From Piromyces finnis finn (taxonomy: Eukaryota; Fungi; Neocallimastigomycota): 64,000 bases of DNA. A model generated the notes under the pieces. The model was not told the origin of the DNA. It saw only the letters and a list, made by a program, of their open reading frames with translations, and ran no database searches. Below are positions 1-64,000 of this stretch, piece after piece. The position numbers and the translations under genes were made by a program. The stretch spans positions 1-64,000 of the forward strand of contig MCFH01000062.1 of the NCBI GenBank assembly GCA_002104945.1. The letters run 5' to 3'. Positions within the stretch are counted from its first letter, which is position 1. The number at the start of each line of letters is the position of its first letter.

Positions 1-362
1 TCTGGTATATGTTTTATTTTACTTATTTTTTATTGGAGCCAATAAAATTTAATTATATAATTTTATTTTATAAAAAAATATTCTAATTAAAAAAAAAAAC
101 AAAATAAAGTAAAAATGTTTATAAAAAAAATAAAGAATGATCACAATTAAAACTCTTAATAAAGAAACACAAAGATAATAATTATATTAAAAGATATTGT
201 TAATATGTGTTTTTTAATTTTAATATTATTATTTATATTTTTTATGAGTTAATATTTTAGTAAAAATAAGTAAATAAATAAATATATTTTCATAACTTTA
301 AAGTATTAATATTAAAATTTATAAATATCAATTAATTTTTACAAATTAAATAATTATTTTTC

Positions 363-3300
363 TTATATACATTGAGAATACCAATCATTAATTTTTTTAC
401 AGGTACCAACTTGACAACAGGTACTACCACTGTAATTATTACCACCACATTGAGCGTATTGTGGAACACAATTTCCATTAGCAGCATTATTGCTTGCAGC
501 ATTATTACTAGCAGCGTCATTGTTGCCCCAGTAATTTCCATTGTTATTATTTTCCCAGTTACTATTGCCATTGCTATTCCAGCTGTTACCATTGTTACTA
601 TTATCCCAGTAATTGTTACCATTACTATTCCAGCTGTTGCCATTGTTACTATTATCCCAATAATTGTTACCATTACTATTCCAGTTGTTACCATTGTTGT
701 TACTACCCCAGTAAGAATTATTATTGTTATTACTTGGATTAGAGGTTGGAAGTGTTCCTGGACTATTTGATTGAATGGTCTTTGAATTAGATGTAGTAAC
801 AGGAACAGTTTTAACTCCAGTAGAAACAAATACGGTCTTAGTTATAGTTGAAGATGGTAAAGTTTTTGGACCGGTAGCAGTTGAAATAGTCTTAGTAATG
901 GTAACTGATGGTATAGTTTTTGCACCAGTAGAAATTTGAATAGTTTTGGAAGAAACAGGTAAAGTCTTAGCATTAGAAGAAATTGGTAAAGTCTTTCCAC
1001 TAGATGAGACTGGTAAGGTTTTAGCATTAGTAGTACCTGGTAAAGTCTTACCACTGGAAGAAACTGGTAAAGTCTTTCCACTAGAAGAGACTGGTAAGGT
1101 TTTAGCATTAGTAGTACCTGGTAAGGTCTTACCACTAGAAGAGACTGGTAAAGTCTTGGAAGCAGCAGCATTTCCAGTTGGTAAAGTCTTACCATTGGAA
1201 GAAACTGGTAAAGTCTTAGCATTAGAAGAAACTGGTAAAGTCTTACCACTGGAAGAAACTGGTAAGGTTTTAGCATTAGTAGTACCTGGTAAAGTCTTAC
1301 CACTGGAAGAAACAGGTAAAGTCTTAGCATTAGAAGAGACTGGTAAAGTCTTTCCACTGGAAGAAACTGGTAAAGTCTTACCACTAGATGAAACTGGTAA
1401 GGTCTTACCACTAGAAGAGACTGGTAAAGTCTTAGCATTAGTAGTACCTGGTAAGGTCTTACCACTAGAAGAGACTGGTAAGGTTTTAGCATTAGAAGAG
1501 ACTGGTAAGGTCTTAGCATTAGTAGTACCTGGTAAAGTCTTACCACTGGAAGAAACTGGTAAAGTCTTAGCATTAGTAGTACCTGGTAAAGTCTTACCAC
1601 TAGAAGAGACTGGTAAGGTCTTACCACTTGATGAGACTGGTAAAGTCTTACCACTAGATGAAACTGGTAAGGTTTTAGCATTAGTAGTACCTGGTAAGGT
1701 CTTACCACTAGAAGAGACTGGTAAAGTCTTAGCATTAGTAGTACCTGGTAAAGTCTTACCACTGGAAGAAACTGGTAAAGTCTTAGCATTAGAAGAGACT
1801 GGTAAAGTCTTACCACTGGAAGAAACTGGTAAAGTCTTAGCATTAGTAGTACCTGGTAAAGTCTTACCACTAGAAGAGACTGGTAAGGTCTTACCACTTG
1901 ATGAGACTGGTAAAGTCTTACCACTAGATGAAACTGGTAAGGTTTTAGCATTAGTAGTACCTGGTAAGGTCTTACCACTAGAAGAGACTGGTAAAGTCTT
2001 AGCATTAGTAGTACCTGGTAAAGTCTTACCACTGGAAGAAACTGGTAAAGTCTTAGCATTAGAAGAGACTGGTAAAGTCTTACCACTGGAAGAAACTGGT
2101 AAAGTCTTAGCATTAGTAGTACCTGGTAAAGTCTTACCACTAGAAGAGACTGGTAAGGTCTTACCACTTGATGAGACTGGTAAAGTCTTACCACTAGATG
2201 AAACTGGTAAGGTTTTAGCATTAGTAGTACCTGGTAAGGTCTTACCACTAGAAGAGACTGGTAAAGTCTTAGCATTAGTAGTACCTGGTAAAGTCTTACC
2301 ACTGGAAGAAACTGGTAAAGTCTTAGCATTAGAAGAGACTGGTAAAGTCTTACCACTGGAAGAAACTGGTAAGGTCTTACCACTAGAAGAGACTGGTAAA
2401 GTCTTAGCATTAGAAGAGACTGGTAAGGTCTTACCACTTGATGAGACTGGTAAAGTCTTACCACTAGATGAAACTGGTAAGGTTTTAGCATTAGTAGTAC
2501 CTGGTAAGGTCTTACCACTAGAAGAGACTGGTAAAGTCTTAGCATTAGTAGTACCTGGTAAAGTCTTACCACTGGAAGAAACTGGTAAAGTCTTACCACT
2601 AGATGAAACTGGTAAGGTCTTACCACTAGAAGAGACTGGTAAAGTCTTAGCATTAGTAGTACCTGGTAAGGTCTTACCACTAGAAGAGACTGGTAAGGTT
2701 TTAGCATTAGAAGAGACTGGTAAGGTCTTAGCATTAGTAGTACCTGGTAAAGTCTTACCACTGGAAGAAACTGGTAAAGTCTTAGCATTAGTAGTACCTG
2801 GTAAAGTTTTACCACTGGAAGAAACTGGTAAAGTCTTAGCATTAGTAGTACCTGGTAAAGTCTTACCACTAGAAGAGACTGGTAAGGTCTTACCACTTGA
2901 TGAGACTGGTAAAGTCTTACCACTAGATGAAACTGGTAAGGTTTTAGCATTAGTAGTACCTGGTAAGGTCTTACCACTAGAAGAGACTGGTAAAGTCTTG
3001 GAAGCAGCAGCATTTCCAGTTGGTAAAGTCTTACCACTGGAAGAAACTGGTAAAGTCTTAGCATTAGAAGAAACTGGTAAAGTCTTACCACTTGATGAGA
3101 CTGGTAAAGTCTTACCACTGGAAGAAACTGGTAAAGTCTTAGCATTAGTAGTACCTGGTAAAGTCTTACCACTGGAAGAAACTGGTAAAGTCTTACCACT
3201 GGAAGAAACTGGTAAGGTCTTACCACTAGAAGAGACTGGTAAAGTCTTAGCATTAGAAGAGACTGGTAAGGTCTTACCACTTGATGAGACTGGTAAAGTC

Positions 3301-4445
3301 TTACCACTAGATGAAACTGGTAAGGTTTTAGCATTAGTAGTACCTGGTAAGGTCTTACCACTAGAAGAGACTGGTAAAGTCTTAGCATTAGTAGTACCTG
3401 GTAAAGTCTTACCACTGGAAGAAACTGGTAAAGTCTTACCACTAGATGAAACTGGTAAGGTCTTACCACTAGAAGAGACTGGTAAAGTCTTAGCATTAGT
3501 AGTACCTGGTAAGGTCTTACCACTAGAAGAGACTGGTAAGGTTTTAGCATTAGAAGAGACTGGTAAGGTCTTAGCATTAGTAGTACCTGGTAAAGTCTTA
3601 CCACTGGAAGAAACTGGTAAAGTCTTAGCATTAGAAGAAACTGGTAAAGTCTTAGCATTGGAAGCGACTGGTAAAGACTTAGAGTTGGAGGATTGAGAAC
3701 CACTACCACCAATATATACCTTAGCGTATGGGAAATCAGCAGTACCAGAAGTACCTGATCCAACACTTCCAGCTTCACCTAATACTTTTGCTTCATACAT
3801 TTTACCCATTTTCATACCAAGTTCAGCCCATTTATCAAAGTGAGCTGTAATATCAATTGTACCACAATCACGAGCTTCCTTACGAATACTGAAGAATTGT
3901 TTGAAATTTGTATCTCCAACAATGGATGGTCCATAACGTTCATTTTCATAAATGGTATATTCAGCACCATCAATAGTATAATCACCGTGTTTTTTATTTC
4001 CAACCCAATCTCCTGGACGATATTGACTTAGCCAATTATCAACAATATAGTATTCAACAAGTGGTTCCTGAGTCCAACCATAAATACCTACATAGGAATA
4101 ATCGACATTGGAAATACTTTGCTTAACTAGTTTAAAGTCAGCATATAAATGACCTATTTGATCATATGTTTGAGTACTATCAAAGGAAAGACCGGAACGA
4201 CATAAGTAATCTTTTGAATTTTCAAATTTACATGTAAATGAACCATCTGAATAGAAAGTAGCACTATTTTCACCACCATCGAACCAAATTTCATATCCAA
4301 TATCACCTATCATACCATATTTACATGTTGTTTCTTTAATACTTTCACCTGTATGACCAGTTGCTGAACAGAAACTTTGAGCTTTTACAAAGCATACTGA
4401 AGATGCCAATGATAATAATATATTAACAAATTTAGAATACTTCAT
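363..4445 (-). CDS. Secreted GH11 endo-1,4-beta-xylanase with a very long KTLP-repeat linker, an Asn/Trp-rich segment and a C-terminal CBM1
   Basis: Intronless 1360-aa ORF with a signal peptide. GH11 motifs [13 protein letters not shown] (nucleophile E131), GPSI and [10 protein letters not shown] (acid/base E224). C-terminal [21 protein letters not shown] is a CBM1. Confidence 0.95.
946..3690 (-). repeat. Coding minisatellite of about 100 x 27 bp (KTLPVSSSG / KTLPGTTNA / KTLPVSSNA) with two 33-bp [11 protein letters not shown] variants
   Basis: Seen directly. The marker ttaccacttgatgag recurs at 1621, 1891, 2161 and 2431, a 270-bp higher-order period. Confidence 0.97.
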
Positions 4446-7130
4446 TTTGTATATATAGTATTATTTAATGTAGTATTAAATAAAAAATAAAGCAATTTTT
4501 TAACAATACTACCACAAAACAAAATTAATAATACAAATTAAAAAAAAAATTTTTTTTTAAAAGAAAAATTAATTTTTTATATTTTTTTCAAGTATAATAT
4601 TGTTTCTATATTTAATTGTACAACACTATATTCTAATCTATTATGTTCAAGTATGAGTAATTAAATTAATATTATTAATGTAAGAATCAGTTTAAATAAA
4701 AACTATTTTTATTTCAAATAATTATTATTAACTAGTTTCATAATCCTTTTTTTAAAATTAATTAAAAGAAATATAATATGAAATAAAATTAAAAATTTAG
4801 AAAGTATTAGTTTAGTATATTATAAGGTTTAAGTTAGAGTTTACTATTTCTATATGATATTTCAATACATTTGTAACTTTTTTATTTATTTCTTGAAAGC
4901 ATTTTTAGTAATTTTTTTTAATGAAAACTAGAATTTATTATTATATAATGTTTTAATGTTTTATTACAATTATATATAAATATATACATATTATTCAAAC
5001 TATTTTATATATATATACATTATTTATGATTATATGATTATAAATTAATAGATTTATTTTGTATATCTAACCCACTCTTATATGCAAGAAATATAGATGT
5101 TATTTTTTGTTTTATATATACAAATTAATAGAAATATTAATTTTAAAAGCAATTATCACTACATAATATATTTATAATATTTTTATTTCTTTATCTATCC
5201 TCTTTATATATTTTTATTCAGTTTACTCATCAAAAATCAAAAGAATATATGGTGATTTAAAAAAATATATAATTTAAAATACTCATAAGAATTAAAGTTT
5301 AATTTTTTTTTTTAAGTTATTTTTTAGTTTCAGTTTTATTTTTTTTTATATTTAGAATAGATATTTTATATTATTTTATTTAAAAAGTTTTATTAAAAAT
5401 TTTTAAAAATATTATACTTTTTAAGTATAGACATTAACTTTTTTTATACAAACTTTTTTAATTTAAAAGTCAACTTTTTTTTTTAGTCAATAAAGTTGTA
5501 TATTCAATTTGAAACAAAGACATTCTTGGTTTTATTATAAGAAAAAAACAAGAATAATCATGTGTATATAATCATAATTATCCATATATATATACCTTTT
5601 TTTTTGAATAATAAACAATAATTGATTACCATTTTTTTTTCTTTCGTATAAATTACTAGTTTTATTCTTATTTAAATTTAAAATCGAAAAGGTTCTACAG
5701 AAAATAAATTATTCAATCTTTAAAAAGACTATTAAGATATTTTAAATTTATATGTATTTAAAATATAAGAGTAAATAAAAATGAAGTAATTTATATCATA
5801 ATAATTAATTTTTTTTGAGTTTCCAGTCCTATATAATATTTAAACACTTTTATAATTTTTCATATTTTAATATAAATTTTTTTGAGATTCATGAATTCAA
5901 TATATCAATTCTAATATTATCCTCTCTTTCATTTATATTTTTTTTTTTGATATAAAAAGCTTATATTATGTATATGTTAATCAATACTTAATCCTTTTAC
6001 TGAATTTATTTTTTTTAGAATTTTATTAAAGATAAAAAAAAAAAAAGATTTAGGAATTGATGGAAAATAATAAGTAGATAATAGATAATAGTTCATGTTA
6101 AATTTTATAAAAGATTTATTTTTTTATAACATAATACATTAATATCATAAATAAGATTTTTTAAAATGTGAAAAAAAAGAAATAAATAAAATAATGCTGT
6201 GATAAATCTAAAAAAAAAAAAAGTAGATTGTTTGGAAAAGAATATTTTTCTATGGGCGTTCTTAATAATTTAATTAAATGGTAAATCAACAGTGGAAGCA
6301 TACCAAATTTTAATTAAAGTTTTGAAAATCAAAGGAAAAAAAAAAAACGAGCTTAAGTCAAATATGATAAATTTAATGAAAATTATAAACTATTTAAAAT
6401 AAAATAGGTTAATGAACAACAAATTTATTGAATATGTCATTTTTAATTTTTATTGTAGACAAACGAAAGATGTAATAATTTTCTTTAATATTATTACTTT
6501 TATATTTAAGCAACAATGATTAAAAACTTTTATTTATGCTTAATCGTACTAAATATATAAAATTAACCTATTTTTAATTATAATAATCGTCAACTTTTTT
6601 AAATTCCTGAATATTTAATTTAAATAGAAATTAACCACATTTTTTTTTTTTAAATTAAATTATAAAATTCATTGGATGTGAATGAAAAATAAAGAATTAA
6701 TTTTTATATTTTTAGGTATTAAAAATAAGAAATTAATAAAAAAGAAGCTTTACTATTTGTTAAAAGAAAATCTATTAAATAAATAATTTTTATAAATAAA
6801 AATGAAAATAAAATTAAAATAATGAAAAGAATAATCATTAATTAAACATTAATTTGTGAAATAATTTGAATTTTTTTTTTAATTGTTTAAATGATAATCC
6901 TAATTAAAATAAAATGGTTTAAAACAAGGTTAATATAAGTAATTACATTGTACTATGAAATAATTAATATGAATTTTAATATATTTTAATATTTTTGTGT
7001 TATGAAATCAATATTATTTAATAGTTAACTATTTTCATTTTATATATTTTTAATTGTAAAATGAAACTGCCATTTGTTTTTTTTTTTTTAACATTCTTCT
7101 TATAATAATTATAAAATTGTAAATAAAAAA

Positions 7131-8414
7131 ATGAAAAAATATTCATTAATTAAATCATTACTATCTATTATTGTATCGACAAACATCACAAATGCCTACC
7201 AATTTTGTAATAAAATAGAGCATACGGGTGAAAGTGTTGTTGAAATGACTTATAATGCTGGTAAAATTGGTGGAATAGATTATGATTTATGGTTCAAAGA
7301 AGGTATAAATTCTGCAACATTTTATAGTGATGGTTCAATGACATGTTCTTTTCAAGATACTATGAATTATATGTGCCGTACAGGTATTAAATTTGATAGT
7401 ACAAAAACATTTAATCAAATTGGACATTTATATGCAGACTTTAAATATATTGAAAATAATAATAGTAATGTAGACTATTCATATATCGGTGTCTACGGTT
7501 TAACCAAACATCCACAAATCGAATTTTATATAGTAGAAAATTGGATTGGTGATAATCACCCGGAAAATGATACTTTTGGAAAAAATTATGGTGATTTTAT
7601 TATTAATGGTGAAGAATATACAATTTATGAAAGTGAACCAGTTGGTAAATCGATTAATGGTGAAACACCATATAAAAAATTTTATAGTTTTCGTAAAACT
7701 CCAAGTTCATGTGGTTCTATTGATATTACAGCACATTTTGAACAATGGGATAATATAGGTTTAACATTAGGTTATTTATATGAAGCTAAAGTTTTTGCTC
7801 AAGTGGGAAGTTATAATTTAGGAACATCCGGTTCAATTGATTTCCCCTATGCATTAGTTTATGTTAAAGATGGTATTGAAAACAAAAAAGTACTTACTTT
7901 TAATGCCATTCCAACCACTTCAATAGAATCTAATACTATTAATGAAATAATACCAACAGTATCAACAGAATATAACTATAATGAAAATAGTAATGCTAAT
8001 AGTTATGATTTATATAATAATGGAGAAATTACTGTCACAAAGGTAATTTCATCAATTACTGAGTCTATAATTGAAACAGAAGCTCCATATGATATAAGTA
8101 AAGAAAATGATATTAATTTTATATTAGCAGCTGAAACTGTAGAACCAGAAGAAACCTATATAATACCAGATTATATTCCACCTTCTTCAACCATTATAAG
8201 AAAAGAAACTTATTTACCACCCATTATTAACGAGGAATATGTAGATAATACCATTTTACAAGATGGAAATAATGAAGAAAGTAAAAAAGTAGAAAATGAT
8301 AATTGTGTTCCGCTCTATGGTCAATGTGGGGGAAAAGACTATAATGGTAGTACCTGTTGTAAGGAAGGAAAATGTGCATATTTAAATGAATGGTATTATC
8401 AATGTATCCTTTAA
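7131..8414 (+). CDS. GH11 xylanase-like protein with CBM1; acid/base Glu replaced by Gln (probable pseudoenzyme)
   Basis: 427-aa ORF with a signal peptide that aligns residue-for-residue with the neighbouring GH11 domain. IEFYIVENW (E131) is kept, but EAKVFAQVG carries Q224. C-terminal CBM1 CVPLYGQCGG...EWYYQCIL. Confidence 0.92.
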   Translation: MKKYSLIKSLLSIIVSTNITNAYQFCNKIEHTGESVVEMTYNAGKIGGIDYDLWFKEGINSATFYSDGSMTCSFQDTMNYMCRTGIKFDSTKTFNQIGHLYADFKYIENNNSNVDYSYIGVYGLTKHPQIEFYIVENWIGDNHPENDTFGKNYGDFIINGEEYTIYESEPVGKSINGETPYKKFYSFRKTPSSCGSIDITAHFEQWDNIGLTLGYLYEAKVFAQVGSYNLGTSGSIDFPYALVYVKDGIENKKVLTFNAIPTTSIESNTINEIIPTVSTEYNYNENSNANSYDLYNNGEITVTKVISSITESIIETEAPYDISKENDINFILAAETVEPEETYIIPDYIPPSSTIIRKETYLPPIINEEYVDNTILQDGNNEESKKVENDNCVPLYGQCGGKDYNGSTCCKEGKCAYLNEWYYQCIL

Positions 8415-8952
8415 TCACTCGAAATTCTATAAAGTTATTTATTTTCAAATTTATTTACAAATTTATAACAGCAAAATTATAAATTTAATTAATAAGAATA
8501 TAAAATATCAAAAATGTGTAAAAATTTTTTTATTTTAATAATTATTAATGTATATAATTTATTTATTATGTTAAATAAAAAGAAATATAAAAATGGAAAA
8601 GTATTAATATTGTTTTTGAATTAATGTTCATGAACTAAAATAATAAATAATATTAAGTTCATTTTAACTTTAATTGTTTTTTTATAATCCATCAAAACTA
8701 TTAAAAAAAAAAGAGAAAAAAAAAGAGAGAATAATTAAAAAGATCATTCTTAAATCATTCCTTAATAATAAAAATATTCTATTCTCTACTTTTAATAATA
8801 ATTTGAGAAACATTAATATGCTTATTAATAATTCAATCAATTTTGTAGAAGATTAAATATATCAATGATGAATTAATATAAATCCTAAATTTTTGACGAT
8901 TTTAGCCAGACTTTTTTTCAAAATTTTCATTATTATTAACTCTAGTTCTACT

Positions 8953-9352
<400 letters not shown>

Positions 9353-9997
9353 CTATAATAATAGATAATAAAATCATTAATGAATATTACAATATTTCCC
9401 TTTCTATTGTTGTAACTTTAGCCATTGTTGGTATATAGAAAATTGTTATATTATTTGTATATAATTTATTTCATTTATACTATATAATTTATTATATTTA
9501 AATTTTAATATATAATTAATTAAAATATACGAATGAAAATAAATTAAAAGTATTTTTTTTTTTTGTTTTAAATTATTTCCATTTTTATATTTATTAGAAA
9601 AAAGAAAGCTTAAATTATAATAAAATAAAATCTGGTCAATATTTTTTTATTGGTAAAAGTTTTTAATTTGATGCCGTTAACCATTACACAAAATTGTGTT
9701 TTTACTTTTTTTTTTTTTTTCATTTTTTATAATTAATTAAAAAAAAAAAAAATATAAATAGGAATTAAATATTCTTTTTTATTGTTTTTACTTTTTTTTT
9801 AAATTCTGTTTTGTTTTTTATGTATATATAACTTTTTATTTTTTTAAAAAATTTTTAAAATTACTCTAAATTTATGATAAATAATTTGAATGAAAAAACA
9901 ATTTAATAAGAATATTAAAAGAAGAAAGTGAAAGAAGAGTAATTCAACTAACAACAATTTCATATTATCATTAAAGTAAAAAAAAAAAAAAAAAAAA

Positions 9998-11433
9998 ATG
10001 TATGATAGAAGTCAATTTATAGAAAATGGAACCTATGCTTCAAATTGGGAATGGTTAAAAAGTAAAGGAACAAGTTATCAATGTTATCTAGATTATATAA
10101 AAATCGAAAAAGGTCAAGAAGAACAAATTGGCGAAACTGTTAATTCAATAAGAATTATTATATATGCTTTATCTCGACCATTTTCATTTGTTTTCTTTTA
10201 TTGGACTTTACTTGTATTTTTTTTACATAAATTTAATTTCAAGAAACCCGTTATGAAAATTCTTTTAATTCATATCATTTTACGGTAATTATTCTATATT
10301 ATGATAATTAAAATAAAATAAAAAAATAAATAAATAAATATAGACAATGAAAGCCAACACTAATATTAAATACCATAATACCATAAACCTGTTTAAATAT
10401 ACATATATATAAAAGTGTTTCCGGAAATGTAATTGATAAATTAGGTGAATTATTTTCATTATATTTTTCTGTTACATATTCTGATGAAGGTGTAATGAGT
10501 TGTGTCAATACTGTTTCATCTCCTGAAAGACATCCTCTACGATGGGTTTTAACTCGTCAATTAGGTAACTTTTTATGGTATTTAGGAGAAATAGTAGCTG
10601 ATTGGTATCCATTACTTCGTACTAAAGCTGTAGTTAAGGAAAAACATTTAATACGTTGGGTATTTATTTCTTGTGGTATATATAATTTATCAAAGATTAT
10701 ACTCATTGGAATTCATTTTAAAGTAACACCTTCTCAATTATACAACGAAAAAGGCGAATATGATAAGGACAGAATGGATATGTTTTATTTTGTGTATTGG
10801 GTAGTTCAATTAATTATTATCTATACCTCAGCCTTATATGACTTATTTGTATATCTTGTTTTAAAAAAGAGTGTATTTACAAATAGTCGTACAGATATTG
10901 GATTTTTTAAAAAGTTTAAAACGATTTCAGAGTATAGAATCCTTCTATCTGCCATCATTTCAGCTTTATTTTTGCCAATTGTTTCAGTGACTATTATTAT
11001 TAAATTTATTTATTACATAAAATATAACTTTCATGATTTAGATTTTTCTTTTGATGAAGTTAGAAAAATTATCTCAAATGTTCAATACTATATGATTTTC
11101 ATTGATCAAATTTTATTATTCCAATCGAAACAAGAAACCTCCTATGATACAAATGTTTCATCAAATTCATACAAATTAAGTTTAAATAAATCCAATGGAA
11201 GTAGGTCGGAAAAATTTCAATATTCAACATTAAACAATAGTACCAATGCATTACTTTCCAGATCTACAATTGAACAGTCAGAAAGTAATACAAATACAAA
11301 CATGATAATTTCAAGTATGGATTATTATAATAATACTTTTAATACTATAACTAGAAAAGAAATTAATATGAATAATTATAAATTTGGAAATAATAACAAT
11401 TCAAATCGTACCAAAGATAGAAATGTATCATAA
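9998..11433 (+). CDS. Two-exon orphan seven-transmembrane (GPCR-like) membrane protein
   Basis: Exon 9998-10284, phase-2 GT..AG intron 10285-10415, exon 10416-11433; splicing joins the two tracked ORFs in frame. About seven hydrophobic segments, DWYPLLR at the end of TM3 and a Ser/Thr/Asn-rich C-tail. Confidence 0.7.
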
Positions 11434-13182
11434 TAGCAATAATTTGTATTATAGACGTTAGAACAAAAAGTGATTAGTTTTTATTTATTTCATTCATTAT
11501 AATTTTTTTTTTTTTTAATTTTTAATTAAATTATTTATTAATTATAATAATAAATAATTTATTTATTTTCATTTTATCTATTATAAAATAATAATTATAT
11601 GAAATTTATAAATTTAATAGAAATAGAAAAATACTATTATAATATATATTATAATATATATTATAATATTTTCTAGATGAATAATAAAAAAAAATTAGAG
11701 TATACCTTTTAATAAATATTTCTGAAACATTATAAAAATAAAACTGTACAATATCTTTTAATATATTGAATGTATAAAACAATAAATATATAATGTATAC
11801 CAAAATGGAAAATTTAAAACATTTAGTTATTAAATTAAAAATAAAGGCAACATTTTATCATACATTTAAATAGTTTAAATAGAAATTAATTTATGACTGT
11901 TACATACAATTTCTTAAAATGGAAATAAATAAACACTTTTCTATTTTCCATTAACCTTACATGTGTAACTATAAATATGAATTAAATATTTTGTAAATTA
12001 AAAATAAATTAAATTATTATTTAAACTAAAAGCATTTACCAAAAAATTTTATATAAAAAAGGAAAAACTTTACCAGAAAAGCAATAGAAAAGAATAATAT
12101 AATGTTCTAGAATGATACTAATTTTAAATAGAATTGTAATTATTAATTTTTTCAAAGCCATAGAAGAATTTTGAAACAAAACAAATAAAAAAAAATTAAA
12201 GTTTAATAACTATTGAAAGATGAAAGTTAATAAAAATAATATATATAAAGAAAAGAAAAAGAAAAAATAGTTTGAATGAAAAATGAAAATTCATCTTTGA
12301 GTATATATTTAAATAATATTAATTAATATATTCATCTTTGAATATATTAATTAATTAAATAATAAAAGGGAAACATTTTTTAAAGTAAATAAAGATATTT
12401 TATTAATTTAATATATAAAATAATATATTGTCATATATATTAATATGAAATATATGTATACCTTTTAAAAAACTAATTAATATATAAAAATATATAAAAA
12501 TTTTTACTTATGGATTATTTTAATGTGTATCATGTGATATATTGCATGCTATATCAGATGATAAGAGTTAAGTTTAATTGAAAAAGAAAAATATTCCTTC
12601 CCTTTATCTTAATTTTTATTAAATTGGAAAAGAAAAAGTATATTATGTATTCTAATAAAACTAATTTTATAATTTATTAATATATATAAATATGGTATGG
12701 ATCATACAACAATAAAATTTCAATTTTATATCTATTTTGAAATACTGAATATTTTAATTATTTTTTTTTTTTATTGTTTTTATATATTAAACTATTAAAG
12801 GATTTACTATAAATATGAAAATGTTTTTATGAAGACTAATATCATTTTGATAAATATAGACAGATATGGATATATTTATAATGGCAAAGCATATCAAGAT
12901 TTCGGTGTAATTTTTAATAATTATAATTTTTATTTGAGCATTTTGAATTTTGTATTAAATAAAATTATTAATGAATTTTGATAGAGATAAATAGAAAGTT
13001 TTTATATTTTAATAACTTTATTCTTGAAAATCAGTAATTATAAAAATTATGATATATTTTTTTAATTCTTTTTATAATTAAAAAAAAAATCTATTTTTGA
13101 CATATATTAAAAACTTTTCAATTAAAAAAGATATATTTTTTCTTGTTCCTTTTTTAAAAAATTAGAAAAAATTAAACAACTA

Positions 13183-16100
13183 ATGACATATCGAAAATAC
13201 ATAATGTATATTATAGAAAAATTATCTTCTTAATCTTTCTTTTATAAATCAATATAATATATTTAATAACATTTTATAAATTATATTATATTTCATATAT
13301 CCTTATCATCAAAAGATATAGGGGGATATTATTTTTGATAGTTTACCTCTTTTCATTTGTTAATGCAGGAATTGGTAAAAATAATATTTATTAAAAAAAA
13401 AATACCTATTATTTACAGGAAAATTATTTTAAATACTAATATAATAAATAATTATTTAAAATATATCACTGTTATTAATAATAATAAAAGAAATTCTTCC
13501 ATGTCCAGAAAAGATTAATATAACAAATGTTAATTGTCTTGATGAATCTGATGCGATTGCTGATAGTTATTGTTTAAAAGGTTCATATATTTACTCTTTA
13601 CGACAAGATGGATCATCAATTTGTTATAATAAATTTAATAATATGGGAAATAATATAATTAAACTCAATGAAAATTCTATTGAATTTCTTAATTTTAATT
13701 CCATTAGTATATCAGAAAACGATATTTCAAATATTGCTATTATAAGTTGTAATACTAATAAAAGTGTTACATGCTTACAAACTTCGGGTATAATAAAAGA
13801 TAAGGATTCTAAATTTTATGGAATATCAAAAAATAATTCAATACCAAACTATGAAATGAACATTTCAAATACATCATGTATTTCCAATGTGGGAAATTTA
13901 ATTACATTTAATGAGACAGTAAGATTATGCTTGTCTGAGTCTATACATATCCCTTTAGCCAATTTTGAAGAGAATGATGCTTATTATATAATGGATAATA
14001 TTAATAACACTAAAAGTCCTTTTTTTAATAATGATATATCTGATGAAAAAATTCTAATTAAATCATTTCCTAATTATTTTATTAATTCTGTAAAAGGTAA
14101 ATAGTATATAGTATAGAATAACTAATTACAATACTATATATATTGTGCCTTAAATTAATGTTTAAACTCTTTAATTTATATTTAAAAAATATTAATACTT
14201 TATATTGATATACTTAGTTTTTGATAATGTTTATGTTGATTATAATACCTATATTATTACAAAAAATGTTTACAAGGGAATATTTTTAGATAAATGTTTC
14301 AATTGCATTTATGGAATTTGTAGTGGTCAAAAAACAAGTAGGATAAAAATATATAAAATATATTTATTACTTTGATTCCTTATTTAATCTTATAATCTTA
14401 TAAAAAACTCTTTTTTTTATTTTATTTTTTAAATTATGTATAAAAAGTTGAAACAAATTCATATTTATTCAAGTATGATTTAAAATCATCGGTTACCTAT
14501 GGTTATATATATACATTAACTAATGTCAACAATGGAACAGTTATTTCTGAAATTCCAATGGAACCATCCGTTAGAGCATTTATTATAAATGAATATTTTG
14601 ATTATAATAACTATACTTTGATGTATACTGATTCATATAATTATAATGTTGGTGTAATGATTAAAGATGAGCAATTTATGGATAAAAGTTTAAACGAATC
14701 AATATTGTATAGAACAAATCTATTTTACTGTCATTCTGGTATTTGTAGTACTACTCAAGGATTTATAAAATATTTAGATAGTGTTAGTAATACCATTATG
14801 ATTTCTTCATGTGATAGTATGTGTAAACCTATCACTAATGTTTATAATAGTTGTAATACCCAATATTCAGTTTATTATGATATAGGTTTAGAAAAATTCT
14901 TTTATTGTTCGAAACCTATTCATAAAAATGAAATCCTTCCCATAGATCTTACTACAAAAGATAAACCATTATCATTTCTTGTCGAATATGGAAATTCAAG
15001 TGTTGATACTGAACCAACCTTTTTTTTATTATTAACCGACAAAAATGGAAATTGCATTGGTTATTCAAATACAAGTAATAATAATAAAAAAAACATTCAT
15101 TTATTTTTAGATATTAACATTATATAACTATTGATATAAATATAATATTTTATAAATGTAAAACTTTTGTATTTATTTTTTATAGATAATAGTGGTCTTT
15201 TATTTGATTCAAACAATGATGGAAAAAATGAATTTCTAAAATGTAATAATAGATATTCTGGTTCTGGAATCGAAAACGAAATAATTCAGTGCACTCATAA
15301 AGATAATTTTAATGGGTATATAATAAATGCTTTAGGAAAAAATAATGAAGTAATTTTTTGTCAGAATAATCAATGCAAAATTACATCAGTTCAAAATGGT
15401 TACTTTTTAGGTGAAATAGGTTCATTAAATGAAAGAGTGTTAATTAAATGTAGAAATACTCAATGTAGTAATGAAAAACAAATAGAGTCTGATGAAACAA
15501 ATATTTGTTATGGTATTAATGGTCAAGTTGTTTTAAGTACAAATAATAAAGCGAGATATTGCAATGAAGGTAATGCTATTAAATTACAGAATAATGATAA
15601 CTATTTCACATTAATGAATGTTAATGCGAGAAAGACCTACCCATTAATTGAACCAGGAAATGATGTTATCATACTTAAAGTTTCAAAATATTCTGTAACT
15701 CAGTTAATCACTACTGATTCAGGTAATAAAAAAAAATTCTATCTTTATTAAATTTTAAAAGTTTCCTATTTGTAAATATAACTGTCGAAAAATTTATATA
15801 TCCAATTAGGTATAAGTTATGATTCCACTAATAATGAATTCAGTTTAGAATCTGATTGTTTAAGTAATGATTTAAAAAAATATTATTGTTCAAGTATTTG
15901 CAAAACATGTACCAACTATAAAGAAAAACATACCATTTATGATTCTCAAAACCAACCCGATATATGTAACTAAATAAATTATTTTTTAAAAATAATAGAA
16001 ATATATGAGTATGAAAACATTAAACTATTCAATATAAATTTACAGGTGATGATTTCGAAGGTGTAGTTGAGAGCGAGGAGGAAGAGACATCAATTGCTGA

Positions 16101-16215
16101 TATTGATGATGAATTTTTAAATTCTAGCAATTCCATTTCTATTTTAAAATCATTTAAATTACAAAATTATATTTTCTGCATATTTATTATTTTTATCGTT
16201 TTAAATATTATATAA
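13183..16215 (+). CDS. Multi-exon Cys-patterned cell-surface protein, scaffoldin-like, with a C-terminal hydrophobic anchor
   Basis: Exons 13183-13205 and 13322-13374 splice to the signal peptide MTYRKYIMGILFLIVYLFSFVNA. Internal exons carry C-x3/4-C...G(Y/F) motifs (LFYCHSGICSTTQGFIKY, VIFCQNNQCKITSVQNGYF, LIKCRNTQC, YPLIEPGNDVIILKVSKYSVTQ). The last exon has an acidic spacer and then IFCIFIIFIVLNII-stop. The scaffoldin label is from recalled similarity only. Confidence 0.6.
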
Positions 16216-17581
16216 ATAAGAAAAGAATAGATTTTATTTTATTTTTTTTATTATAATAAAAGTAGTACTTATCAATTAAAGTTATTATCACAACATTACT
16301 ACAATTATTATAATTAAATATTTATTAGTTTATTCATTAAGCATGCATTTTTATTTTCAGTTTTCTTTTATACGTATATAAACAACTTATTTTTAAAATT
16401 TATAATTTAATCAAAAAAATAAATGAACTATAGTATATAATAATACATAATATATAAAAAGTATATATTATATATTATATTATGAAATTATATATAGTTT
16501 AAAATTTAATATAATATATAATACAATTACCCATAAGTTTAAAGTTTAATCATTTCTTTATATCGTAAAAAAAAAAAAAACGATTTTAATAGAAATATTT
16601 AAAAATAAAAAAATATTTTTCTAGGAATAATTATTGATTAATATTTCTTCATTTCCATAGTTAAAAATTTATTAAATATTATTTTTTAAAAATATTTTAA
16701 ATATTACTTTATTTCTCAATATATATTATTTTTTAATAATATATATTTTATTAATATCACTAAAAAACTACAATATATATATTTTTCCAACTAAATTTGT
16801 TTTTTAAAAAAAAAAATTAAAAGAATAAATAATTCATTTTTTTTAGAATGTTTTTTTTTTTTAAATAGAAATAAGAAATAATTAACTTTATTATATTTTA
16901 ATAATCATAATTAGAGTAATAATAATAATATATTTAATAATTTATATTTTCTTTATTTCCATTTATTTTCTTTTACTTTTTATTCTTTTTATTATAGAAT
17001 AATTGATTTTAAATACCAGAGACCGTCGTCTGTCTAGTTATGACATATTACTATAAATAACTTGAATTTTAATTTTATTAATTCAATCAATTTTTATTAG
17101 TTTGTTAAGTACTAAACTTTTTTAATTAAAATAATTTTTTAAAATTTTTTTGAATTTATGAGATTTTACCAAACAACAATTAAAAAAAAAAAAAAGATTA
17201 ATTTTATTAAATTTTAAAATATATACAATTTATATATTTTTTATTATATAATAAAACCTTTGAATTAGTAAAAGTTTTAACCTTTGTATTTTTTAATATT
17301 GATTAATGCAAAGAATAATATAATTAATATAAATTATTTATATCTTTATTATTAATTAATATTATATCAATATTATTACTATTAATTTCTTACTATTTTT
17401 AAATATAAAAAAAATATTTTTTAAAAGTAATTATTATTGTAATAATTAATTTTTTTTATAAAAATAAAAAAAAAAAAGTATAAAAGAAATAAAAAAAAAA
17501 ATCAGAAAACTATTCTTTATTTATTTTAAAAATTTTACTATTAAAAGTAATCTATTTTTTTAAAAAAAATTAACACGAACC

Positions 17582-18919
17582 ATGCAAGCATTAAAAAAAA
17601 AATTAATTATTGCAGCAACAACTGCTGTTTTATTTTTAGGATACAAGGTCAAAGCCTCTGATTGTGAATACTTGGAGAGAGCAATTAAATATATAAATGA
17701 TGACTTAAAGAATGCTTTTAAAATTGAAAAATGTTGTGATTTCAATGGTGTTCGTTGTGACGCTGATAAAAACATTCGTGAAATTAGAATTAACAATGTT
17801 AATACTACCAAAGATTTCAACGCTTTCCTTGAAAGAATTGCAAACATCCAAAACTTAACTTACCTTGATTTATCTAATGATAACATTCAAGGTTCTATAC
17901 CAAATTCCCTTTGTTCTATCAAAACTTTAAAAAATTTGTAGGTATTTTTTTAAGAGAGAAATAGACACATATAAGAGTTTATATATTTAAAAAAAAATTA
18001 TTATTATTTTTTCTATAATAAATGAGAAATTTAAAAATAAATAATATTATTATAAAAAGAGTCAGTATACTTACACAAAAAATGTTCATAGTATTAATGG
18101 TATATTATTTTATTATTAACAATTTATCAAGAAATTTATCCAAGAATAAGTTGACAGGACCAATTCCATATGAATGTAAAAACTTAGAAAACCTTGAACA
18201 ACTGTAAAATAATATATTAAAATAATATACATATATATATATAGAAAAAATTCGTATTTTATTTTAACTAAATTTAAAATAGTAATTTGGCAGGTAATAA
18301 GGATTTAACAGGTTATATTCCAGTCTTCAACAAAGTTAGAGGCTGTGCTTATAAAGATACTAACTTATGTGATGTTCCAAATTCATATTGTAAGAACGCT
18401 CCAAAGAATTGTACTGAAGAAGATTATAAATTAACTAATGCTATTAATGGTAATCCAGAAACAAACAGTAATACTTACTATGGTTCCGATACCAGAGAAA
18501 GAGATATTTCCCTCTATAATAATTACAATGGTTACAGTTACGGTTATACTGGTTACAATGATTACAGTAATTATGGAAATTATGATCTTAGCAATTACTA
18601 TGGTGGTAACACTGCTTATGGTTATGGTGATTGGAGTTACTATGATCCATCTTATGATAACAGTTACTATGATAATGGTTACTATGGTAACACTTATGGT
18701 TACGATAATGGTTATTATTACCCAACTGGTTATGATACTAGTTATTATGATAATGGTTACTATGGATCAAATTATGGTTACGGTAATTATGGATATGACA
18801 ACAGCGGTTATGGAACTCAAGGTCAATCACCATTTTTTTCTGATGCTCCACAAAAATACCATAGTAAGATTATTCTTTCAATTTTCGTTGTTTTATTATA
18901 TCTTTTAATAAGTCTTTAA
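17582..18919 (+). CDS. Secreted or GPI-anchored LRR protein with a Tyr/Gly/Asn/Asp-rich C-terminal region
   Basis: Exons 17582-17937, 18132-18203 and 18283-18919, all phase 2. Signal peptide, N-cap cysteines, plant-type LRRs (LTYLDLSNDNIQGSIP, LSKNKLTGPIP), GY-rich repeats and a hydrophobic terminus IILSIFVVLLYLLISL-stop. Confidence 0.8.
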
Positions 18920-19477
18920 AAATTATATATTAAATAAAAACTGATATACAAAAAAAAAAAAAAAAATAAATAAAAAAATAAAAAATTAAATATTTAAAAA
19001 ATTATTAAATGATTAAAATAAAGGACTTAAATTTTTGTTATTAAATATGGCACTACTATGTATTGTTTGCTAATGAATGAAGAAGTATTTTTATTTATTA
19101 TTTTAGCATTTCTAATTCTTGTTTTTAAGCAATAACAGGAAAAAAAATTATTTTATCGTTTTTCATTTTTAATCTATTCAATTTTTATGAATATTTTTGA
19201 ATTTGAAATAGTGAGTTTGAAGACGTATAAAAGATTCACACCATTATGTAATTATATTGTTTAATTATTTGATAATACATATGATATAATAGGTATTAAT
19301 TTAAATATGTAGGTAATTAAATTGGAGAAGTGGTATGGTAATTTTTATGATAATTATTTTAAAACAAAATAATTAATATTATAATTATTAATAAGTATTA
19401 ATAGGAAGATGTATCTTTTTTATAATTGAACCTGTAAAAGAAATTCTTTGTAAATTTTTAAAAATATAAATCAATCA

Positions 19478-19498
19478 ATCAATCAATCAATCAATATA

Positions 19499-19533
<35 letters not shown>

Positions 19534-19560
19534 GTAAATAAATATATAAATAAGTAAATA
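19478..19560. repeat. Compound (ATCA)n/(AAAT)n microsatellite
   Basis: Seen directly. Confidence 0.85.
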
Positions 19561-20829
19561 ATTAGAAAGTGTAAAATAAAAGTAAATTTAAAAAAAAAAT
19601 CTTCAAAGAAAAAAATCGGTAATAATAGTTTTTTATTACTATTTCTTAATAGCATTGAAATTTTATACAATAAAATGTGTTAATGTTACTACTCCAACGA
19701 ATTATAGGTTAAGTGAAATTAGTAAAAAGGAGGATAAGTAATGTTTTATTTGTTAAAGTAATAATAAATTTTGAATATATTTAAATAATAGTTATATAAT
19801 TTAAATTGAAGAGAAGGAAGTAGTGATATAAATACTAAATAGATATTATTTATTCATTTTTTTTAAATATTATTAAAGTATCATACAATTTAAATGTGAA
19901 GATTGTCCTTTTGGAAGTGGATGTTTAACTGAAGGTTGTAACTTTGGTGAATTTTTATGTCTTAAATATCTATGTATTTACCTTAAAAAAATATATATAT
20001 ATATATATGTTAAATAAAGAGATATTTTGTAAGCCATAAAAAAAGGGGGAAAACATTAGGAATTTTCTTTAATTATTTAATATATTATAAATCCAAAACT
20101 AAAAATAAAATATATTAATTATGAATATATTCAAAATAATAAATTAATATATAAATTTATTATATATTGTGTTTTGATTTTTAATTTTTAATTCCATGTC
20201 CTTTTTTTAAAAATTTAAAATTTTAATTTTCCATATATAAAACTTTATTTTATAATTTAATTTATTTTCTTATGTTAAGGTATGATATATGTTACACAAT
20301 CATCATGTAAAAATTAATTAATAAAGTTATGATATAAATATCTTAATTTATTAAAATCCATTAATTTTAATATTTAATATTTAATAGTATTAAAAAAAAA
20401 AATAATTAAATAAAAAATAAAATATTTAGTTTATTTAAAAAATATAAAATATTGCTTCTGGGATCATCTTTTTTTTTAATTGAATAATTGATGTATATAA
20501 TTGAAATAAAAGAGAAAAAAAATTTTTTAATGATAAAACTTTTCATATATTTTGATTACTATATTTAACAGTTTTTGTAAATCAGTTTGATATTCAAAAA
20601 AGATTTTCATTAATAATTAAATAAAAAATTTATTAACTTGAAATTTTAAAGTTTATTTATTATAAAATTAAAATTATGTAAAACAAAAAAAAAATCAAAT
20701 ATTTATAGTAAATAAAGTTTATAGAAAAAAATTTTTTTATTAATCTTTGCTTTTTTTATATAAATATATGAAAAATTCTTATTAATTTTTTCTTTTAATT
20801 TACAATTAAAAAAAATAATAATAAACAAT

Positions 20830-21945
<1,116 letters not shown>

Positions 21946-22285
21946 ATTACTTAATTAGTAATTATGTCAATTAAATTAATGTAATTGAATAAATAGAAAT
22001 AGATAAAAATAGACGTATTGATAATTTTAACCTTATATTAATTATATTAATCATACCAAAACGAATAATATATTTAATAGATTATTAAGTAATTAAATTT
22101 CAAATATTAATATATTATTATTAATTGATTATATTATCTATTTAATATATTTTTTTTATATTTATATAGTGATATAAAAAAATCATTTAATTATTAATAT
22201 TGTTCTTTTTTTTTTTTTACTTCTTTGAAATAATTAAAAATAAACTTTAATATAAAAAAAACATCTTTTTATTTTTTATTTTATT

Positions 22286-22531
22286 CCTCTTGGGAACGTG
22301 CCTTCATTTATTTAATAAATGTAGTTTCTCAAGGGGGTCTACTCATGCTCATGGTACTGAGAGAGTAGAAAGAATTAAATCCAAGTATTGCGCAATGGAT
22401 GCTTGGTGCCCTCTTGGGTACGTGCCTTCATTTATTTAATAAATGTAGTTTCTCAAGGGGGTCTACTCATGCTCATGGTACTGAGAGAGTAGGAAGAATT
22501 AAATCCAAGTATTGCGCAATGGATACTTGGT
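22286..22531 (+). repeat. Two tandem 124-bp monomers at the LINE 5' end, plus a degenerate partial copy near 22564-22578
   Basis: Units start at 22286 and 22410 and differ at three positions. Confidence 0.95.
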
Positions 22532-23636
22532 TAGTCTTTATTTGGAAATATTATTAGGACTAAGCTCATGATACTGAGCGAACAGAGTTGATAATTTGAG
22601 TGTTAGTTGTTATATCATATATCCCTTACACCTTCAACTTATTTTTTAGATAGTAGTTGCTTTAACAACTTTTATAACATATTATTTTAAACTTAAAATT
22701 GTTTGATTCGGTAGTATTAAATACTGATTTTGAATATTTCTTGATTTCATTTTTATTTTAGCTTTCATCGATAATTTGTTATCCCAGTTTACTACTTATT
22801 CTCTTTGTTCTTTTATTCCTTTTTTATTCTTTATATGTTGATTAGTCAGATAGTTTTGTTTTTTCAGTTAGTTGGTTATTCCTTTCATTTATTCTTGAGT
22901 TTCGTGTGGGGTGCAGCTTTCATTACTATAATCATATTTAATCTTTTATTTTTTCTATTTTTATTATTTTCGAGGGGCGCGGCTTTTTTTATTTTTCCTT
23001 TATGATTTTATATGATTCTAGTAATATCTTTTTTTATCTCTTATTTTTTTGTAACTCTAGATTTTCCAAGGAATCTCTTTTCTACTAACATTCTTTTGTA
23101 TACTTTTTCTATCTCTTTTCTATATATATATATTTCTTATACTTTATATTATATGTATATTTATATATCTGTATAACTTAATTAGGTTTATTATGGACTA
23201 TTATGGTAAGTATTAACACCTTTTTTTCTTTAACATTTCTATTATCAAAGCTTCTATCCTGGAAAATCAAGTATTCTATTTTTATATTAATCAACACAAT
23301 ACAATAATCATCCAATAAATTATACAATTCTTATTAATATAAAGAGCTTTCAAAATACAGTTATAATACAGAAATCCAAAGTGATAGATATTCAAAATTT
23401 ATCTTCCCGTTTAAAGTCTTCAGTAGAGTTAGAACTAAGTTTGTCAACAACTTAGCCACTTTTCCAGTTATAAATTTAAAATATTGTTTGACAAATAATC
23501 CACTTGCTATATAATATATCCGTCTTTACTATTATTATTTTTATTTTACTATATATTTTATTTCATTATCTTATTTATATCATTATATCAATACTTCAAA
23601 CTATTAATATCTATTGTCATAATAAGTTCTTTCAAA

Positions 23637-26600
23637 ATGAACAATACCAATTGTACTGTACCTACCTTACGACGTGGTCTTCGTTTCTTCGGATCTAACT
23701 CCAATAAATCATATCTAATTTTTATCCATGATCTTAGTTCATGGTCAAAACAACGACTAATGGAATTTCTTTTAAAGGACATTCAACCTTTCAATGATAT
23801 TCTTCAATCCCTCACCAAAAAATATTCACAATCACTCGGTATCTATTTCATTCTTAAAGTCAATGGAAAATGTCCGCTTAAAGCCATGTTACTTATACAC
23901 TCACTTTCTGAAAAACTCCCAATCTCTAGTAAAATATCTTGGAAATTCATTGATAAGCTCAAAAACAATAGATCATGCAAAAACAAACGATCTATCAAAT
24001 CTACTACTGGTCCACTCTCTGACGATTTCTATTTTAGTCATCTAAGCTCTAATGCTTCCTTTTTCAACTTATGTACTTGTTGGAACATCAATGGTTGGAA
24101 CCCGGAGAAAAAGGACGGTGTTTTATACTTCATCTCTGTTTTCAAACCTGTATGTGTCTGTCTTCAAGAAGTAGGTAACAGCCAATTCCTCTGTGGTAAT
24201 GCAATTTCCTCCCCATGCCTACCGAACTATAAACCAGTACACAGACGTGCTAATCCTAAAGTTCCAGGTATGAGAGGACTTTACATTGGTGTTCATAATT
24301 CTTGTTCCTTTACTCCTGAACCTCTTCTATATAAGTACATCATTTCAGTTACAATATTGTCATTTTGGAACCAGAGATGTACCATTGGTAATATTTACTT
24401 CCCGCAAACTAGATGGCCGGATGCTAGATTAATTGCCTTTGATGAACTTGATAAGTGGTTAACAACGCATAACAAATTCAACCACCCAGCTATCCTTGTA
24501 GGAGACTTTAATATGTCAGCTATTAAAATCAAATCTTATATATCACAACACTTCCCGGATTGGACTATGGCTGAGTTAACTGGTAATAATTTTACCTGGG
24601 AAAAAGGATCTAAATCTTCATGCATTGATCATATTATATACAACAAAGCTATGACAGAACACATAAACAAATCTTCAGTTTGTGAAGTTTTCCACGATGT
24701 TTCTGATCACAAACCGATCCTTGTGTCTTGTAAAAAAGACTCTTCGGATGGTTTCAAAAAGCCTAAGAAGACCTTTAAGTGGTCAAGTCATATCTGTAAC
24801 ACAAAGTGTTCTGACATTCTTACTAGTAATCGCTTTGCTGTTCTAGCTTCCGAGCTTGAAGCTAATTGTGATAGCCTTTCGGCTGACGATATGGTTTCAA
24901 GATTTTTAGATACTTCCAAAACTATAGGTAAAGAAATAAAAGCCATTGTGCCTGCAGATTTAAAAGGTCCAGCATTCCATTGCCCTCAATACATCAAAAA
25001 CTTATCACATGAAAAACACCTGGCTTACAAAAATATTAAGCCCCTTTCAGATTGCGCTGACATGGAAAATTATCTTAACCAGTTCTCCATATACCAAAAT
25101 CTATGTAATACCATCAAAAAGGTTAAGAGCAAATTCAGATCCAATCTCTATAAAGCTAATATTGTTTCTATCGGTAAACATTTTATTGATAAAAGCTTTA
25201 GACAAGGTTGGAAAGGCCTTAAAAAACTTGCCAAACCAAGTTATTCGTCCTCCCATGTTTCAACTATTAAGGACAAGAATGGCAAGGATTTATTTACTCC
25301 TCAAGAACAATTAAAACGTTGGGCTGAACATTATGAAAATCTTGCATCTGATGTTACAAATCACAGCTTAAATCGTGGTTACTGGGAAAGAGCCTTCCAA
25401 TTCAACCATATCAATCAAATAGCATGGGATATAAATGGTCCCATTTCTATTGAGGAAATTAGAAATGTTGTTCTGTCAATGAAGAATAACAAGGCTCCAG
25501 GTCCCGATGGTATCCCAATTGAATTTTTCAAAGCTTTCTTTTGTAACGAAGAACTGGAGAAAGAACATAAGTCTGCTGGAAATTGTCTTAAATTAATTTT
25601 TAATAAAATCTGGAATGGTTCCTTTCCTTTGAAATGGAACTCTGCTTCCATTGTTTCTATTCCAAAGAAAGGCGATCTCTCAGACTGTAATAATTATCGT
25701 GGTATTTCTCTCATCAATGTAGGTCTTAAAATTATTTCAAAAATTGTAACTAATAGAATTTCAAAGTATGCTCTTTCTCATAATTTTATAAGACCTGAGC
25801 AATTTGGTTTTCGCAATAAAGAAGAATGTATTAGCTTATTTATTTCCATTAGAGAAATCTGTCAAAGAAGGAAATTTAAAGGAAAAGCCACTTATGTCGC
25901 CTTTCTAGACCTTAAAAAAGCATACGACTCAGTTCCTATTTTTAATATCCTTACAAAGTTATATAAATTAGGTATACGTGGTAAATGTTTTGATTTTCTC
26001 AATAATCTCTACTCTACCTCTAAAGCTCGTGCACGTTTCTTGGATATGCTTTCCAATGAATTCCCTATAAACCGTGGTGTAAGACAAGGATGTCCTCTTT
26101 CTCCTATACTGTTTAACCTCTTTATCAATGATATTTTAAATAAATGTGAAAGGCTTGGAGTTAGCTTAGGTAATAAACGTTGTTGTGGTGGCCTTTTCGC
26201 TGATGACATTGTTTTGATTGCTCCTAGTAAGAAGAACCTTCAAAAGATGCTCAATCTAGTCCTTGATTGGGCTAATTTAAATGAAATGTCTTTTGGAATA
26301 AATAAATGTGCAACTATTGTTGTTAAACCTATCAACTTTAATAGATCCCCTAGTTATGTCGACCCAACATTTTACATCGGTATGTACTCGATTCCAAAGG
26401 TTTCTTGCTATACTTATCTTGGAATCCCATTCGACGAAGATCTTTCTTTGACTCCTATTCTGTCTAATATGTACAAAAAAGTTCAGAATTCTTTATTCTC
26501 TTTTAAGAACTTCCTCACCAACAATTGTGTTCCTATTGGCTTAAAAAACATAGTAATTCATTCTTATATTTTAAGCAAAGTCTCTTATTATGCTCCTTTG

Positions 26601-27936
26601 CTTGGTTCCAACAAAAATAGAACTAGAAGAGTCCAATCTCTTATCAATACTGCTGTTTTATGGAGTGTCAATAGCTTTCACAATAAAAGTTTTAATAACA
26701 AAGATTTTGTTTTTGAACGAAATTCATTTATTAGTCTGTATGCTCTTACAAGAGATATGAAGATCCCTACCCTTTCAGGTATTTGTGCTGCGCAACAAGT
26801 GAAATGCTTTGTTAAATGGAGAAAATCAAATTGTATAATTAAAAATCTCGTCCGATCTATTCCTCCCATGTCTCATTACTCTTGGGCCAAAGAATCTTGT
26901 TCACTACATAAGAAGCTTATGAAAATAAATATTAAAAGTACTAAAGATATTAGAGAATATTATTGGAATAATAGTAGCCTAAATAATGGAAGTAAAGCCC
27001 TCAGATATACTAACAACAAATTCCTTAATTCAAATCGCCTAATGCATATCGGTCTCAACAAACCTCACTTTAAATTTAGGAATTACCTGGATTATTCGTA
27101 TTCGATGCGGTTATGAAAATACTATCCGAATTGCTATTGTCAGTAATAGAGTTACTCCTGACTGCCCTCGTGTCTGTCCATGTTGCGGATTTGACGAACA
27201 ATCTTTTTACCATTGGATATTAGAATGTTCTGCATTCTCTGAATACAGAGCTTCTTCACTTAGCTTTATTGACGATCTTTTTACCCTTTTTTACAATAAA
27301 TATAAGAACCAATTCATCAAATACTTACTCCCTGAAATGGAAGTAAGAAAGACAATTTATAACTATATTTTTACGTTCCTTCTAGGTGGAACTTTAGCTT
27401 ATGATGAGCTACATATCGATAAGGCGGAACAAAGACATTTGAATGAACAGCTTTACAGTTCATCGGGGTCTCATGTTCCATATGTAGAGGGTCTCGCGGC
27501 TTTTCTTACTAAAACAATCCCTATCATTAGTAGCTCTATGAAGCTACTTTTTGATAGGTTTAGTAAGACACCTAACGTAATCAAGAGCGCCGACGTCGTA
27601 CCGATATGGCAAAGGAACATTTCCAATGTTCCGTACACAGGGTTCAATGTTAGTATTTCCTCAAATTCGAATGAAAACATTATGAACTCATGGGAGAGTT
27701 TAGTGGACACCACACTATCATACCTGATGTTACTTCTTTTTTTTATTTCATTTAATTTATTAGGTAGGGACCAATCCCACACAGTACAAATTGCAGAGTT
27801 CATTGAACTTTTATGCAACTTAAATAATTATTTTATATTTTTTTATATTTATATTTTTATTTATATATATTTTATTATTTTTATTTATTATTTATTATAT
27901 CATTATCAATATGTATTATCACCTAATATTATGTAA
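23637..27936 (+). CDS. LINE polyprotein (APE endonuclease, reverse transcriptase, CCHC zinc knuckle) with a +1 frameshift at about 27069-27071
   Basis: APE: WNING, LQEV, GDFN, IDH, SDH. RT: KAPGPDGIP, YRGISL, QFGFR, FLDLKKAYDSV, GVRQGCPLSP, LFADD. Removing one T (the 57-kb copy reads cacttaaat, here cactttaaat) continues the frame through CPCCG..HWILEC into the 27337 ORF. Confidence 0.9.
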
Positions 27937-28609
27937 TATCACTAATTAAGTAAGTAAATAAATAAAAGATGTGTATTCTCTTCCTAGTCTAAAAAAAAAA
28001 AAAAAAAAAAAAAAATCTTTTTATTTTATATTACTTAAATTAAAAATATAATAGATAATATATAGAAAGATTTTATTAAAATTTATTTCACACTTGTCAA
28101 AGAAAGAGTTATAAACTTTCCTTTTTTTTTTTCTATAGCTAATTAAAGAAAATCAGTTTGAATTTACTCTGTAGAAAAATTAAATTTTAATTTTATTAAT
28201 TATATAAAATTGAAAGTGTTTTTTTTTTTTTTTTAATAAAATAAAACATTAAAGATAGTTTATTGATATAATTTTTAATAACCTAATATTTTAACAATTT
28301 CATAGTATTATTATAATTAATTTACTTTATGATAATTTTTTTTTTTTCTTAATTTTCCATATCCTATTAAATTTTACTTTTTTTTTTTAATTTATTTTTA
28401 ATTTAATTATTTATGACAAAGTATTGAATATTGAAACAAACTTTATTTATTATAAAATTTTAAAATTTATCCATTTTATATTAAAATAGGAAATACCTTA
28501 AATATTTTTAATGGATGGATAAAAAAAACTTGGTTTATAAAAAAGTAATATTTATTCATATATCCCTTCAATTTTATATATACTTATTAATAAATATTTC
28601 AAAAACTTT

Positions 28610-28705
28610 ATGAATTGGTATGGAATTTATGTGACGATTTGTAGATGATGATAAATAATGAATTGGTATGGAATTTATGTAACGATTTGTAGATGATGAT
28701 AAATA
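28610..28705. repeat. 2 x 48-bp tandem duplication with one mismatch
   Basis: atgaattggtatggaatttatgt(g/a)acgatttgtagatgatgataaata occurs twice, starting at 28610 and 28658. Confidence 0.9.
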
Positions 28706-29341
28706 AAGTGTATAAAAATAAATTTTATTCTTTGATAATTAATGAAATAATACTTTTCACAAAATTATATTTAAATAAAAAGAAACATGTAAAATATAAA
28801 GGTTAATAAATATTAAAGGAAAATAGATAAATAATAACTTTTCAATACCAAATACCAAACGATTGAAAATTTTAATTTAAAATTAAAAGTTTAAAGTATA
28901 CCATAATTAAAATATTGTATCCAATTGACAAATTCTGTTTTTTTTTTTTTTTTTTTTTTTTTATATATATATATATAAAAAGATAAAATATACTCAATAA
29001 AGAGGTATAAATTGAAAGAAAATTAAAAAGGGTATTCAATATATAAAATATATAAATATGTTTTTTATTTTAATACTTTATTTAATAACTGAGATATTGA
29101 TTATATATATTTTACACTATTCTATAAATATCTTTTTTTTTTTTTTTTTTAAAAAATTTAAATTTACTTTTATTACTTTTTCATATTTTATATATATTTC
29201 TTTTAACTTTTATTAACATCTATTAATGATTAATGATACACAGTATAGTTTTTGAACTTCATTCTTCTTTTTTTCTTATATAGGCTATAAGTATTAAATA
29301 TTTATGTTTAAAATGTTAAAGTTTGCTTATCCTTTAATTTA

Positions 29342-30119
29342 TTATTTTATTACTTTATACTCACCATCTTCATTATCAGGAAGTGGTTTTAAATATTCCT
29401 TAAGGTTGTCTTCTGTAAAAATTATATGCTCATCATTTTTACCTTCTTCTTCAAGTTTAGCTATTATATTTTCGTTATCTACTTTTTTATATAATTGTAT
29501 TGTACTATTTTTTCTAATTGTTTTTTCAAATGTTTTTCCTTCTCCAAAAACTTCATTTTCTTTAATTGAATAACCTTTAAATTCTTTTTTAACTTCATAA
29601 TCTATCAAATATATTATTTAAATTTTAGTGCTCATATATAGGTAGGTGATTATAATATATTTTATTAATAATATTTACTAAGCACTCTCTCTTTAATAAT
29701 AATAATATAAATACATAAAACGCTATCATTTATTTCTATTGGTTTTGTCTCATTATTATTATTGCATATTACACTCCATACTTTTCCTTCTTTTTCAATA
29801 TAATCTTCAATTTTTACACTTTCTGATATATTTTTTTTTATAACTAAATAATTTATATATAATTTCATATATAAAAATAAATTTTGTTAATTTTTTTTTT
29901 TAATTTTATTTTTATATTTATTTTATTAATAATATTTTACTATTATTAAGTACTTACTATAAAAGTTATTTTCTTTATACCCCTGGTTTTGATTTTGAAG
30001 AGATACTACAATCTTATATTTAATATTCTTATTATCTATTTTTGTATTACCATCTTCTGTATTTATTTTGTATATCATATCAATGTTATTATTATTATTT
30101 AATTTCATATCAATTTCCC

Positions 30120-30159
<40 letters not shown>

Positions 30160-32189
30160 TTACAATTAAAACTATATAATATTAAAATTTAAAATAAAAG
30201 TTATTAAATTATATATTTAAACATTACAATTTATAGCCTAATTTATCTAATTTAACTTCTGATGGACATGAATATTTCATCTCATCATCACTTTTTGATA
30301 TTGGATATTTAATATAACCTCCATCAATAACTTCATATTCAATTTCATTATTAATTAAATTTTTTAATTTTTTCTTAAAGTTTTCTATAGTTTAAAAAAA
30401 AAATAAAATAAAATTAATATGTCACTCAATATTTGTAGATATTAAAATAAAAATTAATTTATAAATTAATACTATAAATTATGGTATTTTTAATTATTAC
30501 CTTCTGTTATATTTGTAAATGTTATACTATCTTTTTTTACATAATTATTTGTTAGAATATATGCTTTATTTATTATTATTTTATTTATGATAATAATTGC
30601 TTCATACAAAAAATATAAAAATACTATACCACTTTTATTATAAACACGAATATTTAGCCCAACATTAAAGGATAAGTCTAAATCAGCTAATTTAATAAAT
30701 TTTTCAAATCCAATTTTTCCAATATGAAAATTATATTTGTATTGAGTAGGTGTATCTATAATAATACATTAAAATATCAATTAATATTATATATTAAAAA
30801 ATGTGAATACACATTTATTATTAAAATTACATCTTAAAATTCCTTTTGTATTTTCGTTATTATCATATACAACAAATACAAATTGAATATATATATTATC
30901 ATCATCACTTAAAAAATTATCAACATCTTTATTTCTTAAATATAGAGATAAATATTCTTCATTATCATCATAAAATTTTCCTAAAATTATACACCTTTAT
31001 ATATTTATTGAAATTAGATATTTTTATTGAAATTAAAATATTTAATATATTTATTTACCATTTATAGCCGTCGTCTGTATCTTTATCAATATCTTTTGTT
31101 ACTAATTTATTATTAACTAGATTTTTAAAATCACTATCTTCAATTTTACATTCATAATATCCTTGGTAAATAATATCACTTCTATCTACTTTAAGAAATA
31201 ATTGACTACTTTCATAAATCTTTTCATTTTCTTTAATATTAATTTTTTTATAAATGCCATTTAGTAAAAAAAATATAAACAAGTATTTTACAAAATATAA
31301 ATATCTTTGTGTTTAAATTATATTAAAGTTTATATTTTATATATTATTAAACTTCTAACCTTCCATATATTTTATTTTCACAGTAATAGTATTAAAAAGC
31401 TTTTTATTTTTCTTTTTAATATTAAATGGGAAATTTACATCTTCACCATTATCAAGGTAATGAATTCTTGAATCTTTATAATAAATTTTAATATAATATT
31501 AATATATAAGTATAAAAATATACTAACGAACTTTTTTTTTTATTATTTTAATATATACTTTTAACTAACCCTTTTTTGTAAAAAGTGTTTTATTATTTTT
31601 TTTAAATTCATATGAACTAATAAATGTTATGGGATTATTTTTATTATCACGTTTTAATTGAATCGAAATATTATTTTTATCATTTTTTAATACTATTTTA
31701 TTAATCCTGAAAAAATATTATAATTAATATGTATCAATATTAATATTAATATTGTTATTCATATGGAGATAATATGTTTAATAGAATTACCAATTTTTTT
31801 TTTTATTGCTTTCACTTTTTTTTTTTATTATTTATATATATAAATAGGTTATATTTATATAAAAATAGATAAAAATAATTAATCTCCATATTTAATATAT
31901 ATCATTTAAATATTTATTTTATTTTTCTATAAATAATACCTAGATTCTTTATCCTCTCCTCTATCATTCAAGATATGATAATTAAAAATAATTATATTAA
32001 TTTGAATATTAATACTGTATATAATAATAATAAATATTAAAATATTTACATGGATATATATTCATTATTTTCCAAAAGCTTTTGAATATTTTTATCGATT
32101 TTAAAAGATTTTGTACTTGAAAAATTTGTAAGAATATTATGTTCATTATCTGAATCATCAATATTTATTGTTTTTTCGCTATCTGACAT
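29342..32189 (-). CDS. Multi-exon hypothetical protein, possibly degenerate; exon structure only partly resolved
   Basis: ATG at 32189 (MSDSEKTINIDDSDNEH...) followed by several GT/AG-bounded charged coding segments (YHILNDRGED, IHYLDNGEDVNF, GYYECKIEDSDF, EYEVIDGGYIKY, IEKEGKVWSVIC) ending at the 29342 ORF. No recognisable family. Confidence 0.45.
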
Positions 32190-32786
32190 AATTAATTAAA
32201 CAATTTATATATTAAAATTTCCTTAAAAAAAAAAACAATACAAAAAGTACTTTAAGTTTTTATATATTTGAAAGAAAAAATTATATTCTATATTATTAAA
32301 AACAATAATTAAATTTAACAATGTTTCTTGTATTGAGTATTGTTTACTATAATAAAGAATATTTTAACTTTTAAAGAAAAAGTGGTACAAATATTTTAAC
32401 CACCAATGAAATTCTATATAAAAAAATCTAAAATTTACAATTATACATTAAATAAGGATTAAAATTTTATGATATACATAATAGTACTGCTATAATCTGT
32501 TTTATCAAGCTTAATTTTTCAAAATACAGCAATAGCATTTATATATATATATTTTTCTACATTTTCTGATATTATATACTTAATTATGCATTCTCATTAA
32601 TTTATATTTTATAAAAAGTAGTACCAAGTAAATAACACTATTAAACATATTTTAAATAATCTAATAATTATTTAATAAAAAAAAGTATATTCAAATTAAT
32701 AAAATTAAAAAATAAAATCATTTATATAATTCCATTAATATTATCATTAACATTATTATTTGTATAAAATTTACACTCTTATATGA

Positions 32787-32838
<52 letters not shown>

Positions 32839-33499
32839 AGATATTATTTATTAAAAATTATTTCTAAATTTTTTTTTATGTTATTGCTGTTGTAGACGTT
32901 TCAGTACTCTATAATTTTTGATAATTTAAATAAAACTTAAAAATACAAAGTAAAAAAAAAATATTAATTTTATTTCAGAAAACTCGAAATACTAAGAAAA
33001 AGATATAATATGTAATTTTTTTTTATTTTATCATTGATATTTATATTGATGAATTATAAGTCATATCTTTGGAAGGGCTTAATTCTTGCCAGTCATACCA
33101 TAAATATAGGTTAGAATGGTTAAAAGTTGAAATTTATAGATAATTAAAAAAAAAAAAACGGTTTTACATTTAATTTATATATTTATGGTATTTTAATATT
33201 ACTATTAAAATAAAAAAGCAAATATTTTATATTTTAATATATTTTTTTGGATTTAATAATTATAAATATTTCAATTAATAAAATACATAATCAGAAACAA
33301 CTAAAGTTTTATAATTTATATTGCTATATAAAAATATAAAATATAAAATTGGCTTTATAAAAAAAGATAAAGTTTTTATTTTTATTTTATTAGTAATATT
33401 TTTGTAAAATAATATTATTTAATTATTTAATTAAATATTTAATTACATTAAAAACATTTATAATAATTAATATTAATTTACTCTATACAATTGTTTTAT

Positions 33500-36451
33500 T
33501 CAAACCATTTTGGATTTTCTTTTAAATGAGGTGACATGTCTAATAAAGTTAAAGTTACTACTTTCATTTATTCTGTTTGCTCCTGGACTGTCAACAATAC
33601 AATTAAAATATGGATAATTCATATTTATTTCGTTATATATATATATTTTTATATTCTCTTCATTGGGTGCTTTATTATTATTATTTTGAAAAAAGGTTTG
33701 CAAAGCATTTAAATACATTGTTCCTAAATTTTTAATTATTACATATATATCTTCTTTGGTATTATTATCAATGGATTTATTAGTATATCTATTCAATATA
33801 TTTTTAATTCTTTTCTTAAATTCATATTTATTTTCACCAAATAAGTAAAAAATTAGGTTATTAATTAATTTATATGATAATGTTAATCCATATAATCCAG
33901 AAATTTCAGTTATCATATTAACACCGTTAATAATAATGTTATTGATATCATTAGAATTTCTTATTTCGTTTTCATAAATTTTAATAATGGTATTTCCTCT
34001 ATTCATTTTTAATTCCAAATTAACTTTTTGTGATATAGATAATCCAATTGAGCCCATATTTTCATATGAAATTTCATCGAATGTAGTATTTATTAATTTT
34101 TCTAATATTTTTGGTTTAATTTCTGTTTTACTATTTTCTTTATTATAAACTCCTTGTACTCTGACTACATTTATTTCATAATTGAAAGATTCTCTAATAC
34201 TATTTTGTAAATGAACACAATCTGAAAGTTTAGTGATTATCGCAATCACTGGCATGTAGTTATGAAGCATTCTTATTAACTCTTCTTCCTCCTCCTCGAT
34301 CCATAATGTACAGTCTTCTATACAAATCCATGCAATATGAATCATTTCTCTTTCAATTTTATTTTTTTGGCGTTCATTAATTAATTTTTTAAGATCGCTT
34401 ATAATTTGTTTATAGTTCCTTTTTTCAGGACCATCAATATTAATTATTGAGAGAGGAATTTCTTCCTGTGAAATTTCTTGAATTTCATTTGTAATATTCT
34501 TTTTATTACCTAGAGTACCAAGTTTGTTGTAAAAAATGGAATCAATTAAAGTTTTTTTTCCTACACCTGTTTTACCTGCTATTAGAATATTAATTCTTTC
34601 TGTGTCTTTTTTGAATTTTTCAACGGCACTTTTAACTATTTTTGCTAGTTCAAAATCAATATCACTTGATATATTAATATTAATAATATCGTTAATGATA
34701 TTGCTTATTTCATCTTTTAATTTATTCGAATGATTAAACTTATCATCATTGCTTTCAGTTGTAAGTGAGGGCATACATGACTCACGCCTATAGGATGCCT
34801 TAGAATTGTTTTTCTTGAAATTATCATCATTACCTTCAGTTATAAATGAAGGCATACATGATTCTCGCCTATAGGATGCCTTAGAATTAATTTTCTTCAT
34901 TGGTGAATCAATTAAAAGGTTTTCAATTTTTTGATGTATAATATTATTTGTGAAATTCACTAATTCTATAAGATTTTTTGGTTTTATTTCGTAATCATTA
35001 ATCTTAACATATATAGATTGAACACGTATAACATTAATTTCCGGGAATAATTGATTAAATCTATTTCTTAATCCAGTATCAAATTCAAGTTTAGTAATTA
35101 CTACAATAACTGGCATATGTTCTATAAGCATTCTTATTAATTTTTTTTCGTTGGAATCAATAAATTGATTAGATTCTTCTTTACAAAGCCATGCAACACG
35201 AATACGCTTATTTGTATCGTTTTTTCTTTGTTTGATGAGTTGGTTATATTTTTCTATTTCGATATTTCCAGTAGTATCAATTATAGAAACTGGAATATTT
35301 TCAGTTGAATATTCTTTAATTTCATTTATAATTATATCTTCACTATGAATATCTGATAGACTTTTATCAAATATAGCTTTAATTAATGTACTTTTTCCTA
35401 CATTAGAATTACCAACTACTAAAATATTAATGTTGCCTATATCTTTTCTAAACTTATCTATTGGTTTTTCCGAAATATGGGAAAATATATTATTATTATT
35501 GTTTTGTATATTATTATTATTATTGGGTTTATTAACCTTAATTTCATCTAATTCAACTAAATTATTTTTTATCTCAGAAAACGCTAAATCTAAATTGAAA
35601 CTGTCACTATCACTACCACTTGAAAAGTCCAAATTTATATCATCATCATCATCATCTTCTTTTTCATTATCTAACGATATGTTTATTCCATTTTCTTCTT
35701 TTTCTTTTGATAAATCCAAGTTTATTTCAAAACTATCATTATCACTATCATTTTCACTATCACTTGAAAAGTCCAAATTTATATCATCATCATCTTCTTC
35801 TTCTTCTTCATCATCATTATCTAATGATATATTTATGCCATTTTCTTCTTTTTCTTTTGATAAATCCAAGTTTATTTCAAAACTATCATTATCACTATCA
35901 TTTTCACTATCACTTGAAAAGTCCAAATTTATATCATCATCATCATCTTCTTCTTCTTCATCATCATTATCTAATGATATATTTATGCCATTTTCTTCTT
36001 TTTCTTTTGATAAATCCAAGTTTATTTCAAAACTATCATTATCACTATCATTTTCACTATCACTTGAAAAGTCCAAATTTATATCATCATCATCTTCTTC
36101 TTCTTCTTCATCATCATTATCTAATGATATATTTATGCCATTTTCTTCTATTTCTTTTGATAAATCCAGGTTTATTTCAAAACTATCATCACTATCACTT
36201 TCACTACCACTTGAAAAGTCCAAATTTATATCATCATCCTCTTCTTCTTTTAATATATCTATTTTTATATTATATTTATTATCATAAGAATTTATATTTG
36301 TATCATTATAACTTTCATCGTTTGAAGAACACATTTCTATATTTTTTTCTTTTGAAAGTTCTATATCAGTATTCTCATTTGAGTTATTTTTCATATTATT
36401 ATCTATTTTTATTTTTGTTATATTATTATTTATTTTTGTAAGAAATTTCAT
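33500..36451 (-). CDS. GTPase array gene 1: acidic N-terminal repeats followed by two degenerate P-loop GTPase domains and a helical tail
   Basis: Intronless, 983 aa. Domain A: GNSNVGKST and DTTG, with the switch-I TG..PVT motif lost. Domain B: GKTGVGKKT, and NIDG in place of DxxG. Confidence 0.85.
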   Translation of the reverse strand: MKFLTKINNNITKIKIDNNMKNNSNENTDIELSKEKNIEMCSSNDESYNDTNINSYDNKYNIKIDILKEEEDDDINLDFSSGSESDSDDSFEINLDLSKEIEENGINISLDNDDEEEEEDDDDINLDFSSDSENDSDNDSFEINLDLSKEKEENGINISLDNDDEEEEDDDDDINLDFSSDSENDSDNDSFEINLDLSKEKEENGINISLDNDDEEEEEDDDDINLDFSSDSENDSDNDSFEINLDLSKEKEENGINISLDNEKEDDDDDDINLDFSSGSDSDSFNLDLAFSEIKNNLVELDEIKVNKPNNNNNIQNNNNNIFSHISEKPIDKFRKDIGNINILVVGNSNVGKSTLIKAIFDKSLSDIHSEDIIINEIKEYSTENIPVSIIDTTGNIEIEKYNQLIKQRKNDTNKRIRVAWLCKEESNQFIDSNEKKLIRMLIEHMPVIVVITKLEFDTGLRNRFNQLFPEINVIRVQSIYVKINDYEIKPKNLIELVNFTNNIIHQKIENLLIDSPMKKINSKASYRRESCMPSFITEGNDDNFKKNNSKASYRRESCMPSLTTESNDDKFNHSNKLKDEISNIINDIININISSDIDFELAKIVKSAVEKFKKDTERINILIAGKTGVGKKTLIDSIFYNKLGTLGNKKNITNEIQEISQEEIPLSIINIDGPEKRNYKQIISDLKKLINERQKNKIEREMIHIAWICIEDCTLWIEEEEEELIRMLHNYMPVIAIITKLSDCVHLQNSIRESFNYEINVVRVQGVYNKENSKTEIKPKILEKLINTTFDEISYENMGSIGLSISQKVNLELKMNRGNTIIKIYENEIRNSNDINNIIINGVNMITEISGLYGLTLSYKLINNLIFYLFGENKYEFKKRIKNILNRYTNKSIDNNTKEDIYVIIKNLGTMYLNALQTFFQNNNNKAPNEENIKIYIYNEINMNYPYFNCIVDSPGANRINESSNFNFIRHVTSFKRKSKMV
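35590..36260 (-). repeat. About 150-bp coding repeat (about 50-aa Asp/Glu/Ser-rich unit), motif present five times
   Basis: cacttgaaaagtcc occurs at 35617, 35761, 35911, 36061 and 36208. Confidence 0.93.
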
Positions 36452-37460
36452 ATATTAAATATTATTTAAAATATTTAATAGTATAATTATAAATATTATT
36501 TAATAATATTTAATACAACATGAATATTTTTTTTATGATAAACTTTTTTAATAATTTTTATGAAAAAATAAAATTATAATTATTGATATGTATTAATAAA
36601 ATGCAAATTATTGTAATATTTTCAACATTTATCATATATATTCATATATTAATATTATGTATCTAGGTTATTCATTTGAATAAATAACAATTTTAAAAAA
36701 CTCTAAATAATTATATAATTCACTTTAATATAATTATTTTAAATTGTTATAAAACTTATAATTTTCTTTATTATTATAAATACCATCTAAATTAAATATT
36801 TCCCATAGTAAAGTATTAAAAAATTATGGGTAAAAAGTTTAATAATTTTATATATTTATTTATAATTTATAAAAATAATGGGATTAAAACTAAAAGTAAA
36901 TTTTATAATAAAGTTAAAATTTATTTATTTTTATGCTTAAAATAAAAAAAAAATTTAAATAATATTTTTAATATAATCGATTATTTTATTTAAATTTGTT
37001 TTTTTAATAGCAAAAATTATTTATTATTATATTTAATTTTCATTTTTTATTTGGTTATATACAATTATACTTAAGATAATATTCTTTAGATTTATTTTTT
37101 ATTTATTATCATAGTATTAAAAACTTATTATAGAGATATAATTTTTTGATATTTCATAATTCTAAGATTTAAAATGATTTTATAATAATTATTTACATAT
37201 AATATCATTGCAATAGTATTGATTATGCAGTATTAAAATATTTAAAATAATAATTTTATAATATTAAAATATACTTTATCACAAATATATTGTATAAAAA
37301 TATTTATTTAAAATAAAAAGAAATATTATTATTATTATTATTTTTTTGCATTTATAAAAGTAAATTTATTTTCTATATAGTCAAAATGTTATAAATAAAC
37401 TGTATTTTTTTAAACGAAATAATTAGTTATTTATTATTTAAATATTTATATTATTATTTA

Positions 37461-38672
37461 TTATTGCTGCTTTTTTTGAAATACTTTCAAAATTTTGGAT
37501 TCTTTTCTTTTTCTTTGAGCTGGTTCTTTTGGCAATATTATTTCTGAATTATTATTTATCTTAGTTCTTAAACTAAATAGATTATGCACTTTACTGGATG
37601 GCATAAAAAGAGTTAGCCATTTCATTATATGTGATTTTTTTGTTTTCTTTGGTATGTCTTCATTTGATGAATGTTCACTTTCAGATGATTCCTCTGATGA
37701 ATAAAGTAAAGGTGTGGATTTAGATTCTTTTACTTTAAATAAATTTGGATTAGCTTTATTTTTTCGTTTATAATTTTCTATAGATTTTAAATATTCATTG
37801 CATATTAATTCTATTTCTTTTACAGTTAATTGTTCAATACATGATGTGTCATTCAAATTAATATCTGTTTTTTGTATATTTTTTAAGACTTCAAAAATTA
37901 AATCAAATTTAAAATTAAACCCTAAAAGTCCAGTAATATTGGTTATTATATTTATTAATGTTTCTTCGTTATTGATCTTTCCTTCTTCACATATTTTAAG
38001 ATTTTCTTCAATTATACTTTTTGCTTTCTCATTTTTAATATCTTCATTTACATATTGTTCAGATATAAATGTGTTTTTCTTTATATCTGATAGATTATTA
38101 TATGTAATTTCAGTAAGAGTATTTAGACCAGTAGGCTCTACTACATATCCATCATCCAATTCAATTCTTTTGGCATGAACACGAATGATATCTTTAGCTT
38201 TTGGACATAATTCTTTAATTTCATCCTTTAACCCTTGATCAAATAGTGCTTTTGTCAATATAATAATAACTGGAATACCTAATTCGGCTATAATATCTAC
38301 TAATTGTATTTCTGCTTCTTCAACTCTACTCGACCCTTCAACAATACATACCCATGCTATATCAATACTTTCACTATTATTATTTTTTCTTTCTTCAACA
38401 AAGCTTTTAATCTCTTCAAAAACATTCTCATAATTTTGAAGTACAATTCCTCTTGAATCATAAATTGAAATATTATTTTTAGTTATCTCAACCAGATGTT
38501 CTGTAACTGGTTTTCCTACACCTGTTTCTGCATAATCACCTTCAAAAAGTGAATTTATTAAAGTACTTTTACCAACACCAGTTTTACCAGCTATTAAAAT
38601 ATTAACACTTTTTAATTCATCATGATATTGTTTTATTTTATTATTTATGATATCTTCAAATGTTTCATTCAT
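37461..38672 (-). CDS. GTPase array gene 2: MMR_HSR1-like P-loop GTPase with a helical domain and a basic/Ser-rich tail
   Basis: Intronless, 403 aa: GKTGVGKST, TGVGKPVT, DSRG, AWVC, LTK. Confidence 0.88.
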   Translation of the reverse strand: MNETFEDIINNKIKQYHDELKSVNILIAGKTGVGKSTLINSLFEGDYAETGVGKPVTEHLVEITKNNISIYDSRGIVLQNYENVFEEIKSFVEERKNNNSESIDIAWVCIVEGSSRVEEAEIQLVDIIAELGIPVIIILTKALFDQGLKDEIKELCPKAKDIIRVHAKRIELDDGYVVEPTGLNTLTEITYNNLSDIKKNTFISEQYVNEDIKNEKAKSIIEENLKICEEGKINNEETLINIITNITGLLGFNFKFDLIFEVLKNIQKTDINLNDTSCIEQLTVKEIELICNEYLKSIENYKRKNKANPNLFKVKESKSTPLLYSSEESSESEHSSNEDIPKKTKKSHIMKWLTLFMPSSKVHNLFSLRTKINNNSEIILPKEPAQRKRKESKILKVFQKKQQ

Positions 38673-40030
38673 GACAATTTCTAATTTTTATTGTTTATTA
38701 TAAATGTAATAATAAAATTTTAGTAAAAAAAATTAATTGTAATGGATAAAGAAAATTAAATAAATAAAATAAAATTATTAAAAGAATTATTATCAACTAA
38801 ATTTTAAAACAATAAATTATATATATAGTTTATAATTTAAATTATATAATTCTTATATAAATGATTTATTAAAAGATATATATGTAGATTTTCATAAAAC
38901 AATTAAATTTAGAATTTAGAAATTATTTAATGTAATCTTATAAAATATCTAAATTTCTTTAAATATCATTAAATTCAAATACTTTATTCTTTTTATTAAT
39001 AACAATATTATTACAATAATAAAAAGAATTAGTGTATTTATAAGTAATAAATAATTTCAGATGACAAAAATAGTAAAATTTCAAAATATGTTTAATAAAA
39101 AATTGAAAAAAAAATAATGAATTAAAACGTATAACATAATTTTTATGGAAATGAAAATAATTTTATGTATATATAGGAAATGAAGAAAAATATATATTTT
39201 TGATATATACTATTATTATAATAGTCCTGGATTCAATATATCGGAGTTAAATTATAATGATAATAACGATAGTAATAATATTAATAGTAGCAATAATAAT
39301 AAAACATTCTGTTTTTTTAATTATTTATGAATTTTTGATTATTCCAAAATAGTAGCGATAAATTATAATAGTATTGATAAATTGATAAATTGATATGAAT
39401 TAAGCTAATTTAGTAAAGTTAAATAAATATAATAATATAATAACCTTTTAGTTAAAAAACTAATTTTTTTTTTAAATAATTCAAAATGGGTTAATATTTA
39501 TTTTGATAAAAAAAATACTTATTAAATACTTATTAAATTAAAAAGTTTAAAAAAAAAAATAAATATGGAAAAATTATATTTTGTATTTTATATAATACTA
39601 GATATTAATTATTTTTCTATTTTTATTTTTGATAAACTTTAAAAATTAAAGTTAAATTTACCAAAGAAATAAATTGAGAAAATAAATAGTCTTGGTAAAA
39701 GAAAAAATTTTAAATGAATATTATAATAAATAATATAAATAAAAACTATAATTATATATAGAAATCTTTATTTAAAAAACGTTTTGAATTTAAATATTTA
39801 TTTATTATATTTTTTTACTTTTTTCATTATTACATTGAAAAATTTTATAAATTACATATATATTATTAATTATTTATTTATTCTTAATTCTTAGGTTTCT
39901 ATAGTTTATATCTTAAAAAAATTTATATTTTAATAAATAATAATATTTATATTCATTAAAAATAAGATTTTAATATTATTAATAAAATTTTTTATAATTA
40001 AAAATATTAACATTTTTTATAAAATAAATT

Positions 40031-41152
40031 TTATTTATTATTGCCTGGTTTATATTCAGATCCTTTCTTTAATGTAGTAATTATATATTCTTTTATCTCA
40101 TATTCAGTAGGCATTTCTCCAAGTTTTGTTTTGAAAGCTTTAATGATGGTTAATAAGTATAATTCACCTATGTATCCAACTAATTCAGAGGCTTCCTCAC
40201 CTGTGACTTTATTATTTTTAGTAGCTGTTTTAGATTTCTTTTTATAAATACTTTTAATTATTTTCTTTAATCTTGAATCATTTTCACCAAATATTGTTTT
40301 TACAATGCTACTAACATATTCTTGATCTAAATTAATACCATATACACCTGAAATACTTGTTATCATACATACTATGTTATTAATTAATTCCTTATTTTTA
40401 GTAATTTCTTTTGATTCTTCCATTAAATATTTAATTATTTTCTGTACTTTTTCTTTCTTTAAGTCTAAAGAAACTTTTTGTGATGCAATGAATGCATTTT
40501 GTATTATTGGTATTATAATATTATTTGTAAGAAGAACCAATTCAATAAGATTTTTTGGTTTTATTTCATGTCCACCTTCTAATTTAATAGGTATTGATTG
40601 AACTCGCATGACATTCAAGTCTGGAAATGTTTCTTTAGCCTTTGCTTGTAATCCATTGTCAAATGTATAACATTTAGTAATTACTATAATAACTGGCATA
40701 TATTCTAATAACATTTTAATTAATTCTTCTTCTCCTTCTTCAATTCTTGCAGATCCTTCTGCTATACAAACCCATGCAACATGAAGATGTTTACGTATAT
40801 CAGAATTTGCCTTTCGATTCTCAACATACTCTTTAAGATCACCAATAATTTGATTATATTCTTTTAATTCAAGACCTTTTGAATCAATGATAGAAAGAGG
40901 CAAACCTTCTTTTGAAATTTCCGTAATTTCTTGAGTAACTGGTTTTCCTGTTCCTGTTTGTGCAAGATTATCATGGAATATAGAATTAATTAAAGTACTT
41001 TTTCCCACACCAGTTTTACCTGCTATTAAAATATTTACTTTTCCTATTTCATTTCTAAAACTTTTAATTGCATTTTCAACCATATCTGAATAATTATATG
41101 TGGTGGTAGAACTAACTGGTTCTACTTTATCTTCCATTTTATTATTATCCAT
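40031..41152 (-). CDS. GTPase array gene 3: P-loop GTPase resembling bacterial GTPase-DUF697 proteins
   Basis: Intronless, 373 aa: GKTGVGKST, TGTGKPVT, DSKG, HVAWVCI, ITK, AFIASQKVSLDLKK. Confidence 0.88.
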   Translation of the reverse strand: MDNNKMEDKVEPVSSTTTYNYSDMVENAIKSFRNEIGKVNILIAGKTGVGKSTLINSIFHDNLAQTGTGKPVTQEITEISKEGLPLSIIDSKGLELKEYNQIIGDLKEYVENRKANSDIRKHLHVAWVCIAEGSARIEEGEEELIKMLLEYMPVIIVITKCYTFDNGLQAKAKETFPDLNVMRVQSIPIKLEGGHEIKPKNLIELVLLTNNIIIPIIQNAFIASQKVSLDLKKEKVQKIIKYLMEESKEITKNKELINNIVCMITSISGVYGINLDQEYVSSIVKTIFGENDSRLKKIIKSIYKKKSKTATKNNKVTGEEASELVGYIGELYLLTIIKAFKTKLGEMPTEYEIKEYIITTLKKGSEYKPGNNK

Positions 41153-42360
41153 TATTGTTTATTCTTTGTGTAATATTTTATTATAGAAAAGCAATATAAA
41201 ATAAAACATGTAATAAAAAAATATAAATATAAATATAAATATAATATTAAGTTTATAAATTTAAATTATTTAAAAAATATAATTTATTAATATAATTTAT
41301 TTTAGAATCTTTTTATATTAGTTTTAAAAAATTATACTTTTAAATTGAATGATATACAATAAAAGTATATAATGTATGGGAGAATGTTATAAGTTAGTAA
41401 TACAAATTATTATTAATATTTATAATATATTTTTTATAAATAAATATTTTTTATTTTATGTTTATTAAAATACATATATGAAATGAATATTTTATTATAA
41501 ATATAAAATAATTTTAAATTACAGACTAACTTTTAAATCTTCTTTAATGTATGAGTAATTAATATTATTATTGTTCATTTCTTTTCTTTTCTTTTTTTTT
41601 TGTATAAATGTCATTGAAAAACTATTAATTGATACTTTTAATACTATTTTTGAAATAAATATTATTAGAAATAAAAATCATTATTATTTATTAATTAAAA
41701 ATAAGATTTTTATAAATATCTAGTTTATTTTATGATAAAACTAAAAATCATTAAAGTTATTATTAGTGAATTTATGTATTTATGTAAAATTATAAAACTA
41801 TTAATTATATAAAAACATTTTCTTTTATAATTAACAGAAGATATATTAAAGAATTAATTATAAATCCTATATTATATAACTTATAAATATATAACTTATA
41901 AATGTATTTATAGTTAATAAATACATTTTATTAACTATAAATACCCAACATTATAAAGTATTTATAATTACTTACAATTTATTTTAATTCATTACTTAAA
42001 TACTATTTTATTACTTTGATGATATAATAATATTTTGGAATTTGACTTTTTGGATATAAATAATTAAAAAAAATTTTTTTATTAAAAACTTCTTTGATAA
42101 AATTATATATAGAGATATTAATAAATAGTTATAAAATTCAATTTCATGGTGTATGTGTGTATGTATGTGTGTATTTGTAATATATTGACTCTTATAACTA
42201 ATAATAATATAATAAAATAAAAAAATAAAAAAAAAAAAAAAAACAATTCCAAAAAAAAATTATTAAATTCAACAATTTAATAATAATTTATTAAATTATT
42301 TGAAATATATTATTTATTATATTAATGGTAATTATTTTATTATTATATTTATATAAATTA

Positions 42361-44049
42361 TTATAATTTATTTTCATTAACAAACATTTCAGACCTTGAT
42401 ACACATATTTGAATTCCAATATTATTAATGGTACTTACAATATTATTTTTATCATTATTTAGTATTACTGATTTTTTAAAATATTTTTTTAATATTGGAA
42501 TATCATTTAATATAAATTTTATATTTTTATGTATATTATTCTTATCACTTTTATTATTTATCTTTATAGTATCAACAGTTTTTAAAAGATTGCCATCATT
42601 TAATTTAAATAATTCTTTAAAGTCTTCAAACATTTCATTTTTAATATTTTCCATTATTTCATGTGATTTTGATTCTTTTCTTATAAATGTTAAAACTGTT
42701 AATGATGCTATAGTATAATAATCAGTAATATAAAATCCTTGTTTCAATTTATTGTTAAATTCATTAGTACTTTCTGCGTCACACCATAAATCAATCATAT
42801 CTTCAAAGTTTTGAATATTATTATAAACTAAATTAAGTAATAAATCTTTCTTTAAAATACTTTTACAATTTATATCGCTTTTATTTATCATTTTACATAT
42901 TATTGATAAAATATTATAACAAATTATAAAAAAATTAATAGCAGTTTTCAATGTTTTTTCTATGTTAGTTTTTTTATCTTCAGTTTCTGATGAAATTTCA
43001 CCAATTTTTTCTTTTTTAATATTTGATAAACATTCTTCTTTGTTTCTTAATTTTATTGTACTAATAATTCTTTTTAAAATGTATTTCATTATTTCAAAAT
43101 TATTATTTGATAAATCAATAGTTGATGTATTTAATTGAATTTCACCCAAAAGAAATATATTTTTAATTTTATCTATGAAATCCTTATTAGGCTTTATGGA
43201 TTCTTCTATAAATGCTTGTAAAATTGTGATGATGAAATCAATTTTAATTTTATTTATATAATTTTTTATTTTAGTATTTGAATCAAGTGATAATGCAGTT
43301 GCCAAACTAATTGTATAATAACTTATTTTTCTTATAATATCTTCAATATTTACTGATTTATTTAATAAAATTTCATTAGAGATCGGTAGTTTTATGTTAC
43401 ATTCTTTTTTTTCGTTTTTATTATCGATGAATTCACTATGAAAAGTAACATAATTATCATTATTATCAATAGGAATTCCAAGAATTTCATTGGTATAATT
43501 TGTAAGTTTGGTTATATTTTTTGGTTTGATTTTATATCCATCCTCTAATGTTGTTTCTATGGAGTTAACATCAACAAATTTTTTTGCATTAGTACATATT
43601 TTTTCTATTTCTTTTAAAAAGTCTTGATTAAATAAAGACTTTGTTATTACAACAATAACCGGAACATACTTTGAAAGCATATTTACTAAATCTATTTCTA
43701 TATCTTCAACACGACCTGACCCTTCAGAAATACATACCCATGCAATATGAATATTCATATTCTTATCAATTATAGTTACATTTCTTTCATTTAAAAAATT
43801 TTTAATATTTTCAATAACCTCATCATAACTCTGTATTGTTACACCTTTCGTATCATAAAGCGAATATAGTTTATTTTCGATTGTATAATTTATAATATAT
43901 TCTGTTATTGGACTTCCTATGCCTGTTTGTGCAAGATCTTTATTAAGTACAGCATTTATTAAAGTACTTTTTCCAACACCTGTTTTTCCAACAACTAATA
44001 TGTTTATTTTTTCGAATTTGTTTTCTATAATATTATCTTTTTCTTCCAT
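42361..44049 (-). CDS. GTPase array gene 4: P-loop GTPase with an extended helical C-terminus
   Basis: Intronless, 562 aa: GKTGVGKST, TGIGSPIT, DTKG, HIAWVCI, ITK. Confidence 0.88.
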   Translation of the reverse strand: MEEKDNIIENKFEKINILVVGKTGVGKSTLINAVLNKDLAQTGIGSPITEYIINYTIENKLYSLYDTKGVTIQSYDEVIENIKNFLNERNVTIIDKNMNIHIAWVCISEGSGRVEDIEIDLVNMLSKYVPVIVVITKSLFNQDFLKEIEKICTNAKKFVDVNSIETTLEDGYKIKPKNITKLTNYTNEILGIPIDNNDNYVTFHSEFIDNKNEKKECNIKLPISNEILLNKSVNIEDIIRKISYYTISLATALSLDSNTKIKNYINKIKIDFIITILQAFIEESIKPNKDFIDKIKNIFLLGEIQLNTSTIDLSNNNFEIMKYILKRIISTIKLRNKEECLSNIKKEKIGEISSETEDKKTNIEKTLKTAINFFIICYNILSIICKMINKSDINCKSILKKDLLLNLVYNNIQNFEDMIDLWCDAESTNEFNNKLKQGFYITDYYTIASLTVLTFIRKESKSHEIMENIKNEMFEDFKELFKLNDGNLLKTVDTIKINNKSDKNNIHKNIKFILNDIPILKKYFKKSVILNNDKNNIVSTINNIGIQICVSRSEMFVNENKL

Positions 44050-45050
44050 TATATTATATTATATTATATTATATCATATATATATATCATATGCATTACA
44101 TTTAAATAAATATTGATTTATTAAGAATAGTTAATAAAAATAGTTTAAAATCCTACAACTAATAATGATACTTTTAAACTTTTTAATATTTTTTAGTATT
44201 AATAAAAATACATTTGTAAATTAATATTTAATATATTTATATATTTCAAATAGAGTTTGAATTATTAATTGTTATATTTTTAAAATAAGAATTATAAAAG
44301 TCGCTTTTATTAAATATTACTTCCTAAAAATACCTTAAGGTTTCTAAATATACAATATAATTATTTGTGTTATTTTTATTAATTATATATAATTTCAACT
44401 TAATTATTGTAGTTTGGTTATATTGATTTTGATAATTTGTAATTATAATATTAAATATTAATATTTTTAAATATTTTAAATTTAATTATTAATTTCTTAT
44501 GAAAATGAGAAAGTCCAATATACATTATTCATTTTATATTTAAAAATAATAAAAATCAAATATACATTTCACTATCTTTCAATATTTTCATTGAAAATTA
44601 GAAAAAATTACATATATTAAAATTATTATTTATAAGGAATACACATAATTAATAGTAATATTGTAACTAGTTTTTATTTATTGAAGTTTTTTTTTTTTTT
44701 TTTGAATTACTTTTTTATACTATTAATATTATATTTCAATTTAAAAATGTTGTTACCAAATTTATTATTAAAAATCTTACAAAAAGTTTAATTTTAAACT
44801 TTTTAAAATAATCTATACCATTAACTTTAAAATATTTTACAAATTTTAAAATTTATTTTTTTAAAAAAAAAAATATAACTATTTCTTTAGATTTACATTA
44901 AATAATTATTGTCAATTTTAAAATTATTTAAATCTATATTTAAATTATCACTATAAAATTTTATTATAAATATTTTTATTAATATTATATTTATTTTAAA
45001 CTTTGAATTATATAATTTCTATTTATGTTTTTCTTTAAAGGATATTATTT

Positions 45051-46172
45051 TTAATTAGTATTTAATTTCTCAGTACCTTTATTTAAAGTGTTAACAATAT
45101 ATTGCAAAATTTCACTTTCAGTAGGCATTTCTCCAAGTTTTGTTTTGAAAGATTTAATAATGGTTAATAAGTATAATTCACCTATGTATCCAACTAATTC
45201 AGAGGCTTCCTCACCTGTGACTTTATTATTTTTAGTAGCTGTTTTAGATTTCTTTTTATAAATACTTTTAATTATTTTCTTTAATCTTGAATCATTTTCA
45301 CCGAATATTATTTTTACAATATCGTTAACAAATTCCATTTTTAAATAGAAACCGTACACCCCAGAAATACTTGTTATCATATATACTATGTTATTAATCA
45401 ATTCTGAATTTTTAGTAATTCCTTTAGAATCTTTCATAAGATATTTAATTAAGCTTTCTGCTTGTTGTTTCTTTAAATCTAAAGAAACTTTTTGTGATGC
45501 AATGAATGCATTTTGTATTATTGGTATTATAATATTATTTGTAAGAAGAACCAATTCAACAAGATTTTTTGGTTTTATTTCATGTCCACCTTCTAATTTA
45601 ATAGGTATTGATTGAACTCGCATGACATTCAAGTCTGGAAATGTTTCTTTAGCCTTTGCTTGTAATCCATTGTCAAATGTATAACATTTAGTAATTACTA
45701 TAATAACTGGCATATATTCTAATAACATTTTAATTAATTCTTCTTCTCCTTCTTCAATTCTTGCAGATCCTTCTGCTATACAAACCCATGCAACATGAAG
45801 ATGTTTACGTATATCAGAATTTGCCTTTCGATTCTCAACATACTCTTTAAGATCACCAATAATTTGATTATATTCTTTTAATTCAAGACCTTTTGAATCA
45901 ATGATAGAAAGAGGCAAACCTTCTTTTGAAATTTCCGTAATTTCTTGAGTAACTGGTTTTCCTGTTCCTGTTTGTGCAAGATTATCATGGAATATAGAAT
46001 TAATTAAAGTACTTTTTCCCACACCAGTTTTACCTGCTATTAAAATATTTACTTTTCCTATTTCACTTCTAAAACTTTTAATTGCATTTTCTACTATATT
46101 TGAATAATTGCTTGTAGAAGTATCACTTTTTTCTGGTGACTCTTCAATTTTTAATGTTGGATTATCACTCAT
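45051..46172 (-). CDS. GTPase array gene 5: recent paralogue of gene 3
   Basis: Intronless, 373 aa. The GTPase domain is identical to gene 3 except for one I/V change. Confidence 0.88.
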   Translation of the reverse strand: MSDNPTLKIEESPEKSDTSTSNYSNIVENAIKSFRSEIGKVNILIAGKTGVGKSTLINSIFHDNLAQTGTGKPVTQEITEISKEGLPLSIIDSKGLELKEYNQIIGDLKEYVENRKANSDIRKHLHVAWVCIAEGSARIEEGEEELIKMLLEYMPVIIVITKCYTFDNGLQAKAKETFPDLNVMRVQSIPIKLEGGHEIKPKNLVELVLLTNNIIIPIIQNAFIASQKVSLDLKKQQAESLIKYLMKDSKGITKNSELINNIVYMITSISGVYGFYLKMEFVNDIVKIIFGENDSRLKKIIKSIYKKKSKTATKNNKVTGEEASELVGYIGELYLLTIIKSFKTKLGEMPTESEILQYIVNTLNKGTEKLNTN

Positions 46173-46710
46173 TTTATTTTTAAAAAAAAATTTAAAATAT
46201 TAATATATTTTAAAATAAAATGAAAAATTAAAAAGAAATAAAAATTGATTTTATCGCTTTATAGATACATTCAAAAGTTTTTCATTATTTTAATATAAGA
46301 TTATAAAATTATTTAAATATTTCTCCCAAATATATATGTAAAAGAGGGAAAATGTTTAAATATTAATATAATAATAATAATGATTATTTTTAAATTATAG
46401 TATTAATAAAAATAAAAGTTTATATACATTAGTAATTATTTATATTAATTAATTGTCTTTTATTTTGTTTATAATTATTTTTTAAAAATGGATAAGTACT
46501 AAATGATATATAATTAGTATAATTAATAACTATAATCCAATTAAAAGTAATATGAAATGAAATATATAAAGTGTACCCATAATATGATGAAGTGAATTAA
46601 ATATCATATAGATTGAGGAATATAGTTTAAATATAAACCACTCAAATATATTATTAAAATTAATATAAAATAATTAACTTTATATAATAATAATATAATA
46701 ATAATTGTTA

Positions 46711-47904
46711 ACATTTGATATGAAATTAATATGTCTAGCTACATATTAGCCAATATTTAAAATAATTTTTATTATTTAAAATATTCAATTTCATCTTTAA
46801 AAATTTATATATAATATTTCATAATAATAATATAATAATTGATATATATTATAATACATTATTTATATATTAGTTATAGAATTCATGTACATATTTCATT
46901 ATATTCTTAAATATTAATATTATATATTAGTATTAATTTTATTGTAATACTTATTTGTATTACATTACCTTTCCTTATATAGTAATATTTCATATAAAAT
47001 GTAAAATATATTATATTATATCCTATTTAATTATTATTCATATATTATGAATACATTACATTATATAATTGATATTCAATTATATTATAGGAATTTTATA
47101 ATATAAAAATATTCATGTAAAAATAATTAATAATTAGAGAGAAGAGCTTTAATAATTAATAAGAAAATATTATAAGTGAAATTATTAATAAGAGAGAAGT
47201 TAATAGTAATAAAATATTTTTCACCTAATATAATAAATTATAAATAAACTAATATTAAATTACTACAACATAAAAGAAACTTATATCACATTTATGGACA
47301 CATGATTTTATTTATCTATATCATATATATATGTACACACGTGACTATTTTATAAAAATGAAATGTTGTTTTTTATTTATTTTATTTTATTATATATGGT
47401 CACATATCCATACATCTGATATATGTTTCTTTTATGTTGTTGTAATTTAATAGTAGTTTATTTATAATTTATTATATTAGATGAAAATAATTTATTATTA
47501 TAATTCTTCTTTCTAAATAATTTCACTTCCTTTATTATTATATTTTATTATTAATTATAATTAAATATAATTGAATATCAATTATATAAAATAGTGAATT
47601 CATAATATAGATAATATAGGAATAATAATTAAATTGTATATAATATATTTAATACTATAAAAATAATGTAATACAAATTAATATTACAATAAAATGTAAC
47701 TCTACTAATAATAAATATTAATATAAGAATGTAATGAAATATGTACATGTATTCTATAATTAATATATAAATAATGTACTATAATGTATATCAATTATTA
47801 TATTATTATTATTATAGGAAATTGAATATTTTAAATAATAAAAATTATTTTAAATAGGACTAATAAGGTAGACATATTAAGTTTATATCACATCTTATTA
47901 TGTA
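46711..47904. repeat. About 1.2-kb imperfect palindrome (foldback or MITE-like)
   Basis: Several arm segments are reverse complements. The left arm tatttaaaataatttttattatttaaaatattcaatttc (~46754-46792) matches the right arm at ~47818-47856 exactly, and ~47258-47300 pairs with ~47407-47448. The centre lies near 47350. Confidence 0.85.
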
Positions 47905-48482
47905 ACTGTAATATTTACAATGTAATTTTTTCACTTTGTTATTAATAAAATTATTCATTAATTAAATATATTTCACAACAACAACAACAACAACAACAAT
48001 AATAATAATAATTTTAAATAAAATAAATAGTAGAAAAATATCTAAATAAAAAACAATAGTTCATTAAAAATAATATTAAAAATAATAAATACAAATATGT
48101 AAAACTTCTTTTTTAAGTAATTGGAAATTGAACATTATCATATATATAATTAATTTTATTGTTTAAAGTAAAGTAATTGTTATTATGTTATTATTATGAT
48201 TTACTCTATGTTTTTTCATAATATATCATAACTGTTATACTTTTATTATTTTTTTATTGTTGGTTTTTATTAAATTTTTTTTTGATTCTCATCTATTATT
48301 AATTTTTTTTAATATTAATTATAAACAATTATTATTTTATTTATATACAAAAAGAATTTATTTTAAATAAATAATTAAAATTAATATTAAATGATTTATT
48401 TATTTCAACAAAATCTTCAGTAATAATTATTTTACATAATAAAGTATTAAGTTATAAAAATAAAATTAAACAATTTTTTTTT

Positions 48483-50381
48483 CTATGAATTTTCAATATT
48501 GTTATTTGATATACAATAACCTTCACTTGAACAAACTAAACCATCAGAACAACTTTTATTATCGTTATTAGGACCGCATCCAAAATATATATTGTCTTGG
48601 GAAAATACTATTTGTTTTCCATTATTAATTAATATATTTGGATTTCCTTCTTTAATTCCATTAATGACATTCTTTATTCCAACTTTATTTAAATATTTCA
48701 ACATTGTTTTGGAATTGAAATTTATTTTCGGATTTTCACTCATGATGGTGGCAGCAACACCAACTACAATTGGTGAAGAGTAGGATGTTCCTGCATCAAC
48801 CTCAGTATGACTTTTTCCTTCTTTATCTTGATATGAAACTCTTACATAACCTGGTGCATGAATATCAACCTTTCTTCCATAATTGGTAAAATATGTTACT
48901 TCATAGTTTTCCGTATTCATGGTTTTATTTTTGAATTCGGCTGATAAATTATCTTTTAACATTAAATATTGCATATGTAATTCATTCTCTTTATTTCTTA
49001 ATTCATAGGAATATTTTAAATTTAATTGTTTATTTATTTCGTCAATTTTTTTTTTAAGTATATTTAAAGGATTTTTTCCATAATTATCTATAGCCCCGAC
49101 ACAAATGACATTTTCATAGGAACATGGATAAAAGAATGGCTTACCATTTCTATCAACTTGAATATTTTCATTACCAGCGGAAGCTACGAAAATTGCACCT
49201 TCTTCAACTAATTCATTAATAAACTCTTCCCAATAATCAATTATATATTTATCCTTTTCTTTCAAATAATTTAAAGCAATACCATAAGAAAAATTAAAAA
49301 TAGCTTTATAAGGTCTAAATAAACTATCACGAATATGTTGCATTGCTGCAATAAAATAAGATAATAAAATAACAACAGAGTCAGAACAAAAAGAAGGATC
49401 ATCCATATTTGGATCTACATTTGTATCAACATCTTCATCACCTTCATCAACCATTGCAATACCATATATATTAGCTTTAGGGGCTACACCATGATTTAAT
49501 CCACCAACTACATCTGCAATTTTTTCACCATGATATGAATCAGATTTTTCACAAAATTCATCATCATCACTTACAACCACTTTCGCATTTTCTACTTTAA
49601 AAGCGCATTTAGTAACACGATCATCTTTATTTGCAAATTCAGAATGTTTGAAATTAAATCCATTGTCAATAATAAAAATATCTACATCTTTTCCAGCTGA
49701 ATTTGGATAATAATAGTTTTGATCATACTGACTAATCAATTTATCATTAAATTTTCCTTGTGAAATTAAAGAGAGGTGAGTGTCTGAATTTTTTCTAACA
49801 TTTACTTTTTTCCATTTTGTTTCTTTTTTTACCTTTTTTATATTAACTGAAGCAGAAGCATGTTTTAATTTAACATCTGGGACACATGCCATGACATACG
49901 GTAATTTTTCAATGATTTTAACTACATTATTAGAAAGGTATGAGTAAATAATTGTTTTATCATTCAAAGAGGAGATTGGATATGCAAGTTTAGAATCACT
50001 TTCTCTTTTTTTTTTAAAATTATTTTTCTTTTCCAATAATTTATTTTTTTCCTCAAATTTTTCTAATTTTGTTGTATCTTTATATGTTTTTTTATTATCA
50101 ATAATTATATCATTAATTTCATTTGAAATTTTATTTATAAATATATTTATATCTTCACGTTTATTATTAAGTCCATCATTATTGAAAGTATTATTTACAA
50201 AAATCATATAAAAATCATCATCCCTATTATTATTATTATTATTTGAATTTTTTATAATATTTTTGTATTTTGTAGTTTCATTTTTTGATTCAGAGTTTTT
50301 TGAATGGGCTCTTTTAATTGTAATAAAAATAATTATACTTAAATTTAATAATAAATTAAAAATTTTGTTTTTCATTTTCAT
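48483..50381 (-). CDS. Secreted subtilisin-like serine protease (S8) with a prodomain and a reduced CBM18/hevein-like C-terminal module
   Basis: Signal peptide. Triad motifs IDNG (D), YHGEKIA (H) and AGTSYSSP (S), oxyanion SAGN, and C-terminal CG...C....VCS.EGYC. Confidence 0.9.
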   Translation of the reverse strand: MKMKNKIFNLLLNLSIIIFITIKRAHSKNSESKNETTKYKNIIKNSNNNNNNRDDDFYMIFVNNTFNNDGLNNKREDINIFINKISNEINDIIIDNKKTYKDTTKLEKFEEKNKLLEKKNNFKKKRESDSKLAYPISSLNDKTIIYSYLSNNVVKIIEKLPYVMACVPDVKLKHASASVNIKKVKKETKWKKVNVRKNSDTHLSLISQGKFNDKLISQYDQNYYYPNSAGKDVDIFIIDNGFNFKHSEFANKDDRVTKCAFKVENAKVVVSDDDEFCEKSDSYHGEKIADVVGGLNHGVAPKANIYGIAMVDEGDEDVDTNVDPNMDDPSFCSDSVVILLSYFIAAMQHIRDSLFRPYKAIFNFSYGIALNYLKEKDKYIIDYWEEFINELVEEGAIFVASAGNENIQVDRNGKPFFYPCSYENVICVGAIDNYGKNPLNILKKKIDEINKQLNLKYSYELRNKENELHMQYLMLKDNLSAEFKNKTMNTENYEVTYFTNYGRKVDIHAPGYVRVSYQDKEGKSHTEVDAGTSYSSPIVVGVAATIMSENPKINFNSKTMLKYLNKVGIKNVINGIKEGNPNILINNGKQIVFSQDNIYFGCGPNNDNKSCSDGLVCSSEGYCISNNNIENS

Positions 50382-50971
50382 CTATAATAAATTTAATATT
50401 CTTTAATTTTTTTTTTTTTTTTTTTTTTAATTTTTATTTTTCATTTAAAATTTTTAAAATTCCTAGTATTAACTCTAAATAATATATATATTTTTTTTAT
50501 ATTTTTTTAAAAATTTTAAATTGTTTAAAAATATAAAAAATAATAGATGATGATACTTCTTTCTATATTATTTATGCTATGATATTTTTATTATTTCTTT
50601 TTTTTTCTATAATAAGTATAATGCGGAATAAAATTTATTTAAATGTAGAAGTAGAAGAATACAAAGATAATATAATTATTAATGATCGATAATGAAATAT
50701 ATATATTTAAATTTATTACTTTTTATTTTTTGTTAATTCTTGGAATATTATGTTAGTACTTATTATTATCTCCCAAATTAATAATTATATTATATTGTCT
50801 CCTTAATAAATCCACTTATTTTTAATAAAAAGGTTAACCATGAAATTAAAAAAAAAAAAAATTTGTAATTTTTAAAACTATACACAAGTACTAGTTACAG
50901 ATAATATTTAACATTTTATTGTAACTTTCATAATCATATATAATTAAAAATAGAATAAAAGAACAAATTTT

Positions 50972-53072
50972 ATGAAAAAAATCAAAAATAAAAAAATCAA
51001 AAAAAGCATAAAATATTATGTTGAATCATTTTTTGAAAATGTATACTCGTCGGAAAAAGTATTTCAGGCAAAAACACAAATTATAAATAAATTAAATGAA
51101 GAATATGAAAAAGAAAAAGAAATAAATAAAAAAAATCCTTTTGAAATTATTGTTCAAAAATATAATAGTTTAGAGTTAATGGTAAAATACTTGGAATATA
51201 ATACTGGAACAATTGATCAATGGTTTAATAAAGAAGTTACAACTACATATGATGAATTTAAGGAAAATCTAAAAAAAAAAGAAATTTTATATTTATATCA
51301 TTACATTGTTTGGCTTTTTTTCACTAGAAAATTTAATAAATTCTATGCTCTATAGGGAAGCTTTTTTATCATTTTTAATATTTTCAATATATTTTTTAAT
51401 TGCTGAAATAATAATAATAAAAAATTACGAGGAAGACGATTTAAAAGAATTATTACCAGTAGATTCAAAATTACATTTAGAAAAAATATTTGATAAATAT
51501 TCAAAAAAATGTTTAGTATGGCTATTTATTGTCTATATTAAACTATATGATATAATTTTAAATATAACTAGTTTATTTATAAATTCTAAAGAATATGCGT
51601 TAATTGAGGAATTAAAAAAAATGTCGCTTACATTTAATATCATATTGTTCTTTTTTATAAAAAATTTTTTAATTATGAAATGGTTAAACAAGAAAATAGA
51701 TTTTGAAAAAGAAAGCAATTTTAAAAAAATAATGTATAGAATTTCGGTATTTTCAACTTTATATTTAATTGCTTCAATAATTATAAACTATGCATTTGAT
51801 AAAATATTCGTATTTAATCTGAGTATTAATATTATTTATATATATTGTATTTGTGCCTTTATACTCTATTTTATCGGAACGAAAAAATTTACATATAATG
51901 TATATAAACCAATTATTAATATGTATATATTGATTTTTATAACTATTATATTAGTTATTGGTGGAGGATATTTATATTTATCAAGAGATATATGGTTAAT
52001 ACAGCCTTATATAAATTCCATTTCATACATTTATGAGGGAAATAATATTATATCATATAATGAAGAAACTGGAATATATACTATTGTTAAAAATAACGAT
52101 GATTTTAAAATATTACAACTTACTGATATTCATTTAGGTGGAGGTGTTATTTCATATGATAAAGATTTGAAAGCACTAGAAGCATCCTATAAATTAATTC
52201 AATATACTAAACCTGATTTAATAGTAGTAACAGGTGATTTAACTTATCCTGTTGGGTTATCTTCATTTAGTTTCAATAATTTAACGCCTGTATCACGATT
52301 TGCTGCATTTATGAGAAATACAGGAGTTCCTTGGATATTTACTTATGGTAATCATGATACCGAATGTTTAGCTATTGGAAATGAAAAAGACTTAAATCAA
52401 CTGTTTAAGTCTTTATCATGGAAAACTAGTAGAAGTTTACTATATCCATATATTCAACCTGAAATTAATGGAGAACCGATATGGGGCAGAAATAATCAAT
52501 TAATAGAAATTAGAAATAAGGATTATACATTAAATCAAGTATTATTTTTAATTGATTCTAATGATTATGTAGGAAAAGGGTTTTCTAAATATGATTACAT
52601 TCATGATGACCAAGTAGATTGGTATAAAAATGAAATATTAAGATTAAATCATATGGAAGGAAAACCAGTTTCTTCTTTAGTATTTTTTCATATCCCACTT
52701 CAACAATATAAAACAGCGTATGATTTGTTTATTAATGGTAGTGATGAAGTAAAATATTTTTTTGGATTTAATGGTGAAAAATCTCAAAATAAAATATGTT
52801 GTAGTAAATATCCGAGTAAATTGTTTGATGTTGCAAAAGAGTTAAATTCAACCAAAGGGTTCTTTTGTGGTCACGATCATTATAATAATATGTCTTTGGA
52901 ATATCAAGGAATAAGACTTACATATGGAATGAGCATTGATTATTTAGTTGAACCTGGAATTGCACGAGATACAAAGCAAAGGGGTGCAACGTTAATAATA
53001 TCTTATAAAAATAGTACTATTGATATAAAACAGGTGCCTTTAATATCAATTAAAGAAAAAAAGTCTAAATAA
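50972..53072 (+). CDS. Membrane-anchored calcineurin-like metallophosphoesterase (Dcr2-like, bacterial type), split by a +1 frameshift in the A10 run at 51271-51280
   Basis: Motifs TDIH, TGDL, YGNHD, FFHIP and CGHDH, preceded by several TM segments. Deleting one A fuses the 127-aa and 588-aa ORFs into a 699-aa intronless protein. Confidence 0.85.
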
Positions 53073-54119
53073 AAAGAATAATAATATTCAATAATATTAC
53101 GTATAACATATTAATTAAATATAAAATAATTTATTTTAAAATATTGGAAAATATTTAAATAATATTTAATAAATATTTAATGAAGAAGAAGAAAAATTTA
53201 ACTTATTAATGTGTAACTAAATTTTCATTAAAAATTGTTTTTATGTTTAAAAATATAAAATATATTATTAAAAAATATAAACTTTTTTTTTTATAATAGA
53301 AAAGTTGTCAATTATTAGAAGAAAATTTAATATTTATTTATATATTAAGGATTAAAATTATCATTTTAAAATATTCCCTTATTATAAACTATAAACTTTA
53401 AAATATTTATAATTTTCATTCAACTATCATTATTAGAATAATATTTCCTTATTCTTTTTTTTTTAACAATTAAATTTAATTAAATTTTTAAATTATAAAG
53501 GTTTATAATTTATTGGCAAAAAAAAAAAAATAATTGATTCTGTCACAAAGTTAAAATTTTTAAAAAATTTTAACAAATATATTATATTCAATTCTGAATA
53601 TATAAACCTATATAGGTTTATATATTTTGTTTTTAGATATAGAGAAAAAAAACAATTAAATAGAGTTTAATTATTTAACAATTTAATATAGTATTTTTTC
53701 AATAATCATTTATTAATTCATATTTACTATTATGTAATGTTTTAGTAGAAATAATTATTTTTTATTATAAACATCTGATATTATAATTTTCAAATATAAT
53801 ATAAATATATGTTTATATATTCATTATTTAACCATTTAAATAAACTTTTCTTGAAAAATTGAATAATATTTATATTATTTTTAAAAAGTTAATTTTAAAA
53901 ATCAAAAATAAAAAAAAAAAAAATTTTAAATTTTTAAATTTTTGGTAAACTATATTTTTAGAATTTTAATTTTCCTTTAGCTTTTATATTATTAAAAATA
54001 TATTAGATTTTAAATAAATATCTTTTTTTTTTTGAAAAAAAAATCAATTTTCAATAGATATTTAATTGCTATGTTATATACATTGTAATTATTTTTAATT
54101 ATATAGATACTAATGAAAA

Positions 54120-56992
54120 ATGAAAAGGAATAAATATTGAAATTTTCAAAAATTAAAATATAGCTTTATCGATATATAATTTATATAAAATTTAGTAATT
54201 TAATTAATAATGAATATAATAAATAATAAATAATAAATATAATATAATAATATAATAAATATTTATATATATTATTTTATACGATTATACATAGTTCTAT
54301 CAATAAACTATTTCATATAGTTTATTACATAATAATATCTTGTTTATGTTTAGATTTAATCAATACTACTAAAGTATCCGTTAATAATAAAAATGATTTA
54401 ATAAATGGGTTTTCGAAAGCTAATAACAATAATCTGAGTGAATTAATCATTAATATTAATGATGTTACGTTGGATTTAACCGAAAATATTAAGGTTGACT
54501 CTTCCGTTGAAAAATTACATATTATCGGAAAATCAAAAGAAAAATCAGTATTGAATTTTAGTGATATTGGAAATGGTATAATTTTAACAAATTTGTTATA
54601 CAAAACAACTCAAGAAATTAAATTCACTAATCTTACTATCACTGGTCGTCTTGAATTTTATAGTATTGTAAATGTTGAATTGGAAGATGTGATCATAAAT
54701 GGAAGTTTTCTTTTCGATAAATCAAATAATTATATTTGGGATTCAGGAAGTGATAGTAGTTATAACGCCGAATATATGGAAAAAAATTTAGATGTCACCA
54801 TTACTTTGAAAAGAATTTTATATAATGCATATACGAATACAGCATATCGTTGTATAAATTTATTTGGAAATGTAATTATAGATGATTCCGAATTCTATGG
54901 ACATTCTTCATGTGTAGATACAATTCTTGATTACAATGGAGAATATTATAATTATTTAAGTATTAGTAATTCCTATTTCAATGGAATGCATTCAAATAAA
55001 TGTTTAAAAATATATAATTCAGCATTAGCAACAATTGATTCCTGTTCTTTTGAAAATGGATTAGCCAATGTATATGAAGAGTAATAAAATAAAATTTTTA
55101 AAAATTTGTTAAATTTACATAAATTTAATTATATATTAATATTAAAAATTATTATATTCACTAAAAATAAAAATCAATAATTAACTGATATATAGAAGTA
55201 CCCATGAAGATGAAGAAAATGGAGGGTAGTAAAATTAATCCTTTTAAAATTAGTTTTAAGAAAATTTAAATATATTATAATGTAATTATTTATAATAAAA
55301 ATCTATATTTATATAATAAATAATTTAAATATAGGGGTGCCATGTTAATTTATTATTCAAAAACGGAAATTAAAAATTGTAAATTTAGGAATTTTTATTC
55401 TCCAAAATACGGAGGAATATTTATTATATTAAATACCCATATTCTTTCAAAGCAGATGGACTAGAAATATATAATTCGACAGCCTTTCGTTATGTATTTT
55501 TGAAGACTTTAATTTATATAACACGAAGTAATAATATGTTATATTAAAAATTGATACATATAATTTCAAATATATTTAATTTTTTTTATATTTTAATAAA
55601 ATAATATTATTATTTCAAAAGTTTTATATATACACCTTATAAGAATGATATAGTACTTGATAATGTATACATTGATGAATATCATCTAAAAAATGAAGCA
55701 ATTTTTATTTGGAGTTATAATGAATCTGATGAGCCAAGTAAATAATTTTATTTTTTTCATTTAATTTTATTTATGTGCTTAATAATTAAAATTATTATAT
55801 TTTAATATTAAATAATCATTTATTAAATATAGGTACTTTAATAATGAAAGATGTTACAATTAAAAATATCAATTTATTTGGAAGTAAATATTAAAATTTA
55901 TATTATAAATATATTCTTATAATAAATTTAATAAAAATTGTTTAAAAATAATTTTTGATATATAATATATAATATTAGCTTTATCATATTATTTTAATGC
56001 CAATATATCAATGACAAATGTTACGGTATTACATTTACATATATAAATTATTTGTTTTTTACTTCTATTATATTAAATTAATTTTTCATCAAGTATTCAA
56101 ATAATTGTTTTAAAGATATAGAATGTAAAACAATTGGTGAAATTATAGAATTTCCTGGTATTAATGATAATATAAGTACCGTAAATATATCAAATTCAAC
56201 ATTTGAGAATTTAAATGGAGGTATGGAAAATAAAATGTTTTTTTTTAGATATTATTTTTACTTTCGTTATAAAATAAAAACGTATATAAAAATATTAATT
56301 AAATTTAATAATTCAATTAAATGCAAAAAAATAATATAGCATACGGTATTACGGTGTTTAATAATGTAAAATATAATATAAATAATATTACAGTAACAAA
56401 TTGTAATTACGAATATGGGGTTTTTCTCGTAATGTATGAAACAAATTCTTCAGTTACTGTCAATAATTCAAATTTTAAAAATAATACCGCATATGAAGGG
56501 ACAATATTTTATATATACAGCGTAAGACCAAATTATGATAATGATATTACAATTAATAATTCATTATTTGAAAATAATTATGCAGAAAATTTTGGAGGTG
56601 TAATTTATGTTCCAAATGAGCTTTTAATTTCAAATGATATTTCTAAAATAGAATTTAATGATTGTGAATTTAAAAATAATACTGCTAAAAAAGGTATTTC
56701 ATTTTAAATTATAATTATTAATAATACATATAGTATTCAACAAATTTAATAAAGAATAATTCAAAATTTATATTAATACATTTGAAATATTATATTTATA
56801 AATAAATTATAAATTTAAAAGGAAATATTTCATTTAGTTATTCAAAAATAGATGGACCATATTTCTCAAATATTGATGAATTGATAAAAGAAGGTGCTAT
56901 TGTTACAAATCCAACACACATTGGATTATTACCAGATTCCGAAAAATCAATTAATGTATTATCTGGTGAAACATTATTAAATGGAATAAAAT
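54120..56992 (+). pseudogene. Truncated copy of the beta-helix-ectodomain GPCR gene (ectodomain exons only)
   Basis: Homologous to the 57859 gene. The intron-1 donor is GA (54128-54129) instead of GT, there is an apparent -1 frameshift near 55430, and coding similarity stops at the LINE fragment with no EGF or TM exons. Confidence 0.7.
54141..55074 (+). repeat. Near-identical duplicated block; second copy at 57881-58814 (offset 3740)
   Basis: The intron and exon sequence match. The only difference I noticed is S/G in WDSG(S/G)D. Confidence 0.92.
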
Positions 56993-57023
56993 GTAATATT
57001 AAAATATTAAATAATAAAATAAA

Positions 57024-57057
<34 letters not shown>

Positions 57058-57064
<7 letters not shown>

Positions 57065-57387
57065 GAAGAAAAACCCTAACAACAAATTCCTTAATTCAAA
57101 TAGCCTAATGCATATTGGTCTCAACAAACCTCACTTAAATTTAGGAATTACTTGGATTATTCGTATTAGGTAGGGACCAATCCCACACTGTACGGATTGC
57201 AGAGTTCATTGAACTTTTATGCTACTTTTATAATTATTTTATTTTATATTTATATATATATATTATTATTATTATTTTTTTTATTTATTATTTACTATAT
57301 CAATATGTATTATTACCTAATATAATGTAATATCACAAATTAAATAAATACAAAAAAGAAATCTATTCTCTTCCTAGTCAAAAAAAA
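57058..57387 (+). mobile_element. 5'-truncated, internally deleted copy of the 22-28 kb LINE
   Basis: Matches ~26986-27102, then jumps to 27762 onward, and ends with the same attctcttcctagtc + poly(A) terminus. Confidence 0.92.
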
Positions 57388-57858
57388 TTTTTTTTTTGAA
57401 TATTAGTTTTTTAAACATAAATATATATATATTATATTAATATTTTATGTATATTTTATTATATCACAATTTCTATTCAATAAAATAATTAGTAACAAAA
57501 TGTTATTTTATATTTTTAAATATAAATATTTTAAAATTTTTATTCGTTTAGATAGTTTAATATTTTAAATTACTTAAAGGAAAAAAGTTTATTATTAATA
57601 AATATAAAAAGTTATTTTGATATTTGAGAATTTAGAATTTTGGTAACAAATTAAATATATAAGTATTATAAAATATAATTTTTGATCTTTAAATTTTTTT
57701 TTAAAAAATTTAAAAAATAATTTAGATTTTTAATAAATATAAATTCTTGTTAAAATTTTATTTTTCTTTTCTAAAGTTAAAATTCATATTAAATTATTAT
57801 GGCTTATATATAAAATAGATATTTTTTTTAATTATATAAATATTAATAAAAATAAAAG

Positions 57859-60800
57859 ATGAAAAGGTATTAAATATAGAAATTTTCAAAAATTAAAATA
57901 TAGCTTTATCGATATATAATTTATATAAAATTTAGTAATTTAATTAATAATGAATATAATAAATAATAAATAATAAATATAATATAATAATATAATAAAT
58001 ATTTATATATATTATTTTATACGATTATACATAGTTCTATCAATAAACTATTTCATATAGTTTATTACATAATAATATCTTGTTTATGTTTAGATTTAAT
58101 CAATACTACTAAAGTATCCGTTAATAATAAAAATGATTTAATAAATGGGTTTTCGAAAGCTAATAACAATAATCTGAGTGAATTAATCATTAATATTAAT
58201 GATGTTACGTTGGATTTAACCGAAAATATTAAGGTTGACTCTTCCGTTGAAAAATTACATATTATCGGAAAATCAAAAGAAAAATCAGTATTGAATTTTA
58301 GTGATATTGGAAATGGTATAATTTTAACAAATTTGTTATACAAAACAACTCAAGAAATTAAATTCACTAATCTTACTATCACTGGTCGTCTTGAATTTTA
58401 TAGTATTGTAAATGTTGAATTGGAAGATGTGATCATAAATGGAAGTTTTCTTTTCGATAAATCAAATAATTATATTTGGGATTCAGGAGGTGATAGTAGT
58501 TATAACGCCGAATATATGGAAAAAAATTTAGATGTCACCATTACTTTGAAAAGAATTTTATATAATGCATATACGAATACAGCATATCGTTGTATAAATT
58601 TATTTGGAAATGTAATTATAGATGATTCCGAATTCTATGGACATTCTTCATGTGTAGATACAATTCTTGATTACAATGGAGAATATTATAATTATTTAAG
58701 TATTAGTAATTCCTATTTCAATGGAATGCATTCAAATAAATGTTTAAAAATATATAATTCAGCATTAGCAACAATTGATTCCTGTTCTTTTGAAAATGGA
58801 TTAGCCAATGTATATGGAGGGTAATAAAATTAATATTTTTAAAAATCTAATTATTTTAAATAAATTTAAATATTTATATTTTTAAAAAAATTATATATAA
58901 TGTATACAATAATTATATAATTTTTATATAGAGGTGCTATGTTAACTTATTATTCAAATGTAGAAGTTAAAAATTGTAAATTTAAAGATATTTATTCTCC
59001 ATATTACGGAGGAATATTTTATATTCTTTATCCCATTTCTTTCACAGCAGATGGACTTGATATACATAATTCAACAGCCATTTATGGAGTAATCTATATA
59101 ATATTAATATATAATAAAAATAATTATATATCAATATATAAAATAGCATAAGAATAAGAATATAATTAAATTAAAATGTTTCTTATTAATAACTATTATT
59201 AATTATACTAATATAATAAATATTAAAATATAAAGGGAAGTCTTTCTTACATATATTCAATAATGGATTATACTGCTGATATCAATTTTAATAATGTAAA
59301 TCTTTATAGTTCTGGTGAAAATTTAAATATTTTATACGGTGGTTTATTAGCAAGGTACTTAAATTTATATATATTTATTTTACTTTTTGTTTTTAAAAAT
59401 ATGTAATTTAAAAAATTATTAATATAATTAATATTATATTTATACATTTAATTTTAAAGTATTACTGGAAAAATAAATTTAAATATAAATAATTTTTATG
59501 GTGAAAACTTATATTCCGGGGGTGGATATGGTTTATTTATTATAGAGGATGGTGTTTCTGTTGAAATAAAGTAAGTGTAAAAAAATATTTTATAAATAGT
59601 AAAACAAATATATAGTTATTACTAGCAAAATGCATACATTTAATAATTATATATTAATTTTAATAAATTCTAGAAACATTGAATTGCGTCATGTTATGGG
59701 ACCAAATATGGGTAGTTTATTGGTATATTCATATGAAAATCTTAATAATCCAAAATTTCATATTACCAATGGAACATTTATTGATTTTTATCAAGATCTT
59801 TCAAGACCATCATCAGTAGCAGTAGCATTAGCATTTATAATGTCTGGAGAACAAATTGATATATTACTAAAAAAGTAATTTTCTTAATAGAAATTAATTT
59901 AAAATTAAGTTTTTTATTATTATTATTTTTATTAATACCTTAATTTATATCTTTATTTTTTAATAAAACATAGCTGCGTTTTTAAAGACCTTGTTTTTTA
60001 TAATGCAAAGTAATATAACAAAATAATAATAACATATTATATTTTATTATATTAATAATATTCAACATTATTAATAATTTAAATAATACTTTTAATATTA
60101 CTAAAGCTTAATCAATACGGATTTAAAGAGTAATATTGTACTGGATAATGTATATATTGATGGATATTATTTGCAAAGAGAAATTGATCTAATCGCGAAT
60201 TATAATGAATCTAATGATACTAGTAAATATATAATTTTTATTTAATAAATAATAATTAATAAAAATATACTAAAAGAAATAAATATAGGTACATTAACTA
60301 TGAAAGATGTAACTATTAATAATGCCAATTTAATAAGATGTAAATATAAAAATGATATTAACATTATTTATTTTATATTTGAATGACAAATTTTATTCCT
60401 ATTTTTTAAATAATTACATATAATAACCTTATTTTTTATTAATTTAATATTTTATTTTTAGCATTAGCATATTATATTAGTGTGGATATGTTGATGTCTA
60501 ATGTTACTGTAAGATAATAATACTATTTAACTATATTATAGTATATAAGTTTGGTTTTTTAACGAACTATCTTATTATAGTATTCAAATAACAGTGATGG
60601 AAAAGAAAATTATAATTCTAAAAATGAAATAATACATATATTGGGTACTAATAATAGCAATATAAATATAGTAGATTCAATATTTGATAATCTCTACGGA
60701 TGTAAATAAAAGCATATATTAATGAAGTTTTATTTAATTATAATATATATAATATATATTATTAACGAGGATTAAAAGGATAATTATTTATTAATTTAAA

Positions 60801-63796
60801 TAATATAATTATTTTTCATTATAATAAGATTATGGTATATCAGTTTCCGATAATATAAATTTAAAAATGGTTAATTCTACAATAAAAAATTGTTTTTTCA
60901 AGTATGGCGTAATTTATGTTTCATACACTACATCTGCTTCCTTAACAATTGATAATACATATTTTGAAAATAATTTAGCATATTACGGTACAATATTTTA
61001 TATTGCTAAAGTTAGAGATAATTATAAAAATGATATTATTATTAATAATTAATTATTTAAGGAAAATCGGGCATACTATTTTGGAGGAGTAATTTATACG
61101 ATGAAAGATTTTATAAATTCAATTGATAATAATTCTAGAATTCAATTTAATAATTGTGAATTTCTAAATAATATAGCAACTAAAGGTAATTACAAAATTA
61201 TATAATTTTAGTATTAAATATTATAAATAATAATAATGAAAATGTTTCTAAAAAAATAAATTGTTAATATATGAATAATATAAAATATATATATATAAAG
61301 GGAATGTTTCTTATAGCTATGTAAAATCAGATAAACCATACTTTACAAATAGTGAGGATTTAATAAAAGACGGTGCTATTGTAACAAATCCAACACATAT
61401 GAAATTAGATTCAGATTCTATAGATACTATAAATATGTTATCTGGAGAAACAATATTAAAAAAAATAAATTGTAATATAATTGGATTTTTCTTTTATTTT
61501 TATTACAACTTTTTAAAATACAAAAATAGTTTAACTTATAAATTTTTTCATTTAATATACATTATAATTTAATTAGTTGTTATTGAAGATGATTTTGATC
61601 AAGGTAACTTATTAAATATTCAATTAATAAATACCCTTATAATTTTATTAATAAAATTATTATAATACATTTTTTAGTAATAAATACAGATCCAATTGAA
61701 AAAATTTCAGATTTAATATTTTTCAATATAGAAATGAATGATACATATAATGCAAAATTAATTGGACAAACTGGATTTTATTGCGATATTGGTATTTGTA
61801 CTATTCCATCGTTTAAAGGTAGGTTTGAAACTAGTCTCACATTAAATATATATTAATATATAGTTAAGACAATTAGAATAATAATGTATATGCCTTGAAT
61901 ATTTCAATCAAACTAAACTATATATGTTAATTTATAAAATTATAAATAGTTGTAGGAATACCAGGAAATTATGAACTCATAATAAGCTTACAAACTTTTG
62001 GTAATTTTATTAAAAAAATATTTTAATAATATAATAAATGTAATAATATTAATAATATTCTATTCATAATATATCATTATAGGAAATTATATAGAGTTTA
62101 ATAATAGTAAAATAGAAGTTGGACTAACTATTAATGAGTGCAATGATTCATATTTATATCAAGATATTGAAAATATTGGAATTAAATCATGGTATTAACT
62201 TATTTAAAAATAAATAATACTTATAAAATTAATAATATAAAAAATATAGATTATTAATTTCATAATATTATATATTATATATTATACATATACATATACA
62301 AAATAAATAAATAAATAAAAAAAAGTTATCTTCCAAAATGTAATCCATCATGTAATACAGGAAAATGTATTAATATTAATATTTGTGATTGTTCAAACTC
62401 ACAATACGTAGGATTATATTGTAATGAATATTATAAGACCGAAAAAACAGAAATTTTAGATTTAGTTGTAAAGATTATTTCGTATTCTTTAACGTTCATT
62501 ACAATATTATTATTAATTGGAATATGGGTATTCAAAAAAAATGAAAAAGTTAAAGCTGGTAAAAATAAAAAAAAAAATTAAATCTATTTACTAGCAATGT
62601 TTTTTTTAATTAGTTCATGATAAATTAAAAGTATTAATTTTTTCTAACAAAATATATTATATAAATAATATATAGCAAGTTTTGATTTCTTAGTATTAAT
62701 TTTAATTGGAATTATTATTAACAATATGTACTTGATTGTATTAACAAAAAAACAAGATTCTGTAGAAAATTGTGTTGCTGAATACTTATTTAAAAATGTG
62801 GTGTGTATATTTAACTTATTCTAATCTTTATATAAATATATATATTCATTTAATTGTTTTAGAAATGAATAAAACACTTTAATTAATAAAAAAAATTTTT
62901 TTTCCTATTATTTCAGGGATTTTCTTTAGTATTTGGTTGTATTCTTGGCAAAACACTTAGAATATTCATCATGTATAACTAATAATTTAATAATTTATAT
63001 AATTTATATACTAAAATTAATATTGAATAATGATTAAAATGAAAATTAACGATTTAAAATTTAAAATTTAATTTATATAGATTTGAAAATAATAGAAAAT
63101 TAAAATTTCTAATCAGAAAAAAACCAATGTATTCAATTGTTTTTTCAATTTTATTATTCCATTTAGCCACAACTTTAATAATGACATTGAAAAATGAGGT
63201 ACATTTGAATATTCAAGAAATAACATATAACGGAAAAAAACAGCAATATAATTCATGCAGTTTTCCACCATTAAAAAAAATTGGGTATATAATACTATTT
63301 TTTTTTAAAATATATATATATAATAATTTACTGATAAAAATCTTTAAAAAAAAGTTTTATGGTAAACATTATTATTATTTTCATAGAATCTGCATGATCA
63401 TATGGAAATAGAAATGTAAAAGAAAACTTCAAGGAGGTATAATATATTTAATTATAGTAATAATAATAATAACAATAATTTTAAAAATATTATATTAACA
63501 TAAATTTTTTTTAAAAAAAAAAAAAATCTTTTTAAATTGATATTTATTAGTCTTTAACTATACCTGCCTATACCTATATATTATTAACTATTTTAATAGA
63601 CGTTGTATCAGTCGAATATGGAATATATCATTATATATTTAATGCTGTAGGAATGGTTATTAATACAATCGTTGTATTGTACTTTATATATATTAATAAA
63701 TATTTTAAATTGTTTTTTAATATTACAAAAGATTCATCAACTAATGTATTAAATACCACAATTAATAATAATTCAAATACATTTATTTTTAAATAA
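57859..63796 (+). pseudogene. Multi-exon anaerobic-fungal GPCR (pectin-lyase-like beta-helix ectodomain, EGF-like domain, class-C-like 7TM) with an in-frame TAA at 61050-61052
   Basis: Exon 1 (57859-57866) and the exon at 58035 give a signal peptide. Asn-rich beta-helix exons (GGVIY, F.N..A), EGF CNPSCNTGKCININICDC...GLYC, and TM exons including GFSLVFGCILGKTLRIF, NVKENFKE and SLTIPAY...KYF-stop at 63794-63796. TAA stands where the paralogue has TCA (Ser). The TM5 region could not be resolved cleanly. Confidence 0.72.
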
Positions 63797-64000
63797 ATGC
63801 TATCCTATTAATATTAATAAAATATTGAAATATAATTAATGATTTAGAAATATTTTCTAAAGAAAAAAACATTATTATTAATAGATTTCAAAAACAAATT
63901 TATTAAAAAAAATAAAGAATAAAGATAACATTTTAAAAGTTGCAGAAAAAAATTTTTTTTTTTCTTTTACATTATATTTAATTATTTTTATTATTATTTT

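Follow-up and report, generated by a model that had tools for sequence, protein, structure and literature searches.

A GH11 xylanase homologue of Piromyces finnis with glutamine at the acid/base position, conserved in related gut fungi

Dead paralogues of wall-degrading enzymes are already known, among them the GH12 protein XLP1 and the GH28 proteins of leaf beetles. In Phytophthora sojae the inactive secreted paralogue PsXLP1 stands beside an active wall-degrading enzyme (PMC8960721), an arrangement that the gene described here resembles. This gene lies in a stretch of 64,000 nucleotides from Piromyces finnis (contig MCFH01000062.1, positions 1 to 64,000), which we call the window and whose proteins match those of anaerobic gut fungi best. 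Unlike the window gene, PsXLP1 belongs to GH12 and was inactivated by a C-terminal deletion, not by substitution. It also serves a plant pathogen against the inhibitor of a living host, and its inhibitor binding has been demonstrated, whereas the window protein is known from sequence. The GH28 pseudoenzymes of Phaedon cochleariae share with the window gene that they are dead but intact paralogues from an expanded wall-degrading family in a herbivore gut setting; they differ from it in their animal genome, their fold, their connection with pectin, the lack of a CBM and the experimental test of their importance (PMC6549527). A limited literature search found no published GH11 pseudoenzyme.

The closest solved relative is XynCDBFV of Neocallimastix patriciarum (3WP4, 3WP5 and 3WP6), with about 49% identity to the window domain. 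The two proteins have in common a long N-terminal region, the cysteines of a disulfide-stabilised fold and the nucleophile (PMC5442702). Where XynCDBFV has E202, its partner Asp, P151 and the cleft Trp, Arg and Gln, however, the window protein has Gln, Asn, Lys, Leu, Pro and Lys, respectively. The same acid/base Glu-to-Gln change as in the window protein and its relatives is found in the E177Q form of Trichoderma reesei XynII (4HK8). XynII E177Q is an engineered single mutant with an otherwise intact cleft, whereas the natural clade is changed at 12-15 near-invariant positions.

Few organisms in nature break down raw plant fibre as well as anaerobic gut fungi, whose genomes are searched for enzymes through counts of CAZy domains. 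Some of the GH11 xylanases so counted appear to be conserved non-enzymes, so that automatic annotation would overstate catalytic capacity. The gene would also represent a GH11-derived helper protein kept by selection in fibre-degrading fungi. Because the protein is small, its gene intronless and a close relative solved, tests of activity, binding and synergy are straightforward; if the binding proposed below is true, the protein could serve as a natural probe for xylan or as an accessory in enzyme cocktails.

Gene, fold and active-site residues

The coordinates of the gene and its parts are collected in Table 1. At the local intergenic composition, the chance of an open frame of 427 codons is about 2e-21. 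Pfam matched GH11 (PF00457) to residues 50-230 with 87 bits (cut-off 27) and CBM1 to residues 395-422 with 41 bits (cut-off 20.6). The signal-peptide region has aligned counterparts at the N-termini of the three orthologues and the active neighbour, and the GH11 domain carries the fold cysteines C26, C72, C82 and C194. The original prediction had described the signal peptide, cysteines, CBM1 and frame as intact, and we found all of them so, the signal peptide being judged by eye.

The best solved relative in our search was 3WP4 (XynCDBFV), at an E value of 1.5e-77. An AlphaFold2 model, run with a 35-row alignment, had a pLDDT above 90 over residues 30-246; the linker was predicted to be disordered and CBM1 was modelled at low confidence, which we attribute to the thin coverage of CBM1 in the alignment. 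Foldseek placed the model on 3WP4 with a TM-score (by target) of 0.95 and an rmsd of 1.6 Å. The predicted GH11 fold of the window protein is thus a confident one.

A linker of about 150 residues separates GH11 from CBM1. Most of it is fast-evolving, and an acidic block around Y-D-I-x-K-E-x-D and E-T-V-E-P is kept in 4/4 taxa of the clade described below. The pLDDT of this block is below 50 save for a short stretch at 344-348, and a word search, the ESM Atlas and Pfam returned no relatives of it outside the clade. The CBM1 cysteines and the aromatic residues of Y..WYYQC are invariant across the same four taxa.

Table 1. Coordinates of the Gln-type gene and its parts, its neighbour and its orthologues. 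Positions without a locus name are those of the window.
Feature	Position	Strand	Remarks
Gln-type GH11 gene, whole	7131..8414	+	427 aa plus stop; intronless; open throughout
Putative signal peptide, residues 1-22	7131..7196	+	Precedes 7197; ends in TNA before YQFC; by eye
GH11 β-jelly-roll domain, residues 23-246	7197..7868	+	Pfam, 3WP4 relative, AlphaFold2, Foldseek
Asn79	7365..7367	+	AAT; Asp in 98.8% of Glu-type domains
Leu124	7500..7502	+	TTA; in place of the Trp of YGW (reads YGL); window lineage only, three orthologues have Trp
Glu131	7521..7523	+	GAA; nucleophile position kept (E109 of XynCDBFV)
Base of thumb, Pro170 and Lys173	7638..7649	+	CCA (7638-7640), Pro170 for the cleft Arg, window lineage only; AAA (7647-7649), Lys173 for the thumb Pro, with K, N, H or D across the clade
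Lys183	7677..7679	+	AAA; in place of a Gln invariant in Glu-type domains; K, R, R, S across the clade
Gln224	7800..7802	+	CAA; acid/base position (E202 of XynCDBFV), within the clade-specific F-A-Q-V motif
Conserved acidic linker block, residues 318-377	8082..8261	+	Alignment; clade-specific; predicted disordered
CBM1 cellulose-binding module, residues 390-426	8298..8408	+	Pfam
Active-type neighbour	363..4445	-	Divergent; GH11 (3708-4379), tandem-repeat linker of about 1000 residues, CBM1
Intergenic spacer between both start codons	4446..7130	.	13-17% G+C
Orthologue, uncultured relative	L001:8001-9488		Intact; contigs from six enrichment metagenomes (L001-L006)
Orthologue, Piromyces sp. E2	L007:8001-9440		KZ150826.1; intact, 479 codons from Met to stop
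Orthologue, uncultured relative	L008:1-1395		Single JGI contig; intact

The catalytic residues of XynCDBFV are E109 and E202, and its conserved thumb proline is P151 (PMC5442702); these correspond to window positions 131, 224 and 173. The narrowest part of the GH11 cleft is formed by the thumb Pro together with the Trp equivalent to W54 (PMC5442702). The residue aligned with position 79 is Asp in XynCDBFV and Asn in a Bacillus GH11, and in the B. circulans xylanase Asn35 hydrogen-bonds the acid/base catalyst (PMC4498622). With Asn79 and Gln224 the Asp-Glu pair has become an Asn-Gln pair, which should have the same shape and no proton to give. Overall, the window domain differs from the family at 14/50 near-invariant positions. 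Tyr133, the Tyr that follows the nucleophile, is retained in the window and is F, L and L in the orthologues.

The GH11 domains of the window gene and of its active-type neighbour align over 245 residues without gaps, at 52% identity. Every residue given in the original prediction is present in the sequence, with E131/E224 in the neighbour and E131/Q224 in the window gene. The neighbour is of the catalytically intact type, as had been claimed; besides Glu131 and Glu224 it has the consensus residue at 50/50 near-invariant positions. The cleft damage listed for the window gene is likewise all there. E224Q and the losses of the thumb Pro and the conserved Gln extend through the clade, but W124L and R170P are specific to the window lineage. 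The paired D79N change was absent from that list and is fixed in the clade.

Four public runs, belonging to three studies, have contigs that cover the gene. None differs from the assembly at 7800-7802, and the GAA codon that would have spoken against the original prediction is absent from these contigs. One of the runs (X4) differs from the assembly at two other sites of the gene, 7666 C>T (T179I) and 8038 C>A (T303K), and is therefore independent of it; both differences are non-synonymous and none is synonymous, numbers too small to interpret. Gln224 is not an assembly error.

The Gln-type clade and its selective constraint

A word-based search recovered three intact orthologues, from Piromyces sp. 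E2 and from two uncultured relatives (Table 1). They are 60-71% identical to the window protein in the GH11 domain, and all of them have the same Gln within F-A-Q-V. Conservation of Gln224 in other gut fungi, which had been suggested as a check, was thus seen in 3/3 orthologues. The E2 orthologue was scored as intact because 479 codons can be read in one frame without interruption. Its division at NCBI into two models, a 'partial' GH11 protein of 246 aa and a CBM1 protein of 193 aa, looks like a gene-model error.

We aligned 274 GH11 domains, taken from hits and loci, to one profile. Gln stood at the acid/base position in the four taxa only, and Glu in 161/161 other non-identical domains. Fifty positions, each at least 97% conserved in those 161 domains, were defined as near-invariant. 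Each clade member deviates at 12-15 of them, and the Glu-type domains deviate at a mean of 0.26. All four members share seven fixed changes (D79N, L139I, N150G, K208N, L222F, E224Q and A225V). Another 39 family-conserved positions are unchanged in all four, including W54, Y122, R188, the four Cys and the nucleophile Glu131. W124, Y133, Q183, F185, N168 and the thumb Pro are constrained in active enzymes and variable within the clade.

The four sequences formed a clade with support of 100/100, whose stem measured 0.64 substitutions per site, against about 0.05 for a typical internal branch. The tree placed this clade inside the gut-fungal GH11 radiation and not as sister to the neighbour gene. 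The terminal branch of the window copy was 0.30, and that of its sister 0.13. As for the sister group of the clade, one tree joined it to domain 1 of the E2 protein P0009, a placement that may reflect long-branch attraction and dissolved in a second tree.

The clade is known from four taxa, which is a small sample. No further Gln-type member was found among 32 loci encoding relatives (of 208 pattern matches) in a metagenome scan. A profile search with the four-member alignment likewise returned none among 5.8 billion proteins of 235-747 aa, a size range from which longer or shorter relatives would escape.

Other gut-fungal GH11 domains keep both catalytic Glu and are without several near-invariant cleft residues. 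They include both domains of P0009 from Piromyces sp. E2, three domains of P0121 and residues 193-416 of P0001. Their changes comprise replacement of the YGW Trp by T, K or L, changes of Tyr and, in one of them, thumb deletions. Degenerate GH11 domains may be more widespread than the Gln-type clade.

Selection was estimated on the four-taxon tree with a custom-written codon likelihood model (GY94 F3x4). For the GH11 domain ω was 0.087, and ω = 1 was rejected (2ΔlnL 252). On the terminal branch of the window copy the domain had an ω of 0.105, again with rejection of ω = 1 (2ΔlnL 21.6), and this value was not different from the rest of the tree. The conserved linker block (ω 0.09, 2ΔlnL 56.6) and CBM1 (ω 0.05, 2ΔlnL 43.4) also rejected ω = 1. 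Between the window and L001 the Gln-type gene had a dN of 0.135-0.156 and an ω of 0.09-0.34, depending on the method; for the active neighbour the corresponding ranges were 0.06-0.07 and 0.06-0.12.

About 5.9% of single substitutions in the Gln-type reading frame create a stop, so that survival of the open frame under neutrality is improbable. Along a neutral branch of 0.1-0.3 substitutions per site, the probability of a frame that is still open falls from 5e-4 to 1e-10. Neutral decay of the orthologues, which the original prediction had named as a finding that would speak against it, is not what these data indicate. Because the frames are open in four taxa, ω is low and ω = 1 is rejected, the gene is under selection and not decaying, and it is probably a pseudo-xylanase.

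Possible functions of a non-hydrolytic GH11 protein

The explanation that we favour, with moderate confidence, is that the gene encodes a secreted, non-hydrolytic GH11 descendant, kept by selection, which binds a wall polysaccharide through its cleft and is anchored by CBM1. The pseudo-xylanase would have arisen once, before at least four Piromyces-like lineages split, and would have been under purifying selection since. The acid/base Glu and its Asp partner have given way to amides, Gln224 and Asn79, a pair expected to remove proton transfer and roughly to keep shape and hydrogen bonding. The fold, the cysteines, the glycone-side aromatics (W54 and Y122) and the nucleophile Glu are conserved, with residues near subsites -1/+1 and at the thumb tip freed to vary. 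The remodelled cleft would then hold a wall polysaccharide, probably xylan or a chain resembling it, and the C-terminal CBM1 would anchor the protein on cellulose.

A crystal structure of the acid/base Glu-to-Gln mutant of T. reesei XynII shows a Michaelis complex with intact xylohexaose (4HK8; PMC5811086, PMC7693232). Since 4HK8 holds uncut xylohexaose, the Glu-to-Gln change by itself lets the substrate bind without being cleaved. From the conservation of the fold, CBM1, the glycone-side aromatics and the isosteric amide pair we infer a cellulose-anchored binding protein. Such a protein should be secreted and inactive on xylan, and by binding its ligand it could loosen the wall, cross-link it or target substrate. 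Because the -1/+1 residues Y133, Q183, F185 and the thumb Pro vary in the clade and W124 and R170 are lost in the window copy, xylan may be bound only weakly in the classical manner, and the actual ligand or mode of binding may not be that of classical xylanases. The roles at subsites -1/+1 that we give to Y133, Q183, F185, the thumb Pro and others are presumed to be those of the B. circulans xylanase. A bolder version, which we regard as speculative and improbable, takes the fixed Asn79/Gln224 pair and the retained nucleophile as an adaptation. The protein might then be a CBM1-tethered xylan clamp that pries xylan off cellulose microfibrils in the manner of an expansin, or might use acid/base chemistry borne by a substrate or cofactor, with the acidic linker block as a second functional element.

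Residual or altered catalysis is an unlikely alternative, in which the protein would act on substrates that need no acid, would draw on an acid/base from outside or on the substrate itself, or would catalyse transfer in preference to hydrolysis. A Gln at the acid/base position is found in the GH1 myrosinases, which work in a comparable way. The invariance of Glu131 in 4/4 members, the strong constraint on the clade and the isosteric rather than destructive nature of the Glu-to-Gln and Asp-to-Asn changes are consistent with such an activity. A conserved new chemistry would, however, be expected to fix Y133, Q183 and the thumb Pro, and these positioners of the nucleophile and the -1 sugar are not conserved in the clade; the Lys or Arg at position 183 in three members could also pair with or cap Glu131. 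Loss of constraint at many cleft positions would fit a role unrelated to the old cleft, with GH11 as a scaffold for protein-protein or surface interaction, perhaps together with the acidic linker block. That block resembles a short linear binding motif in being clade-specific, constrained (ω 0.09) and predicted to be disordered. We nevertheless consider a pure scaffold quite unlikely, as neither the glycone-side aromatics nor the amide pair vary, CBM1 suggests a cell-wall setting, and the word search, ESM Atlas and Pfam yielded no partner or motif for the block.

The original prediction had also proposed that the protein could soak up the plant xylanase inhibitors TAXI and XIP, and so shield the active neighbour as PsXLP1 does for PsXEG1. 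The precedent is real (PMC8960721), the dead and active paralogues lie head-to-head in both the window and L001, and each carries CBM1, so that they would co-localise on fibre. The proposal is weakened, however, by the behaviour of tested gut-fungal GH11 enzymes, all of them from Neocallimastix: a review table enters N. patriciarum XynA as insensitive to TAXI and XIP-I, and a Neocallimastix Xyn1B as XIP-resistant (PMC9739030). Moreover, the surfaces touched by inhibitors, the thumb and the -1/+1 cleft residues, differ among clade members, no GH11 gene lies within 8 kb of the E2 orthologue, and the dead clade is not sister to the neighbour, which makes the two old paralogues and not a recent pair. 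An inhibitor decoy is therefore doubtful in our judgement. The idea that the gene is a young pseudogene, open by chance, or that codon 224 is a sequencing or assembly error can draw on the faster rate of the window copy than of its sister (0.30 vs 0.13) and on its extra losses, W124L and R170P. We reject it as extremely improbable: ω = 1 is rejected on the window's own branch, the probability of escaping a stop under neutrality is at most 5e-4, CAA is read in contigs of four runs of which one is a variant strain, and the same Gln occurs in three other taxa. Binding without cutting remains our preferred explanation, and it corresponds to the other option given in the original prediction, a binding protein.

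The active neighbour and the surrounding sequence

The start codons of the neighbour (4445, minus strand) and of the Gln-type gene (7131, plus strand) are 2685 bp apart and divergent, which agrees with the head-to-head arrangement described in the original prediction. No ORF of 80 aa or more was found within the spacer between them. G+C content in the region is 13-17% between genes and 23-40% within genes. In L001-L005 the window's active neighbour has its orthologue (87% identical) upstream on the opposite strand, so that head-to-head pairing with an active gene was seen in 2/3 available genomic contexts, the window and L001-L005; the E2 contig is the third.

Just upstream of the Gln-type gene a Phage_lysozyme2-like gene is present in L001 (5873-6385, between both GH11 genes) and in L007 (5354-5774), and it is absent from the window spacer at 4446-7130. 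Downstream, a gene for an ABC2-type membrane protein is common to L001 and E2 and not found in the window. The linker of the window's active neighbour, at about 700-3650 on the minus strand, consists of near-perfect tandem nonapeptides in which K-T-L-P-V-S-S-S-G alternates with K-T-L-P-G-T-T-N-A. The product of its L001 orthologue is longer still, at least 1539 aa.

The GC3 of the Gln-type gene is 0.116 and that of the active neighbour 0.147, a difference that hints, weakly at best, at lower expression than in the neighbour. Of the four runs that contain the gene, none is recorded as RNA. Contig ends near the ends of the gene were considered as a sign of expression and set aside, since they could equally be assembly breaks in AT-rich DNA.

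Beyond the Gln-type gene, a low-complexity tract with 4.6% G+C extends over 8952-9377 and includes a repeat at 8972-9075. On its minus strand it contains a 141-codon ORF of poly-Tyr and poly-Ile. This tract is almost certainly a microsatellite and not a gene.

What the first reader, a model, noticed from the sequence alone, without database searches (positions are those of the whole stretch)
33500..46172. Tandem array of five intronless bacterial-type GTPase genes: candidate laterally acquired, immune-like GTPase system in a gut fungus
Seen: five co-oriented intronless genes (six GTPase domains) share NIL(I/V)xGKTGVGKST, TG.G.P(V/I)T, DxxG, H.AW.CI and TK motifs, while flanking native genes are intron-rich. 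Recalled: this signature, with AF.A.QKV.LDLKK, resembles bacterial MMR_HSR1 + DUF697 (YcjF-like) GTPases, which are membrane-associated. Inference: one horizontal acquisition was amplified and diversified in place, giving intact members, a degenerate member, and variable C-terminal helical domains. This organisation parallels animal IRG/GBP/GIMAP immune GTPase clusters. I know of no description of such a locus in Neocallimastigomycota.
Basis: partly seen in the sequence, partly recalled or inferred. Interest (0 to 1): 0.82.

Follow-up and report, generated by a model that had tools for sequence, protein, structure and literature searches.

The report
Bacterial-origin GTPase gene array in gut fungus
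An anaerobic gut fungus (Piromyces finnis) carries five neighbouring GTPase genes that most likely came from gut spirochaete bacteria, then multiplied and lost the membrane-embedded character of their tail domain; nothing tested here shows that they act in immunity.

Summary
Five co-oriented, uninterrupted minus-strand ORFs (33500-46172) carry six GTPase domains, and the window holds no further copies.

They are full-length homologues of bacterial "YcjF family" GTPase+DUF697 proteins (34-39% identity, E about 1e-66 to 1e-57). In ML trees all AT-rich fungal-type copies form one clade (100/100). That clade lies inside a supported clade (96/99) of bacterial sequences; the four groups I traced come from Treponema or Spirochaetales contigs. 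Codon composition matches the fungal neighbours, so the transfer is old.

A second AT-rich contig carries orthologues of the G4, G3/5 and G2 types in the same order, so the array predates that split.

Two findings are new here:
- The bacterial C-terminal domain is hydrophobic, while the fungal one is charged and no longer matches Pfam DUF697.
- G3 and G5 share an exact 505-nt tract, which indicates gene conversion.

The immune-like reading is not supported. dN/dS is below 1 outside the disordered N-terminus, paralogues are conserved across fungi, PADLOC gives only P-loop hits, and the likeness to IRG proteins vanishes when the helical domain is searched alone. Transcription is likely but unproven. 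The scan also noted a similar gene pair elsewhere in this genome (s1-173737, untested).

The parts
45051..46172 (-). G5: 373-aa GTPase plus helical (ex-DUF697) domain. All family-invariant residues are kept. It is 88% identical to G3.
42361..44049 (-). G4: 562-aa GTPase. The G-domain motifs are intact, but the canonical C-domain residues are lost and replaced by a roughly 340-aa lineage-specific extension.
   Evidence: Its orthologue, gene A of L035 (P0332), is 51% identical over the full length.
40031..41152 (-). G3: 373-aa GTPase plus helical domain. It corresponds to the partial P. finnis model BCR36DRAFT_337112. AF2 pLDDT 90.2.
37461..38672 (-). G2: 403-aa GTPase plus a divergent helical domain with a basic/Ser-rich tail. 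Its orthologue, gene D of L035, is 55% identical.
33500..36451 (-). G1: 983-aa protein with two degenerate G domains. It consists of an acidic repeat region, G1a, a linker, then G1b with a helical domain.
35610..36249 (-). 4.3 copies of a 150-bp (50-aa) acidic D/E/S-rich repeat at 95% identity, in the N-terminal part of G1.
   Evidence: translation
34907..35440 (-). G1a G domain (about aa 338-515). The P-loop reads GNSNVGKST and DxxG is kept. Switch I is lost (G67H, G69E, P71I, T73I in G3 numbering). No helical domain follows it.
33503..34618 (-). G1b G domain plus helical domain (about aa 612-983). The P-loop reads GKTGVGKKT (Ser->Lys) and the Walker-B Asp is Asn, so it is predicted to be catalytically dead.
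40547..41051 (-). Exact 505-nt identity with 45561-46065 in G5. This gene-conversion tract covers most of the G domain. The flanking parts of the genes have dS of 0.2-0.8.
45561..46065 (-). The G5 partner of the 505-nt conversion tract.

Best explanation
The locus is a tandem family of bacterial-origin GTPases in the anaerobic gut fungus Piromyces finnis.

Origin. An ancestor of several gut-fungal genera acquired one gene of the bacterial 'YcjF family'. This family has a septin/EngB-like TRAFAC G domain fused to a membrane-embedded DUF697 domain. The donor was most probably a gut spirochaete of the Treponema kind.

Later history. The gene took on fungal base composition and duplicated into distinct paralogue types (G2-, G3/5-, G4- and double-domain G1-like). 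These types are kept in order in at least one other fungal contig. G3 and G5 are still being homogenised by gene conversion. During this history the C-terminal domain changed from a hydrophobic, Ala/Gly-rich domain to a charged helical bundle. G4 gained a new long tail, and G1 became a double pseudo-GTPase with an acidic repeat.

Inferred mechanism (not shown). G2, G3, G4 and G5 bind and hydrolyse GTP as dimerisation-activated GTPases. They have a hydrophobic residue after DxxG, as in Era, EngB and septins. The helical domain is the output module and now acts in the cytosol or peripherally on membranes. The inactive G1 serves as a partner or scaffold in hetero-oligomers. The cellular role is unknown. 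The bacterial neighbourhood hints at a stress or membrane-related origin rather than ribosome biogenesis.
For: Homology:
- The best non-fungal hits are bacterial YcjF/DUF697 GTPases at 34-39% identity in the full-length alignment, about 90% coverage and E 1e-66 to 1e-57.
- The end-to-end alignment shares family motifs, including TKxxxD and the C-terminal GE.YI...PT.

Origin:
- In the quick ML tree of 142 rows, the 22 fungal-type rows form one clade (SH-aLRT 100) inside a 39-row clade (99).
- In the careful tree of 77 rows, the fungal clade has 100/100 support and the fungal+spirochaete clade 96/99.
- Members of that bacterial clade were traced to named taxa. The P0056 cluster holds 'YcjF family protein [Treponema sp.]'. 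Neighbours on the P0020-cluster contig are identical to Treponema sp. MAG proteins. Neighbours on the P0067 contig are >=90% identical to Spirochaetales MAG proteins.
- A fungal-only profile finds spirochaete-clade proteins as its first bacterial hits. No other eukaryote appears in the best 120.
- Atlas neighbour clusters are 96-100% Bacteria.

Residence in the fungal genome:
- GC3 of the five genes is 0.11-0.15, against 0.13-0.14 for the neighbouring subtilase and phosphoesterase and 0.18-0.35 for the spirochaete-clade homologues (L033, L039, L040, L041).
- Intergenic GC is 10-11%.
- A LINE and fungal CAZyme genes lie in the flanks.

Age and conservation:
- Contig L035 (GC 17.5%) carries G4-, G3-, G2- and G3/5-like genes at 51-77% identity in the same order.
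- Orpinomyces sp. homologues exist.

Domain change:
- The C-domain has GRAVY +0.89, 9% charged and 30% Ala+Gly residues in 69 bacterial proteins.
- In 11 fungal proteins it has GRAVY -0.56 to +0.15, 23-35% charged and 4-11% Ala+Gly. G domains are alike in both groups.
- Pfam DUF697 scores 41-44 bits in the spirochaete-clade proteins P0056 and P0067 and gives no hit in G3.

Fold: pLDDT is 90.2. The G domain matches YsxC/EngB (Z 17.4) and septins (Z about 17).

Gene conversion and purifying selection.

Catalytic residues.

Likely transcription: contigs of transcript size cover G2, G3 and part of G4. Depths are unequal (45, 74-143 and 11) and the intergenic DNA is almost uncovered.
Against: - No biochemical or cellular datum exists for this family in any organism, so the mechanism is pure inference.
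- The run kinds are only guessed to be RNA. AT-rich spacers also break DNA assemblies.
- Fungal rows have long branches and deviant composition, as the tree tool warned, so the exact sister group is less certain than the bacterial origin. The grouping with Treponema has only 83/90 support.
- Only two gut-fungal genera are named among the hits. The other 'fungal-type' sequences are assigned by AT-rich composition and by synteny, not by a marker gene.
- Absence from other eukaryotes rests on the best 120 rows of two capped searches.
- Loss of hydrophobicity could partly reflect AT-driven loss of Ala/Gly codons. However, the G domain of the same genes did not shift.
Confidence: 0.75

Rival explanations
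1. The array is a cell-autonomous immune-like system, analogous to animal IRG, GBP or GIMAP clusters. Active paralogues would attack or mark membranes of invaders such as bacteria, viruses or mycoparasites. The pseudo-GTPase G1 would regulate them, as GMS IRGs regulate GKS IRGs.
For: - Tandem multi-paralogue organisation with a degenerate member.
- Foldseek's top PDB hits for the whole G3 model are IRG proteins (Irga6, Irgb6, Irgb10, GM4951; E 7e-9, TM about 0.5). VIA gives Z 16-17 over 274-285 residues spanning both domains.
- In another fungal-type contig, an 811-aa LRR protein lies between two family members.
- In bacteria the gene recurs next to a WYL-type regulator. From my own knowledge, WYL regulators often accompany stress or defence modules.
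Against: - Paralogue types and their order are conserved between two fungi at 51-77% identity. This is not a birth-and-death pattern.
- G3 and G5 are homogenised by conversion. Their variable helical segments have dN/dS of 0.2-0.5.
- The helical domain searched alone has no IRG match (Foldseek E >= 1; best VIA Z 6.0, within noise).
- By sequence profile, septins and EngA rank above IRGB10, which matches only the N-terminal 77 positions.
- Pfam IIGP is not hit, and AIG1 and Septin stay under their cutoffs.
- PADLOC gives only weak P-loop-region matches.
- There are no expression data under challenge.
Confidence: 0.1
2. The genes are vertically inherited fungal or eukaryotic GTPases, for example a divergent septin, GIMAP or Toc-like lineage. 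Their similarity to bacterial proteins would then reflect ancient common ancestry.
For: The G domain is septin/EngB-like in fold and weakly matches the Septin, AIG1 and Dynamin_N models. The genes have fully fungal composition.
Against: - Full-length identity of 34-39% to bacterial YcjF-family proteins includes the C-terminal domain. Solved septin chains reach only E about 1e-3 for G3 alone and 1e-7 for the family profile.
- The fungal clade is nested inside one bacterial subclade with starred support.
- No eukaryote other than gut fungi appears among the best 120 hits of either search.
Confidence: 0.03
3. The array is bacterial contamination or an assembly artefact in the fungal genome.
For: It is bacterial-type and intronless, and only one partial gene model (BCR36DRAFT_337112) is visible under a source name.
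Against: - GC3 of 0.11-0.15 and 10-11% GC spacers are typical of the fungus. The spirochaete-clade homologues have GC3 of 0.18-0.35.
- The five genes sit between a LINE, dockerin/CBM genes and a subtilase on one sequence.
- Independent AT-rich contigs from other samples carry orthologous arrays.
- Independent public runs hold the sequence.
Confidence: 0.01

Closest known systems
Bacterial 'YcjF family' GTPase-DUF697 proteins (Pfam MMR_HSR1 PF01926 + DUF697 PF05128), e.g. Treponema sp. MGP1512284.1 and the Synechocystis and Nodosilinea proteins
   Same: They are collinear over the full length at 34-39% identity. They share the P-loop NILxxGKTGVGKSTLIN, the GxGxPVT switch I, H(V/I)AW(V/I)CIxE, ITKxxxD and AQKV, and have a similar size of about 360-375 aa. 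The fungal clade nests inside this family.
   Different: The fungal C-terminal domain is charged rather than hydrophobic and no longer matches PF05128. The fungal genes form multi-paralogue arrays with double-domain, pseudo-GTPase and long-tailed members. In the bacterial contexts examined, the gene was solitary except for one tandem pair. The bacterial family itself has no known function.
E. coli YcjF (DUF697 inner-membrane protein) with the YcjX NTPase
   Same: It shares the DUF697 domain with the bacterial relatives of the array. The pairing of an NTPase with DUF697 is the same idea, in trans rather than in cis. PMC3041696 reports ycjX-ycjF adjacency, a sigma-32 promoter and loose linkage to psp operons.
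   Different: YcjF has no G domain. YcjX's relation to this G domain was not tested. The window proteins do not match DUF697 by HMM.
Immunity-related GTPases (IRG/p47: Irga6/IIGP1, Irgb6, Irgb10)
   Same: A G domain is followed by an all-helical domain of similar size. These are the only solved structures that align over both domains (Z 16-17, 274-285 residues, rmsd 4.3-5.0 A). IRG genes also lie in tandem clusters that include members with a non-canonical P-loop (my own knowledge of IRG biology).
   Different: Identity is 13-16% and there is no Pfam IIGP hit. The helical domain alone does not retrieve IRGs. The Z-score is no higher than for G-domain-only matches. The model has only one N-terminal helix before the G domain. 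No immune function or induction has been shown.
Septins and EngB/YsxC (TrmE-Era-EngA-YihA-septin-like TRAFAC GTPases)
   Same: These are the best structural neighbours of the G domain: YsxC Z 17.4 over 160 residues and septins Z about 17 over 173-183 residues. They are also the best profile hits among solved chains, with septins at 1e-7. A hydrophobic residue follows DxxG.
   Different: There is no septin unique element or coiled coil. G4 reads TKxxxD rather than the usual (N/T)KxD spacing. The Pfam Septin score stays below its cutoff (22-25 against 26.2 bits).
Catalogued bacterial-to-fungus gene transfers in Neocallimastigomycota (Murphy et al. preprint, 10.1101/487215)
   Same: The pattern is the same: donors are gut bacteria (Spirochaetes are named among the four main donor phyla), acquisition preceded genus diversification, and the genes have taken on fungal composition.
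   Different: In my text searches, that paper's main text and its one held supplement do not contain 'GTPase', 'GTP-binding', 'DUF697', 'unknown function' or 'hypothetical'. Its full event tables are not held, so prior listing cannot be excluded.

Membership tests
Bacterial YcjF-family GTPase-DUF697 | N-terminal TRAFAC G domain matching Pfam MMR_HSR1 above the gathering score | tested here: met
   All five proteins score 38.7-60.1 bits against a cutoff of 21.9. G1 matches in two stretches.
Bacterial YcjF-family GTPase-DUF697 | Family-specific invariant residues (P-loop GKTGVGKST, switch-I GxGxPVT, D90/G93, AW.CI.E..R, TK...D, QK) | tested here: met
   G2, G3 and G5 keep essentially all of them. 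G4 keeps the G-domain set only. G1a and G1b are degenerate.
Bacterial YcjF-family GTPase-DUF697 | C-terminal domain recognised as Pfam DUF697 (PF05128) | tested here: not met
   No DUF697 hit for any window protein at E <= 0.01, nor for the G3 C-domain at E <= 1. The spirochaete-clade proteins P0067 and P0056 score 43.9 and 41.5 bits against a cutoff of 27.7. Homology of the domain is still shown by the end-to-end alignment.
Bacterial YcjF-family GTPase-DUF697 | Hydrophobic, Ala/Gly-rich C-terminal segments capable of spanning a membrane | tested here: not met
   The maximum 19-residue Kyte-Doolittle mean is 1.0-1.3 in fungi (1.74 in one protein), against 1.61-2.23 in 69 bacterial proteins. 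Charged residues are 23-35% against 9%.
Bacterial YcjF-family GTPase-DUF697 | Phylogenetic placement inside the family | tested here: met
   The fungal clade is nested in a bacterial subclade, with support of 99 (quick tree) and 96/99 (careful tree).
IRG / p47 immunity-related GTPases | Match to Pfam IIGP (PF05049) | tested here: not met
   Not among the hits at E <= 0.01 for any window protein. Treponema P0056 gives only E 0.069 over 27 residues.
IRG / p47 immunity-related GTPases | G domain embedded in an IRG-type helical domain (fold-level match of both parts) | tested here: inconclusive
   The whole model gives Foldseek E 7e-9 with TM about 0.5 and rmsd 8.6 A, and VIA Z 16-17 over 274-285 residues. 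The helical domain alone has no IRG match.
IRG / p47 immunity-related GTPases | Induction by infection, or action on pathogen-containing membranes | not testable with these tools
   The single read-laying run gave only contigs of runs whose RNA/DNA kind is not on record.
Septin / AIG1 (GIMAP, Toc) families | Pfam Septin or AIG1 match above the gathering score | tested here: not met
   Septin scores 22-24.9 bits against 26.2, and AIG1 scores 20-24.4 bits against 27. The matches are mostly to the P-loop end.
Known prokaryotic anti-phage defence proteins (PADLOC-DB v2) | Full-length match to a defence-system model | tested here: not met
   Only LeoBC (E 1e-8 to 6e-6, about 80 residues of a 601-position model) and mad8 (E about 1e-5) match, for the window proteins and the spirochaete-clade proteins P0067 and P0056 alike.
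Horizontally acquired gene families of Neocallimastigomycota | Nearest relatives are bacterial, the fungal copies are monophyletic within donors, more than one gut-fungal genus has them, and other eukaryotes lack them | tested here: met
   (Piromyces finnis and Orpinomyces sp. are named). Absence from other eukaryotes is shown only within the best 120 rows of each search.

The most novel reading that the evidence does not exclude
A bacterial membrane GTPase captured by gut fungi has been rebuilt into a soluble, multi-paralogue GTPase system. It would have active members (G2-G5) and a pseudo-GTPase regulator (G1). It would work as a eukaryotic cell-autonomous surveillance or defence machine, convergent with animal IRG/GIMAP clusters, possibly together with LRR proteins.
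Probability: 0.1. Interest if true: 0.85.

Novelty: new variant of a known kind. Interest (0 to 1): 0.5.

Why it matters
The transfers discussed in the text of the gut-fungal catalogue I read (10.1101/487215) are metabolic; 'GTPase' does not occur there. This case is a signalling or mechanical protein, a GTPase of a widespread but uncharacterised bacterial family. It was captured, kept for a long time, multiplied into conserved paralogue types and structurally remodelled, with its membrane domain turned into a soluble helical domain.

It matters in three ways:
- It offers a natural experiment on how a prokaryotic membrane GTPase is domesticated in a eukaryotic cytoplasm.
- It offers a soluble, probably easier-to-purify entry point to the biochemistry of the unknown YcjF/DUF697 GTPase family.
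- It points to a specific ecological donor link between gut spirochaetes and gut fungi.

It does not, on present evidence, reveal a fungal immune system.

Tried and rejected
- NCBIfam gave only sub-threshold hits to Der, YlqF, EngB, Era and HydF, so no equivalog assignment is possible.
- PADLOC gave no defence-system membership.
- The phmmer search of G3 against PDB sequences matched only the P-loop regions of septins and YlqF.
- IRG homology was considered because of the Foldseek ranking. I rejected it as a family assignment after the domain-alone search and the profile search.
- Positive selection between G3 and G5 was rejected. The pattern is a conversion mosaic (dS = 0 over 505 nt, dS 0.2-0.8 elsewhere) with dN/dS below 1, except for about 1 in the disordered N-terminus.
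- Compositional attraction as the cause of the spirochaete sister group was considered. Flavobacterial homologues are more N/K/I-rich (0.27-0.30) than the Treponema-clade ones (0.24-0.28), yet they do not attract the fungal clade. It is therefore unlikely but not excluded.
- Literature searches for DUF697+GTPase, YcjF/YcjX, IRG bacterial origins and gut-fungal GTPase transfers found nothing on this family in fungi.
- The large representative search was not run. Its library has no taxonomy, so it could not answer the 'absent from other eukaryotes' question.

Full report
**What is there.**
Between 33500 and 46172 the minus strand carries five long ORFs. They are G1 (33500-36451, 983 aa), G2 (37461-38672, 403 aa), G3 (40031-41152, 373 aa), G4 (42361-44049, 562 aa) and G5 (45051-46172, 373 aa). 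Spacers of 1.0-1.4 kb with 10-11% GC separate them.

All five hit Pfam MMR_HSR1 above its cutoff, and G1 hits it twice. tblastn with all six domains finds nothing else in the window. The quoted motifs are present.

G3 and G5 are 88% identical. All other pairs are 24-41% identical. The window is very AT-rich. G3 corresponds to the partial model BCR36DRAFT_337112 of Piromyces finnis.

**What family they belong to.**
A word search with G3 returned about 1,100 hits. The first were AT-rich fungal-type sequences, including Orpinomyces sp. models. After those came hundreds of bacterial proteins of 357-390 aa, annotated 'YcjF family protein' or 'DUF697 domain-containing protein'. These carry Pfam MMR_HSR1 + DUF697 and have about 90% coverage and E 1e-66 to 1e-57.

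In the alignment, fungal and bacterial proteins match end to end at 34-39% identity to G3. They share the P-loop block, GxGxPVT, H(V/I)AW(V/I)CIxE..R.E, ITKxxxD, AQKV and a C-terminal GE.YI...PT motif.

NCBIfam offers only sub-threshold ribosome-GTPase matches. The ESM Atlas neighbours are 96-100% bacterial clusters of the same architecture.

**Origin.**
I used amino-acid composition to flag fungal-type rows, taking N+K+I+Y+F >= 0.35 as the criterion.

- The quick ML tree of 142 rows puts all 22 such rows, including the six window domains, in one clade (SH-aLRT 100) on a long stem. That clade lies inside a 39-row clade (99) whose other 17 members are bacterial.
- The careful tree of 77 rows (LG+C20 PMSF, ultrafast bootstrap / SH-aLRT) gives 100/100 for the fungal clade and 96/99 for fungal plus that bacterial clade. 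The fungal clade sits beside the Treponema rows at 83/90.

I then identified members of the bacterial clade:

- The 90% cluster of P0056 contains 'MAG: YcjF family protein [Treponema sp.]'.
- The contig of the P0020 cluster has pyruvate kinase, Ddl and acyl-CoA ligase identical to Treponema sp. MAG proteins, and MurD within a 90%-identity cluster of them.
- The P0067 contig has GatB, iPGM and UvrA that are >=90% identical to Spirochaetales MAG proteins.
- A profile built from fungal sequences alone retrieves these spirochaete-clade proteins as its first bacterial hits (E about 1e-106). It finds no eukaryote other than gut fungi in its best 120 rows.

More N/K/I-rich flavobacterial homologues do not attract the fungal clade. 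Simple compositional attraction is therefore unlikely.

The genes are resident fungal genes. Their GC3 is 0.11-0.15, like the neighbouring subtilase (0.134) and metallophosphoesterase (0.136). The spirochaete-clade homologues have GC3 of 0.18-0.35. The flanks hold GH11+CBM1 xylanases, a LINE, a dockerin-bearing SASA esterase, a subtilase and a phosphoesterase.

I conclude that a gut spirochaete-like donor passed one gene to a gut-fungal ancestor, and that the transfer is old. Bacterial origin and a single acquisition are well supported. The precise sister group is less certain, because the tree tool warned of long, compositionally deviant fungal branches.

**History after transfer.**
An independent 15-kb AT-rich contig (L035, GC 17.5%) carries five family members:

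| L035 gene | Window counterpart | Identity |
|---|---|---|
| A | G4 | 51% over the full length, including the long tail |
| B | G3 | 77% |
| C (opposite strand) | no counterpart in the window | 47% to G3/G5 |
| D | G2 | 55% |
| E | G3/G5 | 73% |

The order G4-G3-(C)-G2 is the same as in the window. The paralogue types and their arrangement therefore predate the split of these two fungi. This is long-term retention, not rapid turnover.

Orpinomyces sp. has at least four members, two of them with double domains. Another fungal-type locus has GTPase - LRR protein - double GTPase.

G3 and G5 share an exact 505-nt tract (40547-41051 = 45561-46065) covering most of the G domain. The rest of the genes has dS of 0.2-0.8. 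This is the signature of gene conversion. In the variable helical segments dN/dS is 0.2-0.5. It is about 1 only in the low-confidence N-terminus.

**Remodelling of the proteins.**
In 69 bacterial members, the C-terminal domain is Ala/Gly-rich and hydrophobic:
- GRAVY +0.89
- 9% charged residues
- 30% Ala+Gly
- best 19-residue hydropathy 1.6-2.2

In 11 fungal members the same aligned region differs sharply:
- GRAVY -0.56 to +0.15
- 23-35% charged residues
- 4-11% Ala+Gly
- best 19-residue hydropathy 1.0-1.3, apart from one protein at 1.74

The G domains of the two groups have nearly the same composition. Accordingly, Pfam DUF697 scores 41-44 bits in the spirochaete-clade proteins P0056 and P0067 (residues 210-362 of P0067). 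It gives nothing in the window proteins. The 'membrane-associated' attribute thus applies to the donors, not evidently to the fungal proteins.

Other remodelling:

- G4 keeps every G-domain motif. It has lost the conserved C-domain residues and carries a roughly 340-aa tail with only two relatives, both fungal-type.
- G1 has 4.3 copies of a 50-aa acidic repeat.
- G1a, the first G domain of G1, lacks switch I (T73I and neighbours) and has no helical domain.
- G1b, the second G domain of G1, has P-loop Ser->Lys and Walker-B Asp->Asn.
- Both halves of G1 are therefore predicted to be catalytically impaired. Yet the 2.9-kb ORF is intact in DNA of about 24% GC, which argues for retained function.

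**Structure.**
AlphaFold2 with an 80-sequence alignment gives a confident model of G3 (pLDDT 90.2, pTM 0.86). It has one N-terminal helix, a G domain (about 39-212) and a six-helix C-domain (215-364).

The G domain is closest to YsxC/EngB (Z 17.4) and septins (Z about 17). The family profile finds septins best among solved chains, at 1e-7.

Foldseek ranks IRG proteins first for the whole model (E 7e-9, TM about 0.5, rmsd 8.6 A). VIA aligns them over both domains (Z 16-17, 274-285 residues). These Z values do not exceed those of G-domain-only matches. The C-domain modelled alone (pLDDT 81.5) has no significant PDB match at all (Foldseek E >= 1; best VIA Z 6.0, within the noise for helical proteins). 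The IRG likeness is therefore an architectural resemblance, a G domain plus an appended helical domain. It is not evidence of membership.

**Expression and introns.**
Two public runs hold the sequence, but their kind is only guessed to be RNA. In run X1, one 1,524-nt contig lies gap-free over all of G2. Three contigs cover G3 with short flanks. One 1,533-nt contig covers part of G4. Word depths are 45, 74-143 and 11. Several intergenic bins have zero or near-zero depth.

This looks like unspliced transcripts at different levels. Breaks in a DNA assembly at AT-rich repeats cannot be excluded.

The claimed contrast with intron-rich flanks is weak. The adjacent subtilase, phosphoesterase and GH11 genes are also single ORFs, and I confirmed only one short intron, in the SASA esterase.

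**Function.**
Nothing is known experimentally about the GTPase-DUF697 family. E. coli YcjF, which is DUF697 only, is paired with the NTPase YcjX. It lies in a sigma-32-linked unit loosely associated with psp operons (PMC3041696).

In the bacterial contexts I read, the gene is mostly solitary. One case is a tandem pair. It recurs next to a WYL-domain regulator (Robertkochia and the Spirochaetales contig) and a small DUF1232 protein (Robertkochia and Treponema).

My working model, which is inferred and not shown:

- G2-G5 are nucleotide-dependent dimerising GTPases of the Era/EngB/septin type, with Leu after DxxG.
- Their helical domain is the effector. It is now soluble or peripherally membrane-binding.
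- G1 is an inactive partner.

I put the immune-like reading at about 0.1. It is not excluded, but every test available here came out neutral or negative.

**Novelty.**
Bacterial gene transfer into Neocallimastigomycota is well documented, with Spirochaetes among the main donors (10.1101/487215). My searches of that preprint's text and its one held supplement, and of a Piromyces E2 study, found no occurrence of 'GTPase', 'GTP-binding' or 'DUF697'. Other searches found nothing either. The preprint's full event tables are not held, so a bare listing cannot be ruled out.

The new elements are the family itself, its conserved multi-paralogue arrays, the conversion of the membrane domain into a soluble one, and the pseudo-GTPase member.

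The scan has a first-reader note of a similar intron-bearing pair elsewhere in this genome (s1-173737) and one on G1 as a double pseudo-GTPase (s1-176981). I did not test the first. My residue check partly agrees with the second.

Noticed in passing
L001:2457-3440 and 5890-6273; L033:8377-9402; L039:9170-9580: In distant bacteria (Robertkochia, a Spirochaetales MAG contig, Treponema), the GTPase-DUF697 gene recurs next to a WYL-domain regulator upstream and/or a small DUF1232 protein downstream. This may be a conserved stress module.
   Followed up: partly
L042:1078-12295 (same layout in L043): Another AT-rich fungal-type contig has a 562-aa family member, an 811-aa LRR protein on the opposite strand and a 764-aa double-domain member that still gives a weak DUF697 hit.
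   Followed up: no
L041:1420-3574: Two bacterial paralogues (P0059, 363 aa, and P0062, 343 aa) lie head to tail 32 nt apart. Tandem duplication of this gene therefore also occurs in bacteria of the donor clade.
   Followed up: no
window 34740-34897: An 81-bp unit repeated twice (88% identity) encodes the linker between the two G domains of G1 (NSKASYRRESCMPS...).
   Followed up: no
window 20830-21945: A SASA-type carbohydrate esterase with two CBM10 dockerins is split into two ORFs by a roughly 48-nt intron. It is the only intron verified in the flanks.
   Followed up: partly
window 363-4445 and 7131-8414: Two GH11 xylanase genes with C-terminal CBM1 lie on opposite strands. The first is a 1,360-aa ORF with much higher GC (0.38) than its surroundings.
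   Followed up: no
window 23637-27116: An intact 1,159-aa LINE ORF2 (endonuclease plus reverse transcriptase) with GC3 of 0.29, well above the host genes.
   Followed up: no
P0337, P0343-P0350: Bacterial double-G-domain relatives (577-667 aa, e.g. Nostoc commune) match Pfam IIGP (33.6 bits against a cutoff of 24 for P0337, two stretches, best covering about 60 residues). This may be worth a look for the deep origin of IRG-type G domains.
   Followed up: partly
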